Part shown: positions 1 through 64,000 of the stretch, one piece after another
How the letters are laid out: each line of letters opens with the position of its first letter
How positions within the stretch are numbered: the stretch's first letter is position 1
DNA from: Tagaea sp.
Lineage (GTDB): Bacteria > Pseudomonadota > Alphaproteobacteria > CACIAM-22H2
NCBI GenBank assembly: GCA_965279525.1
Contig: CBDIIB010000004.1
Coordinates: 416,001-480,000 of the forward strand
DNA: 64,000 bases
Reading direction: 5' to 3'
Notes under the pieces: generated by a model
The model's input: the letters and a program-made list of their open reading frames with translations, nothing else
The model's database searches: none
Told to the model about the DNA's origin: nothing
Translations under genes and position numbers: made by a program

Positions 1-983
1 AGCGCATCGGCCGCACTGACCGTGACGCTGACCACGTCGCCGCGCGCGATGAGCCACTGTGCCGTGCCGCCGATCAGGCCGAGCAGGCGCTGCCCGCCGG
101 GCAGGGCCACCGGCCGGTCAAGCCGGTAATGGGCATTGACGATCGGCGACATGTCGCCCGGCGCACCGATATCCGGAACGAGGCGGGCAAGCGCATGCGG
201 CGGGACGGCAAGCACGACGCAGGACCGCCGGCAGTCGACCTCGGTGCCGGCGAAGGCGAGTGCTTCGACGCGGCCGCGCGCCACGCGCACGGCATCGAGC
301 GGCATGCCGCTTTCGACCGTCACGCCCGCTTTCGCGAGGGCGGCAAGGGCGGGATCGACGAAGGCACGCGACAGGCCGTTGGCCGCAACGAACGGCCGGC
401 ATGCCGCCTCTCCGCGCCCGAACGTGCGGGCCAGCATCGCGGCGAGGGGCCGCGCGGCCGCCTCGCGCGGATCGGTGTTGAGCACGGCGGTGGCGAGCGG
501 TTCCCACAGCGCCTTGTAGAGCGGGCCGTCGGGATCGAGCCGGTCGGCGACACGCGCCGTGTCGCCCGCGAAATAGAGCTGGAGCGCTTCCGAATAATCC
601 GCCGGCCGCGTCCCGGGCACGCGCCGGCCGGGCGCCATGATCCACCACGGGATCGGCCCGGCATTGGGCCGGATCGACCAGCGCTCGCCTGTGGCAAGAT
701 CAAGGAACGGAAAGGCGGCCGGCACGATGCCGACAAGCTCGTCGCGCGCCCCGATCCGGTCGAGATATCCGAACGCGTCGTCGTTGGACGAGAGGACGAC
801 GTGCCCGCCATTGTCGATCTCGCGGTCGAGCAGCGGGTCGTGGAATGACCGGCAGCGCCCGCCGAAATTGGGCGAGGCCTCGTAGAGCCGCACGCGCGCG
901 CCGCCATCCGACAGCGCCAGGGCGGCCGCGAGGCCGGCAAGCCCGCCGCCGACGACATGAACGTCGATCACCGGCTTGCCCAT
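1..983 (-). CDS. hpnE: Hydroxysqualene dehydroxylase HpnE (runs off the window start)
   Basis: Manual translation [67 protein letters not shown]: FAD GxGxxG, GGRCRS and DNGxH motifs; directly downstream of hpnD. Alternative GTG start at 971. Not in ORF track because truncated. Confidence 0.85.
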   Translation of the reverse strand, partial: MGKPVIDVHVVGGGLAGLAAALALSDGGARVRLYEASPNFGGRCRSFHDPLLDREIDNGGHVVLSSNDDAFGYLDRIGARDELVGIVPAAFPFLDLATGERWSIRPNAGPIPWWIMAPGRRVPGTRPADYSEALQLYFAGDTARVADRLDPDGPLYKALWEPLATAVLNTDPREAAARPLAAMLARTFGRGEAACRPFVAANGLSRAFVDPALAALAKAGVTVESGMPLDAVRVARGRVEALAFAGTEVDCRRSCVVLAVPPHALARLVPDIGAPGDMSPIVNAHYRLDRPVALPGGQRLLGLIGGTAQWLIARGDVVSVTVSAADA

Positions 984-1681
984 AGCCCGCGCATCACGGC
1001 ACCGGCCTTGTCGAATGCACCCAGACGCCCGCCGCCGGCGAGGATGCGGGCAAGCAGCGTTTCGTAGAGTTCGCCCATCACGATCGCCGGACGCAGGGCG
1101 GCCCGGTCGAGATGCGCCAGCATCGCGCGCGCCCGGCCAAGCGTGGCCCCGGCGCGGGCAGCGAAAGCATCGCGCGGCTCGGGCAGATAGTTCCGGCCGC
1201 GCGCGGCGTCCTCGTCGATGTCGCGCAGCACGTTGACGCGCTGCAACCCTTCGCCGAGCGTCAGCGCATAGGTCTGCGCCGCCTTGCCCGACGTGCCGAA
1301 GATCGGCAGCGCCAGCATCCCGATCGTGCCGGCCACGCGCCGGCAATAAAGGACGAACAGCGCTTCGTCGAAGACCTGCGGCTCGAGATCCATCAGCTGG
1401 CCGTCGATCAGCGCGTCGAGTTCGGCGCGCGGCAGGCCGAAGGATCGGGCATGCGGCTGGAAGGCGCGTGCGACCGGATGGCTCGGCACGCCTTCGTAAA
1501 TCGCGGCGACCTCGCGGCGCCAGTCGGCAAGACCCGCGCGCCTTTCCTCGACGGTGCCCGGGCCGTCGGCCACGTCGTCGATGGCGCGCGCGATGTCGTA
1601 GAGCGCGAACAGCGCTTCGCGCCGGGCCGCGGGCAGCAGCCGCATCGCCCAATAGAAGGTCGAGCGCCGCCGCGCACTCAC
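968..1681 (-). CDS. hpnD: Presqualene diphosphate synthase HpnD
   Basis: STFYWAMRLLP, DDVAD, YCRRVAG, LQRVNVLRDIDED motifs; lies between hpnC and hpnE. Confidence 0.88.
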   Translation of the reverse strand: MSARRRSTFYWAMRLLPAARREALFALYDIARAIDDVADGPGTVEERRAGLADWRREVAAIYEGVPSHPVARAFQPHARSFGLPRAELDALIDGQLMDLEPQVFDEALFVLYCRRVAGTIGMLALPIFGTSGKAAQTYALTLGEGLQRVNVLRDIDEDAARGRNYLPEPRDAFAARAGATLGRARAMLAHLDRAALRPAIVMGELYETLLARILAGGGRLGAFDKAGAVMRGLWASR

Positions 1682-2490
1682 GGCACGATCCCGGCGAGGA
1701 GGCCGCGCGCGAGCGCCAGTCCCTTGTCGAGCGGCCCCAGCGCCACGCGCGAAGCGAGCGGATCGCGCCGGCGCAGGGCGCGCGCCAGCCGGTGCGAGAT
1801 GTCGACGATCGCCGCCGTCTCCATGCGCAGGCGCCGGTCGCGGATCGAGGCCGCCAGCGGACGGGCCTGCGCGTTGAGCGCGTCGACGCGTTCGAGCACG
1901 CGGTCATAGACGGCGCGCAGCTTCGCCGACAGCGCGGGGCCGAGCAGGTCGCGTTCGGAAAGGCCGGCTTCGTCGAGCCACGATTTGGGGATGTAGAGAC
2001 GGTGCAGGTCGAGCCAGTCGCCGGCGGCATCCTGCAGATGGTTCTCGACCTGGAGGGCCGCGCACAGCGCGTCGGACGCGGGCCAAAGTGCCCGGTCCTC
2101 GCCATGCAGGTCGAGCAGGAAGCGCCCCACCGGGGCGGCCGAGAAGCGACAATAGGCGAGCAGGTCCGACCAGGTGCGGCACGGCCGGCTGCGCGCGTCG
2201 GCAAGGAAGGCCTGCAGGAGATGGCGCGGATGGTCGAGCGTCAGGCCGCGCCCGAGCAGCACGGCACGCAGGGCGAGCGCCTCGTCGGGGCCTTCGCTGC
2301 CGTCGGCGAGCGCGCGGTCGTGCGCTTCGAGCCGGGCGGTCTTGGTGGCTGCGTCGAGGGCCGGGTCGTCGGCGACGTCGTCGGCGGCGCGCGCGAAGCG
2401 GTAGAAGGCGTGCACGGCCGGCCGGTGTTCGCGCGCGACCAGCCAGGAGCCGACGGGGAAATTCTCGGTCGTTCGGGTCCGGGTGCTCAC
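1678..2490 (-). CDS. hpnC: Squalene synthase-family HpnC
   Basis: ENFPVGSWL, ADDVAD, YCRFSAAPVGR, LQVENHLQD motifs. Confidence 0.92.
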   Translation of the reverse strand: MSTRTRTTENFPVGSWLVAREHRPAVHAFYRFARAADDVADDPALDAATKTARLEAHDRALADGSEGPDEALALRAVLLGRGLTLDHPRHLLQAFLADARSRPCRTWSDLLAYCRFSAAPVGRFLLDLHGEDRALWPASDALCAALQVENHLQDAAGDWLDLHRLYIPKSWLDEAGLSERDLLGPALSAKLRAVYDRVLERVDALNAQARPLAASIRDRRLRMETAAIVDISHRLARALRRRDPLASRVALGPLDKGLALARGLLAGIVP

Positions 2491-2531
2491 GAAGATCGAT
2501 TCCGCTTGTGACAGGCTTTATATAGCACCGC

Positions 2532-3317
2532 ATGGACCCGGAAGCGCTCGCCGAAGCCCAGACCCTGCTGCGCCGCCACGACCCCGAACGCTGGCGCACG
2601 ACGCTGTTCGCCCCTGCCGGCCTGCGCGAGCGGCTGGTCGCACTCTATGCCTTCAATGTCGAGATCGCGCGCGTGCGCGAGACCGTATCGGAAGCGCTGC
2701 TCGGGCAGATCCGCCTGCAATGGTGGCGCGAGGCGCTGGCCGAGATCGCCGGCGGCGGCGGCGTGCGCCGACACCCGATCGTGCGCGCGATCGCCGACGC
2801 GAAGCTCGACATGGCCTTGCTGGGCAAGCTGGTCGACGCGCGCGAGCGCGATCTGGACGATACGCCCTTCGCCGATCTTGGCGAACTCGAAGCCCACGCC
2901 GCCGCCACATCGGGCGACCTTGCCGTCGCGGCGGGCGGCGAGGCGTGCCGCAATATCGGCACGGGCTACGGGCTTGCCGGTTCGCTGATCGCGTTGCCCC
3001 ATTTCTCGCGCCAGCGGCGCAACGTGTTGCCCGCGGATCTCGTGGCTGCGGCCGGCCTCACGCCCGAGATCATCCATGAGGGCAAGGCGGGTGCGTTGCT
3101 CGAAGCGGCGGTGATGCCCGTCGCCAAGCGCGCGCGCGAACTGCTGGAGCAGCACCGCGGCGTGCCGAAGCCCGTGGCGCTGCAGGGCACGCTCGCGAAG
3201 CTGTGGCTCGACCGGCTTCAACGCGCGAAGCACGATGCGTTCGCACCCTCGTTGCAGGCGCCGCATCCGGCGGACATCTGGCGGCTGTTCTTCGCCAACC
3301 TATTCGGCCGCTTCTGA
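2532..3317 (+). CDS. Phytoene/squalene synthase-family protein (NDUFAF6-like)
   Basis: [28 protein letters not shown] motifs; adjacent to trmFO. Confidence 0.85.
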
Positions 3318-4670
3318 AGCGCCGTTCGCCAGCCACGCGTCGAGATCGGCGCGCGCGCGGTGCGCGTAGGCCTTCTTGCGATCCTGGCCCTTGAGCTTCT
3401 TGTCGGTACCCGGATCGAGCGGCGGGAAGAGCCCGAAATTGCAGTTCATCGGCTGGAAGGTCTTCGCGTCGCCACCGCCGGTGAGATGGGCGAGCAGGGC
3501 GCCGAACGCGGTCGTGGGCGGCGGCGGCGCGCACGCGCGGCCGTGCCACTGGGCTGCGGCGAAGCGCCCGGCGAGCAGGCCGATGGCGGCACTCTCGACA
3601 TAGCCTTCCACGCCGGTAACTTGCCCTGCGAAGCGCAGGCGCGGATCGGCCTTGAGGCGCAGCTCGCCGTCGAGCAGCTTTGGCGAATTGAGGAACGTGT
3701 TGCGGTGGATGCCGCCGAGCCTTGCGAACTCGGCCTTCTCGAGGCCGGGTATCGAACGGAACACGCGCACCTGATCGGCGTATTTGAGCTTCGTCTGGAA
3801 ACCGACCATGTTGTAGAGCGTGCCAAGCGCGTTGTCCTGGCGGAGCTGCACGACCGCGTGCGCGCGCCGGCCGGTGGCGGGATCGGTGAGGCCGATGGGC
3901 TTCATCGGGCCGAAGCGCAGCGTCTCGGGCCCGCGCTCGGCCATCACCTCGACCGGCAGGCAGCCCTCGAAATAGGGCGTGTCCTTCTCCCAGTCCTTGA
4001 ACTCGGTCTTCTCGCCGGACACGAGTGCGGCGACAAATGCATCATACTGTTCACGATCCATCGGACAGTTGACGTAGTCCGCCCCGTCGCCGCCTGGCCC
4101 GCCCTTGTCCCAGCGCGACTGGAACCACGCCTTCGTGAAATCGATGCTGTCCTTGTGGACGATTGGGGCGATCGCGTCGAAGAAGGCGAGCGAGGCTTCG
4201 TCGGTAAGGGCGCGCACCGCGTCGGCGAGTGCGGGCGAGGTGAGGGGCCCGGTCGCGACGACGACGTTGTCCCATTCGGCCGGCGGCAGGCCCGCGATCT
4301 CCTCGCGCCGCACGTCGATCAGCGGCTCGGCGTCGATGGCCGCGGTCACCGCTTCGGCGAAGCCGTCGCGGTCGACGGCGAGGGCGGCCCCGGCGGGCAC
4401 CTTGTGGCGGTCGGCGCAGGCCATGACGAGCGAGCCGGCGGCGCGGAGTTCGGCATGCAGGAGGCCCACGGCGTTGGCTTCCCATTCGTCCGAGCGGAAG
4501 GAATTGGAGCAGACGAGCTCGGCCAGCCGGTCGGTCTTGTGCGCCTCGGTCGTGCGCACGCCGCGCATCTCGTGCAGCGTGACCGGCACGCCGGCGCGCG
4601 CCAGCGCCCAGGCCGCGTCCGACCCGGCCAGCCCGCCGCCCACCACATGCACCCGCTTCGTTCGATCCAT
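3300..4670 (-). CDS. trmFO: Folate/FAD-dependent tRNA m5U54 methyltransferase TrmFO (Gid)
   Basis: [50 protein letters not shown] motifs. Confidence 0.96.
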
Positions 4671-4735
4671 TCCCGCCAACCTGCTATTGTTCGGGACGAT
4701 TCCCCACCGGCACGAGATACAGGCAGGAAACCCCC

Positions 4736-5125
4736 ATGTTCAAGGCATTCAACCCGGCCACCATCGCCCCGCCTTCCGGCAAATACCAGCACGCCGTGGA
4801 AGTCACGTCCGGGGCCCGCACGCTCTACGTTTCCGGCCAGATCGGCGTGCTGCCCGACGGCAAGGTCGCCAAGGGCATCGAAGCGCAGGCCGACGCGGTC
4901 TGGGCCAACATCAAGGCGATCCTGGCCGACGCAGGCATGAGCTATGCCGACCTCGTCAAGGTCACGGTGCTGCTCGTCAACACCGCCGACATCGTGCCGG
5001 CCCGCATGGCCCGCGACCGGGCGCTTGGAACGTCCCGTCCGCCGGCCTCGACGCTGATGGTGGTCTCGGCGCTGGCGAGCCCGGAGTTCCTGATCGAGAT
5101 CGAGGCGATCGCGGCCAAGGCATGA
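4736..5125 (+). CDS. RidA/YjgF family protein
   Basis: [21 protein letters not shown]; 129 aa. Confidence 0.9.
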
Positions 5126-6069
5126 AGCACCGCCCCGCCAAGCTGCTGCTGGTATCGGCCGCGTTCGCGTTCGCGGCGGCGCAGGCACCGGCCCCCGAAG
5201 GGCCGCCGCCCGAGCGCATGCCGACGACGATGCAGGCCGCCCCGGTCCTGCCGCCCGACTTCGTGCAGGGCAAGGCCGAGTTCGACAAGGGCAACTTCAA
5301 CGGCGCCTATCTGCTGCTGCTGCCCTATGCCCAGCGCGGCAATGCCGAAGCGCAGTTCCTGCTGGGCCGCATGTCGGACGAGGGCGGGGGCGGCATCGTG
5401 CTCGACCCGCGCGAGGCAGTGCGCTGGTACCGGCTTTCGGGTGCCAAGGATTACCCGCGAGCACTCTATGCGTTGGCCAAGGCGGCGGCGGTCGGGCGCG
5501 GCATGGCGCAGGCACCCGAACAGGCGCTGGTGTACCTGACGCGCGCGGCCGAACTCGACTTCACGCCCGCGATCCTCGACATGGCCTCGCTCAACGACGA
5601 CGGGCGCGGCGTGGAGCCCGACCGCGCGAAGGCGTTCGGCTGGTACCGGCGGGCCGCCGATCTGGGCAGCACCGAGGCGCGCTTCATGGTGGGCGAACGC
5701 CTCTACAACGGCGACGGCGTGGGGCAGGACCGCGACGACGCGCGCCGCTGGTACACGCTCGCCGCCGGGCGCGGCCATCCGGGTGCGCTGTTCCGCCTCG
5801 CGCAGATCGGTTTCGGCCGACCGCTCAACGCCGACCTGCGGATCACCAACTACACGTGGCTGACGCTCGCCCAGCAGCGCGGCGGGCCGGAGATCCGCAA
5901 GGAAGCGACGGAACTGCGCAACAAGCTCGGCGCCACGATGCTCCAGGTCGACATCGACGCCGCCATGCAGCGCGTGCGCGCCTGGAAACCCGAGCCGCCG
6001 CTGAAGGGCGAGGTGGTCGATCCGGAAGACCCGTACAACGACCCCGAAAAGATGCGGGCGAGGCGCTGA
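5122..6069 (+). CDS. Secreted Sel1-repeat protein
   Basis: Signal peptide [22 protein letters not shown]; repeats AQRGNAEAQFLLG, WYRRAADLGSTEARFMVG, WYTLAAGRGHPGALF; ATG overlaps the ridA stop. Confidence 0.88.
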   Translation: MKHRPAKLLLVSAAFAFAAAQAPAPEGPPPERMPTTMQAAPVLPPDFVQGKAEFDKGNFNGAYLLLLPYAQRGNAEAQFLLGRMSDEGGGGIVLDPREAVRWYRLSGAKDYPRALYALAKAAAVGRGMAQAPEQALVYLTRAAELDFTPAILDMASLNDDGRGVEPDRAKAFGWYRRAADLGSTEARFMVGERLYNGDGVGQDRDDARRWYTLAAGRGHPGALFRLAQIGFGRPLNADLRITNYTWLTLAQQRGGPEIRKEATELRNKLGATMLQVDIDAAMQRVRAWKPEPPLKGEVVDPEDPYNDPEKMRARR

Positions 6070-6258
6070 AATAGGCGACAACAGGTTACGGTAACGTATT
6101 TAAGCCTTTGAAGTTGTTGGCTTGTAACCTCAGCCGTGTTTTTCACGATTTTTGTAGTATCGCGAACACGGAACATATTCACTTGTCAAACAGCGCATGG
6201 CCGTAAATATTCAGCCAATTCGAGGAATATAAGCTAAGACAGGGTCGAAAGCAATCAA

Positions 6259-6298
6259 AAGTCGTGGATGCCCGGCGAATGTCGGGCATCCACGACTT
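6259..6298. repeat. REP-like palindrome (18-bp stem with one G-T pair, 4-nt loop)
   Basis: AAGTCGTGGATGCCCGGC-GAAT-GTCGGGCATCCACGACTT. Confidence 0.85.
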
Positions 6299-6315
6299 CG
6301 GGTACGCTATCCGCC

Positions 6316-7353
6316 ATGAACCGATCCGCCATCCTTTACGCACTCGCCGCCGCAGCGCTGTTCGGCCTGTCGACGCCGATCGCCAAGGTCCTGCTCGGCT
6401 CGGTCGATCCGTGGGTGCTGGCGGGCATCCTCTATTCGGGTGCCGGCGTGGGCCTGCTCGCGTTCCGGCTTGCCGGGCCGAAGGCCGGCGAAGCCAGGCT
6501 CGTGCGGGCCGATCTGCCATGGCTTGCCCTGTCGGTCGTGGCGGGCGGGATCGCGGGGCCTGCGTTGCTGATGCTCGGCCTCACGCGGCTCGATGGGGCG
6601 ACCGCCTCGCTGCTGCTGATCCTCGAAGGCGTGTTCACGGCACTTTTGGCGTGGTTCGCCTTCCGCGAGAATTTCGACAAGCGCATCGCCGTCGGCATGC
6701 TCGCCATCGTTGCCGGTGCCGCCGTGCTGAGCTGGCCGGCCGCGCGCCTGCCCGACGGGTTGGGCGCCCCGCTGCTCGTCGCGGCCGCGTGCCTTGCATG
6801 GGGGATCGACAACAACGTCACGCGCAAGGTGGCGCTCGCCGACCCCGTCGTCATCGCGGCGATCAAGGGGCTGGTCGCGGGACCCGTCAACATCGCGCTG
6901 GGACTTTGGATCGGCGCCAGCCTGCCGGATGCGGCGACAGTGGCGCTGGGGGCGGCGACGGGCCTGCTCGGCTACGGCATCAGCCTCGTGCTGTTCGTGC
7001 TGGCGCTGCGCCATCTGGGCACGGCGCGCACCGGCGCCTATTTCTCGCTCGCCCCGTTCATCGGGGCGCTGGCGGCCGTGGCGGTGCTCGGCGAGCCGTT
7101 GTCGAGCGAGCTGTTCGCGGCGGGTGCGCTGATGGCCATCGGCGTGTGGCTGCATGTGAGCGAGCGCCACGCGCATCCGCATGAGCACGCCGAACTCACC
7201 CATGCGCATCGGCACACGCACGACGAACATCACGCGCATGATCACCCGCCGGGCATCGATCCGGCAGCGCCGCATTCGCACCCGCATGTCCATGTACCGC
7301 TGCGCCACGCCCACGCGCACATGCCCGACAGCCATCACCGGCATTCGCATTAG
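6316..7353 (+). CDS. DMT/EamA family transporter with His-rich C-terminal tail
   Basis: About 10 hydrophobic segments, WGIDNNVTRK, tail HAHPHEHAELTHAHRHTHDEHHAHDH...HHRHSH. Confidence 0.9.
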   Translation: MNRSAILYALAAAALFGLSTPIAKVLLGSVDPWVLAGILYSGAGVGLLAFRLAGPKAGEARLVRADLPWLALSVVAGGIAGPALLMLGLTRLDGATASLLLILEGVFTALLAWFAFRENFDKRIAVGMLAIVAGAAVLSWPAARLPDGLGAPLLVAAACLAWGIDNNVTRKVALADPVVIAAIKGLVAGPVNIALGLWIGASLPDAATVALGAATGLLGYGISLVLFVLALRHLGTARTGAYFSLAPFIGALAAVAVLGEPLSSELFAAGALMAIGVWLHVSERHAHPHEHAELTHAHRHTHDEHHAHDHPPGIDPAAPHSHPHVHVPLRHAHAHMPDSHHRHSH

Positions 7354-7365
7354 AAGTCAAAGTTG

Positions 7366-7446
7366 GTGGATGCCCGGGTCAAGCCCGGGCATGACGGATG
7401 GGGCGCTGCTTTAGCCGTCATGCCCGGGCTTGACCCGGGCATCCAC
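7366..7446. repeat. REP doublet (REPIN-like): perfect 32-bp inverted repeat, 17-nt spacer
   Basis: GTGGATGCCCGGGTCAAGCCCGGGCATGACGG (7366-7397) and its exact reverse complement (7415-7446); each unit is internally palindromic; sits between convergent genes. Confidence 0.92.
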
Positions 7447-7449
7447 GAC

Positions 7450-10317
<2,868 letters not shown>

Positions 10318-10493
10318 ACGGGGGAAATCCTGAGAAGAGGGAGACGGGAATATAGGGCGGTCGCGGGGCCTTTACGACGCCTCAGGAAGGGCATTGTGGA
10401 TAGAAATCGTGCGGCGCTTTTGGGGCTTGCGCCGCCCCCCCGGCTTCTGCAAGTTGGCGCTTCGTTCTTGTGCGACTCGATTGGAGAATTGCC

Positions 10494-11006
10494 ATGGCCG
10501 GCAGCGTCAACAAAGTCATCCTCATCGGCAATCTCGGCAAGGATCCCGAGGTCCGTTCGATGCAGAACGGCGGCAAGGTCGTGAACCTTTCCATCGCGAC
10601 GTCGGAAACGTGGCGCGACAAGAACAGCGGCGAGCGCCAGGAAAAGACCGAGTGGCACCGCGTCGTCATCTTCAACGAGAAGCTCGGCGAAGTGGCCGAG
10701 AAGTATCTGAAGAAGGGCGCCAAGGTCTATGTCGAGGGCTCGCTCCAGACCCGCAAGTGGACCGACAACGCGGGCGTCGAGAAGTACTCGACCGAAGTCG
10801 TCCTCCAGCGCTTCCGCGGCGAACTGACGATGCTCGACGGCGGCAAGGGCGGCGGCGGGGGCGGCGGCATGGGTGGCGGCGGCGATGACGACGAATTCGG
10901 CGGCGGCTCGTCCGGCGGCGGTGGCGGCGGCGGTGGTCGCTCGTCGGGTGGCGGTGGCGGTGCGCGCAAGCCGGCCGGCCCGATCGATGACGACATTCCG
11001 TTCTGA
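10494..11006 (+). CDS. ssb: Single-stranded DNA-binding protein
   Basis: [15 protein letters not shown], Gly-rich linker, C-terminal DDDIPF; RBS GGAG. Confidence 0.99.
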
Positions 11007-11015
11007 GGGCGCGCG

Positions 11016-11219
11016 ATGCCCTTCATCAACATCAAGCTGACGGCCGGCGCCACGAAGGACCAGAAGGCGCAGATCGTGAAGGAGTTCACCGACACGCTGG
11101 TGCGCGTGCTCGGCAAGAACCCGCAGAACACGCATATCGTGATCGACGATGTCGAGCGCGAGAACTGGGGCCACGCCGGCCAGCTCGTTTCCGACCGGCC
11201 GGCAGCGCCCAAGGGCTAA
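11016..11219 (+). CDS. 4-oxalocrotonate tautomerase family protein
   Basis: N-terminal catalytic Pro (MPFINIKL), ENWG; 67 aa. Confidence 0.9.
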   Translation: MPFINIKLTAGATKDQKAQIVKEFTDTLVRVLGKNPQNTHIVIDDVERENWGHAGQLVSDRPAAPKG

Positions 11220-11324
11220 AACGGCCGGCCCTTTCTTCCGCGACCGGGAAAGAACTGCCGGGATGCCGCCCGCAATAGTTGCGGACACCGTCGGATAATC
11301 CCGTGTTTCCGGGTTTTCGCAAAT

Positions 11325-11340
11325 TGGTACGCGTCCTGCT
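11325..11340 (+). promoter_or_regulatory. Putative sigma-54 (-24/-12) promoter
   Basis: TGGTACG-CGTC-CTGCT with exact GG-N10-GC spacing, about 40 nt upstream of the ORF at 11383. Confidence 0.6.
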
Positions 11341-11382
11341 CATGGGAATGGCGAGACATCGTCATCTTCCCCGGAGCCGGTC

Positions 11383-11808
11383 ATGGAAATCGCCGCCTAT
11401 GCCTCAAGCATCGCGAACGTCGCCCGCCGCGCCTTCGGCGTGGCTGAGGCCGCGAGTGCGCTTCGCGATCCGGCCGGCGTGAATGCGGCGGACGTGGTCG
11501 AGAAATACAACCCGCACGACATGAGCCGGCGCGAAGCCTTCGCGATGATGAAGGAGCTGGAACAGAACGGCCTCTTGCCGCCGGGCCGGTCGGCGCTCGA
11601 CATGACGGCGCTTCACCGGCCGGGCGAGAGCGTTTGGAACGTCGACATGGACGCGAAGTTCGACGTAGTCGAGGCGGTGCGTTCGAACCACGCCTACGTG
11701 TCGCACACGGCATCCGTCGACGCGGGCACGGTTGCCTTCGTGAAGGCCCAATTCGACGTGTGGAACGACGTCGCGGCGCTGTCCCGCCGGCACGGGATTC
11801 TGGCCTAG
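11383..11808 (+). CDS. Hypothetical protein (141 aa)
   Basis: GGAG RBS, host-like codon usage, fills the gap before gyrA; no family recognised. Confidence 0.7.
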   Translation: MEIAAYASSIANVARRAFGVAEAASALRDPAGVNAADVVEKYNPHDMSRREAFAMMKELEQNGLLPPGRSALDMTALHRPGESVWNVDMDAKFDVVEAVRSNHAYVSHTASVDAGTVAFVKAQFDVWNDVAALSRRHGILA

Positions 11809-11972
11809 TCCGGGGGCCTTCAAAGCGCCCTCGGTTGGGGGTGGATTTACGATCTATTCCAACGCGTTACGATGCCCATTTCGGCTTTGTTTGTGCATGT
11901 GCGTCCTGCTAGATTTCGGCATCCGGAGTCGGACGGTTCCGGGCCCCTGAAATCCGCACGCGTGACACGAAC

Positions 11973-14723
11973 TTGAGCGACCAGATTCCGCCCTCCGTAG
12001 GCCCTACCGACATCTCGCCGGTCTCGATCGAAGACGAGATGAAGCGCAGCTACCTCGATTACGCGATGAGCGTGATCGTGAGCCGCGCTTTGCCGGACGC
12101 ACGCGACGGATTGAAGCCCGTCCACCGCCGCATCCTCTACGCGATGCAGGAAAGCGGCTACGACTGGAACCGCGCCTACCGCAAGTCGGCGCGCATCGTG
12201 GGCGACGTGATGGGCAAGTATCACCCGCACGGCGACAGCGCCATCTACGAGTCCATGGTGCGCATGGCGCAGGACTTCTCGATGCGCCTGCTGATGATCG
12301 ACGGGCAGGGCAATTTCGGCTCGATGGACGGCGATCCGCCGGCGGCCATGCGCTACACCGAAGCGCGCCTGGCCAAGGCCGCGTCGCTGATGCTGACCGA
12401 CATCGACAAGGAAACCGTCGATTTCCAGCCCAACTACGACGACAGCACGGTCGAGCCGACGGTGCTGCCCGCCGTGTTCCCGAACCTGCTGGTCAATGGC
12501 GGCTCGGGCATCGCCGTCGGCATGGCGACGAACATCCCGCCGCATAACCTTGGCGAGATGATCGACGCGTGCGGCGCCTATCTCGACGATCCCGAGATCA
12601 CGCTCGACGATTTGATGAAGCACGTTCCGGGCCCCGACTTCCCCACCGGCGGCATCGTGATGGGCCGCGGTGGCCTGCGCGAGGCCTACCGCACGGGGCG
12701 CGGCTCGATCCTGCTGCGCGGGCGCAGCCACATCGAGGAGCTGCGCAAGGACCGCGAGGCGATCGTCGTCACCGAGATCCCGTACCAGCAGAACAAGGCC
12801 CGGCTGATGGAGCGCATCGCCGAGTGCGTCAACGACAAGATCATCGAGGGCATTTCCGACCTGCGCGACGAATCCGACCGCGACGGCGTGCGCGTGGTGA
12901 TCGAACTGAAGCGCGACGCGAACCCCGAGATCGTGCTGAACCAGCTCTACAAGTACACCGGCCTGCAGACCTCGTTCGGCTACAACATGCTGGCGCTGGA
13001 CCAGGGCAAGCCCGTGCTGATGGGCCTCAAGGAACTGATCCGCTGCTTCGTGGAGTTCCGCGAGGAAGTCATCACGCGGCGCACGCGCTATCTGCTGCGC
13101 GAGGCGCGCAAGCGCGCGCACACGTTGATCGGCCTTGCGGTGTCGGTCGTCAATCTCGACCCGGTGATCGAACTGATCCGCAAGTCGCCCGACCCGGTCG
13201 TGGCGCGCGAGCGCCTGATCGAGCGCGCCTGGCCGGTCGCCGACATCGGCGCCTATATCGAGATGGTCGGCGAACCCGGGCGCAGCGTCGTCGATGGTAC
13301 GTACCGGCTTTCCGAAGAGCAGGCCAAGGCGATCCTGGAACTTCGCCTGCAGCGCCTCACCGGTCTCGAGCGCGACAAGATCCTAGGCGAGCTCAAGGAC
13401 ATCGTCGCCCAGATCGCCGACTTCATCGAGATCCTGGGTTCGCGCGAACGGCTCTACGCGATCCTGCGCGGCGAGCTCGATGCCTACAAGGCCGAGTTCG
13501 CCGACAAGCGCCGCACGACGCTCGAAGAGGGCGACGGCGAGCAGGACATCGAGGACCTGATCCAGCCCGAGGACATGGTCGTCACCGTCACGCATGCCGG
13601 CTACATCAAGCGCACGCCGCTGTCGAGCTACCGCGCCCAGCGCCGCGGCGGCAAGGGCCGCTCGGGCATGGCGACGCGCGAGGAGGATTTCGTCAGCCAG
13701 GTGTTCGTCGCGAACACGCACGCGCCGGTGCTGTTCTTCACGACGCGCGGGCTCGTCTTCCTGCTCAAATGCTACAAGCTGCCGCTCGGCAACCCGCAGA
13801 ACCGCGGCAAGCCGATGGTCCAGCTGCTGCCGCTGGCCGACGGCGAGCGCATCGCGACGGTGCTGGCCCTGCCGACCGACGCCACGCTGTGGGACAAGCT
13901 CCACATCGTGTTCGCGACGTCCGCCGGCAACGTGCGGCGCAACGCGCTGTCGGATTTCACGAACATCATGTCCAAGGGCAAGATCGCCATGAAGCTGGAG
14001 GAGGCGGGCGAACGTCTCGTCGCCGTCCAGCCCTGCCAGGATACGCAAGACGTCGTGCTCGCCACGCGCGAGGGAAAGTGCATCCGCTTCGCGGTCGACG
14101 ACGTGCGCGTCTTCGCCAGCCGCAATTCCACGGGCGTGCGCGGCATCAAGCTCGGCAAGGACGACGAGGTCATCTCGATGGCGCTGCTGCGCCACATGGA
14201 CCTCGAGACGGTCGAACGCGAGGCGTTCCTGCGCATGGCCCGCCAGCGCCGCGGCATGAGCGACGAGGCGGCGGCCGAGACGGCCGAAGCCGAAACGCCG
14301 GAAGCCGTCGCCGGTGCCGCCCTCGTGCTGTCGGAAGAACGCTATGCCGAGCTTGCGGCGGCCGAGGAAGTGCTGCTCGCCATCACGAGCAAGGGCTTCG
14401 GCAAGCGCAGTTCGTCCTACGAATACCGGCTCACCGGCCGCGGCGGCTCGGGCATCGCCAACATCGAGACGACCGACAAGAACGGCGTGGTCGTGGCCTC
14501 GTTCCCGGTGCGCGACGGGGACCAGCTGATGATCGTGTCGGACGGCGGCACGCTGATCCGCACGCCGGTCGATGACATCCGCATCGCGCGCCGCCAGACC
14601 CAGGGCGTGACCGTCTTCCGCGTCGGCGACGGCGAGAAGGTGGTTTCGGTCGCCCGCCTGGGCGATCTTGGCGGCGACGACACCGCCGAAGCGCCGGGGG
14701 CACCGGCCGGGGAGGGAAAATGA
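11973..14723 (+). CDS. gyrA: DNA gyrase subunit A
   Basis: [30 protein letters not shown], GyrA box QRRGGKG. Confidence 0.99.
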
Positions 14724-15286
14724 GCGGACCGCGCGTCGCGATCTATCCCGGCACGTTCGATCCGGCCACCAACGGGCATATCGACATCATCCACCGCGGC
14801 GCGCTGGTCGTCGACAAGCTGGTCGTCGGCGTGGCCGTCAATGCCGGCAAGGGGCCGCTCTTCTCGCTGGAAGAGCGCGTGGCGATCATGCGTGCGGAAG
14901 TCGCCGCGATGCCGGACGTCGCCGCCCGCATCGAGGTCCGCCCGTTCGAAACGCTGCTGATGAAGTTCGCCCAGTCGGTGGGGGCGCGCATCATCGTGCG
15001 CGGCTTACGCGCCGTTTCGGATTTCGAGTACGAGTTCCAGATGGCCGGCATGAACAAGCGCCTCGACCCCAAGGTGGAGACGCTGTTCCTGATGGCCTCG
15101 GAGACCCAGCAGTTCATCTCGTCGCGCTTCGTCAAGGAAGTGGGGCGGCTGGGCGGCGACATCTCGCATTTCGTCAGCCCGCGCGTGGATGCGGCCATGC
15201 GGGCCAAATTCGCCGCCGCAAGGCCCGCCGGCGGCGACGCCGAGCCCACGCTGCTGCCCGTCTCCGTCACGCGGGCACCGCTGTAA
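14720..15286 (+). CDS. coaD: Phosphopantetheine adenylyltransferase
   Basis: [32 protein letters not shown]. Confidence 0.98.
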
Positions 15287-15307
15287 GCCGATGTCACGCC
15301 AAGGCGG

Positions 15308-15336
15308 TTGACCCCGGGCAGGTGCGGCCCTAGTTT
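15308..15336 (+). promoter_or_regulatory. Sigma-70-type promoter of tRNA-Lys
   Basis: TTGACC-N17-TAGTTT, 22 nt upstream of the tRNA. Confidence 0.6.
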
Positions 15337-15358
15337 TCGCACCGTCTCGTCGAGGCAT

Positions 15359-15434
15359 GAGCCCGTAGCTCAATTGGTAGAGCACGACACTTTTAATGTT
15401 GGGGTTCCGGGTTCGAGTCCCGGCGGGCTCACCA
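15359..15434 (+). tRNA. tRNA-Lys (UUU)
   Basis: 76 nt; acceptor stem GAGCCCG/CGGGCTC, anticodon loop CTTTTAA, T-loop TTCGAGT, 3' ACCA. Confidence 0.97.
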
Positions 15435-15451
15435 GCATTTCCGGATGAAGT

Positions 15452-17602
15452 TCATTTCATTTCGGGTGTGTATCGCGGAACCTGCCGGATCCGGCACATC
15501 GGCTCGAACTTCCCTTTGGAAAGCCGTAGCAGGGCCTTTTCAGGCTTTTCGCGCTGGTACGCCCGCCCGCTTGTCAACTCGACGTAGTTGCGCCCGTTAG
15601 CGGCCAGTATTGCGGCATCGGCGCCACCGCATATCCACCATTTCGATTGAAGCTCCAGAAGCGAACTATTGGGCTCTCCTTTGATCATGGAACTCCCTTC
15701 GATCAGCGAAACGCCGGAGTGATCGCATCCGCAGCCGGCGCCACTGAAAATTCCGAAATGGCCGATCCGCCGGACCTGTCCCGGGCTTTCAAATGTGACT
15801 TCGGCATCGCCGTCGAAACTCGCAAAGTCGCGACCCGTTATCGCGTCGACGGTTTCCTGCTGCATGGTCTTTGCGTCCAACTTCCGCCATTTCACGCGCT
15901 GCTCCAGCGTGCCCGCAAGAAACGCGCCGCAAAGCGGCGCGGACAGATTCTCGGCAAGTCGGGCGGTAAAGCTGCGCCGGAAGGTGCAGATCGTGCCGCG
16001 GCCGGGTTCGACGATCTGGCTTGGCCCCTTGTCGATCACGCCGAGGACATAGGACTTGTTCCGGAACGGAACGATCAGGATTTCGTCGGCGTTATATCCG
16101 TCCACGTCATCGGCTTGATAAGCAGCGGGTCCGTCGTCGAACTCATGGAGACCGTCGACCCTGATGTAAGGGTTCGAGCAGGAGCTGCGCGCATATCCGA
16201 CCGAGAACGTCTTTCTCTCGCCGTCTACGATCGCAGCACCTTTCCCTGTTCTAATGAAATTCTGGCCATCGTTGTTGAAGGCATCCGCAACGTAGTCGCA
16301 GACCGACGCGGCCGATTTGACCGCGTTTGGCAGATTGAACGCCGCAAGAGTGGATGCTTTCGGCGCTTCCCTGCCGGAAAGTTCACGGTATCGTGCATAC
16401 TCAACGGAAGCTTCCTGCCACATCGACGCCTTGTCGTCCTCCGACGCCGCGCTGCGCAGCGTATTCTGAAGCGCATCGGCGAGATTGAGATGCGCGACGG
16501 CACGGCCGGGAGACAGTTCGACGACTTTCCGCAGAACGGGAACGGCCTGGTCGGACTTCCTTGACCAGTCGAGCATGTACCCATAGTCGTTCAGGATGCG
16601 GATGCGCATGGCTTCCGAAACATCCGCCATGGGCCCATCCATCAAACGGAGCACACCCGCAGCTTCGAGTGCCCTCGTCGTCGGGCGAGACCCGAAGCTG
16701 CGGATCTCGAGATCCTGGAAGACGGCAAGGGCCTTGGCGTGGGTACGAATCAGGTTTCTGCCGGTGACCGGCCGCGGAAGAGTGGATTGGATCCGGAAAT
16801 GCCCGCGTCGGAGAGTCAGCACGGCGTCGAGCGTAGCAAGTATCCTTGCGGAATCGACATAGGTGTCGGGGCTGAAAGACCGAACGACCTTCCCGTCGCT
16901 CCAGAAATTGAGCGCGCCATCGCTGTCAAAGGACAGCTGGAACGGTCCGAATACGTCGGTGATTGTTTCGTCCCCGTGGTGCGCGTCCGGCAGAAAATAC
17001 CGGAAGAAAGGTGGAAAAGTGCGAGCCGGTGGAGGATCGAAGGATTTCGGCGCAGATGGATCGCCAATGTCCAGGCCCACGCGCGTGCGCTTTTCGCTGT
17101 TTGTGAGAACGATCCTGTTCCCGTCCGGCGAAATTTCCGCGGGCCACGACTTCGACAACTCCGGAATGTCGGAAATTTCCGATATTTTACGGGGCTGGCC
17201 CGGCTTGGTTATGTCGTACACGACGAATGCCGATCCCGTGGGCCGTGACGTGAAGAAGATCAGTCGCTCGCCATGAACGCGCAGCGAGCCGACCCACTGC
17301 TTGCCAAGATCCGTTTCAAATACTTTCCGCGGCACGGCCGGATTGGAAAGATCAAATATCCAGATGCCGGCGGCGTAGTCAGGATCCTCGAGCTTCCTCG
17401 TAGACCAAGCCACGAAAAGAAAGTTCTGATCGGATGTAAGATCGTAACTGACCCGCGAGATTTGGTGATGCGGGATATTGAAATCGACGCTGCCGATGTT
17501 TTTTATGTCTCGAGCCGGGGCACCGTTTGCCGGATTCTGCTGGGCGGGCAGAAAAACAGTCCAGATCAACAGGCAGGCGAAAGTCAATTGACGCATGTTC
17601 AT
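15452..17602 (-). CDS. Secreted multidomain protein: LVIVD-like repeats + TPR + Cys-rich C-terminal region
   Basis: Hydrophobic N-terminus; IWIFDLSNPAVP, VVYDITKPGQP, GLDIGDPSAP repeats; TPR ILNDYGYML...AVAHLNLADAL; visibly less GC-biased than flanks. Confidence 0.75.
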   Translation of the reverse strand: MNMRQLTFACLLIWTVFLPAQQNPANGAPARDIKNIGSVDFNIPHHQISRVSYDLTSDQNFLFVAWSTRKLEDPDYAAGIWIFDLSNPAVPRKVFETDLGKQWVGSLRVHGERLIFFTSRPTGSAFVVYDITKPGQPRKISEISDIPELSKSWPAEISPDGNRIVLTNSEKRTRVGLDIGDPSAPKSFDPPPARTFPPFFRYFLPDAHHGDETITDVFGPFQLSFDSDGALNFWSDGKVVRSFSPDTYVDSARILATLDAVLTLRRGHFRIQSTLPRPVTGRNLIRTHAKALAVFQDLEIRSFGSRPTTRALEAAGVLRLMDGPMADVSEAMRIRILNDYGYMLDWSRKSDQAVPVLRKVVELSPGRAVAHLNLADALQNTLRSAASEDDKASMWQEASVEYARYRELSGREAPKASTLAAFNLPNAVKSAASVCDYVADAFNNDGQNFIRTGKGAAIVDGERKTFSVGYARSSCSNPYIRVDGLHEFDDGPAAYQADDVDGYNADEILIVPFRNKSYVLGVIDKGPSQIVEPGRGTICTFRRSFTARLAENLSAPLCGAFLAGTLEQRVKWRKLDAKTMQQETVDAITGRDFASFDGDAEVTFESPGQVRRIGHFGIFSGAGCGCDHSGVSLIEGSSMIKGEPNSSLLELQSKWWICGGADAAILAANGRNYVELTSGRAYQREKPEKALLRLSKGKFEPMCRIRQVPRYTPEMK

Positions 17603-17892
17603 CTGAGAGCCTCCGTTTACCGGACCGAGCGGAAATAGAATCCGGATCGGCAATGGAAGATTTTAGCAAAATGCCTCTGCTTATCAAAGGATGTGACGGC
17701 GATGGATAAGATGCGGCATCCTGCATTGCAAAGCCTTGCACCCCGAAGGTCGGCGATCTTCTGCGCTGATCGCGCCGAAGGGGCCCAGTCGCGCCGGATT
17801 CGACCACAAAATGCCCGGGGTGAGCCTTGGCACCGACGCCGAGACTGCGGATTCCCACACTGTGACAGGCGGCCGGCGGAGCGGAATCAGAC

Positions 17893-17908
17893 CGGCACGG
17901 GAATTGCG
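17893..17908 (+). promoter_or_regulatory. Putative sigma-54 promoter
   Basis: CGGCACG-GGAA-TTGCG, near-consensus with GG-N10-GC spacing. Confidence 0.6.
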
Positions 17909-17996
17909 GTGATAGCGGTGGACGCACTGGTTCGAAGTCGCTAATGAATCGTCCGACGCTCGCGTATGTCTTCGCGGCGAACGCTTGGGGTTATGG

Positions 17997-18290
17997 ATGC
18001 CACTCGATTTCAGTGCCGGCCGCGCCCACTACGATGCGGTCCAGAACGGGATCGTCATCGACGTGCGCGACGGCACCAAGCACGTGCCGTGCGTGATCGA
18101 GAAGCAGGCCCTCGCCGATTTCGAGGGCGTGTCGAACGTGTCGCCGGGATCGCTCGTGTCGATCTACCGCAGCCACGCCGAACGCATCAACAAGCTGATC
18201 GCCACGCTCTATGCCGGCGGCCATGCCGACGCGAAGCATGGCCTCCGGATCACCAGCAAGGTCCTCAACGGCGTGCGCCGGAAGACCTGA
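17997..18290 (+). CDS. DUF1488-like small protein
   Basis: [12 protein letters not shown]...[13 protein letters not shown] resembles DUF1488; 97 aa. Confidence 0.65.
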
Positions 18291-18315
18291 ATTTCCGTCG
18301 ACGCGGAGACGCGCC

Positions 18316-18861
18316 ATGAACATCGACAAGATCAGGATCGGCACGAAGCCGCCGCACGACGTCAACGTCATCATCGAGATCCCGCTGGGCGGAGAGCCGG
18401 TGAAGTACGAGATCGACAAGCGCTCGGGCGCGCTGTTCGTCGACCGTTTCCTGCACACCGCGATGCACTATCCGGCGAATTACGGCTTCATCCCGCACAC
18501 GCTGTCGGGCGACGGCGATCCGGTCGACGTGGTCGTGGTCGGCCACGTGCCGGTGGTTCCCGGTGCCGTCATCCGCTCGCGCCCGATCGGCGCACTGCTG
18601 ATGGAAGACGAGGCGGGGGCGGACGAGAAGATCCTGGCCGTGCCGGTCGACAAGCTGCACCCGTTCTATTCGGGCGTGCGCGACTACACGGATCTTCCCC
18701 CCATCCTGATCGAGCAGATCGCCCACTTCTTCAAGCATTACAAGGATCTGGAGAAGGGGAAGTGGGTCACGATCGTCAAATGGGTCGATGCCAAGGGCGC
18801 AGCCAAGATGATCCAGGAAGGCATCGCTCGCGCTCGAAAGGGTCGCAAGAAACACGGCTAA
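18316..18861 (+). CDS. ppa: Inorganic pyrophosphatase (family I)
   Basis: [34 protein letters not shown]. Confidence 0.97.
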
Positions 18862-18975
18862 CAGACTGGAATTGAAGAAAATTAGAGGCAGATTCGAAAC
18901 GATACTTGGTGACAGGAACGCGGTTCGGCGGGAACATCGGGCGACCATCGAAATTCGTCCCTTTGGAGAATCCCA

Positions 18976-19203
18976 ATGGCAGTTTCATCCGCCAACGGCG
19001 CATCCGGACTGACCGCCAGCTTCCTGCCCGTGCTCAAGGCCAGCCTGCAGCGCGGCGAAGAACAGAACAGCGTTTCGCAGGCCGTGACGCAGACGGTCGA
19101 GCAGCAGGTCCAGTCGAGCATCGCGTCGGCCGCAAGCGAAAGCAACGACGCGGCAAGCGTGGCGCTGACCGGCCGCGGCCAGAAGCTGGACATCTCCGCC
19201 TGA
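18976..19203 (+). CDS. Small Ser/Ala/Gln-rich hypothetical protein
   Basis: GGAG RBS; C-terminal GRGQKLDISA resembles the end of YjfB-like small proteins. Confidence 0.65.
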   Translation: MAVSSANGASGLTASFLPVLKASLQRGEEQNSVSQAVTQTVEQQVQSSIASAASESNDAASVALTGRGQKLDISA

Positions 19204-19245
19204 ACGCCTGACAAGGCGGCAATGCGGCGTTAAGCTTCCCGCCGC

Positions 19246-20223
19246 ATGATTCGTGTCGTCATTCTCGGAGCTACCGGTTTTGTCGGCCGCAATGTGGCCG
19301 AGGCGTTCGCTGACGACCCGGCCTATACCGTCGTCGGCATCCGGCACCGCCGGGCGGCCTTTTCCCATCCGCGCATAAGCTGGATCGATGCCGACCTGAC
19401 GACGGAGCAGGGCGTGGCGGCCGCCCTCGACGGCGCCGACATCGTCATCCACGCGGCCGCCGCGACCGCCGGGGCGGGTGCAAATCTGGGCGATCCGCTG
19501 TCGATGATCGTCGACAACCAGGTCCTCAACGGCCGTGTCTTCGCCGCAGCGCACCGGATGCGCGTGCCGCACGTCGTGTGGTTCTCGTGCTCGGTCATGT
19601 ATCCCTCGTCGCCGAAACCCCAGCGCGAGGCGGATTTCGATCCGAACGCCGAGATCCATCCGGCCTATGCCGGTGTCGCGATCACCAAGGTCTATTTCGA
19701 GCGGATGTGCGCCTGGTATGCCGGCCTGGGCGGCACGCGCTTCACCGTGCTGCGACATTCCAACGTCTACGGCCCGCACGACAAGTACGACCTGGCGCGC
19801 AGCCACGTGTTCGGCGCCACCGTCACCAAGGCGCTGACGGCGACCGACGGGCGCCTCGTGCTGTGGGGAACCGGGCGCGCGGCGCGCGATCTCGTGCATG
19901 CCGACGACCTGTGTGCGGCCGTCAAGGCGGCGGTCGCGGCACCTGCGAAGCCCTTCGCGCTCTACAATGTCGGGGCAGGGACGGCCGTGACGACGCGCGA
20001 GCTTGCCGAGCGCATCGTTTCCGCCGCCGGCCGCCCGCTCGAGATCGTGCTCGACCCGGGCCGGCCGACGATCGATACCGAACTGTCGCTCGACTGCACG
20101 CGCATCGCGACCGAACTCGGCTGGCGCCCGCGCGTCGGCCTCGACGAGGGGATCGCGCGCACGATCGCGTGGTGGCGCCAGAACCGGCCGCTCGAAAGCG
20201 CGCCGACGGTACATGCGAAATGA
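19246..20223 (+). CDS. NAD-dependent epimerase/reductase (GDP-fucose synthase-like extended SDR)
   Basis: GATGFVG, SNVYGPHD, SHVF, LWGTGRAARDLVHADD. Confidence 0.88.
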   Translation: MIRVVILGATGFVGRNVAEAFADDPAYTVVGIRHRRAAFSHPRISWIDADLTTEQGVAAALDGADIVIHAAAATAGAGANLGDPLSMIVDNQVLNGRVFAAAHRMRVPHVVWFSCSVMYPSSPKPQREADFDPNAEIHPAYAGVAITKVYFERMCAWYAGLGGTRFTVLRHSNVYGPHDKYDLARSHVFGATVTKALTATDGRLVLWGTGRAARDLVHADDLCAAVKAAVAAPAKPFALYNVGAGTAVTTRELAERIVSAAGRPLEIVLDPGRPTIDTELSLDCTRIATELGWRPRVGLDEGIARTIAWWRQNRPLESAPTVHAK

Positions 20224-21137
20224 AGGTCAGCCTCGTCCTTCCCAGCCTGTTCCCGACGCTGATCGACGGCGCCATCGCGGCCGCGCATGAAGCGGCAGCC
20301 GGCATCGAGCACGAGATCATCGTCGTCTCGCCCTACGAGATCTCGCGCCCTGGCGTGCGCTGGGTTCCGGAAACGGCGCCGCGCGGTTCCATCGCGGCAT
20401 GCAATCTGGGCTTCTCGCACGCCAGCGGCGACGTGATCGCGCTGATCGCGGACGACAACCGCCTGACGGAAGGTGCCCTTCGCCTGTCGCTGGCGCATCT
20501 GGCCGCGCGCGAAGGGGCTTGCCCGACGCTGCTGCTGGGATTCCCGCGCCGGGTCCGGCATCTCACGTTCGTGGGCTCGGTCTACGGGCGCTACTATCCG
20601 TATTTCTTCGTGGCGCGGCCTTCGACGCTGGCGCGCGTGGGCGGTGCCTTCGACGAGGGGTTCCGCAAGCATTTCGCCGATCCCGATCTGGGCATGCGCG
20701 TCTGGGCGGCCGGCGGGCGCTGCGAGATCGTGCGCGAGGCGACGATCGTCGATGTCGACACGCGCGGCGCCGCCGGCACCGCACCGGACAAGGCGCTGGG
20801 GTCCCAGGCGGCCGATTTCGCGCGCTTCGCGCAGCGCTGGGGACCGGGCTTTCCGGGCTGGGGCGACATGTCCGACGGCATCAATCTCGACCTCGCGGTC
20901 GACCTGCTGCCGCTGCTGGGGGCGGGCGACACCGTTGAAGTGCGCGATCCGGCGAAGATCGTCGACCTGCGGATCCTCGGCGCGCTGACGCTGATATCGC
21001 TGCACCACGGCGTGCCGGTCGGGATGGGGCGTGCGCTGCAGGCGCTCGAATATCTGCGCTGGCTGTCGGGGGTTGCCCCGGATGTCCTCAATATCGTGGT
21101 ATCCGGCGGTAACCGGGCGACCCTGGCACGCCCCTGA
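20220..21137 (+). CDS. Glycosyltransferase, GT2-like
   Basis: MKVSLVLPS, EIIVVS, ACNLGF, IADD, FDEGF..HFADPDLGMRVW; ATGA overlap with epimerase. Confidence 0.78.
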   Translation: MKVSLVLPSLFPTLIDGAIAAAHEAAAGIEHEIIVVSPYEISRPGVRWVPETAPRGSIAACNLGFSHASGDVIALIADDNRLTEGALRLSLAHLAAREGACPTLLLGFPRRVRHLTFVGSVYGRYYPYFFVARPSTLARVGGAFDEGFRKHFADPDLGMRVWAAGGRCEIVREATIVDVDTRGAAGTAPDKALGSQAADFARFAQRWGPGFPGWGDMSDGINLDLAVDLLPLLGAGDTVEVRDPAKIVDLRILGALTLISLHHGVPVGMGRALQALEYLRWLSGVAPDVLNIVVSGGNRATLARP

Positions 21138-21253
21138 GCGCGCTTTTATCCCGCGCATTCGCCGAGTCGTTCGTGATAAAATCCCTTCCATCGGTGGTGT
21201 AGCGGACGCTTTGCGCCACACGAATGCATTTTGTTTCAGGGGCTTGTGGGAAC

Positions 21254-22000
21254 ATGGCGCCGCCGCAGAAATCCGTCTTCACGGCCGAGAAGCTGCTGAT
21301 GCGCAACGGCGCGATCAAGCCGAACGGCGGGGCGATGCCCGTCGTCGCGGCTGCGCTCAATGGTGCTTCGCATGCCGACGACGGACGCACGGCCGCCGCG
21401 ATCGAAGGGCTGCGGGGCGACATCCAGGGCATCGCGCGCAAGATCGACAGCTTCGTCAATCTCGACCACAACGAGATCGACCGGGTGCGCAACGAGGTGC
21501 TGGGGATCGCCAGCCGGATCGAGCAGACCAAGCGCGAGATCGGCGCGCTCAAGCACCCGCTGGCGCAGGAAGACAAGCTTTCCAGCGCTTCGATGGAACT
21601 GTCGTCCGTCGTGGCGCAGACCGAGGACGCCACGTCGCGTATTTTCGACGGCGTCGAGCGCATCGAGGAAATCTCGCGCGAGGTCCGCGCGATGAACATC
21701 GACGAATTCGCCAAGGACCGCGTGTCGGAGATATCCGACATGTGCACCGGCATCATCGAGGCCTGCTCGTTCCAGGACCTGACCGGCCAGCGCATCAACA
21801 AGGTCGTGCGCACGCTGGCCTTCATCGAGGAGCGCGTGCAGAAGATGCTCGAGATCTGGGGGCCGGGCGAGATCGGGCAAATGCCGCTGCCCGACGAGAA
21901 CCCGCTCCACGTCAAGGATACCGGCGGCGTCGTGCTGCACGGTCCGCAGGATGCGGACAAGACCAATTCCCAGGCGGATATCGACAAGCTGTTCGACTGA
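21254..22000 (+). CDS. cheZ: Alphaproteobacterial CheZ-like phosphatase
   Basis: TEDATSRI, EACSFQDLTGQRINKVV, C-terminal SQADIDKLFD. Confidence 0.85.
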   Translation: MAPPQKSVFTAEKLLMRNGAIKPNGGAMPVVAAALNGASHADDGRTAAAIEGLRGDIQGIARKIDSFVNLDHNEIDRVRNEVLGIASRIEQTKREIGALKHPLAQEDKLSSASMELSSVVAQTEDATSRIFDGVERIEEISREVRAMNIDEFAKDRVSEISDMCTGIIEACSFQDLTGQRINKVVRTLAFIEERVQKMLEIWGPGEIGQMPLPDENPLHVKDTGGVVLHGPQDADKTNSQADIDKLFD

Positions 22001-22269
22001 TGAGCGATTCACCCGACATCCTGCTGGCCAAGGCGATCCGCAAGGCCGACACCCGGTATTTCTTCGAGGACTACACCAAGCAGGCGTATGCCGCGATCGA
22101 AGCGCTCGACCGCGCCGGCTTCATGATCGTCCCGAAGGTTCCCACGCGCGAGATGTTCGACGCCGCCAAGAAGGCGATCGTCTACGGGCAGAACAAGCCC
22201 GGGAACATCGTGCTGCCGATCTGGGAGGCGATGGTCGACGCTGCCCCCGGTCCCTACGGCGACGACTGA
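22000..22269 (+). CDS. Hypothetical protein (89 aa) coupled to cheZ
   Basis: TGATG stop/start overlap; MSDSPDILLAKAIRKADTRYFFEDYTKQA...; host-like codon usage. Confidence 0.75.
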   Translation: MSDSPDILLAKAIRKADTRYFFEDYTKQAYAAIEALDRAGFMIVPKVPTREMFDAAKKAIVYGQNKPGNIVLPIWEAMVDAAPGPYGDD

Positions 22270-22272
22270 CCG

Positions 22273-22746
22273 TCAGGTTTTGCGGGGCATGCGCGGACGT
22301 TCGTCCGGGGGCAGGCGCATCAGGCGAGTCGTCGATGTCGCACTGACGTGCGTGTAGCCATAAGCCGCGGTGCGCCCCTGCGCGTCCAGGGCCGCGACCT
22401 CGATCCGGATGCTGAAGCTCTGCGACTCACCCGGACATATGCCGCGGTAGCCCTCGAGCGCGCCTTCGGGAATCTCGCCGCCCGCCAGCCGGACGTCGAA
22501 ATCCACCGGCGGCGCATAGATGACGCTGGTATTGGTCATCCGGACCCTGTAGCGGCCGGGCCCCGGCGCTTCGTCGAGTGCGATGGGCGGCGATACGCCG
22601 AGCGCGCACAGATGCCGGATGTCGAGGAAGCTGCGCACGCCCATCTGGGGGACGTTCGCAGGGCCGGGCCGCTCGCTGGCGCAGGCCGCAAGGACCGACA
22701 GGGCGATCGCCGCGACGGCGGCGGCGCGTATGGTTCCAAAATCCAT
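22273..22746 (-). CDS. Putative lipoprotein (possibly PEBP/YbhB-like)
   Basis: Lipobox LAAC; SPPI, YRGICP, IEVAALD. Confidence 0.65.
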
Positions 22747-22799
22747 GCGACTGTTCTACCTTGCCCGTCCGATTTGGCAAACTGGGTTCCCGCACCGAC

Positions 22800-23918
22800 A
22801 TGAGTCCGACAGAAACAGCCGACTGCGTCGTGATCGGCGCGGGGATCGTGGGGCTCGCCGTCGCAAGGGCTCTGGCGCAGGCCGGGCGCGACGTCATCGT
22901 CCTGGAGGCGGCCGACGCGATCGGCACCGAAACCTCCTCGCGCAACAGCGAGGTCGTCCACGCCGGCATCTACTATCCGACGGGCAGCCTGAAGGCCCGG
23001 CACTGCGTGGCCGGCAAGAATTTCATCTACGGATATTGCGCCGAGCGCGGCATCGAGGCGCGCCGCACGACCAAGCTGATCGTCGCCACGACCGATGCGC
23101 AGGTGGCGTATCTCGAGAACCTGAAGGCCCAAGGCGAGGCCAACGACGTGCACGACCTGCGCATGCTCGACGCGGCCGAGGCGCGTGCACTGGAGCCGGA
23201 ACTGGTCTGCGTGGCCGCCCTGCTGTCGCCGTCGACCGGGATCGTCGACAGCCACGGCCTGATGCTCGCCTTCCAGGGCGACGCGGAATCGCACGGCGCC
23301 ATGATCGCGTTCGAAACGCCGGTCGTGGGCGGTGCCGTCGCCAACGACGGCATCGTCGTGCAAACGGGCGGCGCTTCGCCGATGCGCCTCAAGGCGCGCA
23401 CGCTCGTCAACGCCGCGGGGCTGGGGGCGATGAAGGTCGCGCACGCGATCGACGGGATCCCGCCGGCGTCGATCCCGCCGCTCCACTACGCCAAGGGGAA
23501 CTATTTCGCGTTGCAGGGACGCACGCCGTTCTCGCGGCTGATCTATCCCGTGCCCGAACAGGGCGGGCTTGGCGTCCACATCACGATCGACCTGGCCGGG
23601 CAGGCAAGGTTCGGCCCCGATGTCGAATGGGTCGAGGCCCTGGAATACGACGTCGATCCGCGCCGCGCCGACGTTTTCTATGCCGAGGTGCGCCGCTACT
23701 GGCCGGGTCTGGCGGACGGGGCGCTGGTCCCGTCCTATTCCGGTATCCGGCCCAAGATCGTGCCCAAAGGCGCCCCGAACCCGGATTTCGTGATCCAGGG
23801 CCCCGAAGCCCACGGCGTTCCGGGGCTGGTGGCGCTCTACGGCATCGAATCGCCCGGCCTCACCTCGTCGCCGTCGATCGCAGAACATGTTGCCCGCATC
23901 GTCGCGGAAATGTCGTAA
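22800..23918 (+). CDS. L-2-hydroxyglutarate oxidase (LhgO)-family FAD oxidoreductase
   Basis: [45 protein letters not shown]. Confidence 0.9.
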
Positions 23919-23954
23919 AAAAGCACAAGAATCGCCAAGGGAAGGAACCCGTCG

Positions 23955-24719
23955 ATGGACATGCCGGTCAACCAGTTCAAGAAGGCCCTCAAGGAGGGCA
24001 GGCAGCAGATCGGTCTGTGGTCGACGCTGTGTTCGAACATGGGAACGGAGGGCGTCGGCGGATCGGGCTTCGACTGGCTGCTGCTCGACACCGAGCATTC
24101 GCCCAACGAGCTGCCGGGGCTGGTCAGCCAGCTTCAGGCGATCAAGGTCGGCTCGACCGTGCCGATCGTCCGTCCGGCATGGAACGACGCGGTGCTGCTC
24201 AAGCGCCTGCTCGACATCGGCTTCCAGACCGTGCTGATCCCGTTCGTGCAGACGCCCGACGAAGCGCGCAAGGCCGTCGCCGCGACGCGCTATCCGCCGC
24301 AGGGTATCCGCGGCGTGTCGACGTCGGCGCGCGCGTCCAATTTCGGGCGCGTGAACGACTATCTCAAGAAGGCCAACGACGAGATCTGCGTGCTCGTGCA
24401 GGTCGAGACGACCGAAGCGCTCGCGCGCATCGGCGAGATCGCCGCGGTCGACGGCGTCGACGGCGTGTTCATCGGTCCGTCGGACCTTGCCGCCTCGATG
24501 GGCCATCTGGGCAACTTCCAGCACCCCGACGTGCAGAAGGCGATCTCGGACGCCATCAAGCCGATCCGGGCGGCCGGCAAGGCGGGCGGGTATCTGACCG
24601 GCAATGAGGACGAGGCGAAGAAGCGCCTTGCCGAAGGCTTCCAGTTCGTCGCGGTCGGCAGCGATTTCGGCCTGTTGCTGAAAGCGGCCGACGCTCTCGT
24701 CAAACGCTTCAAGGCCTGA
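23955..24719 (+). CDS. HpcH/HpaI class II aldolase
   Basis: GFDWLLLDTEHSPN, VQVET, FIGPSDLAASMG. Confidence 0.93.
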   Translation: MDMPVNQFKKALKEGRQQIGLWSTLCSNMGTEGVGGSGFDWLLLDTEHSPNELPGLVSQLQAIKVGSTVPIVRPAWNDAVLLKRLLDIGFQTVLIPFVQTPDEARKAVAATRYPPQGIRGVSTSARASNFGRVNDYLKKANDEICVLVQVETTEALARIGEIAAVDGVDGVFIGPSDLAASMGHLGNFQHPDVQKAISDAIKPIRAAGKAGGYLTGNEDEAKKRLAEGFQFVAVGSDFGLLLKAADALVKRFKA

Positions 24720-24732
24720 AGGAGAACCCCAG

Positions 24733-25680
24733 ATGGCGACCAAACCCGACGTTATTTCCGGCGCCCCGCTGCCGCTCAATTGCGGCGACCGGCTGACGGA
24801 GCGCTTCACCGTCCACAAGATGCCGGCGGAGCCGGACCGTCCGGCGTTCTTCGCGGCCCTCAAGGACAAGGTGCGCTTCCTGCAGTGGAGCGGCTCGATC
24901 AAGACCGGCCCCGCGATCATGGATGCGCTGCCCAAGCTCGAGCTGATCTCGTGCTTCGGCGTGGGCTATGACGGCATCGACGTGCCGGCCGCGACCCAGC
25001 GCAAGATCGCCGTCACCAACACGCCCGACGTGCTGAACGACTGCGTGGCCGACACGGCCATCGGGCTCGTGCTCAACGTCATGCGCCGCTACGTGGCGGC
25101 CGACAGGTATGTGCGCGCGGGCGACTGGGTCGCCAAGGGCATGCAGCCGCTGACGACGTCGGTGCATCACAAGAAGATCGGCATCGTCGGGCTGGGCCGC
25201 ATCGGCAAGACGATCGCCAAGCGGGCCCTGGGCTTCGACATGGAGGTCGGCTATTTCGGCCGCAACAAACAGGCCGGCGTGGCGTTCCGCTACTTCGACA
25301 GGCTCGCCGCCATGGCCGCGTGGTGCGACGTATTGGTCGTCATCACGCCGGGCGGGGCGGAGACCAAGAACATGATCAACGCGGAAATCCTCGAAGCGCT
25401 GGGGCCGAAGGGCTATCTCGTCAACGTCGCACGCGGTTCGGTCGTCGACGAACCGGCGCTGATCGCGGCCCTGAAGGCGGGCAAGATCGCCGGTGCCGGT
25501 CTCGACGTGTTCGCCGACGAGCCGAACGTGCCCGCCGAGCTGATCGCGATGGAGAACGTCGTGCTCGCCCCGCATGTCGCCTCGGCCACGGTCGAGACGC
25601 GCAAGGCGATGGGCGATCTCGTGGTCGACAACCTGATCAACGCACTCGAAGGCAAGCCGCTTCTCACGCGGGTCAACTAG
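24733..25680 (+). CDS. D-isomer-specific 2-hydroxyacid dehydrogenase (hydroxypyruvate/glyoxylate reductase-like)
   Basis: GVGYDGID, GLGRIG, NVARGSVVDE, LDVFADEP, PHVAS. Confidence 0.93.
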   Translation: MATKPDVISGAPLPLNCGDRLTERFTVHKMPAEPDRPAFFAALKDKVRFLQWSGSIKTGPAIMDALPKLELISCFGVGYDGIDVPAATQRKIAVTNTPDVLNDCVADTAIGLVLNVMRRYVAADRYVRAGDWVAKGMQPLTTSVHHKKIGIVGLGRIGKTIAKRALGFDMEVGYFGRNKQAGVAFRYFDRLAAMAAWCDVLVVITPGGAETKNMINAEILEALGPKGYLVNVARGSVVDEPALIAALKAGKIAGAGLDVFADEPNVPAELIAMENVVLAPHVASATVETRKAMGDLVVDNLINALEGKPLLTRVN

Positions 25681-25695
25681 ACAGGGGTAGCGGGT

Positions 25696-28104
25696 ATGGC
25701 GGGGTTGAAGTCGTCGGCGCGCGTGGTTGTGATCGGCGGCGGCATCGCCGGCTGCTCGACGGCCTACCATCTCGCCAAGCTCGGCTGGAAGGACGTGCTG
25801 CTCGTCGAGCGCGCGCGGCTGACCAGCGGCACGACGTGGCACGCGGCTGGTCTCGTCGGCCAGATGCGCCCGAACCGCGCGATGACGCAGATGAGCAAAT
25901 ACGGCATCGAGCTCTATTCGAGCCTCGAGGCCGAGACGGGCCAGGCCACCGGCTGGAAGCAGTGCGGCTCGGTCAATGTGGCGCGCACGCCCGAACGCTG
26001 GGTGGCGCTGAAGCGACAGGCCGCGATGGCGCGCGGCTTCGGCGTCGACATGGAGCCGATGACGCCATCGGAAGCCGGCAAGAAATGGCCGCTGATGCGC
26101 ACCGACGACCTGACGGGTGCGATGTGGGTGCCGGGCGACGGCAAGGCCAATCCCGCGGACCTCACGATGGCGCTCGCCAAAGGTGCCCGCCAGATGGGTG
26201 TCACGATCGCCGAGGGTGTCGGCGTCACCGGCTTCGGCTTCAAAGGCAACCGCATCGCCTCGGTCGAGACGACGCAAGGGTCGGTCGCGTGCGAAACCGT
26301 CGTGCTCGCCGCCGGCCAGTGGACGCGCCAGCTTGCTGCCAAGATGAACGTCGCGGTGCCGCTGCATTCGGCCGAGCATTTCTACATCGTCACGAAGAAG
26401 ATCGACGGCATCACGCCGGACCTGCCGGTGATGCGCGATCCCGACGGCTACATCTATTACAAGGAAGAGGTCGGCGGTCTGGTGATGGGCGGCTTCGAGC
26501 CGGTCGCCAAGCCCTGGGGCATGGACGGCATCCCCGAGGATTTCGCCTTCCAGCTGCTGCCCGAGGACTGGGACCAGTTCCAGATCCTGATGGAGAATGC
26601 GCTCCACCGCACGCCGTGCCTGGAAACGGCCGAAGTGCGCCAACTCCTGAACGGGCCCGAGAGCTTCACGCCGGACGGGAACTTCATTTTGGGTGAAGCG
26701 CCCGGCCTTGCCGGCGTGTTCGTGTGCGCGGGCTTCAACTCGGCCGGCATCGCCAATGGCGGCGGGGCTGGGCGGCTGACGGCCGAATGGATCGTCGGCG
26801 GCGAAGCGCCGGTCGATCTGGCGGACGTCGACATCCGCCGCTTCGCGGATTTCCACGCGAACGGCCGTTTCCTGCGCGAGCGCACCGTCGAAAGCCTCGG
26901 CCTGCACTACATCATGCGCTGGCCGCGCATGGAGATGGAAAGCGCGCGCGGGCTTCGCCGCTCGGCGATCTACGACAGGCTTGCCGCGAAGGGTGCGCGC
27001 TTCGGCTCCAAGATGGGCTGGGAACGCGTCAACTGGTTCGCACCCGCCGACGAGAAATTCCCCTATGCGTGGAAGCCCGTCTGGCTCGACCGCGTGCGCG
27101 CCGAACAGACGGCCGCGCGCGAGGGTGTCGCGATCATCGACCAGTCGAGCTTCGCCAAGATCCGCGTGCAGGGTCGCGACGCGGTCGCGTTCCTGCAACG
27201 CGTGTGCGCCAACGACGTCGACGTGCCCGTCGGCAACACGGTCTATACCGGCATCCTCAACGCGCGCGGCGGTTTCGAGGCCGACGTGACGCTGATCCGC
27301 ACGGCGCTTGATTCCTACCTGCTGATCACCGGTAGCGCACAGCTCGTGCGCGATACCGACTGGCTGACGCGCCGCCTCGACGGGGCCGCCGTCACGCTCG
27401 CCGACGCGAGTGCGCTGACCACCACGCTATCGCTGCTCGGGCCGAAATCGAAGGCGCTGTTGTCGAAGGTCTGTCCGGCAGTACCCGAGATCAAGCTCGG
27501 CCAGAGCGCGGAGGCCGATGTCGGCCTCGCGCGCATCCGCATCCTGCCGATGGGCTATGCCGGCGGGCCGGGCTACGAGATGCACGTCGCGACGGACTGC
27601 GCGGCCGGAATCTACGATGCACTCGTCGAGGCGTCGGGCGGCACGCTGGTCGATATCGGCTATTACGCGCTCGACGCGTTGCGCATCGAGGCCGGACGGC
27701 GCGCCTTCGGGCCGGAGCTGAGCTCCGACGAAACGCCGATCGAAGCGGGGCTGATGCACGCGGTGGCGCTGGCCAAGCCCGATTTCATCGGCAAGAAGGC
27801 GATCCTCGCCAAGCGCGAAGCGGGTGTCGCCAAGCGGCTGGTCATGCTCGCGGTCGAGAGTCCGGATATCTGGCTGTGGGGCGGGGAAGGGATCCTCGCC
27901 GACGGACGGCCGGCGGGCGAAATCTCGTCGGCGGGCTGGAGCACGACGCTGGGGCGCTGCGTGGCGATGGGCTATGTGCGCGCGCCCAAGCCGTTCACGC
28001 GCGAGGAAATGCTCGCCTGGAAGTTCTCGATCGACATCGCGGGCGAGAGCGTGCCGGTGCGCGTGCTGGCGCGCGCTGCCTTCCCGCCCGCAAAAATCAG
28101 TTGA
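25696..28104 (+). CDS. FAD-dependent amine oxidoreductase with GcvT-like domain (dimethylglycine/sarcosine dehydrogenase family)
   Basis: IGGGIAG, TSGTTWHAAG, GPESFTPDG, GWERVNWF, LRIEAG; 802 aa. Confidence 0.92.
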   Translation: MAGLKSSARVVVIGGGIAGCSTAYHLAKLGWKDVLLVERARLTSGTTWHAAGLVGQMRPNRAMTQMSKYGIELYSSLEAETGQATGWKQCGSVNVARTPERWVALKRQAAMARGFGVDMEPMTPSEAGKKWPLMRTDDLTGAMWVPGDGKANPADLTMALAKGARQMGVTIAEGVGVTGFGFKGNRIASVETTQGSVACETVVLAAGQWTRQLAAKMNVAVPLHSAEHFYIVTKKIDGITPDLPVMRDPDGYIYYKEEVGGLVMGGFEPVAKPWGMDGIPEDFAFQLLPEDWDQFQILMENALHRTPCLETAEVRQLLNGPESFTPDGNFILGEAPGLAGVFVCAGFNSAGIANGGGAGRLTAEWIVGGEAPVDLADVDIRRFADFHANGRFLRERTVESLGLHYIMRWPRMEMESARGLRRSAIYDRLAAKGARFGSKMGWERVNWFAPADEKFPYAWKPVWLDRVRAEQTAAREGVAIIDQSSFAKIRVQGRDAVAFLQRVCANDVDVPVGNTVYTGILNARGGFEADVTLIRTALDSYLLITGSAQLVRDTDWLTRRLDGAAVTLADASALTTTLSLLGPKSKALLSKVCPAVPEIKLGQSAEADVGLARIRILPMGYAGGPGYEMHVATDCAAGIYDALVEASGGTLVDIGYYALDALRIEAGRRAFGPELSSDETPIEAGLMHAVALAKPDFIGKKAILAKREAGVAKRLVMLAVESPDIWLWGGEGILADGRPAGEISSAGWSTTLGRCVAMGYVRAPKPFTREEMLAWKFSIDIAGESVPVRVLARAAFPPAKIS

Positions 28105-28936
28105 ACGTCGGGAACAGGCCGAGCAGGCGGCTCGGCTGCTGGTTGGCGATCGCCAGCGACTGGATGGCAAGCTGCTGGCGTACCTGAAGTGCCTGCACCG
28201 CCGCCGACGCCTTGCCGATATCCGCATCCACCAGCGCGCCGACGCCGATCGTGATCGCGTCGGTGATCGAATTGGTGAAGTTCGACTGCAGCGTCAGCGA
28301 GCGCGATTCCGACGCGTTCTGCCCGAGCGACGTGGCAACGGCGTCCGCGAACGTCGAAAGCGAAGTGAGGGCGAGCGTGGCTTCCGATGCCGAGGCGACC
28401 GACGAGGCAGCGAACGTCGTGAAGGCCGCACTGACCGACGACTGGCTGTTGACCGTCAGCGTGCTCGCAGATGCGTCGGCAAGGAACGTCTTCGAGGCGG
28501 AGCCGGCGGACAAAAGGTTCGTGCCGTTGTAGTTCGCCTGGCTGATGAAGTTCGATATCTGGTTGGTCAGCGCGTTGTAGTCGACCGTGTAGATCGCGCG
28601 CTGGCCTGCCGAGATGCCACCGTCGGCAAGCTGGGTGATTTTGGCTTCGAGATTGCCCGTAAGGTCGCTGATGCCGGTGAGCGCCCCTTGCGTGACGCTG
28701 CCCAGCCCGACGCCGTTGGCGAGCGAGGCCTGGACGGCCGCATAGGCCTGCAACTCGCCGCGCAGACCCTGGGCAACGGAGAAGGACGACGCGTCGTCGT
28801 ACGCATCGGCGACCCGATAGCCGGTCTGCAGCTGCTTCTGAGCAACCGAAAGGTTGTTGTTGATCGTCCTCAGCGACGCGAGGGCGGCGATCGAACTCGT
28901 ATTCGTGTTCACTGAATTCTGCAGTGAAGCGACCAT
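28097..28936 (-). CDS. Flagellin (orphan)
   Basis: SVNTN, QLQTGYRVADAYDDAS, ANYNGTNLL, LVDADIGKASA, QQLAIQSLAIANQQP. Confidence 0.93.
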   Translation of the reverse strand: MVASLQNSVNTNTSSIAALASLRTINNNLSVAQKQLQTGYRVADAYDDASSFSVAQGLRGELQAYAAVQASLANGVGLGSVTQGALTGISDLTGNLEAKITQLADGGISAGQRAIYTVDYNALTNQISNFISQANYNGTNLLSAGSASKTFLADASASTLTVNSQSSVSAAFTTFAASSVASASEATLALTSLSTFADAVATSLGQNASESRSLTLQSNFTNSITDAITIGVGALVDADIGKASAAVQALQVRQQLAIQSLAIANQQPSRLLGLFPTFN

Positions 28937-29048
28937 AGCAAGACCCCATGCGGGCCAATTCTTGCCCGACTAGTGTTTGCTTGGGTTGCGGGGGCGCTTC
29001 TCACCCGACGGCATTTCTTTGCCGCCACAGCTCAAGTGATTTCGAGTT

Positions 29049-29077
29049 TAGTTTATCGAACGTTAATTTGCTTGGCA
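29049..29077 (-). promoter_or_regulatory. Putative flagellin promoter overlapped by a CtrA-like box
   Basis: Minus strand TTGCCA-N17-TAAACT containing TTAA-CGTTCGA-TAAAC (one mismatch to TTAA-N7-TTAAC). Confidence 0.55.
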
Positions 29078-29090
29078 AGGCCCCGTCTTT

Positions 29091-29753
29091 TCAAACGGAT
29101 ACAGGGCGCCAATCATTCGCCAGATCAAGCTTCGCGCCGGTTTTTGCCTGCAATTCCGCGAAGCTGACACCCGGGGCGAGTTCACGCGCGACCAGTCCCG
29201 ACGGCATGACATCGATGACCGCAAGATTTGTGTAGATGCGTTTGACGACCCGTTTTGCGGTAAGGGGATAGGTGCAGCGTTCGACGATCTTCGGGCTGCC
29301 GTCCTTGGTGTTGTGCTCCATCAGCACGTAGACGCCCTTGGCCCCGGCCGCCAGATCCATCGCCCCGCCGACGGCCGGCGGCATCTTCTCGTCGCCGGTC
29401 GACCAGTTGGCGAGATCGCCCTCGACCGACACCTGCATGGCGCCGAGCAGGGCAAGGTCGATATGGCCGCCACGGATCATCACGAACGAGTCCGTGTGGT
29501 GGAAGATCGACGCACCCGGCACCAGCGAGATCAGCGCCTTCGACGCGTTGATGAGATCGGGATCGCCCTTGCCAGGTTCCGGCGTCGGCCCCACGCCGAG
29601 CACGCCGTTTTCCGAGTGGTAGACGATCTCGCGCCCGGCCGGCACGTAGTTGGCGACCAGCCCCGGCACGCCGATGCCGAGATTGACGACGGCACCGTCC
29701 CAAAGGTCGGCCGCCGCACGTTTGGCGATGTCGTCGCGGCTGAGGCCGGTCAT
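29091..29753 (-). CDS. 3-oxoacid CoA-transferase subunit B (PcaJ-like)
   Basis: VNLGIGVP, HSENG, IRGGHID, GGAMDL, CTYPLT. Confidence 0.93.
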   Translation of the reverse strand: MTGLSRDDIAKRAAADLWDGAVVNLGIGVPGLVANYVPAGREIVYHSENGVLGVGPTPEPGKGDPDLINASKALISLVPGASIFHHTDSFVMIRGGHIDLALLGAMQVSVEGDLANWSTGDEKMPPAVGGAMDLAAGAKGVYVLMEHNTKDGSPKIVERCTYPLTAKRVVKRIYTNLAVIDVMPSGLVARELAPGVSFAELQAKTGAKLDLANDWRPVSV

Positions 29754-30436
29754 GGCGTGCCCGCCTGTTTCGGGTTGGGGACATGGACGACGCGGTCGAC
29801 GAAGATGCCCGGCGTCACGACCAGTTCGGGATCGATGGCGCCAAGCTCGACGATCTCGCGCGCCTGCACGACCGCGAGGTCGGCCGCGGCCGCCATCGTT
29901 GGCCCGAAATTGCGCGCGGCCAGGCGATAGGTGAGGTTGCCCCAGCGATCCGCGCGCTCGGCCTTGACCAGCGCCACGTCGCCCTTGAGCGGCATCTCCA
30001 GCACGTATTCGCGCCCGTCGATCGTGCGCGATTCCTTGCCTTCGGCGAGCTTCGTGCCCGCGGCCGTGGGCGTATAGAAGCCGCCGATGCCGGCGGCGGC
30101 GGCACGCATGCGCTCGCTGAGCGTACCCTGCGGGACCAGCTCCAGCTCCAGCTTGCCGGCCGAATAAAGCTCCTCGAACACGACCGATCCCGACGTGCGC
30201 GGATAGGAGCACACGAGCTTGCGCACGCGCCCGGTTGCCAGCAGCTTGGCGACGTCGGTGCGCCCCGAGCCGGCGTTGTTCGAGACGACCGTCAGGTCTT
30301 TCGCACCTTGTTCGATCAGTCCGTCGATCAGCTCGACGGGAATTCCGGAATTGCCGAAGCCGGCGATCAGGACGACGGAACCGTCCTTCACGTCCTTCAT
30401 CGCTTCGGCCATCGATGCCACGGTCTTGTCGATCAT
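29750..30436 (-). CDS. 3-oxoacid CoA-transferase subunit A (PcaI-like)
   Basis: MIDKTV, SNNAG, PQGTLSER, GNLTY, VVTPGIFVDRV. Confidence 0.93.
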   Translation of the reverse strand: MIDKTVASMAEAMKDVKDGSVVLIAGFGNSGIPVELIDGLIEQGAKDLTVVSNNAGSGRTDVAKLLATGRVRKLVCSYPRTSGSVVFEELYSAGKLELELVPQGTLSERMRAAAAGIGGFYTPTAAGTKLAEGKESRTIDGREYVLEMPLKGDVALVKAERADRWGNLTYRLAARNFGPTMAAAADLAVVQAREIVELGAIDPELVVTPGIFVDRVVHVPNPKQAGTP

Positions 30437-30500
30437 GGGCGGCACACTAGCGGGCCGCGCGGTCGTTGCGCAACGGCGGCAAGTCGGGCCTACTCGGCCG

Positions 30501-31370
30501 ATGTTCGAAGGCTTCGAGACCGGGACGCATTCGCCCGAGGGTGTCGCGATCCACTACCGCAAGGGCGGCGCCGGGCCGGGCCTGCTGCTGCTGCACGGCT
30601 ATCCGCAGACACACGTGCTGTGGCGCAAGGTGGCCCCGGCGCTGGCGAAGCGCTTCACCGTCGTGTGCCCGGACCTGCGCGGCTACGGGGCTTCCGGCAA
30701 GCCGCCGGCGGGGCCGGACTTCGCCGCCTATTCCAAGCGCACGATGGCCAAGGACATGGTCGGGCTGATGCGCGATCTCGGCCTGCCGCACTTCGCCGTC
30801 TGCGGCCACGATCGCGGGGCCCGCGTCGCCTACCGGCTCGCCTTCGACCATCCGGACACCGTCACGAATCTCGTCACGCTCGACATCATCCCGACGCATG
30901 CGACCTGGACGCGCATGGACCACAAGCTGGCGCGCTCGATGTACCACTGGCAGTTCCTCGCCCAGCCCGACGGCCTGCCTGAACGGATGATCGGCGCCGA
31001 TCCCGACTATTACCTGACCGAGAAGCTACGTCGCTGGAGCCGCGACTTCTCGGCCTTCGAGCCGGAAGCGCTCGACGCCTACAAGGCCGCGTTCCGCGAC
31101 CCGGAGACGATCCGCGCCACCTGCGAGGATTACCGCGCCGGTGCCTCGATCGATTTCGACATCGACGCGGCGGATTTCGGAAAGCGGAAGATCGCGGCCC
31201 CCACGCTCGTGCTGTGGGGGCAGGGCGGATTGGCCAAACGCGCCGAGAACCCGCTCACGGTCTGGCGCGACTGGGCCGCCGACGTGCGCGGCCATGCGCT
31301 CGCGTGCGGTCATTTCCTGCCAGAGGAAGACCCGGCGGGAACGCTCGCGGCGCTGGAAGCGTTTCTCTAG
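30501..31370 (+). CDS. Haloacetate/fluoroacetate dehalogenase-family alpha/beta hydrolase
   Basis: HGYPQT, GHDRGARV, YHWQF, CEDYRAG, GHFLPEE. Confidence 0.88.
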   Translation: MFEGFETGTHSPEGVAIHYRKGGAGPGLLLLHGYPQTHVLWRKVAPALAKRFTVVCPDLRGYGASGKPPAGPDFAAYSKRTMAKDMVGLMRDLGLPHFAVCGHDRGARVAYRLAFDHPDTVTNLVTLDIIPTHATWTRMDHKLARSMYHWQFLAQPDGLPERMIGADPDYYLTEKLRRWSRDFSAFEPEALDAYKAAFRDPETIRATCEDYRAGASIDFDIDAADFGKRKIAAPTLVLWGQGGLAKRAENPLTVWRDWAADVRGHALACGHFLPEEDPAGTLAALEAFL

Positions 31371-33463
31371 CCGACTCTCGCCAGCTTGAACGCGGCATCC
31401 CGCCCGAACAAATAGAGCAACGTGCGCAGCGCGCCGGATCTCGGGCCTTCCAGCTTCGGATCGCGCTCGATGGCAAGCCTGGCATCGTCGCGTGCGATCT
31501 CCAGCAGGTCGGCATGGACCGCAAGGTCAGCAAGCCGGAACTGCGGCAGGCCCGACTGCTTGGTGCCGAGCACTTCGCCCGCACCGCGCAGCTTCAGGTC
31601 CTCCTCCGCGATGCGGAAGCCGTCCTCGGTCTCGCGCAGGATCGATAGCCGCGCCTTGGCGGTCTCGCCCAGCGGCTGGCCGTAGAGCAGCAGGCACGAG
31701 CTTTCGCCCGATCCGCGCCCCACGCGCCCGCGCAACTGGTGGAGCTGGGCAAGGCCGAAGCGCTCGGCATGTTCGATCACCATCACGGTCGCACTCGGCA
31801 CGTTGACGCCGACTTCGATGACGGTCGTGGCCACCAGCACGCCCGGCGGCCCGTCGACGAACGCGGCCATCGCGGCGTCCTTCTGGGCGGCCTTGAGCTT
31901 GCCGTGGATCAGGTGCGTGCGACCTTCGCCAAGGCGATGTGAAAGTGCCGCGTGCCGCTCGGTCGCGGCGGCAAGGTCGAGGATTTCCGATTCGTCGACC
32001 AGCGGGCACACCCAGTAGACGCGCGCCCCCTTGTCGATCTGGCGCGCAATGCCGTCGATCACGTCATCCATGCGTTCGAGCGGCAGCGCCACGGTCTTGA
32101 TCGGCTTGCGGCCCGGCGGCTTCTCGGGAAGCTTCGAATTGTCCATGTCGCCGTAGGCGCACATCACCAACGTGCGCGGGATCGGCGTGGCGGTCATGAT
32201 CAGCGTGTCGACCTCGCCGTCCTCCGACAGGCCCTTGGCGGCGAAGGCGACGCGCTGGTGCACGCCGAAGCGGTGCTGCTCGTCGATGACGGCAAGGCCG
32301 AGCTCCTTGAACTCGACGCTCTCCTCGAACAGCGCATGCGTGCCGACCACCGCCGAAATGCGCCCCGAGGCGAGCCCTTCGAGCACGGCGGCCTTCGCCT
32401 TGCCCTTGTCGCGCCCGGTCAGCACCGCCACTTCGATACCGGCAAGTTCGGCAAGCGGGCGGATCGTGTCGTAGTGCTGGCGCGCGAGGATCTCGGTCGG
32501 CGCCATCAGGGCGGCCTGCAATCCGCATTCGACGGCGGCGAGCATCGCGAGGAACGCGACCACGGTCTTGCCGCTACCCACGTCGCCTTGCAGCAGGCGC
32601 TGCATGCGGCCCGGTGCCGCCATGTCGCCGAGGATTTCGGCGAGGGCCTGGAGCTGCGAGCCCGTCAGCTTGAAGGGCAGGGCTTTCAGCACCGTTTCGC
32701 GCAAACGTCCGTCGCCCTTGATCGCGCGCCCCTTGCGCCGCTTCTGGCTGAGGCGGACGAGGGCAAGCGCCATCTGGTTGGCGAGGAGTTCGTCGTAGGC
32801 GAGCCGGCGGCGCCAGGCCGTATCGGCCCGCGTGTCGGCCTCGTCGGCCGGTGCGTGCGCGCGCTCGATGGCGGCGCGCCAGGTCGGCCAGCCTTCGCGC
32901 GCGACGAGGGCGGCGTCGGCCCATTCTGGCAGCTCGGGCGCCTTGGCGATCGCCGCGCGCGTGGCCTTGGCAAGCAGCTTGGGCGACAGGCCGGCCGTCA
33001 GGCCGTAGACCGGCTCGACCGTCGCGATCTCGTCGAACTTGTCCGGCGGGCCGATATGGTCGGGATGGGCCATCTGCACGTCGTCGCGGAAGCGTTCGAC
33101 CCGGCCGCTGACGATGCGCGTCTCGCCCACGGGGAGCTGGCGCTCCAGATAGTCGCCCTTGGCATGGAAGAAGACGAGATCGATGGGCCCGGAATCATCC
33201 TCGCAGCGCACCTTGTAGGGAAGGCGCGGCGTGCGCGGCTTGACGTGCGCGACCACGGTCAGGCGCAGCGTGACGATGGCGCCCGAGGGCGCGTCGGCCA
33301 CCGGGGGCGAGAAGCGCCGGTCGACCAGGCCGGTCGGCAGGTGCCACAGCAGGTCGACCAGATGCGGGCCTGCCGCGCGCTCGACCAACGGCGCGATCTT
33401 CGGCCCGACACCGGGCAAAGTGCGCACGTCGGCAAAAAGCGGGAATAGGATCTGCGGACGCAT
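31367..33463 (-). CDS. recG: ATP-dependent DNA helicase RecG
   Basis: LQGDVGSGKT, DEQHRFG, MTATPIPRT, QLRGRVGRG. Confidence 0.98.
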   Translation of the reverse strand: MRPQILFPLFADVRTLPGVGPKIAPLVERAAGPHLVDLLWHLPTGLVDRRFSPPVADAPSGAIVTLRLTVVAHVKPRTPRLPYKVRCEDDSGPIDLVFFHAKGDYLERQLPVGETRIVSGRVERFRDDVQMAHPDHIGPPDKFDEIATVEPVYGLTAGLSPKLLAKATRAAIAKAPELPEWADAALVAREGWPTWRAAIERAHAPADEADTRADTAWRRRLAYDELLANQMALALVRLSQKRRKGRAIKGDGRLRETVLKALPFKLTGSQLQALAEILGDMAAPGRMQRLLQGDVGSGKTVVAFLAMLAAVECGLQAALMAPTEILARQHYDTIRPLAELAGIEVAVLTGRDKGKAKAAVLEGLASGRISAVVGTHALFEESVEFKELGLAVIDEQHRFGVHQRVAFAAKGLSEDGEVDTLIMTATPIPRTLVMCAYGDMDNSKLPEKPPGRKPIKTVALPLERMDDVIDGIARQIDKGARVYWVCPLVDESEILDLAAATERHAALSHRLGEGRTHLIHGKLKAAQKDAAMAAFVDGPPGVLVATTVIEVGVNVPSATVMVIEHAERFGLAQLHQLRGRVGRGSGESSCLLLYGQPLGETAKARLSILRETEDGFRIAEEDLKLRGAGEVLGTKQSGLPQFRLADLAVHADLLEIARDDARLAIERDPKLEGPRSGALRTLLYLFGRDAAFKLARVG

Positions 33464-33541
33464 GGGAGTGACGGTTCCGGCGGAGGGTGACAGCGTGGTC
33501 CAAGCCCGCTATATCCATGCCCCGATTCCAGCCAGGCCGCC

Positions 33542-33805
33542 ATGAGCGAATCTTTGGAAGCGCGCCGCAAGCGCTTGATCCACCGCAGCGTTTATACCGG
33601 CATGAAGGAGACCGACATCCTGCTCGGGACCTTCGCGCGCGCGCATGTGCCCGGATTCACGGCCGAACAGCTCGACAGCTACGATAAGCTCCTCCAGGCG
33701 GGCGATCCGAACATCCTCGACTGGGCCATGGGCCGGGCCGATCCGCCGGCTGAATACGAGAGCGACGTGCTACAGCTCCTTATCAACTTCAAACTACCCC
33801 TATAA
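33542..33805 (+). CDS. sdhE: Succinate dehydrogenase assembly factor SdhE/SDHAF2
   Basis: RRKRLIHRS..GMKETDILLG; conserved position between recG and mfd. Confidence 0.88.
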   Translation: MSESLEARRKRLIHRSVYTGMKETDILLGTFARAHVPGFTAEQLDSYDKLLQAGDPNILDWAMGRADPPAEYESDVLQLLINFKLPL

Positions 33806-33809
33806 GCCA

Positions 33810-36800
33810 TTGCTGAAACTATCATTCGACAATCGTCTCAAGGCCGGCCAACGCCTCGAGGTGGCGGGTGCGCCACCCGGCGTCGATGCCGGGGTGCTGG
33901 CGGCCCTGCTGCGCCAGGGCAGCGACGTGATCCACGTCGCGCGCGACGACGCGCGCGTGTCCGTGCTGGCCGAAGCGCTGGCCTTCGCAGGCGCCCGGGC
34001 GACCGTGCTGGGCTTCCCGGCGTGGGACTGCCTGCCTTACGACCGTGTCTCCCCCAACGGCGACGTGGTCAGCCGCCGGCTCGACGCGCTTGTCGACCTC
34101 GCCCAGCCGCCGGATGCCGGTGTCGGGCGGCGGATCGTGCTGACGACCGTCAACGCGATCACCCAGCGCGTCCCGGCCCGTGCGCGCTTCGCCGACGCGG
34201 TGTTCGTCGCCCGGCTCGGCGGCAAGCTGCGGCTCGACGAACTCGGCGCCTTCCTCGTGCGCGACGGCTACCGCCGCTCGGAAACCGTGCGCGAACCGGG
34301 CGAATATGCGCTGCGCGGCGGCATCGTCGACCTGTTCCCGCCGGGCCTGTCCGAACCGGTGCGCATCGACCTTTTCGGCGACACGATCGAACAGATCCGC
34401 CGCTTCGATCCGATGAGCCAGAAGAGCACCGGCAAGCTCGACGCGTTCGCGCTGAAGCCCGTCAGCGAAGTGCTGCTCGATCCGGCATCGATCGAGCGCT
34501 TCCGGCTCGGTTATCGCGAGAATTTCGGCGCCGTCGACGACCGCGACGCGCTCTATGCCGCCGTGTCAGCCGGCCAGCGCTATGCCGGCCTCGAACACTG
34601 GCTGCCGCTGTTCCATGACGGGCTGGAAACGCTGTTCGACTATCTGCCGAGCGCCGTCGTCAGCCTCGACGCGCAGGTGGACGAGGCGGCGGCCGCACGG
34701 TTCGAACAGATCGACGAGTTCTTCGAGGCGCGCAAGCTCGCCCGCGAGGCGTTCCGGCGCGGCCAGTCGGCCGACAAGTTCGGCGAGACGGCGACGAGCT
34801 ACAACCCGCTACCGCCCGATGCGCTTTATCTGAAATCCAAGGAATGGACGAAGCTGCTGGCCACGCGCGCGGTCGTGGCACTCACGCCGTTCGCGCGGCC
34901 TGTTGCGGCGGATTGCCTCGATGCCGGCGGGCGCGGGGGCATCGATTTCTCGGCCGACCGCGCCAAGACCGACACCAACCTGTTCGATGCCGTGCGCGCG
35001 CGCGTGGCGGCCGAGCGGGTCGCGGGCCGGCGCGTGCTGGTCTGCGCCTATTCGGCCGGATCGCGCGAGCGGCTCGCACACCTGCTGCACGAGCACGGTC
35101 TCAGCGAGACGGCCGTCGTCAAGAATGTCGACGAGTTGGAGGCGCTGCCCGATCAGGTCGTCGCCACGACCGTGCTGGGCCTCGAAAACGGCTTCACGAC
35201 CGACACCATCGCCGCGATCACCGAACAGGACGTGCTCGGCGACCGGCTGGTGCGTGCCGCACGCAAGCGCCGCCGGCCCGAGAATTTCCTCACCGAGGCG
35301 GCCGCGCTGGGCGAAGGCGATCTCGTCGTGCATGTCGATCACGGGATCGGGCGCTATGACGGGCTGGTCACCATCGACGTGGCGGGCGCGCCGCACGACT
35401 GCCTGCGCATCCTCTATGCCGACAACGACAAGCTCTTCGTGCCGGTCGAGAACATCGAGATGCTGTCGCGCTTCGGCTCGGAAGAGGCGGGGGCACAGCT
35501 CGACAAGCTCGGCGGGGCCGGCTGGCAGGCGCGCAAGGCACGCGTCAAGAAGCGCGTGGCCGAGATCGCCGACCAGCTCATCAAGCTGGCTGCCGAACGG
35601 CGCATGAAGGACGGCGAGCGCCTCGCCCCGCCCGACGGGCTGTTCGACGAGTTCTGCGCGCGCTTCCCCTATGTCGAGACCGAGGACCAGGCGCGCGCGA
35701 TTTCCGACACGCTCGAGGATCTTGCCGCCGGCAAGCCGATGGACCGGCTCATCTGCGGCGACGTGGGCTTCGGAAAGACCGAGGTGGCGCTGCGCGCGGC
35801 CTTCGTGGCGGCGATGGCCGGCGTGCAGGTCGCGGTCGTGGTGCCCACCACGCTGCTCGCCCGCCAGCATTTCCGAAATTTCAAGGCCCGCTTCGAGGGC
35901 TTCCCGATCCGCATCGCGCAGCTTTCGCGCCTCGTCAACGCCAAGGACCAGCAGCAGGCGCGCGAGGACGCGGAAGCCGGCCGCGTCGAGATCGTCGTCG
36001 GCACGACCGCGTTGCTCGCCAAGTCGATCAAGTTCAAGCAGCTCGGGCTCGTCGTCGTCGACGAGGAGCAGCATTTCGGCGTCGCGCAGAAGGAGCGACT
36101 CAAGGAACTGCGCGCCGACGTGCATGTGCTGACACTATCGGCCACGCCGATCCCGCGCACGCTCCAGATGGCGCTGGCCGGCGTGCGCGACCTGTCGCTG
36201 ATCGCGAGCCCGCCGGTGGATCGCCTCGCCGTGCGCAGTTTCGTGCTGCCGTTCGACCCGGTCGTCATCCGCGAAGCGATCATGCGCGAGAAGTTCCGCG
36301 GCGGGCAGGTGTTCTATGTCGTGCCGCGCATCGAGGATCTGGGTGCGGTGCGCGACCGTCTCCAGCAGGTGGTGCCGGAGTGCAAGATCGCCATCGCCCA
36401 CGGCCAGCTTGCCCCCGGCCAGATCGAGGACGTGATGGTGGGGTTCGTCGACGGCAGCTACGACATCATGCTGTCGACCAACATCATCGAAAGCGGCCTC
36501 GACATCCCGAGCGCCAACACGATCATCATCCACCGCGCCGACATGTTCGGCCTGGCCCAGCTCTATCAGCTGCGCGGGCGCGTGGGCCGCGCCAAGCTGC
36601 GCGCCTATGCCTATTTCACCGTGCCCGGCGACAAGGTACTGACGGCCGGCGCCCAGAAGCGGCTCGAAGTCATGCAGACGCTCGACAGCCTCGGGGCGGG
36701 CTTCCAGCTCGCCTCCTACGATCTCGACATCCGCGGGGCGGGGAACCTGCTGGGCGAGGAACAGTCGGGCCATATCCGCGAGGTGGGCGTCGAGCTCTAC

Positions 36801-37313
36801 CAGCAGATGCTCGAAGACGCCGTGCATGCCGCACGCGTCGCCGGCCCGAAGACGGCGGTCGACGAATGGGCGCCGCAGATCGGCATCGGCACGCCCGTGC
36901 TGATCCCGGACACCTACGTCGAGGATCTCAACGTGCGCCTCGGCCTCTACCGGCGCATCGCCACGCTAGTCGAGCGCGTCGAGATCGACGCGTTCGCCGC
37001 CGAGCTCGTCGACCGCTTCGGCAAGCTGCCGGCCGAAGTGCAGAACCTGCTCGACATCATCGAACTGAAGCGCCTGTGCAAGGCGGCCGGCGTGGACAAG
37101 GTCGATGCCGGGCCCAAGGGGGCCGTCATCGGCTTCCGCAAGAACAAGTTCGCCCAGCCCGAGCGGCTCATCCAGCTCGTGTTCAAGCAGCCGACGGTGC
37201 TGAAGCTGCGCCCCGACCACAAGCTCGTCTATCTGCGCGCGTGGGATGACCCGGCCGACCGGCTGAAGGGCATGCGCAAATTTCTGGGCGAACTGGCCAA
37301 GCTCGTCGCCTAG
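33810..37313 (+). CDS. mfd: Transcription-repair coupling factor
   Basis: FPAWDCLPYDRVSP, HGIGRY, CGDVGFGKTE, DEEQHFG, GNLLGEEQSGH; probable TTG start. Confidence 0.98.
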   Translation: MLKLSFDNRLKAGQRLEVAGAPPGVDAGVLAALLRQGSDVIHVARDDARVSVLAEALAFAGARATVLGFPAWDCLPYDRVSPNGDVVSRRLDALVDLAQPPDAGVGRRIVLTTVNAITQRVPARARFADAVFVARLGGKLRLDELGAFLVRDGYRRSETVREPGEYALRGGIVDLFPPGLSEPVRIDLFGDTIEQIRRFDPMSQKSTGKLDAFALKPVSEVLLDPASIERFRLGYRENFGAVDDRDALYAAVSAGQRYAGLEHWLPLFHDGLETLFDYLPSAVVSLDAQVDEAAAARFEQIDEFFEARKLAREAFRRGQSADKFGETATSYNPLPPDALYLKSKEWTKLLATRAVVALTPFARPVAADCLDAGGRGGIDFSADRAKTDTNLFDAVRARVAAERVAGRRVLVCAYSAGSRERLAHLLHEHGLSETAVVKNVDELEALPDQVVATTVLGLENGFTTDTIAAITEQDVLGDRLVRAARKRRRPENFLTEAAALGEGDLVVHVDHGIGRYDGLVTIDVAGAPHDCLRILYADNDKLFVPVENIEMLSRFGSEEAGAQLDKLGGAGWQARKARVKKRVAEIADQLIKLAAERRMKDGERLAPPDGLFDEFCARFPYVETEDQARAISDTLEDLAAGKPMDRLICGDVGFGKTEVALRAAFVAAMAGVQVAVVVPTTLLARQHFRNFKARFEGFPIRIAQLSRLVNAKDQQQAREDAEAGRVEIVVGTTALLAKSIKFKQLGLVVVDEEQHFGVAQKERLKELRADVHVLTLSATPIPRTLQMALAGVRDLSLIASPPVDRLAVRSFVLPFDPVVIREAIMREKFRGGQVFYVVPRIEDLGAVRDRLQQVVPECKIAIAHGQLAPGQIEDVMVGFVDGSYDIMLSTNIIESGLDIPSANTIIIHRADMFGLAQLYQLRGRVGRAKLRAYAYFTVPGDKVLTAGAQKRLEVMQTLDSLGAGFQLASYDLDIRGAGNLLGEEQSGHIREVGVELYQQMLEDAVHAARVAGPKTAVDEWAPQIGIGTPVLIPDTYVEDLNVRLGLYRRIATLVERVEIDAFAAELVDRFGKLPAEVQNLLDIIELKRLCKAAGVDKVDAGPKGAVIGFRKNKFAQPERLIQLVFKQPTVLKLRPDHKLVYLRAWDDPADRLKGMRKFLGELAKLVA

Positions 37314-37987
37314 CCGCACTTTCCCCAGTCGCGCGCGTAGGCCGCGTTCGTGTCCATCGCGGCGTGCCGGGAATTCGCGGCGGCGAGTGCCCCCTGAAAC
37401 GCATCGCCGATGGGCTTGGCAAGCATCTGCTTGTAGCGTTCGCCGACCACCTGCGGGCTGATGTTCTCGCCCTCCATCGTCGGCAGGGCCGGGATGAAGG
37501 CGGCAAGAACCTGCTCGATGCGCCGCTTGGCATCCTCGATGCAGTCGAGATTGATGCGCGCATGGCGGTTCTCGTGCTCGAGCACCACCTCGCGCCGGCA
37601 GGTCGCGACCTGGGTGGCGTCGCGCGCCACATAGACATGGTGCGCTTCCATGCCGACATCCACCTCGATGCGGGCGGGCTTCATGCAGCTGCGCTTGCCG
37701 TCACGCTTGCCGTTGAGCGTGATCAGCCAGTTGGTCTGGAAATTCGCCGTCGTCAGGCCGGCGGGCCGCTTGCCGTGCTGGGTGAGCGTGCCCTTGGGGC
37801 CGGCGCGCTCGGCCGTGATGCGGGCGAGATCGGCGATGGTCAACGAATAATCGTAGCTCGGCGCCTTCGGGCGCGGACGCACGATGATCGCCGCCTTCTC
37901 CGACGGGCACAGCGGCGACTGCGCTTGCGCATCGCTTGCGGCGAACGCGACGAGCCCGCCCAGGAACGCGCGGCGCGTCAGGCACAC
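37310..37987 (-). CDS. Tat-exported predicted Zn-dependent protease (DUF922-like)
   Basis: TRRAFLG twin-arginine signal, AGLT, HExxH (HENRH). Confidence 0.65.
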   Translation of the reverse strand: MCLTRRAFLGGLVAFAASDAQAQSPLCPSEKAAIIVRPRPKAPSYDYSLTIADLARITAERAGPKGTLTQHGKRPAGLTTANFQTNWLITLNGKRDGKRSCMKPARIEVDVGMEAHHVYVARDATQVATCRREVVLEHENRHARINLDCIEDAKRRIEQVLAAFIPALPTMEGENISPQVVGERYKQMLAKPIGDAFQGALAAANSRHAAMDTNAAYARDWGKCG

Positions 37988-38003
37988 GCAGCCGGACAGG
38001 AGC

Positions 38004-38642
38004 CTACTGGGCGGCGGCACTTTCGCGCACGCGCTGGAACACTTGCGCGAATGTCTCGGGCGGCTGCGCGCCGGAGACCATGAATTTCCGGTCGACGACG
38101 AAGCATGGCACGCCATTGATACCGATCTTGCGCGCGAACGCGTCTTCCTCGCGGATCAGTTCGTCGTCCTCGTCCGACACGAGGTAGGCGCGCACGGAAG
38201 CCGCGTCGAGGCCGCAGCCGGCCGCCACGTCGACCAGCACGTCGACATCGCCAACGTCGAGCGCCTTGACGAAATAGGCGAGGAACAGTGCTTCGACGAC
38301 CGCATCCTGTTGGCCGGCACGCTCGGCGAAACGGTTGAGCCGGTGGGCGCGCACCGTGTTGGGCGTGCGCTGCATGCGGTCGAACGCGAAGGGGATGCCT
38401 TCTTCGAGACCGGCGGCGATCACGTGTTGGTAGCGGTTGCCGCCGTCGGAATCGCCGAACTTGGCGCGCAGATAGTCTTTTCGCGACATGCCGTCGGCCG
38501 GCATTTCCGGATTGAGCTGGAACGGCCGCCAGCCCACCTCGACGCTGCCCGGCGGCTCGGCGGCGAGCGCTCGTTCCAGCCGGCGTTTGCCGATATAGCA
38601 CCACGGGCAGATCACGTCGGAGACGATGTCGATCTTGATCAT
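38004..38642 (-). CDS. DsbA/FrnE-family oxidoreductase
   Basis: SDVICPWCYIG, PFQLNP, GVP, SGAQP. Confidence 0.93.
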   Translation of the reverse strand: MIKIDIVSDVICPWCYIGKRRLERALAAEPPGSVEVGWRPFQLNPEMPADGMSRKDYLRAKFGDSDGGNRYQHVIAAGLEEGIPFAFDRMQRTPNTVRAHRLNRFAERAGQQDAVVEALFLAYFVKALDVGDVDVLVDVAAGCGLDAASVRAYLVSDEDDELIREEDAFARKIGINGVPCFVVDRKFMVSGAQPPETFAQVFQRVRESAAAQ

Positions 38643-38667
38643 CGGCCGAATCCTAGCATCTGGAGCG

Positions 38668-38696
38668 TTGACGGGGTAGCGCGGTCTGCCGACAAT
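38668..38696 (+). promoter_or_regulatory. Putative sigma-70 promoter of the lva-like operon
   Basis: TTGACG-N17-GACAAT, followed by GGAGG RBS and TTG start at 38726. Confidence 0.55.
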
Positions 38697-38725
38697 CGTA
38701 TGTCGTCAGTCCGGGAGGAAATGAC

Positions 38726-40384
38726 TTGGCCGCCAGACGAAAAACCAAACGCACCGTCGCGTCGATGTACGAGGCCGACCTCGGCAAGGTCGCGGCGAAC
38801 CACGAGCCGCTGACGCCGATCTCGTTCCTGTTCCGCTCGGCCGCGGTCTATCCGCGCAAGGTCGCGGTCGTGCACGGGCGCGCGCGACATACCTACGCGC
38901 AGTTCGCCGCGCGCGTGCGCCGGTTCGCGGACGCGCTGGTCAAGAACGGCCTGAAGCGCGGCGAGACCGTCGCGGTGATGGCGCCCAACGTGCCGGCGAT
39001 GCTGGCGGCGCACTATGCCGTGCCGCTCGCCGGTGGCGTTCTCAACGCGCTGAACTATCGGCTCGACGCGGCGACGATCGCCTTCATCCTCGAACACGGG
39101 GCCGCCAAGATCCTGCTGGTCGACCGCGAGTTCGCGCCCACGGTCCAGGCGGCACTGGAGAAGGTGAAGAAGAAGCCGCTCGTGATCGACATCGACGACC
39201 GCGAATACAAGGGCGAGGGCCCGCGCCTGAGTGCGGTCGAGTACGAGGAATTCCTCAAGCAGGGGCGCCCGGACTATGAGGGCCGCTGGCCGACCGACGA
39301 ATGGCAGGCGATCTGCCTGCTCTACACGTCCGGCACCACGGGCGATCCCAAGGGCGTCGTCTACCATCACCGCGGCGCCTATCTCAACGCGCTGGGCAAC
39401 GCGCTGGCCTTCGGCGTGCGGCCCGACAGCGTCTATCTGTGGACGCTGCCGATGTTCCACTGCTCGGGCTGGAGCTATACGTGGGCGGTCACGGCGGTCG
39501 GCGGCACGCATGTCTGCCTGCGCCGCGTCGATCCGGCCCTCATCTTTCCGTCGATCCGCGACAATGGCGTGACGCACATGTGCGGGGCACCCATCGTGCT
39601 CAACACGCTGGCCCATGCACCCGCCGACGTGAAGCTTGCCTTGCCGCACCGGGTCGAGGTGATGACCGGCGGTGCCGCCCCGCCGTCGGCGATCATCGCG
39701 TCGATGGAGGCGATGGGTTTCCGCGTCACGCACGCCTACGGCCTGACCGAAAGCTACGGCCCCGCGACCTTGTGCGAGTGGCAGCCGGGCTGGCCCGACC
39801 TGCCCGTCGACGAGCGTGCAAGACTGATGGCGCGCCAGGGCGTGGGCTATCCCACGCTGGGCGCACTTGCGGTGCTCGACGCGAAGTCGAAGCCGGTCCC
39901 CGCCGACGGGCAGACGATGGGCGAGATCGCACTTCGCGGCAACACGGTGATGAAGGGCTATCTCAAGAACCCGAAGGCGACGCGCAAGGCGTTCAAGGGC
40001 GGCTGGTTCCGCACCGGCGATCTCGCCGTCCGACACCAGGACGGATACATCGAGGTCAAGGACCGCTCGAAGGACGTGATCATTTCCGGTGGCGAGAATA
40101 TTTCTTCCCTCGAGGTCGAGGAGGCGCTCTACCGGCACCCGGCCGTCATGGAAGCAGCCGTCGTCGCCAAGCCGGACGAGAAATGGGGCGAAACGCCCTG
40201 CGCCTTCATCACGCTGAAGCCCGGCGTGACGGGCATCAGCGGTGCGGAGATGATCGACTGGCTGCGCGGGCGCATCGCGCGGTACAAGTGTCCGCGCCAC
40301 GTCGTGTTCGGCGCGCTGCCCAAGACGTCGACCGGCAAGATCCAGAAATACGCGCTGCGCGCGCGGGCAAGGGAGATCGTTTGA
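38726..40384 (+). CDS. Acyl-CoA synthetase (LvaE-like)
   Basis: ANHEPLTPISFL, YTSGTTGDPKGVVYHHRGAYLNA, YLWTLPMFHC, LPKTSTGKIQK. Confidence 0.93.
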   Translation: MAARRKTKRTVASMYEADLGKVAANHEPLTPISFLFRSAAVYPRKVAVVHGRARHTYAQFAARVRRFADALVKNGLKRGETVAVMAPNVPAMLAAHYAVPLAGGVLNALNYRLDAATIAFILEHGAAKILLVDREFAPTVQAALEKVKKKPLVIDIDDREYKGEGPRLSAVEYEEFLKQGRPDYEGRWPTDEWQAICLLYTSGTTGDPKGVVYHHRGAYLNALGNALAFGVRPDSVYLWTLPMFHCSGWSYTWAVTAVGGTHVCLRRVDPALIFPSIRDNGVTHMCGAPIVLNTLAHAPADVKLALPHRVEVMTGGAAPPSAIIASMEAMGFRVTHAYGLTESYGPATLCEWQPGWPDLPVDERARLMARQGVGYPTLGALAVLDAKSKPVPADGQTMGEIALRGNTVMKGYLKNPKATRKAFKGGWFRTGDLAVRHQDGYIEVKDRSKDVIISGGENISSLEVEEALYRHPAVMEAAVVAKPDEKWGETPCAFITLKPGVTGISGAEMIDWLRGRIARYKCPRHVVFGALPKTSTGKIQKYALRARAREIV

Positions 40385-41148
40385 GTTCCATCTTCGACCT
40401 CGCCGGCAAGGTCGCCCTCGTGACGGGGGCCTCGTCCGGTCTCGGCCGCCACATGGCGCTGACGCTCGCGCGGGCAGGGGCCCGCGTGGCGCTTGCCGCC
40501 CGCCGGGTCGACCGGCTGGAAGAACTCGCCGCCGAGATCGCCGCCTTCGACGGCCGCGCCCTTCCCGTTGCGATGGACGTGACCGACAGTGCCAGCGTCA
40601 CGCGCGCGATCGCGGAAGCCGAAACCGAACTTGGCGGGCTTGCCATCTGCGTCAACAACGCCGGCATCGCGCTGAAGGAGGACCTCGCCGACATCGACGA
40701 TCCGGCTTGGGCGCAGACGATGGCGACCAACCTCGACGGCGCCAACCGCGTGGCGCGCGCGGCCGCCGCCGCGATGGTCGCGCACGGGCATGGCGGGTCG
40801 ATCGTCAACATCGCGTCGATCCTGGGGCTGCGCACCAGCGTCCGCGTTCCAGCCTATGCGGCGGCGAAGGCAGCAATCATCAGCCTGACGCAGACCATGG
40901 CGCTGGGCCATGCGAAATCCGGCATCCGCGTCAACGCGATCGCGCCCGGCTACATCGAGACCGATCTCAATCGCGCCTATCTGCAGACGCCCGCCGGTGC
41001 CAAGATGGTCGCGCGCGTGGCGCTGGCACGATTCGGCCAGCCGGCCGATCTCGACGGCGCGCTCCTGCTTCTCGCCTCGGACGCCGGACGCTACATGACG
41101 GGCACGACTCTCGTCGTCGACGGCGGCCATACCCTCGCTTTCCTCTGA
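40381..41148 (+). CDS. Short-chain dehydrogenase/reductase (LvaD-like position)
   Basis: TGASSGLG, NNAG, YAAAK, NAIAPG; TTGA overlap. Confidence 0.92.
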   Translation: MSSIFDLAGKVALVTGASSGLGRHMALTLARAGARVALAARRVDRLEELAAEIAAFDGRALPVAMDVTDSASVTRAIAEAETELGGLAICVNNAGIALKEDLADIDDPAWAQTMATNLDGANRVARAAAAAMVAHGHGGSIVNIASILGLRTSVRVPAYAAAKAAIISLTQTMALGHAKSGIRVNAIAPGYIETDLNRAYLQTPAGAKMVARVALARFGQPADLDGALLLLASDAGRYMTGTTLVVDGGHTLAFL

Positions 41149-41162
41149 ACGGAGACCCCACG

Positions 41163-41807
41163 ATGATCGTCGACGTCCGCACCTACACCGCATTTCCGGG
41201 CAAACTGCCGGCCTATTTCGCCGAGTATCCTGTGGAGGCGTTCGACGTGCAGAAGCGCCATCTGGGCGCGCCGCTGGGCTACTATCATGTCGACGTCGGT
41301 ACGGTGAACACGCTCATCCACATCTGGGGCTACAAGGACATCGCCGACCGCCAGGCGCGCCGCGACGCGATGGCCGCCGATCCGGCGTGGAAGGCGTGGC
41401 TCGCCCAGGGGCAGGGCCGCTTCGCGTCGCAGGAAAACCGGATCATGAAGCCGGCACCTTTCTGGCCGATGCCGGGCCAGCCTTCGGGCAGCTACGGGCT
41501 TGTCGACTATCGCCTCTACACCACGTTCCACGGCAAGGCGCCGGAGTTCATGAAGGTCTACGAGACCAAGGGCCTCGCGACCCAACTCAAGCATCTGGGC
41601 AATTGCGTGGGCTGGTATCAGGCGGACATCGGCGGACTCAACCAGGTCCTGCACATGTGGGGTTACAAGGACGCGGCGGACCGCCAGACGCGCCGCGCCG
41701 CGATGGCGGCCGATCCCGCATGGGGCGAATACCTGAAGGCCGCCACGCCGCTGCTGGCTCGGATGGAAACCCAGCTGCTGCTCAACGCGCCCTTCTTCAA
41801 GCCGTAA
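41163..41807 (+). CDS. Tandem two-domain NIPSNAP protein
   Basis: Two ~100-aa repeats: RTY...HIWGYKDIADRQARRDAMAADPAW and RLY...HMWGYKDAADRQTRRAAMAADPAW. Confidence 0.9.
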   Translation: MIVDVRTYTAFPGKLPAYFAEYPVEAFDVQKRHLGAPLGYYHVDVGTVNTLIHIWGYKDIADRQARRDAMAADPAWKAWLAQGQGRFASQENRIMKPAPFWPMPGQPSGSYGLVDYRLYTTFHGKAPEFMKVYETKGLATQLKHLGNCVGWYQADIGGLNQVLHMWGYKDAADRQTRRAAMAADPAWGEYLKAATPLLARMETQLLLNAPFFKP

Positions 41808-41819
41808 CGGAAACAACCG

Positions 41820-43016
41820 ATGGATTTCAAACTTTCGCCCGCCGTCGAGAAGACGCGCAGCGCCGTGCGCGATTTCGTCGACCGCGAACTGATCCCGCTC
41901 GAGGCGCACGACATCAACTGGGGTGACGGCGAGAACGTGCGCCTCGACCTTCTGCAGAAGCTTCGCGCCAAGGCGAAGAAGGCGAAGCTCTGGTCGCTGC
42001 AGATGCCCAAATCGATGGGCGGCGGCGGCCTCGACACGGTCGGCATGGCCGCCTGCTACGAGGAGATGGGCCGGGCGCTGTTCGGGCCGGTCGTGTTCAA
42101 CAGTGCCGCCCCCGACGACGGCAACATGATGATCCTGGGCAAGGTCGCGACGGCAGTCCAGCGCCGGAAGTGGCTTGCACCGATCGTCGAGGGCAAGGTG
42201 CGCTCGTCCTTCGCGATGACCGAGCCGCATCCGGGTTCGGGTTCCGATCCCGGCATGATGCTGACCACGGCCACGAAGAAGCGCGGCAAGTGGACGGTCA
42301 AGGGTCGCAAATGGTTCATCACCGGGGCCGGCGAAGCCAAGCACTTCATCCTGATCGCGCGCACGTCGGATGATGCGCGCAAGGGCCTCAGCGCCTTCAT
42401 GTTCCATGCCGACCAGCCGGGCTGGCGCATCGTGCGCCGCATCCCGATCATGGGGCCGGAGGAACATGGCGGACACTGCGAGATCGAATTCGACGGGCTG
42501 GAAATCGACGATGCCGACCGGCTGATGGAAATCGGCGACGGCCTGAAGCTGACGCAGATCCGGCTGGGGACGGCGCGCCTCACGCACTGCATGCGCTGGC
42601 TCGGCATGGCGCGCCGCGCGATGGAAATCGCGTTGCCCTATGTCGAGACGCGCAAGAGCTTCGGCAAGAAACTGATCGACCGCGAGGGCGTGCAGTGGCT
42701 GCTGGGCGAGGCCGCGATGCAGATCGAGATCGGCCGGCTTTTGACGATGCGCGCGGCCTGGAAGCTCGACCAGGGCGATTTCGCGCGCAAGGAAGTGTCG
42801 ATGGCGAAGGTTGCCGTCGCCGACGTGCTGCACAAGGCGGTCGATACCGCGATCCAGCTGCTGGGCGCGCGCGGCTATTCGAAGGACGAGCCGCTCGAAT
42901 GGATGTACCGCTACGCGCGTCAGGCAAGGCTGGTCGACGGCGCTTCGGAAGTCCACAAAATGGTGCTCGCCCGCTTCCTTGCGCAGGAGCGCACGGAGTT
43001 CTGGGCGTGGCGCTGA
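41820..43016 (+). CDS. Acyl-CoA dehydrogenase, LvaC/ACAD10-11 type
   Basis: APDDGNM, RSSFAMTEPHPGSGSDP, GRKWFITGA, ARLTHCMRWLG, DGASEVH. Confidence 0.93.
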   Translation: MDFKLSPAVEKTRSAVRDFVDRELIPLEAHDINWGDGENVRLDLLQKLRAKAKKAKLWSLQMPKSMGGGGLDTVGMAACYEEMGRALFGPVVFNSAAPDDGNMMILGKVATAVQRRKWLAPIVEGKVRSSFAMTEPHPGSGSDPGMMLTTATKKRGKWTVKGRKWFITGAGEAKHFILIARTSDDARKGLSAFMFHADQPGWRIVRRIPIMGPEEHGGHCEIEFDGLEIDDADRLMEIGDGLKLTQIRLGTARLTHCMRWLGMARRAMEIALPYVETRKSFGKKLIDREGVQWLLGEAAMQIEIGRLLTMRAAWKLDQGDFARKEVSMAKVAVADVLHKAVDTAIQLLGARGYSKDEPLEWMYRYARQARLVDGASEVHKMVLARFLAQERTEFWAWR

Positions 43017-44344
43017 GACCGGACGCCCCGCCGCCCGCACTCGCCGGCTGGCTGATCGGCACGCTCGCGGCCGAACAGGTCCAGATCACGGCATGGCGCA
43101 AGCTGTCGGGCGGGGCGATCCAGGAGAACTGGGCCTTCACCGCGCGCATCCGCGGCGGCAGCCATGCCGGCACGCTGGAAGCCGTCCTGCGCACCGACGC
43201 GCCCACCGGCGTTGCGGTCAGCCTTGGCCGCGCGGAGGAATTCGAGATCCTGTCGGCCGCCCACGGAGCCGGCGTGCGCGTGCCCGAACCGCTTGGTCTG
43301 TGCGCGGATGCCGCCGTGCTCGGCAAGCCTTTCTATGTGATGCGGCGCGTCGAAGGGACGGCACTTGGCCACGTGCTGGCGAACGACGCCAAATGGACCG
43401 GCGACCGCGTGGCGCTGGCCGAAACACTCGGCGGCGAGCTTGCGAAGATACATACGATCCGCCCGCCGCGCGCCGACCTTTCGTTCCTGCCTGTCCCCGA
43501 CGGCAAGCCGGCATTCGCGGCGATCTCCGGCTATCGCGCCTGGCTCGACGGATACCGCATGCCGCGACCGGCACTCGAACTGGGGCTGCGCTGGCTCGAA
43601 CTGAATGCGCCGGCGCGCCGCACCGTCGTGCTGTGCCACCGCGACTTCCGCACCGGCAATTACATGGCCGACGAAAACGGCCTGACCGGCATCCTCGACT
43701 GGGAGTTTGCCGGCTGGGGCGATCCCGATGAGGACATCGGCTGGTTCTGCGCCAAGTGCTGGCGCTTCGGACAGGTCGCGCGCGAGGCGGGCGGCATCGG
43801 GGCCCGCGCTGATTTCCTGCGCGGCTATACGAAGGTGGCCGGCCGCGCGATCGACCCGGCCGCGATCCGCTACTGGGAGATCATGGCCCACGCGCGTTGG
43901 GCGGTGATCGCCCTCCAGCAGGGAGAGCGGTTCGTGGGCGGCGGCGAGATGTCGCTGGACCTGGCACTCACCGGCCGGCGGATCGCCGAGCTCGAGTACG
44001 AACTTCTTGCCGCGATCGATGCGGCATCCGCACCCGGTCCTTTGCCGTCCGGGCTGCCCGTCGACCGGCCGGATGCCGGCGAGCTTGCGTCTCTCGCCGC
44101 ACATGTCTTTGCCCGTGAATTGCTGCCCGCACTGGGCGATGACCGGCGGCTGCAGGGGCTGATGCTGGCAAGCGCGCTGGGCACCGTCGCACGCGGGAAC
44201 GCGGCACCGGCAGAGGCGGCCGACCGTTCGCTCGTCGGCGCGATCCGCGCCGGCCGGCATGACAGGGATGCGGGCCTGCATGGCGCGTTGCGCGAGGAAG
44301 CCCGCGCACGCACCCGGATCGCCAACCCCAAATATCCGTTCTGA
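43007..44344 (+). CDS. APH-family phosphotransferase (LvaA-like) fused to an LvaB-like C-terminal domain
   Basis: LSGGAIQENW, HRDFRTGN, LDWEFAGWGDP, RWAVIALQQG; after a linker, DRPDAGEL...ELLPAL...AIRAG...IANPKY. Confidence 0.88.
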   Translation: MALRPDAPPPALAGWLIGTLAAEQVQITAWRKLSGGAIQENWAFTARIRGGSHAGTLEAVLRTDAPTGVAVSLGRAEEFEILSAAHGAGVRVPEPLGLCADAAVLGKPFYVMRRVEGTALGHVLANDAKWTGDRVALAETLGGELAKIHTIRPPRADLSFLPVPDGKPAFAAISGYRAWLDGYRMPRPALELGLRWLELNAPARRTVVLCHRDFRTGNYMADENGLTGILDWEFAGWGDPDEDIGWFCAKCWRFGQVAREAGGIGARADFLRGYTKVAGRAIDPAAIRYWEIMAHARWAVIALQQGERFVGGGEMSLDLALTGRRIAELEYELLAAIDAASAPGPLPSGLPVDRPDAGELASLAAHVFARELLPALGDDRRLQGLMLASALGTVARGNAAPAEAADRSLVGAIRAGRHDRDAGLHGALREEARARTRIANPKYPF

Positions 44345-45487
44345 CTACCAGCCGTTGACGCGGTCCCAGACGGCGACGATCTCGTCGTTGCCGTCGACCA
44401 CGTGGTAACGCGGGTACATCGCCGACGTCATGCAGACGTGGTTGGGCATCACGAGCACGCGCCTGCCGACCGGCCAGTCGGCAAAGGGCAGGGGATCGAT
44501 GGCATCCAGCCCGCGCCGCGCCGACAGGATGCCGTGCTCCTGATGGACGTCGAGCACGGCGAGATCCTCGCGCGGGCACGCCTGCCCGGGATCGCGGATC
44601 AATCCGTAGCCGACATTGTCGATGCGCCGGTTGGCGCCGGTGTCCTTGGACAGCGCCAGAGCACCGGCGTCGAGCAGCAGATGGTTGCGCCCGCGATGAT
44701 GCCCGATGACCGAGGCGAGCACCCCGACCGCGATGTCCTCGGCCCCGCACATGCCCAGCCCGTGCTGGAAAAGATCGAAGAACACGAAGTTTCCGGGGCG
44801 CATCTCGGTCACGCCCCGCAGATGGCGCGCATGCAGGGCCGTTGGGGTGGAGCCAACGCTGACATGATCGAACGCATGGCCCTTGGTGCGCAGGAACTCG
44901 GCTGCCTCGACCACGCCGGCCCGCTCGGCTTCGGCCACGTCCTCGATCTCGGCGATCCCGTCGCAACCATAGGAATGGCCAGCATGCGCCATCACGCCCG
45001 CGAGCATGCCTGCGGGGCCGAGGGCGGCCGCGATGGCGGCAAGCTCCGGCGAGCGCGGATCGACGCCGGCCCGCCCGCCGCCGGTCTCGATTTCGACGAC
45101 CGCAGCGAAGCGCACGCCGAGGGCCGCGCCACGCGCGACGATGGCGCGCGCGGCGTCGACATCGTCGGTCAGGATCTTGAGGGCAGGGGCCGCGCGCATG
45201 AGTCCGGCGACCCGGTCGAGCTTGGCGGGCGCGATCGCGACCGCGTAGAGCATGTCGGTGAAGCCGGCCTTGGCGAAATACTCGCCCTCGGCGAGCGTCG
45301 AGACGGTGATCGGCCCCGGCTGCCCGCCATGGACGGCCAGGGCGACTTCGGCGGACTTCGCCGTCTTCATGTGCGGGCGCAGCGTCACGCCCAGTTCCTT
45401 CGCACGTGCCTGCATGCGCGCCACGTTGCGCATCAGCCGCGAACGGTCGAGGACGAGGGACGGGGTCGGGAGATCGGCCAGACGCAT
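44345..45487 (-). CDS. Fold-type III PLP enzyme (D-threonine aldolase / DSD1 family)
   Basis: RPHMKTAK, HAGHSY, GSTPT, HQEHG, PNHVC. Confidence 0.9.
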   Translation of the reverse strand: MRLADLPTPSLVLDRSRLMRNVARMQARAKELGVTLRPHMKTAKSAEVALAVHGGQPGPITVSTLAEGEYFAKAGFTDMLYAVAIAPAKLDRVAGLMRAAPALKILTDDVDAARAIVARGAALGVRFAAVVEIETGGGRAGVDPRSPELAAIAAALGPAGMLAGVMAHAGHSYGCDGIAEIEDVAEAERAGVVEAAEFLRTKGHAFDHVSVGSTPTALHARHLRGVTEMRPGNFVFFDLFQHGLGMCGAEDIAVGVLASVIGHHRGRNHLLLDAGALALSKDTGANRRIDNVGYGLIRDPGQACPREDLAVLDVHQEHGILSARRGLDAIDPLPFADWPVGRRVLVMPNHVCMTSAMYPRYHVVDGNDEIVAVWDRVNGW

Positions 45488-45501
45488 CGGCCGGCGAGGG
45501 C

Positions 45502-46749
45502 CTAGCGTGCCGGCGGGGTCGCCGGCATCATCGCGCGCATCAGCGCGTCGACATGCCAGCCCTGGAACATGCGGATGCCGACAGCCTGGCCGAGTTCGAA
45601 GGCCATCGGCGTCTCGCAGCGCCCCATGATGATGCGGTTGATGTCGGCTTCCGCCAGCATCGCCGCGAGACCCTTCATGCGCCAGTCTTCCGCATGGTCC
45701 TTGAAGAAGAAGAGCTTGACCAGATCGGCGCGCAGTTCCGAGCGACGGAAGAACGTCAGCGTGTCGGGCGTCAGTCCGTCGAGCAGCGAGCGGTAGCCGG
45801 CCTTCTGCAGCGTGTCGACGGCACGGTTGTAGGCCTCGAAGTCGGCGAACACGTCGTGGCGCGCGATCTCGATGATGATGTTGCCCTTGGCGATGAACGA
45901 GCCGATGCGCTGGTCGAACTCGCGGAAGCGGTCCGAAAGGATCGTGTCGACGTTGAGATTGATCGAGATGTTGCCCGCGGTCTTCGTCAGGAACCCTTCG
46001 GAAAGTGCGCGCAGCAGCCGGGTGTCGAACGTGCGCGTCATCATCTGGAAGAGGCCGCGCTGGCCGCGCATGTTGACGCGCGGCTGCAGCAGGTTGCGCG
46101 TGTCGTTGACGCTGAAATAGTACTCGCGGAAGATCGGGCGCAGCTGGTTGGCGGTCAGCGCGATCGAGATGGGCTGGTTGCGCAGCAGCGTCTTGGCGTC
46201 GGCCTTGCCGAACGCTTCGTCGAGCGCGCCAAGCACGGCAGGCGTCAGCGTCTGGAAACTCTGGCCGTAGGCCGGGCCTGCGGCTGCACCGGCACGCTGC
46301 ATGGCGCGCAGCCGGGCTTCCTGCTGGCTCTTCTGTTCCTCGAGTGCCGCCTTCGCATAGTCGTAGAAATCGGGGAACTGCGTTTCGAAGCTGTACCAGG
46401 AGCAGGCTTCCTCGATGTTCTCGTCGGGCATCCCGGTCGCCACGGAATGGCGGCGCAGCAGGTCGTCGAGCTCGGTGACGATGCTTTCGAACTGCTGGGG
46501 ATTGTCGACGCGGAACACGAAGACGATGTCGAAATTCGCGAGCGAATAGATCGTGCCTTCGGCGCGCTGCACCATCTCGCGGATGGCGTGAAAGATGACG
46601 TAATAGTTCTCGCGCCGGCGGTTGAACCACGCCTGCCGCTGCATGGAAATGACGACGGACATGCGCGGGACGGTATTGCCCGTGCGCTTGATCCGATCAA
46701 GATCGGAAAGAAGCGTTTCCTCGTCCGTCCGCTGCGGCGTCGTGTCCAT
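45502..46749 (-). CDS. Degenerate EAL-domain protein
   Basis: QPI..., EYY in place of EAL, ISINLN, IIIEI, LLDGL in place of DDFGTG, CET, MFQGW. Confidence 0.7.
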   Translation of the reverse strand: MDTTPQRTDEETLLSDLDRIKRTGNTVPRMSVVISMQRQAWFNRRRENYYVIFHAIREMVQRAEGTIYSLANFDIVFVFRVDNPQQFESIVTELDDLLRRHSVATGMPDENIEEACSWYSFETQFPDFYDYAKAALEEQKSQQEARLRAMQRAGAAAGPAYGQSFQTLTPAVLGALDEAFGKADAKTLLRNQPISIALTANQLRPIFREYYFSVNDTRNLLQPRVNMRGQRGLFQMMTRTFDTRLLRALSEGFLTKTAGNISINLNVDTILSDRFREFDQRIGSFIAKGNIIIEIARHDVFADFEAYNRAVDTLQKAGYRSLLDGLTPDTLTFFRRSELRADLVKLFFFKDHAEDWRMKGLAAMLAEADINRIIMGRCETPMAFELGQAVGIRMFQGWHVDALMRAMMPATPPAR

Positions 46750-46977
46750 CTACCGTCCTTGTCCGTCGAGTCCGATTCTACCCGCGAGACTCATGTTTTG
46801 TAACGGATATTCCGTATTACATGGGATTCGGGCCGACCGGCAACCACAGCCCGGTCTGGGGATATCCCGATCCGGCCGGACAATACGGAACGGACAGGGT
46901 ACAGGGGGTAGGTCCTTGCCCGGCCGATGCCCGCGAATATGGCACCAAGTTGGTGGATTCCGATCCCGAGCCGCCGC

Positions 46978-48243
46978 TCAAGCGGTCGCAAGGCGATCGC
47001 GTCCGCCTGATTTCGCGTCATAGAGTGCTGTATCGGCCCGCTTGACCAGCGCGTCGACCGACGCGATGTCCGGCGTGAACGATGCCGTACCGATGCTGAC
47101 CGTTAGCGCGATCTTGCCGCCGGACACGGCGAACGGCGTTGTACGGACTGCGGCTAATATCCGCTCTGCCACGACAGCGGAAGGCTCCGCCGGCGTCTCC
47201 GGCATCAGCACAAGGAACTCCTCGCCGCCCCAGCGTGCGACCATGTCGACGCCACGTAGCTGCGCGCGCAGAAGCCGCGCCAGCTCCTGGAGCACGGCGT
47301 CGCCGGCATCGTGGCCATAGGTGTCGTTGACCTTCTTGAAGTGGTCGATGTCGATCATCATCACGGTCGCCGGGCTCGCGTAGCGCTTGTGGCGGTCGAA
47401 GGCCTCGGCCAGCCGCTCGGTCGCATGGCGCCGGTTGAAGGTGCCGGTCAGCGGGTCGGTGGTGGCCAGACGCAGGAGCTCGTCCTGCCGGTCCTTCTGT
47501 TCGCTGATGTCGCGGGAGATGACGACGAAGCCGGTCACGTTCCCGTCCTTGTCGGGAAGTGCCGTCACGACCGCATCGCCCCAGTAGACGCTGCCGTCCT
47601 TGCGCACGCGCCGGCCCTCGATCTCGACCGATCCGCGTCGCGAAGCGCGGGTCAGGACCTGTCCGGACGCATTGGCGTCGAACTCGGTCGGCGGGAAGAA
47701 AACCGAGACGTGCTTGCCGACGACGTCTTCGGCCGTCCATCCGCCGAGGCGATAGAGCGTGCGGTTCCAGTCGACGATCCGCCCCTCGAGGTCGAGCGTG
47801 TAGATCGCGTAGTCCTGGATCTGTTCGAATATCGCGCGGAACCGCTGCTGGTCCTCGTGGATCCGGCGTTCCTTCAGGGCCGCTTCGGTCACGTCCTGGA
47901 TCACGGCCATGAATGTCGGGCGGGCGATCCGGTTTACCGTCATCGACAGGACGCGCTGGCGCGGCCCCGCACCCGTCGATACGAGCCGCTGTTCGAACAG
48001 CATGCCCGCTTCGGCCTCGAAGTCGCGCACGAGGACCGGCAGTTCGGGAACCCAGTCGGACAGGACGGAGAAGAGGTTCGCCAGTTCCGAGTCGTGCGAC
48101 AGCGGCATCAGGAGCTGGGCGGCGAGCGGATTGACCATGTCGATGCGGCCGTCGGGCGCGAATTTCACGATCCCGACCGGGCAAAGATAGAAGAACTGGA
48201 GAAGCTCCTCGTGCGCCCGTGCAAGATCGTCCCGGTCGCTCAC
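46978..48243 (-). CDS. PAS-PAS-GGDEF diguanylate cyclase
   Basis: TDPLTGTFNRR, DIDHFKKVNDTYGHDAGD, I-site RGVD, GGEEF, ADTALYDAKSGGR; PAS/PAC RKDGSVYW. Confidence 0.95.
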   Translation of the reverse strand: MSDRDDLARAHEELLQFFYLCPVGIVKFAPDGRIDMVNPLAAQLLMPLSHDSELANLFSVLSDWVPELPVLVRDFEAEAGMLFEQRLVSTGAGPRQRVLSMTVNRIARPTFMAVIQDVTEAALKERRIHEDQQRFRAIFEQIQDYAIYTLDLEGRIVDWNRTLYRLGGWTAEDVVGKHVSVFFPPTEFDANASGQVLTRASRRGSVEIEGRRVRKDGSVYWGDAVVTALPDKDGNVTGFVVISRDISEQKDRQDELLRLATTDPLTGTFNRRHATERLAEAFDRHKRYASPATVMMIDIDHFKKVNDTYGHDAGDAVLQELARLLRAQLRGVDMVARWGGEEFLVLMPETPAEPSAVVAERILAAVRTTPFAVSGGKIALTVSIGTASFTPDIASVDALVKRADTALYDAKSGGRDRLATA

Positions 48244-48650
48244 GATGCGCGCACCGCCAGATACATCGAACGCGCGCCCGGCCGCTTGAGCATCCGCAGC
48301 TCCACCTTTCGCGGTTTCATGCGCAGCGTGAAGACGTAGTCGATCGTCCGGTCGAGGACCGTCTCGACCTCATAGCAATGGGAGACCATGAAATTGTTGG
48401 TGCACGGAGCGACAGCCGAGAAAAAGTGCCGTCCGATCACCCGGTCCTTGGCGAGACCGGACATCGCCGATTCCGAATTGTTGTAGCCGACGACGACGCC
48501 ATCGGCCGCCATCGCGATGACGCCGAATTCCAGGGCGTCGAGCCCGTCCGCGTCGAGCGTCTCGAGGACATCGATCAGGTCCGGCATTTCGAACCTTATG
48601 CCGCCCGCATCTGCCACGCTTCCCCCGACTTGTTTGGTGCCGACCTCCAT
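48240..48650 (-). CDS. pyp: Photoactive yellow protein (PYP) homolog
   Basis: LDALEFGVI, YNNSE, VIGRHFFSAVAPCT, YVFTLRMKP align with H. halophila PYP. Confidence 0.85.
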   Translation of the reverse strand: MEVGTKQVGGSVADAGGIRFEMPDLIDVLETLDADGLDALEFGVIAMAADGVVVGYNNSESAMSGLAKDRVIGRHFFSAVAPCTNNFMVSHCYEVETVLDRTIDYVFTLRMKPRKVELRMLKRPGARSMYLAVRAS

Positions 48651-48665
48651 CTTCGGGGGCGGAAA

Positions 48666-48681
48666 GTTTACAATCGATTAA
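48666..48681 (-). promoter_or_regulatory. CtrA-like box upstream of pyp
   Basis: Minus strand TTAA-TCGATTG-TAAAC, 15 nt upstream of the pyp ATG. Confidence 0.55.
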
Positions 48682-48700
48682 GACTGCGAACCGCTGGCGG

Positions 48701-49429
48701 CTACGGTACGGCTTTGCCCAACGGTCCATATATCCCTGCGAACGGCTTGCCCGACTTTACGTCGTCCATCAGTTTCAGGAGTGCGGGCTTGCCGTTCCTT
48801 TGCAGCCACGCCCGGATTTCGGCGGACGCTTGGCAATAGGTCGGCCGGAGGCGGGACCGGTCGTTCGTATATTGACCCCATGCATTCCCGCCCGAAAGCC
48901 TGGAGAGATCGTCGATGCCGTTTGCGGTCACGCCCGCACAGTCGGGCTCCCCGGACATGTAGACCGCGACACCCTCGTGAAACCAGGTCGGGGCACGGCC
49001 CGTGCCGAAGCGCGCATGGTGTTCGATATGGCTGAATTCATGCACGAGCACGTTCTCGGCAATGGGTCCCTCGCGGACGATCACGACGGTCGGACGCGGA
49101 GCCCGATAGCTTCCTCCCGGCCCGATGCTTCCGGTACCCAACGCCCTCGACCGGATATCCGGACCGGAGAAATGGATCGAACAGGCCTGCGTCTTGCAGA
49201 AGACGACATCCGGATCGGCAGACCTTTGCTCGCCGTAGAACTCGACGAGGCGGCGCTTTGCCCGTCCGACCATCGAGATGAGTCCGGCATGTTCGAACCT
49301 GCCGTACGCGGGGTCGGCATAGATTGCGTCGCCGATCTTCATCGGTGACATGTCGGTGTAGTCGATCGCACACCCGCACAACGCGAACGCCATTGCGAGA
49401 ATGCCGCAGTTTCGCAAACCCGATTCCAT
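48701..49429 (-). CDS. Putative lipoprotein gluzincin metallopeptidase (peptidase MA-like)
   Basis: Lipobox-like ALCGC; HEFSH followed by PTWFHEGVA; less GC-biased than flanks. Confidence 0.75.
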   Translation of the reverse strand: MESGLRNCGILAMAFALCGCAIDYTDMSPMKIGDAIYADPAYGRFEHAGLISMVGRAKRRLVEFYGEQRSADPDVVFCKTQACSIHFSGPDIRSRALGTGSIGPGGSYRAPRPTVVIVREGPIAENVLVHEFSHIEHHARFGTGRAPTWFHEGVAVYMSGEPDCAGVTANGIDDLSRLSGGNAWGQYTNDRSRLRPTYCQASAEIRAWLQRNGKPALLKLMDDVKSGKPFAGIYGPLGKAVP

Positions 49430-49591
49430 GTTGAATCTTTCGCATGTTGTTGATTGTATGTACTGACGGAGATGCGTTCTGAAATTGTGTCTTTCGATAG
49501 CATCGGGAATGCCGATGCGAAAGCGCGAATTCGACTTCGGAGATCCAGGCCGCGAGGGACCCGGCCGGAGACAAGGCATCGACGATGGAAA

Positions 49592-49681
49592 TGGCGGACG
49601 GGGTGAGATTCGAACTCACGGTAGGCTTGCACCTACGGCGGTTTTCAAGACCGCTGCCTTAAACCACTCGGCCACCCGTCC
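49592..49681 (-). tRNA. tRNA-Ser (UGA)
   Basis: 90 nt: GGACGGGTGGCCGAGTGGTTTAAGGCAGCGGTCTTGAAAACCGC..., long variable arm, TTCGAAT, 3' GCCA. Confidence 0.97.
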
Positions 49682-49955
49682 TGCAGGGTTGCCGTTATAC
49701 TCAGGCCCGATCCGGGATGCCAGAAACCGTTCTTATTGCCGTCGCGGCGACCGAGGACGGAAATGTACGCCATCCGGCGCTTCGCGGTTGCGTTCGTCCC
49801 GGATTAAGTATGCTGTGGTTGCCGGCATCACGTTTGGAAAATGTCAGGTCATCATTCGTTAATCTGCGCGGGCAATAGTGTCGCCGTCCTGTCGACCGTG
49901 ACTCGAGAAAGCAAGACATGTCAGCCATTCGGCCGTTCCTTTGCCGGCGGACCTC

Positions 49956-51008
<1,053 letters not shown>

Positions 51009-51067
51009 ACGGCTCCGGGCGGTTGCGCAAGGCGGCCTGACGGCCCTAGAGTGCGCGCCTCGTGTCC

Positions 51068-51940
51068 ATGCCCGCCGACATCCAACTGATGCTTTCCAAG
51101 CTGTTCTGGCTCGTGGCCGAGCCGGCGAGCCTGCTGCTTTCGATCTGGGTCGCCGGATGCCTCGTGCTGTGGACGCGCTGGTGGCGTCTCGGGCGGGTCC
51201 TCGTCTGCATCGCCGCGACGCTCACGGTCGCCGTCGCGATCTATCCGATCGGCCAGGTGGCGCTCCGCCCGATCGAGGACCGTTTCCCGCCACTCGTGTC
51301 GCCGCCGCCGCGCGTCGACGGCATTCTCGTGCTGGGCGGCGTCATCGACTATTACGTCATCGGCAAGCGCGGGGTGCCGTCCTCGCTGCTGGCCGCCGGC
51401 AGCCCGCGGCTCGACGCGTTCATCGAGCTGGCCCGGCGCTATCCTGCAGCCAAGCATGTCTTCACCGGCGGCTCGATCGAGCTCATCGACGGCAAGGACA
51501 CCGAAGCCGACGTCGTGCGGCGCATCTTCGCGCGCATCGGCCTCGACACCACGCGGATCATCTTCGAGGACCAGTCGCGCAACACCTACGAGAACGCGCG
51601 CCTGACGCTCGACCTGATCAAGCCGGAACCCGAGGAAACGTGGCTGCTGATCACTTCGGCACGCCACATGCCGCGTGCGATGGGTACGTTCCGCAAGGCC
51701 GGCTGGCCGCATCTGCTGGCCTATCCGATCGACTTCGCGACCGACCCGAACCAGCCGTTCGACAGCGCGTTCCGGCTCGGCCACAACCTCAATTTCCTGT
51801 CGGAAGCGATCCGCGAATATGTCGGGCTTGCGTATTACTACAAGCTCGGGCGGATCGATGCGCTGTTTCCGGCACCCGAACCGGTCGCCGGCGAACCCGA
51901 AGACGCCGATCCCGCCGAGGCTCCGCCGTCGGATTCCTAG
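51068..51940 (+). CDS. YdcF/ElyC (DUF218) family protein
   Basis: GILVLGG, FTGG, SRNTYENA, LITSARHMPRA, REYVG. Confidence 0.92.
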   Translation: MPADIQLMLSKLFWLVAEPASLLLSIWVAGCLVLWTRWWRLGRVLVCIAATLTVAVAIYPIGQVALRPIEDRFPPLVSPPPRVDGILVLGGVIDYYVIGKRGVPSSLLAAGSPRLDAFIELARRYPAAKHVFTGGSIELIDGKDTEADVVRRIFARIGLDTTRIIFEDQSRNTYENARLTLDLIKPEPEETWLLITSARHMPRAMGTFRKAGWPHLLAYPIDFATDPNQPFDSAFRLGHNLNFLSEAIREYVGLAYYYKLGRIDALFPAPEPVAGEPEDADPAEAPPSDS

Positions 51941-52035
51941 GGAGCCGAATAAAACAAAGGGTCTGGATGACCCTGCCTGCTGGCGACGCACGACGCGGCT
52001 GACTGGGCGGCGGCGGGCGGCTATATCCTGCGTTT

Positions 52036-52518
52036 ATGACGCTGACGATTCGCCCCGCGATACCGGCCGACGCCGCCGAACTCGCCGACCTGATCAACGA
52101 GATCATCCAAATCGGCGGCACGACCGCTTGGGAAACCGAATTCACGCCCGACTACTTCGTCGAGCATTACATCGCGGGCGAAGGCTGCCTCACCTGCTTC
52201 GTGGCGCAGGCCGACCGGCTCTACGGTTTTCAAGCGTTGGGCCGCAACAAGGAATTGCCGACGGATTGGGGCGATATCGGCAGCTTCGCCCGCATTCGGC
52301 CGAAAATGCCCGGCGTGGGGGCCGCCTTGTTCGTGGCGACCATGGCCAAGGCGCGTGAACTGGGCCTCGTCGCGATCAACGCCCAGATCCGCGCCGACAA
52401 CAAATCCGGACTCGGCTTCTATTCGAAGATGGGATTCGTCGATTACGGTGTGAAGAAAGCCCTGCCGCTGAAGGACGGCACGAAGATCGACCGCATCCTG
52501 AAGCGTTACGATCTTTAG
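52036..52518 (+). CDS. GNAT acetyltransferase
   Basis: IRPA, GVGAALF, IRADN..GLGFYSKMGF. Confidence 0.9.
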   Translation: MTLTIRPAIPADAAELADLINEIIQIGGTTAWETEFTPDYFVEHYIAGEGCLTCFVAQADRLYGFQALGRNKELPTDWGDIGSFARIRPKMPGVGAALFVATMAKARELGLVAINAQIRADNKSGLGFYSKMGFVDYGVKKALPLKDGTKIDRILKRYDL

Positions 52519-52560
52519 CGTCCCCTTGCCTGAAGCCGATGCAGGCTAAAGTGCGTGACT

Positions 52561-53232
52561 TCAGTCGTGCCCACTTTCACCCGCTACGGCACGCCAGTCG
52601 CGCAGCATCGCGGCGTCGGGCTTCCGGTTCCAGAAATCGACGCGCACCGACGACGGCGACGCAAGGCTGATTCCGCAGCACGATCCTGTCGCCACACCGA
52701 GCTTGGCGCCGGCGACTGCGGCAGAGAACCACGCGGCATCCAGTTTCGCGAAATAGCGCAGGATCCCCTGTGAACTGCAGAGTACGGGCACGATGCGGCC
52801 GTCGCCGGCGGCAAGCTCGCGCACGAGCTCGCCGGCACCGCGCTCCAGCGTGTCGGGATCCGGCGACCAGCCCTGGCCGACCGGCCACACACAGCGGCGG
52901 TTCCAGGCTTCGAGTGTATCGGCGCCGGCGGTCGCGGCGATGTCGGCGTCCGTCCGGCCTTCCCAAGTTCCATAGTCAATTTCGCGCAGGCTGTCCTCGA
53001 TGCGCGGGACGAAGCCGAAGCCGTGCGTGACGAAGGCGCGCGTGCGCTGGAGAGGCCCCGCCAGAAACGGCCCGGCGGCCATGCCGGAACCGCGCACCGC
53101 TTCGGCGAAAGTCGTGGCCTGTGCGAAGCCCTTGGCCGTCAGCGGAATGTCCGAGCGCGAACCGACGCGCACGACCGGGGCGCCGTCCTCGAACGTGTTG
53201 CCGTGTCGCACGAGAAGGACGCGGCGCATCAC
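52561..53232 (-). CDS. Histidine phosphatase (phosphoglycerate mutase-like) family
   Basis: LVRHGNT, PLQRT, LREIDYGTWEG. Confidence 0.88.
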   Translation of the reverse strand: MMRRVLLVRHGNTFEDGAPVVRVGSRSDIPLTAKGFAQATTFAEAVRGSGMAAGPFLAGPLQRTRAFVTHGFGFVPRIEDSLREIDYGTWEGRTDADIAATAGADTLEAWNRRCVWPVGQGWSPDPDTLERGAGELVRELAAGDGRIVPVLCSSQGILRYFAKLDAAWFSAAVAGAKLGVATGSCCGISLASPSSVRVDFWNRKPDAAMLRDWRAVAGESGHD

Positions 53233-54038
53233 GCGACCCGCGCACTTCCGTCGTAGGCCGGCAGCAGTTCACCCTCGCGCGCGAGGATCGCCTCGGCCTC
53301 GACGAGATCGGCAGGGCTGTCGATCGACCAGTGGGTGCGTCCGCGATAGTCGCATTGCACGACCCGCATCCGGATGCCGTTCTCCAGTGCCCGAAGCTGC
53401 TCGAGCTCCTCGGCCTGCTCGAAGGGGCCGATCGGCAGCGTCACGTATTCCGAAAGTGTCTCGGGACGGAACGCATAGATTCCGATGTGCCGGAAGATCG
53501 GCAGCTCGCCTCCGGGCTTCTTGACGAACGGGATCAGGCTTTTCGAAAAATAGAGCGCGTCGCCGTTGCGGTCGAACGTGACCGTGGTGCCGCCAGCCTG
53601 GCCGCCTTCCTTCTGGCGCTTCAGCGCCGCGAACGCGTCGGGTGCCATGCGCGTGGCAAGCGTGCCGATGCGGATCGCAGGGTCTGCGGCCATGGCACCG
53701 GCAAGCGCGCCGATCACCCAGGGCGGCGTAAGGACGGCATCCCCCTGCAGGTTGATGATCGCCGTCTCGCGCGCGCCCAGCGCCTCGACCGCGGCGAACG
53801 TGCGCTCGGTGCCGTTGCGGCAGCTCTCCGGCGTCATCACCGCTTCGCCGCCGAAGGCGCGCACCGCGTCGGCAATGCGCGCATCGTCGGTCGCCACGAC
53901 CGTGCGCGACACGCCGTCGGCCGCGCGCGCGATCGCCCAGACGCGCTGGATCATCGCGATGCCGCCGACCTTGGCGAGCGGCTTGCCGGGGAAACGCGAC
54001 GAGGCGTAGCGCGCCGGGATGACGACAAGCGCGCTCAT
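53229..54038 (-). CDS. kdsB: KdsB-like cytidylyltransferase (CMP-Kdo synthetase family)
   Basis: IPARYASSRFPGKPL, VATDD, NGTER, NLQGD, ALYFSK, RHIGIYAF, EQAEELEQLRALENG. Confidence 0.85.
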   Translation of the reverse strand: MSALVVIPARYASSRFPGKPLAKVGGIAMIQRVWAIARAADGVSRTVVATDDARIADAVRAFGGEAVMTPESCRNGTERTFAAVEALGARETAIINLQGDAVLTPPWVIGALAGAMAADPAIRIGTLATRMAPDAFAALKRQKEGGQAGGTTVTFDRNGDALYFSKSLIPFVKKPGGELPIFRHIGIYAFRPETLSEYVTLPIGPFEQAEELEQLRALENGIRMRVVQCDYRGRTHWSIDSPADLVEAEAILAREGELLPAYDGSARVA

Positions 54039-55072
54039 GCTGCCCGTGCCAGATCGTGGAGTGCAGAAAGATAGGTTTCGGCCGGCGGAAAAAGGCGCGG
54101 CGTGGGCTTGCCGGCAAGCTTCCGGTCGATCTCGAAATGGAAGACGCGCAACAGCCACAGCGCTTCGCATGCACGCGACACGGCGATGTCGAGCACGGGT
54201 CCCCCGGCCGCGGCATAGGCCGCGCGCAACGCGCCGTAGAGTTCGGGGTCGGCCGTCAGCTGGCCGCTTTCGCCGTCCACGCGCGTCCAGTAGCGCAGCT
54301 TGACGAAGTCGAGCTCGGGCGGTGCGACGACCGCGTTGTCCCAGTCGATGACCCAAATCGTCGCGCGTGCCGCATCGTCGATCAGGTGCAGGCCGTGCAG
54401 GTCGTTGTGTGCCAGCGTCCACGTGACCTTGCGGTCGGCGCGCGCGGCCACCGTTTCGACGAAACGCGCAAGTGTCTCGGGGATCCGGCCGCGCGCAAGC
54501 TCGCGTGCGATCCCGGCACCGAGCCAGCCCGCGAAATCCTGCGGGACACGCCCGAGCGAAAGCAGATCGGGATAGCCGCCGTCGAAGCGCACGGCGTGGA
54601 TCGCGGCGATCGCCTGGCCCGCGCGCGCAATGGCGCCGGCATCGGCCTTGCGGGCTAGCGTGGTGCCCTCGCACCATCCGGTCAGTTCCCACGGCAGCGG
54701 CCAGAGTTCGTCGCCGTTGCTCCAGTAGACAAGGGCAGGGGCGAAAGGCGGGGCGAGCGTGCCGGATTTCGCGGTCGCAAGTCCGTCGGCCGCCAGTGCG
54801 TCCGGCACGCCCGCACGCTTCGCGGAATGGATCGCGGCGACGAGCGCCGACTTCGCCACGCCCTTCTCGTACCGGAAATGCGTCTCTTCGCGCCGCAGGC
54901 GCAGCGCGTACTTGCGACCGGCATGGACGACCGGCCAGGTCCGGTTGACGGCCCCGTCGATCGGACTTTCGATGGCGAGCGAGGCCGTGTCGAAGTCCGG
55001 GCCGAGGGCGCGCGCCATCAGCGCGGCGGCGTGGCGCGCATCGGCAGGCGGCAGGGCGACGGCGATCGACAT
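54035..55072 (-). CDS. APH/choline kinase-like phosphotransferase
   Basis: GAVN, ALRL, AHNDLH, VIDWD, PPELD; stop overlaps the kdsB start. Confidence 0.72.
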   Translation of the reverse strand: MSIAVALPPADARHAAALMARALGPDFDTASLAIESPIDGAVNRTWPVVHAGRKYALRLRREETHFRYEKGVAKSALVAAIHSAKRAGVPDALAADGLATAKSGTLAPPFAPALVYWSNGDELWPLPWELTGWCEGTTLARKADAGAIARAGQAIAAIHAVRFDGGYPDLLSLGRVPQDFAGWLGAGIARELARGRIPETLARFVETVAARADRKVTWTLAHNDLHGLHLIDDAARATIWVIDWDNAVVAPPELDFVKLRYWTRVDGESGQLTADPELYGALRAAYAAAGGPVLDIAVSRACEALWLLRVFHFEIDRKLAGKPTPRLFPPAETYLSALHDLARAA

Positions 55073-55178
55073 GGTCAAGGCGGCGCAAACTGCCCGTTTT
55101 TGCGGCCTTGCGCAACCACTTGCGCGATACCCGGAGTCCCGATTGCGTAGCCTGTACGGCCCATGGCAATCATCGCGC

Positions 55179-56165
55179 ATGGATACAGACACGAGTCGGC
55201 GCACGTTCCTCGGGGCCCTGGGTGCCACGGCCGCTTTCCCGCATGCAGTGCTGGCGAACGACATGCCCTTCGAAGTCTGGCTGCGGGGGTTCCGCGAGGA
55301 AGCCGTGCAGAAGGGCATGAAGCCCGGGACACTCGACCAGGCCCTGTCCGGCATCGCCCCGATCGGCCGGGTCCTCGAACTCGACCGGTCGCAGCCCGAA
55401 GTGCGCCTTACCTTCGAGCAGTACTTCGCGCGCGTGGTCAACAAGGTGCGCATCGACACCGGCCGCGCACGGCTCGCCGAGAACCGCGATCTGCTGACCC
55501 GCGTGGCCCAGCGCTATGCCGTCCAGTCGCGCTTCATCGTGGCGCTGTGGGCGGTCGAGACCGATTTCGGCCGGCTGACCGGCGGCTTCAACATTTTCGC
55601 GGCCCTGGCCACGCTCGCCTACGACGGCAGGCGCAGCCAGTTCTTCCGCGAGGAACTGCTCAATGCCGTCCGCATCGTCGACAAGGGCCTCATCAAGGCC
55701 AGCGACATGCGCGGTTCGTGGGCGGGTGCCATGGGCCAAAGCCAGTTCATGCCGTCCTCGTATCTCGCATACGCCGTCGACTTCGACGGCGACGGCCGGG
55801 CGGACATCTGGAATTCGCGCGCCGACGTGTTTGCGTCGATCGCAAACTACCTCGTGCGCGCCGGCTGGAAGGGCGACGAGAACTGGGGCCGTGCGGCGAG
55901 CCTGCCGGCGGGTTTCAGCCGCGAGTTGGTCGACCACAACAAGGTCACGAAGACGCTCGCCGAATGGCAGGCGCTCGGCGTGCGCTCGGCCGACGGCGGC
56001 GACCTGCCCGGGCGCGATCTGGCCGCGTCGATCGTCCAGCCCGACGGCGTGGCCGGTCGCGCGTTCCTCGTCTACAACAATTTCCGGTCGATCATGCGCT
56101 GGAACCGGTCCGTCAATTTTGCCACGTCGGTGGGCCTGCTTGCCGACAGTATCGGCGAGGTTTAG
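55179..56165 (+). CDS. Lytic murein transglycosylase (MltB/Slt35 family)
   Basis: Tat-like SRRTFL; VETDFG, GSWAGAMGQSQFMPSSY, EF-hand DFDGDG, WNRS. Confidence 0.93.
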   Translation: MDTDTSRRTFLGALGATAAFPHAVLANDMPFEVWLRGFREEAVQKGMKPGTLDQALSGIAPIGRVLELDRSQPEVRLTFEQYFARVVNKVRIDTGRARLAENRDLLTRVAQRYAVQSRFIVALWAVETDFGRLTGGFNIFAALATLAYDGRRSQFFREELLNAVRIVDKGLIKASDMRGSWAGAMGQSQFMPSSYLAYAVDFDGDGRADIWNSRADVFASIANYLVRAGWKGDENWGRAASLPAGFSRELVDHNKVTKTLAEWQALGVRSADGGDLPGRDLAASIVQPDGVAGRAFLVYNNFRSIMRWNRSVNFATSVGLLADSIGEV

Positions 56166-56220
56166 CCTCGATTTGTCATGTTTCAGGCGCGTCGATTCGC
56201 GCCTGTCCGTCAGGAATACG

Positions 56221-57477
56221 ATGTCCGTCCTGGGTTCAGCATTGCGCGCGTCTGTTCTGGTCGGCACGGCCATCGCCGCGCTCGGCCTTGGCGCGTGTTC
56301 GGAGCTCAAGTTCGGCGTTTCCGTCGTCAAGTCGATGCAAGGCACGCCCGAAACGCCGGCCTCCGGCCCGGCAGCGCGTGCGCAGGGAACCTACAAGGTC
56401 GGCGAGCCCTACCAGATCGCCGGCGCCTGGTACTATCCGGCGGAAGACTGGAACTACTCGGAAACCGGCATCGCGTCGTTTTACGGCGGCGAGCGGACCG
56501 GGACCAATTTTCACGGTCGGAACACGGCCAACGGCGAACTCTACGACATGAACGCGCTGACGGCGGCGCACACCACGCTGCCGATGCCCAGCCTCGTGCG
56601 CGTCACCAACATGGACAACGGACGGTCGATCGTCTTGCGTGTCAACGACCGCGGCCCGTTCGCCCGCGGTCGCATCATCGACGTGTCGCGCCGGGCCGCA
56701 CAGCTTCTCGGCTTCGAAGGGCAGGGGACCGCGCGCGTTCGTGTCGACATGATGGCGGAAGACAGCCTGCGCCTGAAGGCGGAGCTGACCGGGCGCAGCG
56801 ACGAGACCCAGACCGTCGCCGCGGCACCGCGCACGTCCGTCGCCTCGGATGCGCTGCCGCCGCCGCCCGGTGCGCGCGAGACGCGCACGACTTCGGCCGC
56901 TTTGCCGCCGCCGTCCGCCACGCTGCCGCCGGTCCAGACGGACCGCAGCCGCGTGGGAACGACGACGCGCCAGGGCCGGCCGCGTGAAACGCAGGTACCG
57001 CTCGCGCGCCAGGCCGAACCGATCCGTACGCAGGCGGCACAGGATCTGCCGCCACCGGCTGCCGTAGCACCGGCACCTGCACCGGCGGCCGTCCAGGGAC
57101 GCAGCGGTCCGGCGGCGACGCCGCGCACGGCGCCTGCCGCCACATCCGCCCGTCCGGCCGCAGCACCCGGCGGATCGCGCGAAGTCGCGGCACTGCCCGT
57201 CGAACAGCAGGCCGCCGCGCGCCCGGTCCTGACCCAAGGGGCTGCCGAGCGTTCGAGCCTGTGGGTGCAGGCCGGCGCCTTCGGAAACTACGAGAATGCC
57301 TACCGGCTGTCGGTCCGGCTTTCGCGCTATGGTTCCTCGCGCGTCGTTCCGGTATCGCTCAATGGCAGCCAGCTCTATCGCGTGCGCGTGGGCCCGATCG
57401 CCGACGTGAAGGATGCCGACCGGATGCTCGAACAGATGGCCTCCGATGTGCCCGAAGCGCGCATCGTGGTCGATTGA
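56221..57477 (+). CDS. rlpA: Septal ring lytic transglycosylase RlpA
   Basis: Lipobox LGAC, TANGE, TAAHTTLP, VNDRGPF, C-terminal SPOR VQAGAF. Confidence 0.93.
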   Translation: MSVLGSALRASVLVGTAIAALGLGACSELKFGVSVVKSMQGTPETPASGPAARAQGTYKVGEPYQIAGAWYYPAEDWNYSETGIASFYGGERTGTNFHGRNTANGELYDMNALTAAHTTLPMPSLVRVTNMDNGRSIVLRVNDRGPFARGRIIDVSRRAAQLLGFEGQGTARVRVDMMAEDSLRLKAELTGRSDETQTVAAAPRTSVASDALPPPPGARETRTTSAALPPPSATLPPVQTDRSRVGTTTRQGRPRETQVPLARQAEPIRTQAAQDLPPPAAVAPAPAPAAVQGRSGPAATPRTAPAATSARPAAAPGGSREVAALPVEQQAAARPVLTQGAAERSSLWVQAGAFGNYENAYRLSVRLSRYGSSRVVPVSLNGSQLYRVRVGPIADVKDADRMLEQMASDVPEARIVVD

Positions 57478-57491
57478 GGGGATTTTTGACC

Positions 57492-58742
57492 ATGCGCGCC
57501 CGTCTCGTCGTCGCCGCCGTCCTGCTTGCCGCCGCCGTTGCGCCGGCCGTCGAAGCGCAGCAGCAGCGCCCGCCGGCGGCACCGCGCGCCCAGCAGCAGG
57601 CACCGGCTCAGCGTCCGGCCGCCACACCGGCCGCACGCGCGCCGTCGGATGCGATGCCCGAAGTCTCGGCGCGCCAGGTGATCGTGCTCGACTACCATAC
57701 CGGCTTCGTCATGTTCGAGCGCAGCGCCGACGAACGCATGCCGCCGTCGTCGATGAGCAAGGTGATGACCGCGTATCTGGTCTTCGAGGCGCTGAAGACC
57801 GGCAAGCTCAATCTCGAAGACATGCTGCCCGTGTCCGAGCGCGCCTGGCGCATGCAGGGCTCGAAGATGTTCGTGCCGCTCAACGGGCGGGTGAAGGTCG
57901 AGGATCTCATCCGCGGGATGATCGTCCAGTCGGGCAACGACGCGTGCATCGTGCTTGCCGAAGCGCTCGCCGGCAGCGAGGAAGCCTTCGCCGAGCAGAT
58001 GAATGCCGAGGCGCGGCGGATGGGCCTGAACGGCTCGAATTTCCGCAACGCGACCGGCTGGCCCGATCCCGATCACTACATGACGGCACGCGATCTCGCC
58101 ACGCTCTCGCGCCGCGTCGTGGACGACCATCCGGAGTTCTACAAATACTACCGCGAGCTCAATTTCACATACGGCAAGGACGAGCGGACCGGCAGGGACA
58201 TCACGCAGGGCAACCGCAATCCGCTGCTCTACAAGAACATCGGTGCCGACGGCATCAAGACCGGCCATACCGAGCAGGCGGGCTACGGGCTGACGGCCTC
58301 CGCGATGCGCGACGGACGGCGCGTGATCGCGATCTTCAACGGCTGGACGTCGATGCGCCAGCGCGCCGAGGAGTCCGAGCGGATGGTCGAATGGGCCTTC
58401 CGCGAGTTCCAGACCTACCGGCTGTTCACTGCCGGGCAGGAAGTCGACCGGACGGATGTGTGGCTCGGCGTCAAAGGCAGCGTGCCGCTGCTGGCCGCAC
58501 AGGACGTCGCGATCACCATGCCGCGCCGCCTGCGCCCGCAGCTCCAGGCCAGGATCAGCTACGACAGTCCGGTGCCCGCACCGATCGCGGGTGGCCAGGC
58601 TCTCGGCCGCATCTCGCTGACAGCACCCGGCCTGACGCCGATCGAAGTTCCGTTGATCGCGCAGGAAAGCGTGGACCGGCTGGGCTATTCGGAACGTCTG
58701 TCGGCCGCCCTCAACCACCTGATTTTCGGCCCGAAGAAGTGA
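57492..58742 (+). CDS. D-alanyl-D-alanine carboxypeptidase (PBP5/6 family)
   Basis: SMSK (SxxK), SGN, KTG motifs. Confidence 0.94.
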   Translation: MRARLVVAAVLLAAAVAPAVEAQQQRPPAAPRAQQQAPAQRPAATPAARAPSDAMPEVSARQVIVLDYHTGFVMFERSADERMPPSSMSKVMTAYLVFEALKTGKLNLEDMLPVSERAWRMQGSKMFVPLNGRVKVEDLIRGMIVQSGNDACIVLAEALAGSEEAFAEQMNAEARRMGLNGSNFRNATGWPDPDHYMTARDLATLSRRVVDDHPEFYKYYRELNFTYGKDERTGRDITQGNRNPLLYKNIGADGIKTGHTEQAGYGLTASAMRDGRRVIAIFNGWTSMRQRAEESERMVEWAFREFQTYRLFTAGQEVDRTDVWLGVKGSVPLLAAQDVAITMPRRLRPQLQARISYDSPVPAPIAGGQALGRISLTAPGLTPIEVPLIAQESVDRLGYSERLSAALNHLIFGPKK

Positions 58743-59407
58743 GCCCACGGCCGCGCCGTCGCGGGCTTTTCATCACCTTCGAAGGCGGAGAAGGGGCCGG
58801 CAAGTCGACCCAGATCGCGCGGCTCGCGACCCGCCTGTCTGCCGCCGGCATCGACATCCTCGCCACGCGCGAACCAGGAGGACCGCCCGGCGCCCTGCCG
58901 CAGGCGATGGCGTTGCGCCGGCTGCTGGTGGAAGGCGAGCCGGGCGCGTGGAGCCCGCAAAGCGAAGCGCTGCTCAACTACACCCAGCGCATCGAGCATG
59001 TCCGGCGGATCATCGAGCCCGCACTCGCGCGCGGCACGTTCGTCCTTTGCGATCGCTTCGCGGATTCCACGATGGCGTATCAGGGTTACGGTCACGCGCT
59101 GGGCCGCGCGTTCGTCGCGAAGCTGCACCGCCTGACGCTTGGTACCTTCAAGCCCGACCTGACGCTGATCTTCGATCTTCCGGTCGAAGCCGGCCTGAAG
59201 CGCGCACTGGCGCGGGCCGGGACGGAAACGCGCTACGAGCGGATGGACATCGCCTTCCACGAACGGCTCCGGCGCGGCTTCCGGGCGATCGCGCGGGCCG
59301 AACCCAAACGCTGCGCGCTGGTCGATGCGCGCGGCGATATCGATACGGTCGAGAAGCGCATCCTGACCGTCTTGCGCAAACGGCTCGGCGCCCGGTTGCC
59401 CGCGTGA
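58739..59407 (+). CDS. tmk: Thymidylate kinase
   Basis: FITFEGGEGAGKST, REPGG, CDRFADSTMAYQG. Confidence 0.96.
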   Translation: MSPRPRRRGLFITFEGGEGAGKSTQIARLATRLSAAGIDILATREPGGPPGALPQAMALRRLLVEGEPGAWSPQSEALLNYTQRIEHVRRIIEPALARGTFVLCDRFADSTMAYQGYGHALGRAFVAKLHRLTLGTFKPDLTLIFDLPVEAGLKRALARAGTETRYERMDIAFHERLRRGFRAIARAEPKRCALVDARGDIDTVEKRILTVLRKRLGARLPA

Positions 59408-60522
59408 ACGACGAACCCGAAGACAAGGCCCCCCGGCCGCGGGCCAATCCCGATCTGGTCGGCCACGATGCGGCCGAGGCAGGCCTGCTGGATGCGTGGA
59501 ATTCCGGCCGGCTGCCGCATGCTTGGCTGATCGCGGGCCCTCGCGGCGTTGGAAAGGCAACGCTCGCCTTCCGCTTCGCGCGTTTTGCGTTGGCACAGGG
59601 TGCAAGCCAGGCCGAGCAATCCGGCGGGCTGTTCGGTGGCGGTCCACCGCCGGCGCCGAAGTCGCTGGCGTTGTCCGCCGACCATCCGGTCTTCCGGCGC
59701 GTGGCCGCGGAAGGCCATGCCGACATGCTGACGCTGCAACCCGGCATGCCCAATCCGAATTCGAGCCCGCCCAACAAGCCCTCGCAGGAGATCATCGTCC
59801 ATTGGGTGCGCCGCGCGGTCGACCTGCTGCATCGCACGGCGGCGGAGGGCGGCTGGCGCGTCGTCGTCATCGACACCGCCGAGGACATGAACGATTCGGC
59901 GCAGAACGCGCTGCTGAAGGCGCTCGAGGAGCCGGCGCCAAAATGCCTGCTGCTGCTCGTGTCGAATGCGCCGGGCCGGCTGCTGCCGACAATCCGGTCG
60001 CGCTGCCGGATGCTGTTCGTGCAGCCTTTGCCGGCCGCAACGGTCGACGCCCTGCTGCAGCGCTACCGGCCGGAGCTCAAGCCCGACGAACGCCAGACCC
60101 TGATCGGTCTGTGCGAAGGCTCGATCGGCCGCGCGATGGAGCTTGCCGACCGGGGCGGAGCGGAGCTCTACCGCACGCTGCTGGATCTGCTGGCCGGCCT
60201 GCCGAAGCTGGACACCGGCGAGGTGCACGGCTTCGCCGAGACCATGTCACGCAAGGGCGACGACGCGCAGGCAAGTTTCCGCACGGCTCTTGATCTGATG
60301 GGCGGGATCGTCCACCGGCTTGCCAAGACGGCCGCCGGCGAGCGTGCCGTCCTGCCGGCCGAAGCGCAGCTTGCCGCCCGCTGTGCTGGACGCGGCACCC
60401 AGCCCTGGGTCGAGGCGTGGGACCGTCTGGGCCGGCTCGAAAGTGCGGGCGACGGGCTCAATCTCGACCGCAAGGCGGTGCTGCTCTCGGCCTTCGCGGC
60501 GCTCGAGCGGGCCGCATCCTGA
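59404..60522 (+). CDS. holB: DNA polymerase III subunit delta'
   Basis: HAWLIAGPRGVGKAT, NALLKALEEP, LPTIRSRC; follows tmk. Confidence 0.94.
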   Translation: MNDEPEDKAPRPRANPDLVGHDAAEAGLLDAWNSGRLPHAWLIAGPRGVGKATLAFRFARFALAQGASQAEQSGGLFGGGPPPAPKSLALSADHPVFRRVAAEGHADMLTLQPGMPNPNSSPPNKPSQEIIVHWVRRAVDLLHRTAAEGGWRVVVIDTAEDMNDSAQNALLKALEEPAPKCLLLLVSNAPGRLLPTIRSRCRMLFVQPLPAATVDALLQRYRPELKPDERQTLIGLCEGSIGRAMELADRGGAELYRTLLDLLAGLPKLDTGEVHGFAETMSRKGDDAQASFRTALDLMGGIVHRLAKTAAGERAVLPAEAQLAARCAGRGTQPWVEAWDRLGRLESAGDGLNLDRKAVLLSAFAALERAAS

Positions 60523-61053
60523 TCAGCCGATATCGGTCGGCACCAGATAGGCATTGAGGCTTGCGCGCGTCGAACTGATGTCGGCCCAGTCGTCGACCGT
60601 GAAGCTGAGATCGAGGAACGCGCAGGTGGGGAATTTCGTCGCGATGCGCCGGCGCGTCTCGATCTCGCCGGGCGGAACCAGCCGCAGGGCCAGGTCCTCG
60701 AGACCCGGATTGTGGCCGATGAGCATGACCTGTGACGGCGGCTCCGGGCTCTCGTCGAGCCCGCCAAGCACCTCCAGGATCGTCTCGGCGTCGGCCAGAT
60801 AGAGCCTGCGCTCGACCCGGATATCCGGTGTGGGACCCAAGGCCGGGCGGACGGCAGCCAGCGTCTCGCGGGTCCGGGCGGCGGCCGAGCACAACACCAG
60901 ATCCGGGTGAAGGCTGCGCGCGGCCAGCCATTCGGCCATCGCGTGCGCCGCGCGCTGGCCCCGCTTGTTCAACGGCCGGTCGAAATCGTCCAGAAAGGGG
61001 TCCTCGCGGGACGATTTGGCATGCCGAAGCAAAAAAAGACGCTTGGGTTTCAA
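60523..61053 (-). CDS. sixA: SixA-type phosphohistidine phosphatase
   Basis: LLRHAKS, DFDRPLNKRG, RTRET, GHNPG. Confidence 0.88.
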   Translation of the reverse strand: MKPKRLFLLRHAKSSREDPFLDDFDRPLNKRGQRAAHAMAEWLAARSLHPDLVLCSAAARTRETLAAVRPALGPTPDIRVERRLYLADAETILEVLGGLDESPEPPSQVMLIGHNPGLEDLALRLVPPGEIETRRRIATKFPTCAFLDLSFTVDDWADISSTRASLNAYLVPTDIG

Positions 61054-61124
61054 AAACTTGCCATCAAACTGCGGGTAAATTCGCTCCGTGATACCATGAA
61101 CCCTTCTTCCGGAGGACCGAAACC

Positions 61125-63266
61125 TTGAACGGCGAGCCCAAACTGCAAGACCCGGTCCCAGCAGCCGACATGGCCGAAGGCCGCTATATCAACCGCGAGC
61201 TTTCGTGGCTGGCATTCAACGAGCGAGTCATCGAGGAATGCGGTAACACGGCTCACCCGCTGCTCGAACGGCTGCGATTCCTGTCGATTTCGGCCAGCAA
61301 CCTGGACGAATTCTACATGGTGCGCGTCGCCGGCCTGAAGGGCCAGGTCGAGGCCGGCGTCACCCAACCGTCGGACGACGGTCTCACGCCGGCCCAGCAG
61401 CTCGTCGCGGTCCACCGCCGGGCGGCCATGCTGATGGCGACCCAGCAGACGGTGTGGCTCGAACTGGTCGTTGAACTGCGCAAGGCCGGAGTCTCGGTCG
61501 TGGGGGCTTCCGAACTCACGGCCGACGACCGCGGCTGGCTTGCCCGGCGTTTCGCCGAGCAGATCTTCCCTGTCCTGACGCCGCTGGCGATCGATCCGGC
61601 GCACCCGTTCCCGTTCATCGCGAACAAGGGGCTGGCGCTGGTGATGCAGCTCGTTGCGCGCAAGGACAAGCGCATCCTCCAGGCGCTGATCCCGGTGCCA
61701 CATCAGGTGGACAGGTTCGTGCGCCTGCCCGGCGACACGATCCGCTTCGTGCCGGTCGAGGACGTCATCTTCATGCATCTCGACCGGCTGTTTCCCGGCT
61801 ACGAGCTGCGCAGTTCCGGCCGCTTCCGCCTGTTGCGCGACAGCGAACTTGAAGTCGACGAAGAAGCAGAAGACCTCGTGCGGGTGTTCGAGAGTGCGCT
61901 CAAGCGCCGCCGGCGCGGCGTGGTCATCCGGCTCGCGGTCGACGAAGGCATGCCCGAGGATCTCCAGCAGTTCGTCCTCGACGAGCTGCAGGTCAAGCGC
62001 GAGGACTGCTTCCGCCTCGGGGGCATGCTCGGCATGGCGGATCTCAAGCAGCTCATCGTTTCCGACAGGCCCGATCTTCAGTTCCCGCCGTACAATCCGC
62101 GCTTTCCCGAACGCATCCGCGATTTCGGCGGTGACTGCTTCGCCGCCATCCGACACAAGGACATCGTCGTCCACCACCCCTACGAAAGCTTCGACGTGGT
62201 CGTCCAGTTCCTGCGCCAGGCGGCGCGCGATCCGGCGGTCGTGGCGATCAAGCAGACGCTCTATCGCACGTCGGATAACTCGCCCATCGTCCGCGCGCTG
62301 GTCGAGGCGGCGGAATCGGGCAAGACCGTCACGGCGATGGTCGAGCTCAAGGCGCGCTTCGACGAGGAAGCGAACATCCGCTGGGCACGCGATCTCGAAC
62401 GGGCGGGGGCACAGGTCGTCTACGGCTTCATCGATCTGAAGACGCACGCGAAGATCTCGTACGTCGTGCGCCGCGAGGCCGGCGGCATGCGCGCCTATGC
62501 CCATTTCGGCACGGGCAACTACCACCCGATCACCGCGCGCATCTATACCGACTTCTCGTTCTTTTCGTGCGATCCGGCCCTGTGCAACGACGCGGCACGT
62601 CTGTTCAACTTCATGACCGGCTACGCCACGCCCGAGGCGATGGAGAAGCTCGCGTTTGCGCCGCTCACGCTGCGCAAGACGCTTGTCCGACTGATCGACG
62701 ACGAGATCGCACATGCAAAAGCCGGTCGCCCGGCCGCGATCTGGGCGAAGATGAACTCGGTCGTCTGCCCGAAGATCATCGAGAAACTGTACGAGGCGAG
62801 CGAGGCCGGCGTGCAGATCGACCTCATCGTTCGCGGCATCTGCTGTCTCAGGCCCGGCGTCAAGGGCATGTCGTCGAACATCCGCGTGCGCAGCCTCGTC
62901 GGCCGCTTCCTCGAACACGGTCGCGTGGCATGCTTCGGCAACGGCTTCGGTCTGCCCAACCCGCGCTCAAAGGTCTTCATCTCGTCGGCCGACTGGATGC
63001 CCCGCAATCTTGACGGCCGCGTCGAAAGCTTCGTGCCGATCGAGAACCCGACGGTCCACGAGCAGATCCAGGACCAGATCATGGTGGCGAATCTGCGTGA
63101 CGTGAAGCAGAGTTGGGCGCTCGATTCGGAAGGCGCCTACACGCGCCTGCCGGCGGGTCCGGACGCGTTCAGCGCCCACCATTTCTTCATGACGAACCCC
63201 AGCCTCTCCGGCCGGGGAAGCGCTTTGCGCAAGGCCGACAAGTCGAAGGTAAAGGTCGTCACCTGA
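61125..63266 (+). CDS. ppk1: Polyphosphate kinase 1
   Basis: [47 protein letters not shown]. Confidence 0.97.
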
Positions 63267-63276
63267 TGCCGGTTCC

Positions 63277-64000
63277 ATGACTGCACGACGGTCGCGCAAG
63301 CCAGACAGTTTCGACCGCCGCCCGGTCGCCGTCGTCGACATCGGGTCCAACTCGATCCGCCTCGTCGTGTTCGACGGCACGAGCCGCGTGCCGCTGCCGC
63401 TGTTCAACGAGAAGGTCCTGTCCGGTCTCGGTCGCGGTCTGGAGCGGACCGGCGAACTCGACGCCGAGGGCATGGAATCGGCGCTCCAGAACCTCCGCCG
63501 CTTCGCCGAGCTCATCAAGGCGATGGGCGTTCGCAAGACCTTTGCACTCGCCACCGCTGCGGCGCGCGATGCCAGCAACGGGCCCGAGTTCGTCCGGCTC
63601 GTGCGCAATACGACCGGGCTGCCCGTCGTGGTGCTGTCGGGGCGCGAAGAGGCGCGGCTGTCCGCCCTTGGCGTGATCGCCGGCACGCCCGAAGCGACCG
63701 GAGCCATGGGCGATCTTGGCGGCGGAAGCCTGGAGCTTGTCGGCCTCTCCGACGGGCGGGCCGATCGTTACGCGACGCTGCCGCTGGGGCCGCTCCGGCT
63801 GCGCGAAGTGGCCGAGCGCAACCGCGGCCAGCTGATCGCGATGATCGACGACCATCTGCACGAGTTGGGATTCCTGCGCGCCGCGCGCGGGCAGGATTTC
63901 TACGCGGTCGGCGGGGCATGGCGCGCACTCGCCAAGCTCCACATGTCGCACAACAACTACGCGCTCGAAGTCATCCACCATTACGCCATCCGGCGCGACG
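63277..64000 (+). CDS. ppx: Exopolyphosphatase Ppx/GppA (runs off the window end)
   Basis: Manual translation MTARRSRKPDSFDRRPVAVVDIGSNSIRL..., ATAAARDASNG, DLGGGSLE. Confidence 0.92.
   Translation, partial: MTARRSRKPDSFDRRPVAVVDIGSNSIRLVVFDGTSRVPLPLFNEKVLSGLGRGLERTGELDAEGMESALQNLRRFAELIKAMGVRKTFALATAAARDASNGPEFVRLVRNTTGLPVVVLSGREEARLSALGVIAGTPEATGAMGDLGGGSLELVGLSDGRADRYATLPLGPLRLREVAERNRGQLIAMIDDHLHELGFLRAARGQDFYAVGGAWRALAKLHMSHNNYALEVIHHYAIRRD

Follow-up and report, generated by a model that had tools for sequence, protein, structure and literature searches.

A putative lva-type operon of Tagaea sp. with a fused LvaA-LvaB kinase and a tandem NIPSNAP gene

Pseudomonas putida reportedly carries a levulinate operon, lvaABCDE(FG), together with LvaR, which Rand et al. 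are said to have described in 2017. The mammalian kinase-ACAD fusions ACAD10 and ACAD11 phosphorylate 4-hydroxyacyl-CoA, followed by elimination of the phosphate in an FAD-containing ACAD domain. Rashan et al. (PMC12440821) tie an HCMR motif set to the handling of 4-phosphoacyl-CoA, describe R626/H634/R637-type residues as kept only among ACAD10/11 and LvaC, and report that substitutions of ACAD11 R626, H634 and R637 ablate turnover by the ACAD domain and let the 4-phosphoacyl-CoA intermediate build up. They further give D753 as the catalytic Asp of ACAD11, replacing the usual Glu, and describe a pocket accommodating much longer chains. In PMC6692424, Rand et al. 2017 are cited as having already noted homologs of lvaABCD in Alphaproteobacteria.

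Here we describe five co-directional genes of Tagaea sp. (38726-44344, + strand, of the 64-kb stretch of DNA that was analysed, referred to as the window) which, judged from their sequences, probably form a chromosomal lva-type operon that would pass 4-oxo/4-hydroxy carboxylic acids into beta-oxidation. BLASTP, Pfam and motifs give a counterpart for all five Lva functions, in line with the lva-like enzyme set named by a first-pass annotation of this DNA. The operon is a variant of the known pathway in which the kinase subunits are fused, an extra NIPSNAP gene is present and no regulator is nearby.

Operon layout and promoter region

The five genes are as tightly coupled as had been claimed, their junctions lying between an overlap of 10 nt and a gap of 14 nt (Table 1). 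The synthetase gene starts at a TTG with GGGAGG 7 nt upstream, and its orthologs keep an MAA(K/R)R N-terminus behind a TTG, GTG or ATG start. The TTG start of the SDR gene lies within a TTGA that overlaps the synthetase stop; the NIPSNAP and ACAD genes follow after gaps of 14 and 12 nt, and the kinase fusion gene, which starts at a GTG, overlaps the ACAD gene by 10 nt.

Table 1. Features of the Tagaea sp. locus, with positions in the window
Feature	Position	Strand	Evidence
DsbA-like thioredoxin-fold gene, 212 aa	38004..38642	-	PF01323 3.5e-44
Candidate sigma-70-like promoter, TTGACG-N17-GACAAT	38668..38696	+	9 of 12 consensus positions
LvaE-like short/medium-chain acyl-CoA synthetase, 552 aa	38726..40384	+	Pfam, NCBIfam, BLASTP
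LvaD-like SDR, 255 aa	40381..41148	+	adh_short, BLASTP
Tandem (2x) NIPSNAP protein, 214 aa	41163..41807	+	PF07978 in two stretches
ACAD10/11/LvaC-type acyl-CoA dehydrogenase (ACAD), 398 aa, type I clade	41820..43016	+	PDB matches, motif
APH+DUF6285 fused protein, whole gene	43007..44344	+	Pfam
LvaA-like kinase domain, residues 1 to about 345 of the fusion	43007..44041	+	APH, BLASTP
LvaB-like DUF6285 domain, residues about 346-445, in frame with the kinase	44042..44344	+	DUF6285

A TTGACG-N17-GACAAT site had also been claimed ahead of the operon, and it is present in the 83-bp divergent intergenic region (38643-38725) as the sole sigma-70-like match in 38300-44700, although one match in 6.4 kb is no excess over chance (0.7 +/- 0.8 in shuffles). 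Its TTGACG and C-x-A-x-AAT columns are invariant between Tagaea and six orthologous loci at a mean column identity of only 59%, and a TTGAC-N17/18-nAnAAT promoter-like site is thus conserved in these six closest orthologous loci. In more distant orthologs, TTGAC plus an A/T-rich hexamer is visible by eye in the unaligned sequences. We infer that the operon may be under sigma-70 control. With Pseudomonas stand-ins, tblastn over the 64-kb window gave no match to LvaR, LvaF or LvaG at E <= 1e-3; neither was a TetR homolog found in the window, nor a -24/-12 (sigma-54-type) site in 38643-38725. The lack of an LvaR homolog agrees with the earlier claim. With neither a transporter (LvaF/G) nor a regulator in the vicinity, the sequence offers no argument for induction by levulinate, and any regulator of the operon would be encoded elsewhere.

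All five genes, NIPSNAP included, would be co-transcribed, probably from the conserved sigma-70-like promoter, in a region common to the operon and the divergent DsbA-like gene. A homolog of the latter (49-88% identity) is found in 22 related loci, and in all 19 of these with an extracted junction it lies next to the synthetase gene in divergent orientation; mfd often adjoins as well. This conservation could equally well reflect plain chromosomal synteny. The Tagaea operon sits in a housekeeping region beside mfd and recG, and not in a catabolic island.

The enzyme set and its likely chemistry

As reference we used the lva operon of the P. aeruginosa plasmid p12939-PER (L001), which is a stand-in and not KT2440 itself. 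Its layout is lvaR-like/A/lvaB/C/D/E/DUF485/ActP (annotated lvaR-ABCDEFG), and its lvaB carries the RefSeq name '4-hydroxypentanoyl-CoA kinase subunit LvaB'. BLASTP against these proteins, at near full length, gave identities of 57% for the synthetase and LvaE (over 535 aa), 51% for the SDR and LvaD, 51% for the kinase domain and LvaA (over 332 aa), and 42% for the ACAD and LvaC. Against this plasmid reference, BLASTP supports the lva-type assignment of E, D, A and C, with the reservations that the ACAD belongs to a sister clade and that BLASTP of the LvaB-like domain against Pseudomonas LvaB is not significant at 1e-3. The motifs that had been named are borne out, as LSGGAIQENW and RWAVIALQQG are identical between the Tagaea kinase and p12939-PER LvaA, and APDxGN and ARLTHCMRWLG are found in its LvaC.

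The synthetase (AMP-binding, 1e-78, plus AMP-binding_C) scores 857 bits on NCBIfam model NF006020 against a cutoff of 677, with 856 bits for the LvaE stand-in, and would turn a 4-oxo/4-hydroxy acid into its CoA thioester. The SDR (adh_short, 6.5e-56) would then reduce a 4-oxoacyl-CoA to the 4-hydroxyacyl-CoA. Its two best NCBIfam models are common to LvaD: NF005402, for which both it and the LvaD stand-in remain below the cutoff, the similarity of the SDR being to a generic family, and then NF005559, with 216 bits for the SDR (cutoff 215) and 213 for the stand-in. Both genes are located in one cluster with other lva-type genes.

The ACAD matches all three Pfam ACAD domains. In the PDB it scores highest with 4hr3, at 226 bits, and with the ACAD11 of mouse and human, at 211-214 bits, whereas the best ordinary ACAD reaches 171 bits; the LvaC stand-in scores 193-199 bits with ACAD11. 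By bit score, the Tagaea ACAD is nearer to ACAD11 than to conventional ACADs, by a modest margin. It carries R-x4-R-x2-HCMR plus the catalytic Asp: RLGTARLTHCMR matches RLGPGRIHHCMR of ACAD11 column for column, including the equivalents of R626/R631/H634/R637, and RLVDGASEVH aligns with RLADGPDEVH of ACAD11, the corresponding stretch of Pseudomonas LvaC being RIYDGPSEVH. Motif and Asp support a place for this protein with the phosphate-eliminating ACAD10/11/LvaC enzymes. The fused LvaA-LvaB kinase would phosphorylate the 4-OH of the 4-hydroxyacyl-CoA and the ACAD would eliminate the phosphate, converting 4-phosphoacyl-CoA to a 2-enoyl-CoA that could enter ordinary beta-oxidation. Among 80 related loci, 64 have an adjacent ACAD (38 type I, 26 type II), and all 64 of these ACADs contain the HCMR motif. 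In a tree of 65 sequences, however, the Tagaea ACAD does not behave as an ortholog within the Pseudomonas LvaC clade (27 members) and falls in a deep sister clade, type I (38 members), separated by branches of 2.0 + 2.2 (about 4.2) substitutions per site with an SH-aLRT of 100.

So which substrates might such an operon serve? Levulinate and 4-hydroxyvalerate are the model substrates of lva-type operons, and we infer that levulinate may be a substrate in Tagaea. A less favoured but real possibility is that the same chemistry acts on substrates other than levulinate, namely longer or other 4-hydroxy/4-oxo acids, as for ACAD10/11 in animals, with candidates such as gamma-lactone-derived acids, lipid-peroxidation products and 4-hydroxyalkanoates. 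This would suit an ACAD from a clade distinct from that of the levulinate-characterised LvaC, the longer chains described for the ACAD11 pocket in PMC12440821, the location beside mfd and recG, and the lack of LvaR and LvaF/G, which tie the Pseudomonas operon to levulinate sensing and uptake. Conversely, the synthetase shares 57% identity with the LvaE stand-in and equals its score on NF006020, LvaE activity is reported for C4-C6 acids in PMC6692424, and an LvaD-like reductase points to a substrate with a 4-oxo group, levulinate being one.

The lva-type reading also depends on what the type I ACAD does. That this enzyme, and hence the cluster, catalyses a reaction other than that of LvaC seems improbable; such a reaction might be ordinary alpha,beta-dehydrogenation, or else an elimination that starts from another phospho-intermediate, NIPSNAP then providing the step that is missing. 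The depth of the type I/type II split would allow for this, as would the occurrence of NIPSNAP with type I ACADs only (13 of 38 type I loci, compared with none of 26 type II loci) and the fact that none of the papers found characterises a type I enzyme. Nevertheless, the two clades have identical R/R/HCMR residues for phosphate binding and retain the catalytic Asp, type I scores against ACAD11 at least equal those of the LvaC stand-in, 25 type I loci are without NIPSNAP, and the partner kinases of both clades are one family that has no matching deep split in the kinase tree.

For the fused kinase, Pfam gives APH (8e-38) plus DUF6285 (30.4 bits, cutoff 28.1). Aligned with ACAD11, HRDFRTGN and LDWEF coincide with its catalytic loop and metal-binding Asp, and the catalytic Asp and Asn with its D220 and N225, at a weak overall similarity of 41 bits. 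The extra domain that had been seen on this kinase is confirmed and can be named: the stand-alone LvaB of Pseudomonas is itself Pfam DUF6285 (4.8e-24), and since the C-terminus of the kinase matches both DUF6285 and LvaB, 'AB' is a real fusion. The C-terminal 104 aa alone reach 34 bits on DUF6285 (cutoff 28.1), and the domain can be aligned with LvaB over the blocks LLPAL..R...LM.A.A, AIR.G.HD and AR..I.NPK, in an alignment that leaves a gap of some 20 residues against LvaB. The DUF6285 match of the fusion is a partial one. In an AF2 model of the whole fusion (pTM 0.84), the helical C-terminal domain has a pLDDT of 80-97. A-B fusions are found in 9 of the 80 related loci and arose at least three times on the kinase tree, and such repeated fusion agrees with the pull-down of LvaA with LvaB that Rand et al. 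reported according to PMC6692424. A 2026 preprint assigns ACAD10 to ether-lipid (alkylglycerol) salvage, requiring its kinase and phosphatase activities, and kinases of the ACAD10/LvaA-type family may have other substrates.

It is hardly credible that the genes are a generic fatty-acid beta-oxidation cluster lying by chance beside an aminoglycoside/antibiotic phosphotransferase, for although homologs are named 'aminoglycoside phosphotransferase (APT) family kinase protein' in source annotation and many APH resistance enzymes are among the fold-search matches, the kinase has 26.1 bits on the APH(3') resistance model (NF033068 APH_3p, cutoff 205) and is far under the cutoff of every other NCBIfam kinase model, shares 51% identity with an LvaA homolog, is fused to LvaB, has a gene overlapping that of the HCMR ACAD, and finds its top structural matches in a 25-hydroxysteroid kinase and unannotated APH-fold proteins, with resistance enzymes ranking lower.

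The tandem NIPSNAP protein and gene order in related loci

PF07978 matches the NIPSNAP protein in two stretches (6.9e-51; 171 bits, cutoff 22.3), and its AF2 model (pLDDT 91.9) has two ferredoxin-like halves and compares with single-domain NIPSNAP structures at a TMt of 0.94. Among solved structures, those closest to it belong to uncharacterised NIPSNAPs and to proteins with tandem alpha+beta barrels; the solved NIPSNAP-family entries have no biochemical function assigned in them. The tandem form is a narrow family, with 36 sequence clusters of at least 39% identity in a large protein set. The mitochondrial members of the NIPSNAP family are located in the same compartment as ACAD10.

Across the 80 related loci, synthetase, SDR, HCMR-ACAD, kinase and DUF6285 are found together in many different arrangements. 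The order E-D-NIPSNAP-C-AB, found here as first annotated, recurs as E-D-NIPSNAP-C-A-B in 13 of them, all Rhodospirillales-like, and adjacency of these genes is therefore not a matter of chance. Its description as a new order stands in that it differs from the A-B-C-D-E of Pseudomonas; it is less new in view of these 13 loci and of the alphaproteobacterial homologs mentioned above (PMC6692424). NIPSNAP keeps its mid-operon position, between D and C, in 13 of 13 such loci (46-78% identity). What, then, might its role be? Being conserved in the lineage but not universal, the protein is most likely an accessory factor and not a core enzyme. We consider it rather doubtful that tandem NIPSNAP is a dedicated component of the 4-hydroxyacyl-CoA phosphorylation-elimination pathway, for instance one that helps the type I ACAD or acts on an intermediate passing to it from the reductase; if true, this would place the NIPSNAP family in a biochemical context for the first time.

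Comparison with described systems

All five enzyme functions of the Pseudomonas lva operon have their equivalents in Tagaea, and DUF6285 LvaB, HCMR, the catalytic Asp and the kinase motifs are common to both. The Tagaea operon differs in its order (E-D-NIPSNAP-C-AB versus A-B-C-D-E-F-G), in having LvaA and LvaB as one polypeptide, in the added tandem NIPSNAP gene and in an ACAD from a deep sister clade. Moreover, it is without the sigma-54 activator LvaR and the DUF485/ActP pair, and has a sigma-70-like promoter candidate instead.

The plasmid cluster of Azospirillum ramasamyi (L002: TetR, SDR, ACAD, APH, DUF6285, histidine phosphatase) is an example of alphaproteobacterial D-C-A-B clusters. 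It resembles the Tagaea operon in this order and in its proteins, with identities of 68% for the type I ACAD and 56% for the SDR (both BLASTP), 51% for the kinase and 33% for the stand-alone DUF6285 protein (E 8e-9). Unlike in Tagaea, A and B are separate genes, a histidine phosphatase gene follows B, a TetR gene is divergent, and the co-directional cluster has neither a NIPSNAP nor a synthetase gene, a fatty acyl-CoA synthetase gene being located about 5 kb upstream on the opposite strand. PMC6692424 describes another variant lva cluster, in Pseudomonas citronellolis LA18T, which resembles that of Tagaea in its homologs of LvaA, LvaC and LvaD and also has a divergent synthetase; as described there, it has no lvaB and carries genes for a histidine phosphatase, a homolog of LvaR and an ActP transporter, whereas the Tagaea cluster has a fused LvaB and NIPSNAP and is without these three.

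In comparison to ACAD10/ACAD11, the Tagaea kinase is fused to LvaB instead of to the ACAD, there is no HAD domain, and the 211-214 bits between ACAD11 and the Tagaea ACAD make them distant relatives and not orthologs. Nonetheless, the predicted chemistry of phosphorylation followed by phosphate elimination is alike, and the R626/R631/H634/R637 equivalents, the catalytic Asp and the kinase catalytic loop are common to the mammalian and Tagaea proteins.

Gene content and lva homology

Five genes lie within 38726-44344 on the + strand of the window, which has a G+C content of about 67%, and every domain assignment of their products was borne out by Pfam, with DUF6285 additionally detected at the C-terminus of the kinase. 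The first-pass annotation had described a tightly coupled, five-gene lva-like operon, and the coordinates, junctions and Pfam matches show that both gene set and coupling were read correctly. At its 3' end, the TGA stop of the operon lies directly against that of a gene converging on it (D-serine-dehydratase-like), with zero bases between the two stops (44342-44347), and therefore there is no space for a terminator; no intrinsic terminator was found after the operon, and terminator-like matches were no more numerous than expected by chance. At the 5' end, an 83-bp intergenic region parts the synthetase gene from a divergent DsbA-like gene, past which follow a secreted-looking ORF, then mfd and recG. 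No transcription factor gene adjoins the operon. Elsewhere in the window, the low-G+C stretch behind a tRNA-Lys gene may be a small acquired island, and the second APH-family kinase ORF gave no tblastn match to the LvaA-like domain at 1e-3.

Features of the operon, its flanks and the remainder of the window
Feature	Coordinates	Strand	Remarks
Squalene/phytoene synthase family genes (PF00494), two	1681-3314		neighbouring, divergent orientation
tRNA-Lys	15359-15434		followed by lowest-G+C stretch of window (58% at 16-18 kb)
732-aa ORF	15452-17650	-	no Pfam match; in low-G+C stretch
ORF with Tat-like RRAFLGGL signal	37310-38116	-	no Pfam family; between mfd and DsbA-like gene
DsbA-like thioredoxin-fold gene	38004-38642	-	divergent from synthetase gene
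Acyl-CoA synthetase	38726-40384	+	552 aa; TTG start, preceded by GGGAGG
SDR	40381-41148	+	255 aa; TTG start in TTGA start/stop overlap
Tandem NIPSNAP	41163-41807	+	214 aa; 14-nt gap before
ACAD	41820-43016	+	398 aa; 12-nt gap before
Kinase fusion	43007-44344	+	445 aa; starts with GTG and overlaps ACAD gene by 10 nt
D-serine-dehydratase-like gene	44345 to about 45520	-	convergent with operon
Histidine phosphatase superfamily gene	52564-53268	-	8-10 kb downstream of operon
Second, unrelated APH-family kinase ORF	54038 to about 55000	-	8-10 kb downstream of operon

As lva reference we used an operon on Pseudomonas aeruginosa plasmid p12939-PER, found by tblastn of the window kinase against plasmids. 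Here, a prpR-like sigma-54 regulator is divergent from genes for, in order, a phosphotransferase, lvaB, an ACAD, an SDR, an acyl-CoA synthetase, a DUF485 protein and a cation/acetate symporter, a layout that matches the lvaR/lvaABCDEFG arrangement described in part of PMC6692424. In BLASTP, the window proteins are 42-57% identical to their counterparts: the synthetase 57% to LvaE (535 aa aligned), the SDR 51% to LvaD (252 aa), the kinase 51% to LvaA (332 aa) and the ACAD 42% to LvaC (395 aa). LvaB, named '4-hydroxypentanoyl-CoA kinase subunit LvaB' in RefSeq, is a clear DUF6285 protein (4.8e-24), and the last 104 residues of the window kinase match DUF6285 above cutoff. One NCBIfam model scores the window synthetase and LvaE almost alike (857 and 856 bits); no NCBIfam model names LvaA, LvaB or LvaC, and for these three the Pseudomonas and window proteins both fall under all cutoffs. 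The four motifs that the first-pass annotation gave for LvaA and LvaC are all found in the plasmid proteins. As far as sequence reaches, the lva-type interpretation is thus supported; the enzymes would catalyse the corresponding reactions, presumably on levulinate or on other 4-oxo/4-hydroxy acids.

ACAD lineages and the kinase fusion

According to passages of PMC12440821, ACAD10/11 and LvaC are set apart from other ACADs by a catalytic Asp, the HCMR motif (H634, R637) and an upstream Arg (R626); R626 and the HCMR motif bind the 4-phosphate, and substitutions there stop turnover of the phospho-intermediate (Rashan et al. 2025, PMC12440821). In the window ACAD, RLGTARLTHCMR aligned to RLGPGRIHHCMR of ACAD11, and LVDGASEVH to LADGPDEVH. 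Against solved structures it scored highest with 4hr3 (226 bits) and ACAD11 (211-214 bits), compared with 171 bits for the best ordinary ACAD. Since the plasmid LvaC reached only 193-199 bits against ACAD11, the window enzyme resembles ACAD11 no less than this Pseudomonas LvaC does. This LvaC score is at odds with the 62% and 56% identity to the ACAD10 and ACAD11 ACAD domains stated for LvaC in part of PMC11342911.

Relatives came from one scan of species-representative genomes with an alignment of 26 kinase homologs as query, which returned 586; we retained the best 80. Among these best 80 of 586, Tagaea sp. and MAGs of Rhodospirillales come closest, and locus L062 carries Mfd and ACAD proteins 94% and 93% identical to the window's, which assigns the window to a Tagaea-like alphaproteobacterium. 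RL..ARLTHCMR is present in all 64 adjacent ACADs of the best 80 loci, and the strict catalytic-Asp pattern is matched by 61 of the 64. In a tree, 65 adjacent ACADs fall into two groups, with joining branches of 2.0 and 2.2 substitutions per site and an SH-aLRT of 100. Type I, alphaproteobacterial for the most part, has 38 members including the window, at 63-93% identity to the window ACAD; type II, for the most part beta/gammaproteobacterial, has 27 members at 38-42% identity, among them the plasmid LvaC and chromosomal Pseudomonas, Aromatoleum and Limnobacter loci. No such split is seen among the 83 partner kinases, whose deepest branches are 0.03-0.04 with a support of 86. Both trees are quick searches with midpoint roots and are not taken to show a direction of change. 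From the split in one tree and the lack of a matching split in the other, the window ACAD is not orthologous to the characterised LvaC clade, yet it keeps all residues tied to the reaction; the window kinase has its diagnostic residues as well. The absent kinase split also suggests that the ACAD has been exchanged inside the cluster. A single kinase family paired with two far-diverged HCMR ACAD lineages offers a second, uncharacterised clade for testing phosphate elimination.

The DUF6285 part of the window kinase aligns by common blocks with LvaB, against which there is an internal gap, approximately 20 residues long, and with the stand-alone DUF6285 protein of an Azospirillum ramasamyi plasmid cluster. 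Kinase and DUF6285 share a single ORF in the window and in nine of the best 80 of 586 loci (six Tagaea-clade, two Dongiaceae and L081), a pattern that requires at least three changes on the kinase tree. By this count, a natural LvaA-LvaB fusion appears to have arisen at least three times, and such recurrence is independent genomic support for LvaB as a true kinase subunit; our literature search found nothing on DUF6285. The AF2 model of the fusion (pLDDT 85, pTM 0.84) has a confident, four-helix C-terminal domain, and its nearest solved folds, 25-hydroxysteroid kinase, Rv3168 and Reut_A1007, rank above antibiotic kinases. In one relative (L052:7902-9551), the longest reading gives a 549-codon ORF with a Pfam APH match at residues 85-304; DUF6285 was not detected in the approximately 245 residues past that match.

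Gene orders, NIPSNAP and phosphatase

Gene order around the kinase was determined by tblastn with the window proteins and the reference proteins; the layout of the window operon recurs in 13 loci.

Gene orders in the best 80 of 586 loci (E, synthetase; D, SDR; N, tandem NIPSNAP; C1/C2, type I/II ACAD; A, kinase; B, DUF6285; H, histidine phosphatase)
Order	Loci
E-D-N-C1-A-B	13/80
C2-D-A-B	10/80
D-C1-A-B	9/80
D-A-B	7/80
C2-A-B-H	6/80
E-D-C1-A-B	6/80
C2-A-B	5/80
E-D-A-B	4/80
Rarer orders, together	20/80

In this same sample, 13 loci have NIPSNAP between D and C1; these loci and the window all belong to a single 17-member kinase clade (support 99; NIPSNAP in 14 of the 17). NIPSNAP never occurs alongside a type II ACAD or a histidine phosphatase. 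The tandem proteins of 214-226 aa make up a small family, with 36 clusters of at least 39% identity, and searches of the Atlas matched NIPSNAP clusters exclusively. Plasmid matches are single-domain NIPSNAPs, and the co-annotations listed for them are foreign to a 4-hydroxy-acid pathway. The protein was modelled with confidence as a two-lobed alpha+beta barrel, for which PDB sequence and fold searches returned no relatives other than NIPSNAPs, all uncharacterised, and generic alpha+beta-barrel enzymes. Our literature search found nothing tying NIPSNAP to levulinate, nor, in the titles or abstract openings of the papers listed, to ACAD10 beyond gene lists. This conserved mid-operon gene is the most interesting loose end of the operon, and a concrete lead for a protein family without known biochemistry. 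In L052, a tandem NIPSNAP (32% identical) lies on the opposite strand at 13597-14157, roughly 4.6 kb downstream from where the kinase matches.

The DsbA-like gene has a homolog in 22 of the best 80 of 586 loci, in many of them also with mfd adjoining, which may reflect either a functional link or plain synteny; both it and NIPSNAP may have a role in the pathway. The neighbouring ORF with the Tat-like signal is conserved in five loci of the Tagaea clade (42-70% identity).

An HCMR ACAD is absent from the searched span in 16 of the best 80 loci, some ended by contig edges. Such loci (L022, L024, L026, L059, L066, L052 and others) have kinase and DUF6285 genes, often E and D too; the next gene is ribBA in L059, L066 and L052, and encodes a family III CoA-transferase in L024. 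Either their ACAD is encoded elsewhere in the genome, or the phosphate is removed by another enzyme. After the DUF6285 gene, 8 of the 80 (L017, L018, L019, L021, L029, L037, L049 and L056) and the Azospirillum plasmid (L002:9400-10113) carry a gene for a histidine phosphatase; part of PMC6692424 likewise places one in the P. citronellolis lva cluster. As the ACAD10 kinase is described in part of PMC11342911 as restrained by a HAD phosphatase domain, the cluster phosphatase may, by analogy, be its parallel.

Transcription and relation to known lva systems

The promoter would lie at 38668-38696, where TTGACG-N17-GACAAT is the sole sigma-70-like match in the searched region, a count no higher than chance. 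TTGACG and C.A.AAT are invariant against six orthologous intergenic regions (59% identity over the whole region), and more distant orthologs, judged by eye from unaligned sequences, carry TTGAC and a similarly spaced A/T-rich hexamer. Just upstream of the -35 hexamer, between it and the DsbA-like gene, is another invariant box, TA.CA.C, which may serve this divergent gene. A search for sigma-54 -24/-12 elements gave 18 matches where 22.7 were expected, the intergenic region having none of them, and the 64-kb window holds no homologs of LvaR, LvaF, LvaG or a TetR regulator. An LvaR-like gene is present in one, and a TetR resembling that of Azospirillum in two, of the best 80 of 586 loci. The earlier statement that LvaR is missing thus holds and extends to LvaF/G; its preference for sigma-70 over sigma-54 agrees with the conserved hexamers and the lack of a -24/-12 element, but the number of matches is what chance would give. 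With a conserved site and neither a -24/-12 element nor a local regulator homolog, sigma-70-type transcription with no regulator encoded locally is plausible but unproven. An imperfect inverted repeat spanning the promoter (TTGACGG...CCGACAA) was rejected as an operator, not being conserved in relatives L003, L004, L006 and L078.

Automatic annotation names the parts of such an operon 'aminoglycoside phosphotransferase' and generic beta-oxidation genes. Read as lva-type, it extends the levulinate/4-hydroxy-acid pathway to a Tagaea-like Rhodospirillales lineage, and its fused kinase and its sigma-70-type layout, free of a regulator, may be handy parts for levulinate bioconversion. While the p12939-PER operon has a sigma-54 regulator and DUF485 and symporter genes, the window operon is without LvaR and LvaF/G. 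Because part of PMC6692424 already describes homologs of lvaABCD from Alpha-, Beta- and Gammaproteobacteria, the window operon is a variant of a known pathway and not a new kind of system.

What the first reader, a model, noticed from the sequence alone, without database searches (positions are those of the whole stretch)
46978..48681. Stand-alone PYP homolog coupled to a PAS-PAS diguanylate cyclase: candidate light-to-c-di-GMP module
Seen: the pyp stop overlaps the cyclase start (GTGA, 48240-48243). By manual alignment to Halorhodospira halophila PYP, the protein keeps Y42, E46, C69 (VAPCT), F96 and M100, with T50S and R52L. The cyclase has an intact GGEEF and an RxxD I-site, and an unusual first PAS-like domain (LLQFFYLCPVGIVKF). 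Inference: PYP signals in trans to the cyclase N-terminal PAS domain. Output partners of free PYPs are poorly characterised, so this is a defined sensor-effector pair to test.
Basis: partly seen in the sequence, partly recalled or inferred. Interest (0 to 1): 0.75.

Follow-up and report, generated by a model that had tools for sequence, protein, structure and literature searches.

The report
Photoactive yellow protein paired with cyclase
A small light-sensor-type protein (a photoactive yellow protein relative) is encoded back-to-back with a c-di-GMP-making enzyme; this pairing is already in print, but the enzyme's unnamed first domain follows such sensors almost everywhere and is a good candidate for their docking site.

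Summary
On the minus strand, a 125-136 aa PYP homolog (48240-48650) overlaps by GTGA the start of a 421 aa PAS-PAS-GGDEF cyclase (46978-48243). Y42, E46, C69, F96 and M100 equivalents are kept, with T50S and R52L. GGEEF and an RxxD site are intact.

The pairing is not new. The protein belongs to "clade C" PYPs, which two papers already report next to GGDEF genes: PMC9664959, and PMC12826048 with GGDEF in 29 of 113 pyp operons. No clade C member has been characterised.

What I add is the cyclase's first 125 residues ("dgcN"). They form a divergent PAS fold that gave no Pfam-A match.
- dgcN follows the pyp gene in 78 of 80 related genome loci from 7 phyla.
- The output behind it varies: GGDEF, histidine kinase, SpoIIE phosphatase or unassigned.
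- All 14 plasmid records with dgcN have pyp directly upstream.
- One database protein fuses PYP-dgcN-PAS-GGDEF in a single chain.

So dgcN is the likely PYP receiver. Chromophore binding, light response and physical binding remain untested. No TAL or pCL gene lies in the window.

Verdict: a new member of a known kind, with a useful testable refinement.

The parts
48240..48650 (-). pyp: clade C photoactive-yellow-protein homolog. 136 aa from ATG 48650; 125 aa if the GTG at 48617 is the start.
   Evidence: ORF. TIGR02373 72.5 bits, below the 143.05 cut-off. PDB PYP chains at E 1e-15 to 1e-13. AF2 model pLDDT 86.4 superposes on PYP crystal structures at TM 0.86-0.90, rmsd 1.8 A. 61% identical to Rhodopila globiformis WP_104519964.1, which PMC9664959 Data Set S3 places in clade C.
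48402..48404 (-). Codon of Cys83, the equivalent of Cys69, which is the thioester attachment site of p-coumaric acid in PYP.
   Evidence: Alignment. Invariant in 35 of 35 aligned homologs, as are Y56 (Y42) and E60 (E46). Coordinates.
48240..48243 (-). GTGA: the pyp stop (TGA) overlaps the cyclase start (GTG), which suggests translational coupling.
   Evidence: A candidate start 4 nt into the pyp stop occurs in 22 of 77 related loci, and a 1-nt overlap in 6 of 77.
46978..48243 (-). Diguanylate cyclase, 421 aa, with architecture dgcN-PAS-GGDEF.
   Evidence: PleD GGDEF domain E 2e-37.
47869..48243 (-). dgcN: cyclase residues 1-125, a divergent PAS fold with a long N-terminal helix. Proposed PYP-receiver domain.
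   Evidence: No Pfam family at E<=1. AF2 pLDDT 90.2 with PAS topology. Foldseek finds only generic PAS matches, TM 0.5-0.6. My own profile matches at E 6.7e-45, and this is the only copy in the 64 kb window.
47494..47844 (-). Second PAS domain (residues 134-250), an ordinary PAS S-box.
   Evidence: Pfam PAS_9, PAS and PAS_4 at 57-59 bits. TIGR00229 101 bits.
46993..47466 (-). GGDEF catalytic domain (residues 260-417). GGEEF lies at 47215-47229 and the RxxD I-site (RGVD) at 47245-47256.
   Evidence: Pfam GGDEF 164.3 bits over the full-length profile. Motif positions.
45502..46749 (-). Downstream 415 aa gene with a weak, degenerate EAL-like C-terminus, separated from the cyclase by a 228 nt gap. 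It may belong to the same c-di-GMP circuit, but its membership is uncertain.
   Evidence: Pfam EAL 30.8 bits, just under the 31.3 cut-off. No PDB hit. Atlas neighbours are 'putative EAL domain-containing protein' clusters. Conserved with the pair in the Tagaea MAG L001 only.

Best explanation
This is a two-gene light-to-c-di-GMP module of the clade C PYP type.

Proposed mechanism, step by step:
1. The small protein is a true PYP-family member. It most likely carries thioester-linked p-coumaric acid on Cys83, hydrogen-bonded by Tyr56 and Glu60, and undergoes a blue-light photocycle. (Inferred from conserved residues and fold.)
2. It is made together with the cyclase through a 4-nt stop/start overlap. 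(Shown in the sequence.)
3. It acts on the cyclase by docking to dgcN, the cyclase's first domain. dgcN is a divergent PAS domain dedicated to this kind of PYP. (Inferred from co-inheritance across outputs and from a natural fusion.)
4. Light-driven change in the PYP alters the PYP:dgcN contact. This alters the arrangement of the cyclase dimer and so the rate at which the GGEEF domains make c-di-GMP. (Inferred; the sign is unknown.)
5. The RxxD site adds product feedback. (Inferred from established knowledge of GGDEF enzymes, recalled.)
For: PYP identity:
- Y42, E46 and C69 equivalents are invariant in 35 of 35 aligned homologs.
- The fold matches PYP crystal structures at TM 0.86-0.90, against about 0.55 for other PAS domains.
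- A 61%-identical relative is listed as clade C with a PAS_9:GGDEF neighbour.

Chromophore supply, within 6 kb of the 80 related loci:
- A pCL-like gene occurs in 11 of 80.
- A TAL-like gene occurs in 3 of 80.
- In Indioceanicola one operon reads pyp-pcl-ammonia lyase-clade C pyp-GGDEF.

Coupling to dgcN:
- dgcN starts -8 to +83 nt after the pyp stop in 76 of 77 loci found by tblastn.
- My profile raises the count to 78 of 80 loci, from 7 phyla.
- Outputs behind dgcN are GGDEF in 57 loci, histidine kinase in 4, SpoIIE in 3, PAS plus an unassigned tail in 7, other or short in 3, and truncated in 4.
- All 96 strong profile hits in the 80 loci (E<1e-5) are accounted for by the first or second dgcN copies that one search places on the pyp strand downstream of pyp. 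No other PAS domain was hit.
- Reverse test: 14 of 14 plasmid records with dgcN have a pyp hit directly upstream.
- Fusions: P0188 is PYP(13-129)-dgcN(144-262)-PAS-GGDEF, and P0264 is a PYP-dgcN fragment. That is 2 of 148 representatives.
- The dgcN family is small: 1025 of 1.84 billion representatives at E<=1e-3. The domain sits at the extreme N-terminus in nearly all of the 150 listed.

Cyclase competence: GGEEF, RxxD, and a full-length GGDEF match.
Against: - No clade C PYP has been characterised (PMC9664959, passages).
- The protein scores 72.5 bits against a 143.05 cut-off for the curated PYP model.
- No TAL or pCL gene lies in the 64 kb window. The one AMP-binding enzyme is a PRK08162-type acyl-CoA synthetase next to an acyl-CoA dehydrogenase.
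- Gene adjacency, overlap and fusion show a functional link, not physical binding or light dependence.
- Operon neighbours are co-inherited in any case, and my 80 loci were chosen through pyp.
- The reverse test rests on only 14 plasmids.
- 2 of 80 loci (L036, L060) have the PYP without dgcN.
- The fusion proteins come from unannotated metagenome predictions and could be read-through artefacts. The fused ORF in L001 clearly is one.
Confidence: 0.55

Rival explanations
1. The PYP homolog is a working photoreceptor and is co-expressed with the cyclase, but it does not dock on dgcN. It signals to another target, while dgcN is simply a dimerisation domain or an independent ligand-sensing PAS domain of the cyclase.
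For: - PAS domains commonly mediate homodimerisation (general knowledge).
- Foldseek shows only generic PAS similarity for dgcN.
- In Betaproteobacterial loci a second dgcN-GGDEF gene follows the first without its own pyp, so dgcN copies outnumber PYPs there.
- Other signalling genes sit nearby, including a histidine kinase at 49941-51008.
Against: - A generic dimerisation or sensing PAS would not be confined to pyp operons. Yet 78 of 80 loci and 14 of 14 plasmid records pair it with pyp.
- It persists while the output domain changes.
- It is fused directly behind PYP in P0188.
Confidence: 0.2
2. The small protein is PYP-like in fold but is not a p-coumaric-acid light sensor in this organism. 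It may bind another ligand, or act as a chromophore-free (for example thiol/redox-sensitive) regulatory subunit of the cyclase.
For: - It falls below the curated TIGR02373 cut-off.
- There is no TAL or pCL in the window.
- 69 of 80 related loci have no pCL-like gene within 6 kb.
- PMC9664959 notes possible redox sensing in some PYP variants, and that clade C is uncharacterised (passages).
- NCBI's pipeline does not name these proteins PYP. It calls them 'PAS domain-containing', 'phosphonate transporter' or 'hypothetical'.
Against: - The three chromophore-binding residues are invariant in 35 of 35 homologs.
- Clade C pyp sits inside a pyp-pcl-lyase operon in Indioceanicola, and next to pCL or a canonical pyp in several Burkholderiales loci.
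- Most canonical pyp genes also lack adjacent TAL or pCL: about 10% and 30% adjacency in PMC9664959, and 5% and 32% of operons in PMC12826048.
Confidence: 0.2
3. The adjacency has no functional meaning; two unrelated signalling genes happen to overlap.
For: Short gene overlaps are common in GC-rich bacteria (general knowledge).
Against: The same pair recurs across 7 phyla in 78 of 80 loci and is fused in P0188.
Confidence: 0.03

Closest known systems
Clade C PYP homologs with adjacent GGDEF genes (Xing, Gumerov and Zhulin 2022, PMC9664959; Dohmen et al. 2025, PMC12826048)
   Same: - Stand-alone PYP homolog of about 120-130 aa with Y42, E46, C69 and conserved Met100, and with F92 and W119 lost.
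- Scores 'photo_yellow (< cutoff)'.
- Followed on the same strand, often with a few nt of overlap, by a 'PAS-GGDEF' protein of about 420-430 aa.
- The Rhodopila globiformis member (my locus L011) is 61% identical to the window protein and is listed as clade C with a PAS_9:GGDEF neighbour.
   Different: - The window organism is a Tagaea-like alphaproteobacterium not listed there ('Tagaea' gave 0 hits in both supplements).
- F96 is retained here, whereas clade C is said to have lost its conservation.
- I found no mention of the conserved N-terminal domain of the partner in either paper. I searched both main texts, and in the Dohmen supplement I searched 'N-terminal', 'unknown domain' and 'SpoIIE'.
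Idiomarina loihiensis PYP with neighbouring GGDEF protein (known to me only as cited in PMC9664959 and PMC12826048)
   Same: A free PYP proposed to act on an adjacent GGDEF protein to put biofilm formation under blue-light control.
   Different: That PYP is clade A and close to H. halophila PYP in its properties. Whether its partner carries dgcN was not tested here.
Ppd of Thermochromatium tepidum (PYP-bacteriophytochrome-GGDEF/EAL)
   Same: PYP input linked to c-di-GMP turnover.
   Different: Ppd is a single chain with a phytochrome between PYP and the output, and its PYP is clade A. Here the genes are separate and a dedicated PAS domain takes the place of the phytochrome.
Rhodobacter capsulatus Rc-PYP and its PYP-binding protein PBP (bioRxiv 10.1101/2021.06.01.446672, passages read)
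   Same: A free PYP binds a protein encoded by the neighbouring gene. PBP is 142 aa, dimeric, and predicted to have N-terminal helices followed by beta sheet, which resembles the dgcN topology.
   Different: PBP has no output domain, and binding is triggered by UV. I could not obtain the PBP sequence, so homology with dgcN is untested. A dgcN-profile search among 66-249 aa proteins returned 15 hits; only 4 carried a source name, and none of those names was Rhodobacter.
Halorhodospira halophila PYP (the prototype)
   Same: Fold including the N-terminal cap, plus Y42, E46, C69, F96 and M100.
   Different: About 30% identity, with G47S, T50S, R52L, D97T, Y98L and W119Y. There is no pcl or tal beside it, and it has a defined candidate partner.

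Membership tests
Photoactive yellow protein family | Cys69 equivalent for thioester linkage of the chromophore | tested here: met
   C83 in VAPCT aligns with C69. It is invariant in 35 of 35 homologs.
Photoactive yellow protein family | Tyr42 and Glu46 equivalents that hydrogen-bond the chromophore | tested here: met
   Y56 and E60, both invariant in the 35-sequence alignment.
Photoactive yellow protein family | PYP fold: a PAS core plus an N-terminal helical cap | tested here: met
   AF2 pLDDT 86.4. Foldseek to PYP crystal structures gives TM 0.86-0.90 and rmsd 1.8 A over 122 residues; the next other PAS domains reach about 0.55-0.6.
Photoactive yellow protein family | Score above the curated NCBIfam TIGR02373 (photo_yellow) equivalog cut-off | tested here: not met
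   72.5 bits against a 143.05 cut-off. The same holds for clade C as a whole ('photo_yellow (< cutoff)' in PMC9664959 Data Set S3), so the model is narrower than the family as the literature defines it.
Photoactive yellow protein family | Covalently bound p-coumaric acid, yellow absorbance and a photocycle | not testable with these tools
   This needs protein and spectroscopy. No clade C member has been characterised.
Photoactive yellow protein family | Chromophore-supply genes (TAL, pCL) available | tested here: inconclusive
   None lie in the 64 kb window, and the rest of the genome is unseen. A pCL-like gene lies within 6 kb in 11 of 80 related loci.
Clade C of the PYP family (Xing et al. 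2022) | Groups with listed clade C members; Met100 conserved; F92 and W119 not conserved | tested here: met
   - 61% identity to a listed clade C protein.
- Placed in a weakly supported 58-row group (SH-aLRT 70) that also holds that protein. The Burkholderiales homologs are split between this group and the other 23-row group.
- M111 kept, F92 is Ile, W119 is Tyr.
- F96 is kept, which departs from the clade description.
- I did not place the protein on their tree.
GGDEF diguanylate cyclase | Full GGDEF domain with an intact GG[D/E]EF active-site motif | tested here: met
   PF00990 164.3 bits over profile positions 1-161 of 161. GGEEF at 339-343.
GGDEF diguanylate cyclase | RxxD inhibitory site five residues upstream of the active-site motif (the spacing rule is recalled) | tested here: met
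   RGVD at 330-333.
GGDEF diguanylate cyclase | c-di-GMP synthesis from GTP | not testable with these tools
   Needs an enzyme assay.
Published pyp-GGDEF operon type | pyp directly upstream of a PAS-GGDEF gene on the same strand, close or overlapping | tested here: met
   The GTGA overlap matches entries such as 'PYP (130 aa) ... PAS-GGDEF (426 aa), -3' in the PMC12826048 supplement.
dgcN domain family (defined here) | Match to the profile built from 47 pyp-adjacent N-terminal domains, at the protein's N-terminus, directly after pyp | tested here: met
   E 6.7e-45. Note that the window sequence is one of the 47 sequences in the profile. Independent support: 38-52% identity to the domain in other phyla at E 1e-19 to 1e-34.
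Rc-PYP binding protein (PBP) family | Sequence homology to R. capsulatus RCAP_rcc01067 | not tested

The most novel reading that the evidence does not exclude
dgcN is a dedicated PYP-receiver module. It would be a small, so far unnamed PAS family (about 1000 representative clusters) whose job is to bind clade C PYP. Through it, one free photoreceptor would plug into diguanylate cyclases, histidine kinases and PP2C/SpoIIE phosphatases in at least seven phyla. That would be the first general, sequence-definable downstream partner for free PYPs.
Probability: 0.5. Interest if true: 0.7.

Novelty: new member of a known kind. Interest (0 to 1): 0.45.

Why it matters
PYP is one of the best-studied photoreceptors in biophysics. 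Yet its signalling partners are still called unknown or poorly understood in the recent literature (PMC9664959; PMC12826048; PMC13250908, abstract seen in a search listing only).

The window pair adds one more alphaproteobacterial example of a published operon type. The wider result matters more: the partner always begins with the same unnamed PAS domain, whatever its output. This narrows the search for the PYP contact surface to about 120 residues. It can be tested with two small soluble proteins.

If confirmed, the pair could also serve as a compact two-component, light-controlled c-di-GMP tool.

Tried and rejected
- Word-indexed protein searches with dgcN returned only 15 and 9 hits and gave no useful picture of architectures. 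The exhaustive profile search replaced them.
- Link between dgcN and the R. capsulatus PYP-binding protein: this could not be tested because no sequence was available.
- Promoter and terminator scan of 45300-49800: 1 promoter-like site against 0.6 expected, and 3 terminator-like sites against 3.3 expected. This is not informative.
- The EAL-like neighbour: no PDB sequence hit and no BLASTP similarity to the Caballeronia EAL protein. Its role stays open.
- The C-terminal 140 aa of the ~370 aa dgcN-PAS proteins of Acetobacteraceae: only a marginal PDB match to a GGDEF protein, E 0.95. It is left unassigned.
- Output switches on a PYP tree: 6 changes on the best tree, with 3 the minimum possible. 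However, 36 of 78 inner branches are unresolved and the well-supported branches force only one origin per class, so I do not claim a number of independent swaps.
- LOV-type photochemistry in the second PAS: rejected. There is only a weak generic YtvA-family hit (3.3e-7 against a 250-bit cut-off).
- The Tagaea MAG fusion (L001) as a Rosetta-stone argument: rejected. An 8-bp deletion shifts the frame and removes the last conserved PYP strand.
Full report
**What is there.**

The window is GC-rich (66.9% G+C). It carries ordinary chromosomal genes such as uvrA, ssb, gyrA, recG, mfd and ppk. It is collinear at 86-90% nucleotide identity with a contig of a Tagaea sp. MAG (Rhodospirillales).

On the minus strand lie two overlapping ORFs:
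- pyp at 48240..48650, 136 aa from the ATG.
- A cyclase at 46978..48243, 421 aa from a GTG.

The plus strand reads TCAC at 48240-48243. The pyp start is uncertain. A GTG at 48617 preceded by GGGGGAAG would give a 125 aa protein, and database relatives come in both lengths.

**The small protein is a PYP-family member.**

HMMER against the PDB finds only PYP chains at the top: the Ppr PYP domain 1mzu at 1.2e-15, and H. halophila PYP variants at about 1e-13.

The printed alignment shows what is kept and what is changed:
- Kept: Y42=Y56, E46=E60, C69=C83, F96=F107, M100=M111.
- Changed: T50=S64, R52=L66, and also G47S, D97T, Y98L, F92I and W119Y.

An AlphaFold2 model built on 35 homologs (pLDDT 86.4) superposes on PYP crystal structures with TM 0.86-0.90 and rmsd 1.8 A over 122 residues. 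The best non-PYP PAS domains reach only about 0.55-0.6.

The curated NCBIfam PYP model is matched below its cut-off (72.5 against 143.05 bits).

A search of 5.8 billion clustered proteins gave 261 relatives at E<=1e-3 among 309 candidates. The 120 listed are mostly 120-130 aa and about 55-68% identical to the query. Some sources name them 'photoactive yellow protein' and others 'PAS domain-containing protein'. In an alignment of 35 of them, Y56, E60 and C83 are invariant and L66 is nearly so.

**It is already a described kind.**

Xing, Gumerov and Zhulin (PMC9664959; passages and supplements read) split 789 PYP homologs into clades A, B and C. They report the following for clade C:
- It is mostly proteobacterial.
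- It keeps Met100 and has lost F92, F96 and W119 conservation.
- It has no characterised member.
- It is 'often found adjacent to' GGDEF proteins.

Their Data Set S3 lists Rhodopila globiformis WP_104519964.1 as clade C, 'photo_yellow (< cutoff)', with a PAS_9:GGDEF neighbour. That protein is the one in my locus L011. It is 61% identical to the window protein.

Dohmen et al. (PMC12826048; abstract, sections 4 and 5, passages and supplements read) collected 984 homologs and 113 predicted pyp operons.
- GGDEF lies downstream in 29 operons.
- Their supplement lists, for example, a 130 aa 'phosphonate transporter (PYP)' overlapping by 3 nt (their count) a 426 aa 'PAS-GGDEF'.
- They give Ser47, Leu49, Ala50, Leu52 and Thr97 as family consensus.

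So R52L, G47S and D97T are the rule, not oddities. Ser50 occurs in the characterised R. centenum and S. ruber PYPs, which have blue-shifted absorbance.

**The cyclase.**

Pfam finds a full GGDEF domain (164.3 bits, residues 260-417) and one ordinary PAS (134-250). It finds nothing in residues 1-125. GGEEF is at 339-343, and RGVD five residues upstream fits the RxxD I-site (the spacing rule is recalled). The catalytic domain resembles PleD (E 2e-37).

**The first 125 residues (dgcN) are the interesting part.**

*Fold and family.*
- Scanned alone, the window's dgcN matches no Pfam family even at E<=1. Only 7 of 47 relatives weakly touch PAS_8.
- AlphaFold2 on 47 relatives gives a confident model (pLDDT 90.2) with a long N-terminal helix and PAS topology.
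- Foldseek finds only generic PAS domains such as NifL, WalK and LOV-HK, at TM 0.5-0.6.
- The language-model atlas also points to PAS clusters.

*Forward synteny.* I scanned one genome per species of GTDB with the PYP alignment. 463 of 475 matched stretches encode a relative, and the best 80 loci were kept.
- tblastn with dgcN finds it in 77 of the 80. In 76 of them it begins -8 to +83 nt after the pyp stop. The 77th is the fused L001.
- A profile built from the 47 domains adds L023, giving 78 of 80. L036 and L060 have none.
- The loci come from Pseudomonadota (alpha, beta, gamma), Myxococcota, Actinomycetota, Acidobacteriota, Gemmatimonadota, Spirochaetota and Vulcanimicrobiota/Eremiobacterota (record titles).

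*Start codons.* A start codon overlapping the pyp stop by 4 nt is available in 22 of 77 loci, and by 1 nt in 6. Some candidate start lies within 20 nt in 71. I picked the candidate nearest the stop, which favours small gaps.

*Variable output.* What follows dgcN varies:
- (PAS-)GGDEF in 57 loci.
- HisKA/HATPase histidine kinases in 4 (L033, L059, L069, L077).
- SpoIIE-type phosphatases in 3 (L050, L061, L067).
- A PAS plus an unassigned tail in 7 Acetobacteraceae loci.
- Short or broken ORFs in 3.
- Cut off by the contig end in 4.

*Specificity.* The profile made 96 strong hits (E<1e-5) across the 80 loci. These are accounted for by the first and second dgcN copies that one search places on the pyp strand downstream of pyp. 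The many other PAS domains in those roughly 750 kb were not hit. The window has exactly one copy.

*Reverse direction.* A tblastn of dgcN against 72,556 plasmids found 14 records. In all 14, a PYP hit lies directly upstream. 13 can be read from the two tables. The Caballeronia SBC2 case was confirmed from its annotation and by BLASTP at 51% identity.

*Family size.* An exhaustive profile search of 1.84 billion representatives found 1025 proteins at E<=1e-3, 641 at 1e-10 and 135 at 1e-30. The domain sits at the extreme N-terminus in nearly all of the 150 listed. I scanned the 86 of those 150 that are at least 300 aa long and left out the 64 shorter ones as likely fragments. Of the 86, 57 carry GGDEF, 16 HATPase_c, 10 HisKA, 10 EAL, 5 a receiver domain and 1 a phytochrome.

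*Natural fusions.* Two of 148 representatives also carry a strong PYP domain in front of dgcN:
- P0188 (558 aa) reads PYP(13-129)-linker-dgcN(144-262)-PAS-GGDEF, with its PYP last strand intact.
- P0264 is a fragment of the same kind.

*Not in print, as far as I searched.* I found no mention of this domain in either paper. The searches were:
- PMC9664959 main text: 'N-terminal', 'partner', 'binds', 'coevol'.
- PMC12826048 main text: 'SpoIIE', 'PP2C', 'phosphatase', 'PAS domain', 'interact'.
- PMC12826048 supplement: 'N-terminal', 'unknown domain', 'SpoIIE'.
- Library searches.

**Chromophore supply.**

The window holds no aromatic ammonia lyase. Its only AMP-binding enzyme (38726-40384) is a PRK08162-type acyl-CoA synthetase beside an acyl-CoA dehydrogenase. 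tblastn with the Indioceanicola pcl and lyase found nothing in the window.

Within 6 kb of the 80 loci:
- A pCL-like gene occurs in 11.
- A TAL-like gene occurs in 3.
- A canonical PYP occurs in 4. In the three where a pCL-like hit lies right beside it (L054, L062, L071), that gene rather than dgcN is its neighbour.

In Indioceanicola profundi, one overlapping operon reads pyp-pcl-aromatic ammonia lyase-clade C pyp-GGDEF. In Caballeronia SBC2 the clade C pyp-cyclase-EAL cluster abuts a pCL-canonical pyp pair. This favours p-coumaric acid as the clade C chromophore. It does not prove it for this organism, because the rest of the genome is unseen.

**How it most likely works.**

- Shown: the residues, the folds, the overlap, the synteny and the fusion.
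- Inferred: the PYP binds p-coumaric acid at C83 and photocycles. It contacts dgcN. Light changes that contact and hence the geometry of the cyclase dimer and its output. RxxD gives product inhibition.
- Unknown: the sign of the light effect, and whether the complex forms in the dark or in the light.

The only experimentally shown case of a free PYP binding a neighbour-encoded protein is Rc-PYP with PBP. PBP is a 142 aa dimer with predicted N-terminal helices and beta sheet (bioRxiv 10.1101/2021.06.01.446672, passages read). Whether PBP is a stand-alone dgcN relative could not be tested.

**Rivals.**

1. The PYP is active but signals elsewhere, and dgcN only dimerises or senses something else. 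This is weakened because dgcN is confined to pyp operons.
2. The protein is PYP-like but is not a p-coumaric-acid light sensor here. This is kept alive by the missing TAL and pCL and by the lack of any characterised clade C member.
3. The adjacency is chance. This is essentially excluded.

**What stayed unchecked.**

- The complex predictor was unavailable.
- bioRxiv supplements, which hold the PBP sequence, were closed.
- Only one genome scan was allowed, so the reverse association rests on plasmids.

Noticed in passing
window 45502-46749 (-): A 415 aa protein lies 228 nt downstream of the cyclase. It has a degenerate EAL-like C-terminus: Pfam EAL 30.8 bits, just under the 31.3 cut-off. It has no PDB relative. 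It belongs to large clusters of ~410-424 aa proteobacterial 'putative EAL domain-containing' proteins of unknown role. It could be a c-di-GMP effector or an inactive phosphodiesterase working with the cyclase.
   Followed up: partly
window 48688-49591, ORF 48701-49579 (-): About 900 nt holding a 292 aa ORF sit exactly between the 3' end of tRNA-Ser(TGA) (49592-49681) and pyp. The ORF has an HExxH motif, a lipoprotein-like N-terminus and a weak peptidase-MA hit. This stretch is absent from the otherwise collinear Tagaea MAG locus L001. The 48.5-50 kb stretch also has lower G+C (0.59-0.60, against 0.67 for the window). It looks like a small insertion beside a tRNA gene.
   Followed up: partly
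L001 6340-6400 (Tagaea sp. MAG): Relative to the window, an 8-bp deletion near the 3' end of pyp puts it in frame with the cyclase. This gives a 555 aa fused ORF that lacks the last conserved PYP strand. It is probably an assembly error or a broken gene, not a functional fusion.
   Followed up: yes
plasmid records (e.g. L081 3109-3477): NCBI's annotation names many clade C PYP homologs 'phosphonate transporter', and others 'PAS domain-containing protein' or 'hypothetical protein'. The transporter name looks like a propagated misannotation of a 120-130 aa soluble PAS protein.
   Followed up: no
L051-L054, L062, L070, L071, L073-L076, L078, L080; L033; L034, L044: Three kinds of extra dgcN copy appear:
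- Many Betaproteobacterial loci carry a second dgcN-bearing gene right after the first cyclase, without its own pyp. In most of them it has a more divergent GGDEF.
- L033 has two dgcN domains in tandem in one hybrid histidine kinase.
- L034 and L044 carry two successive pyp-dgcN modules.
   Followed up: partly
P0202 (1216 aa representative): A bacteriophytochrome-PAS-GGDEF protein carries an internal dgcN domain at 842-966, followed by a second GGDEF. It is the only dgcN seen behind a phytochrome.
   Followed up: no
window 49941-51008 (+): A 355 aa HisKA/HATPase histidine kinase is transcribed divergently from the tRNA-Ser/pyp side. It is conserved in the same position in L001. Any link to the pyp module is unknown.
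   Followed up: no
window 968-3317: Three adjacent squalene/phytoene-synthase-family ORFs lie at 968-1681 (-), 1678-2490 (-) and 2532-3317 (+). The last overlaps a minus-strand ORF at 2487-3266, so the strand assignment there is ambiguous.
   Followed up: no
window 51941-52593: About 650 nt holding a 160 aa ORF (52036-52518, +; no Pfam family at E<=1e-5) are absent from the collinear Tagaea MAG locus.
   Followed up: no
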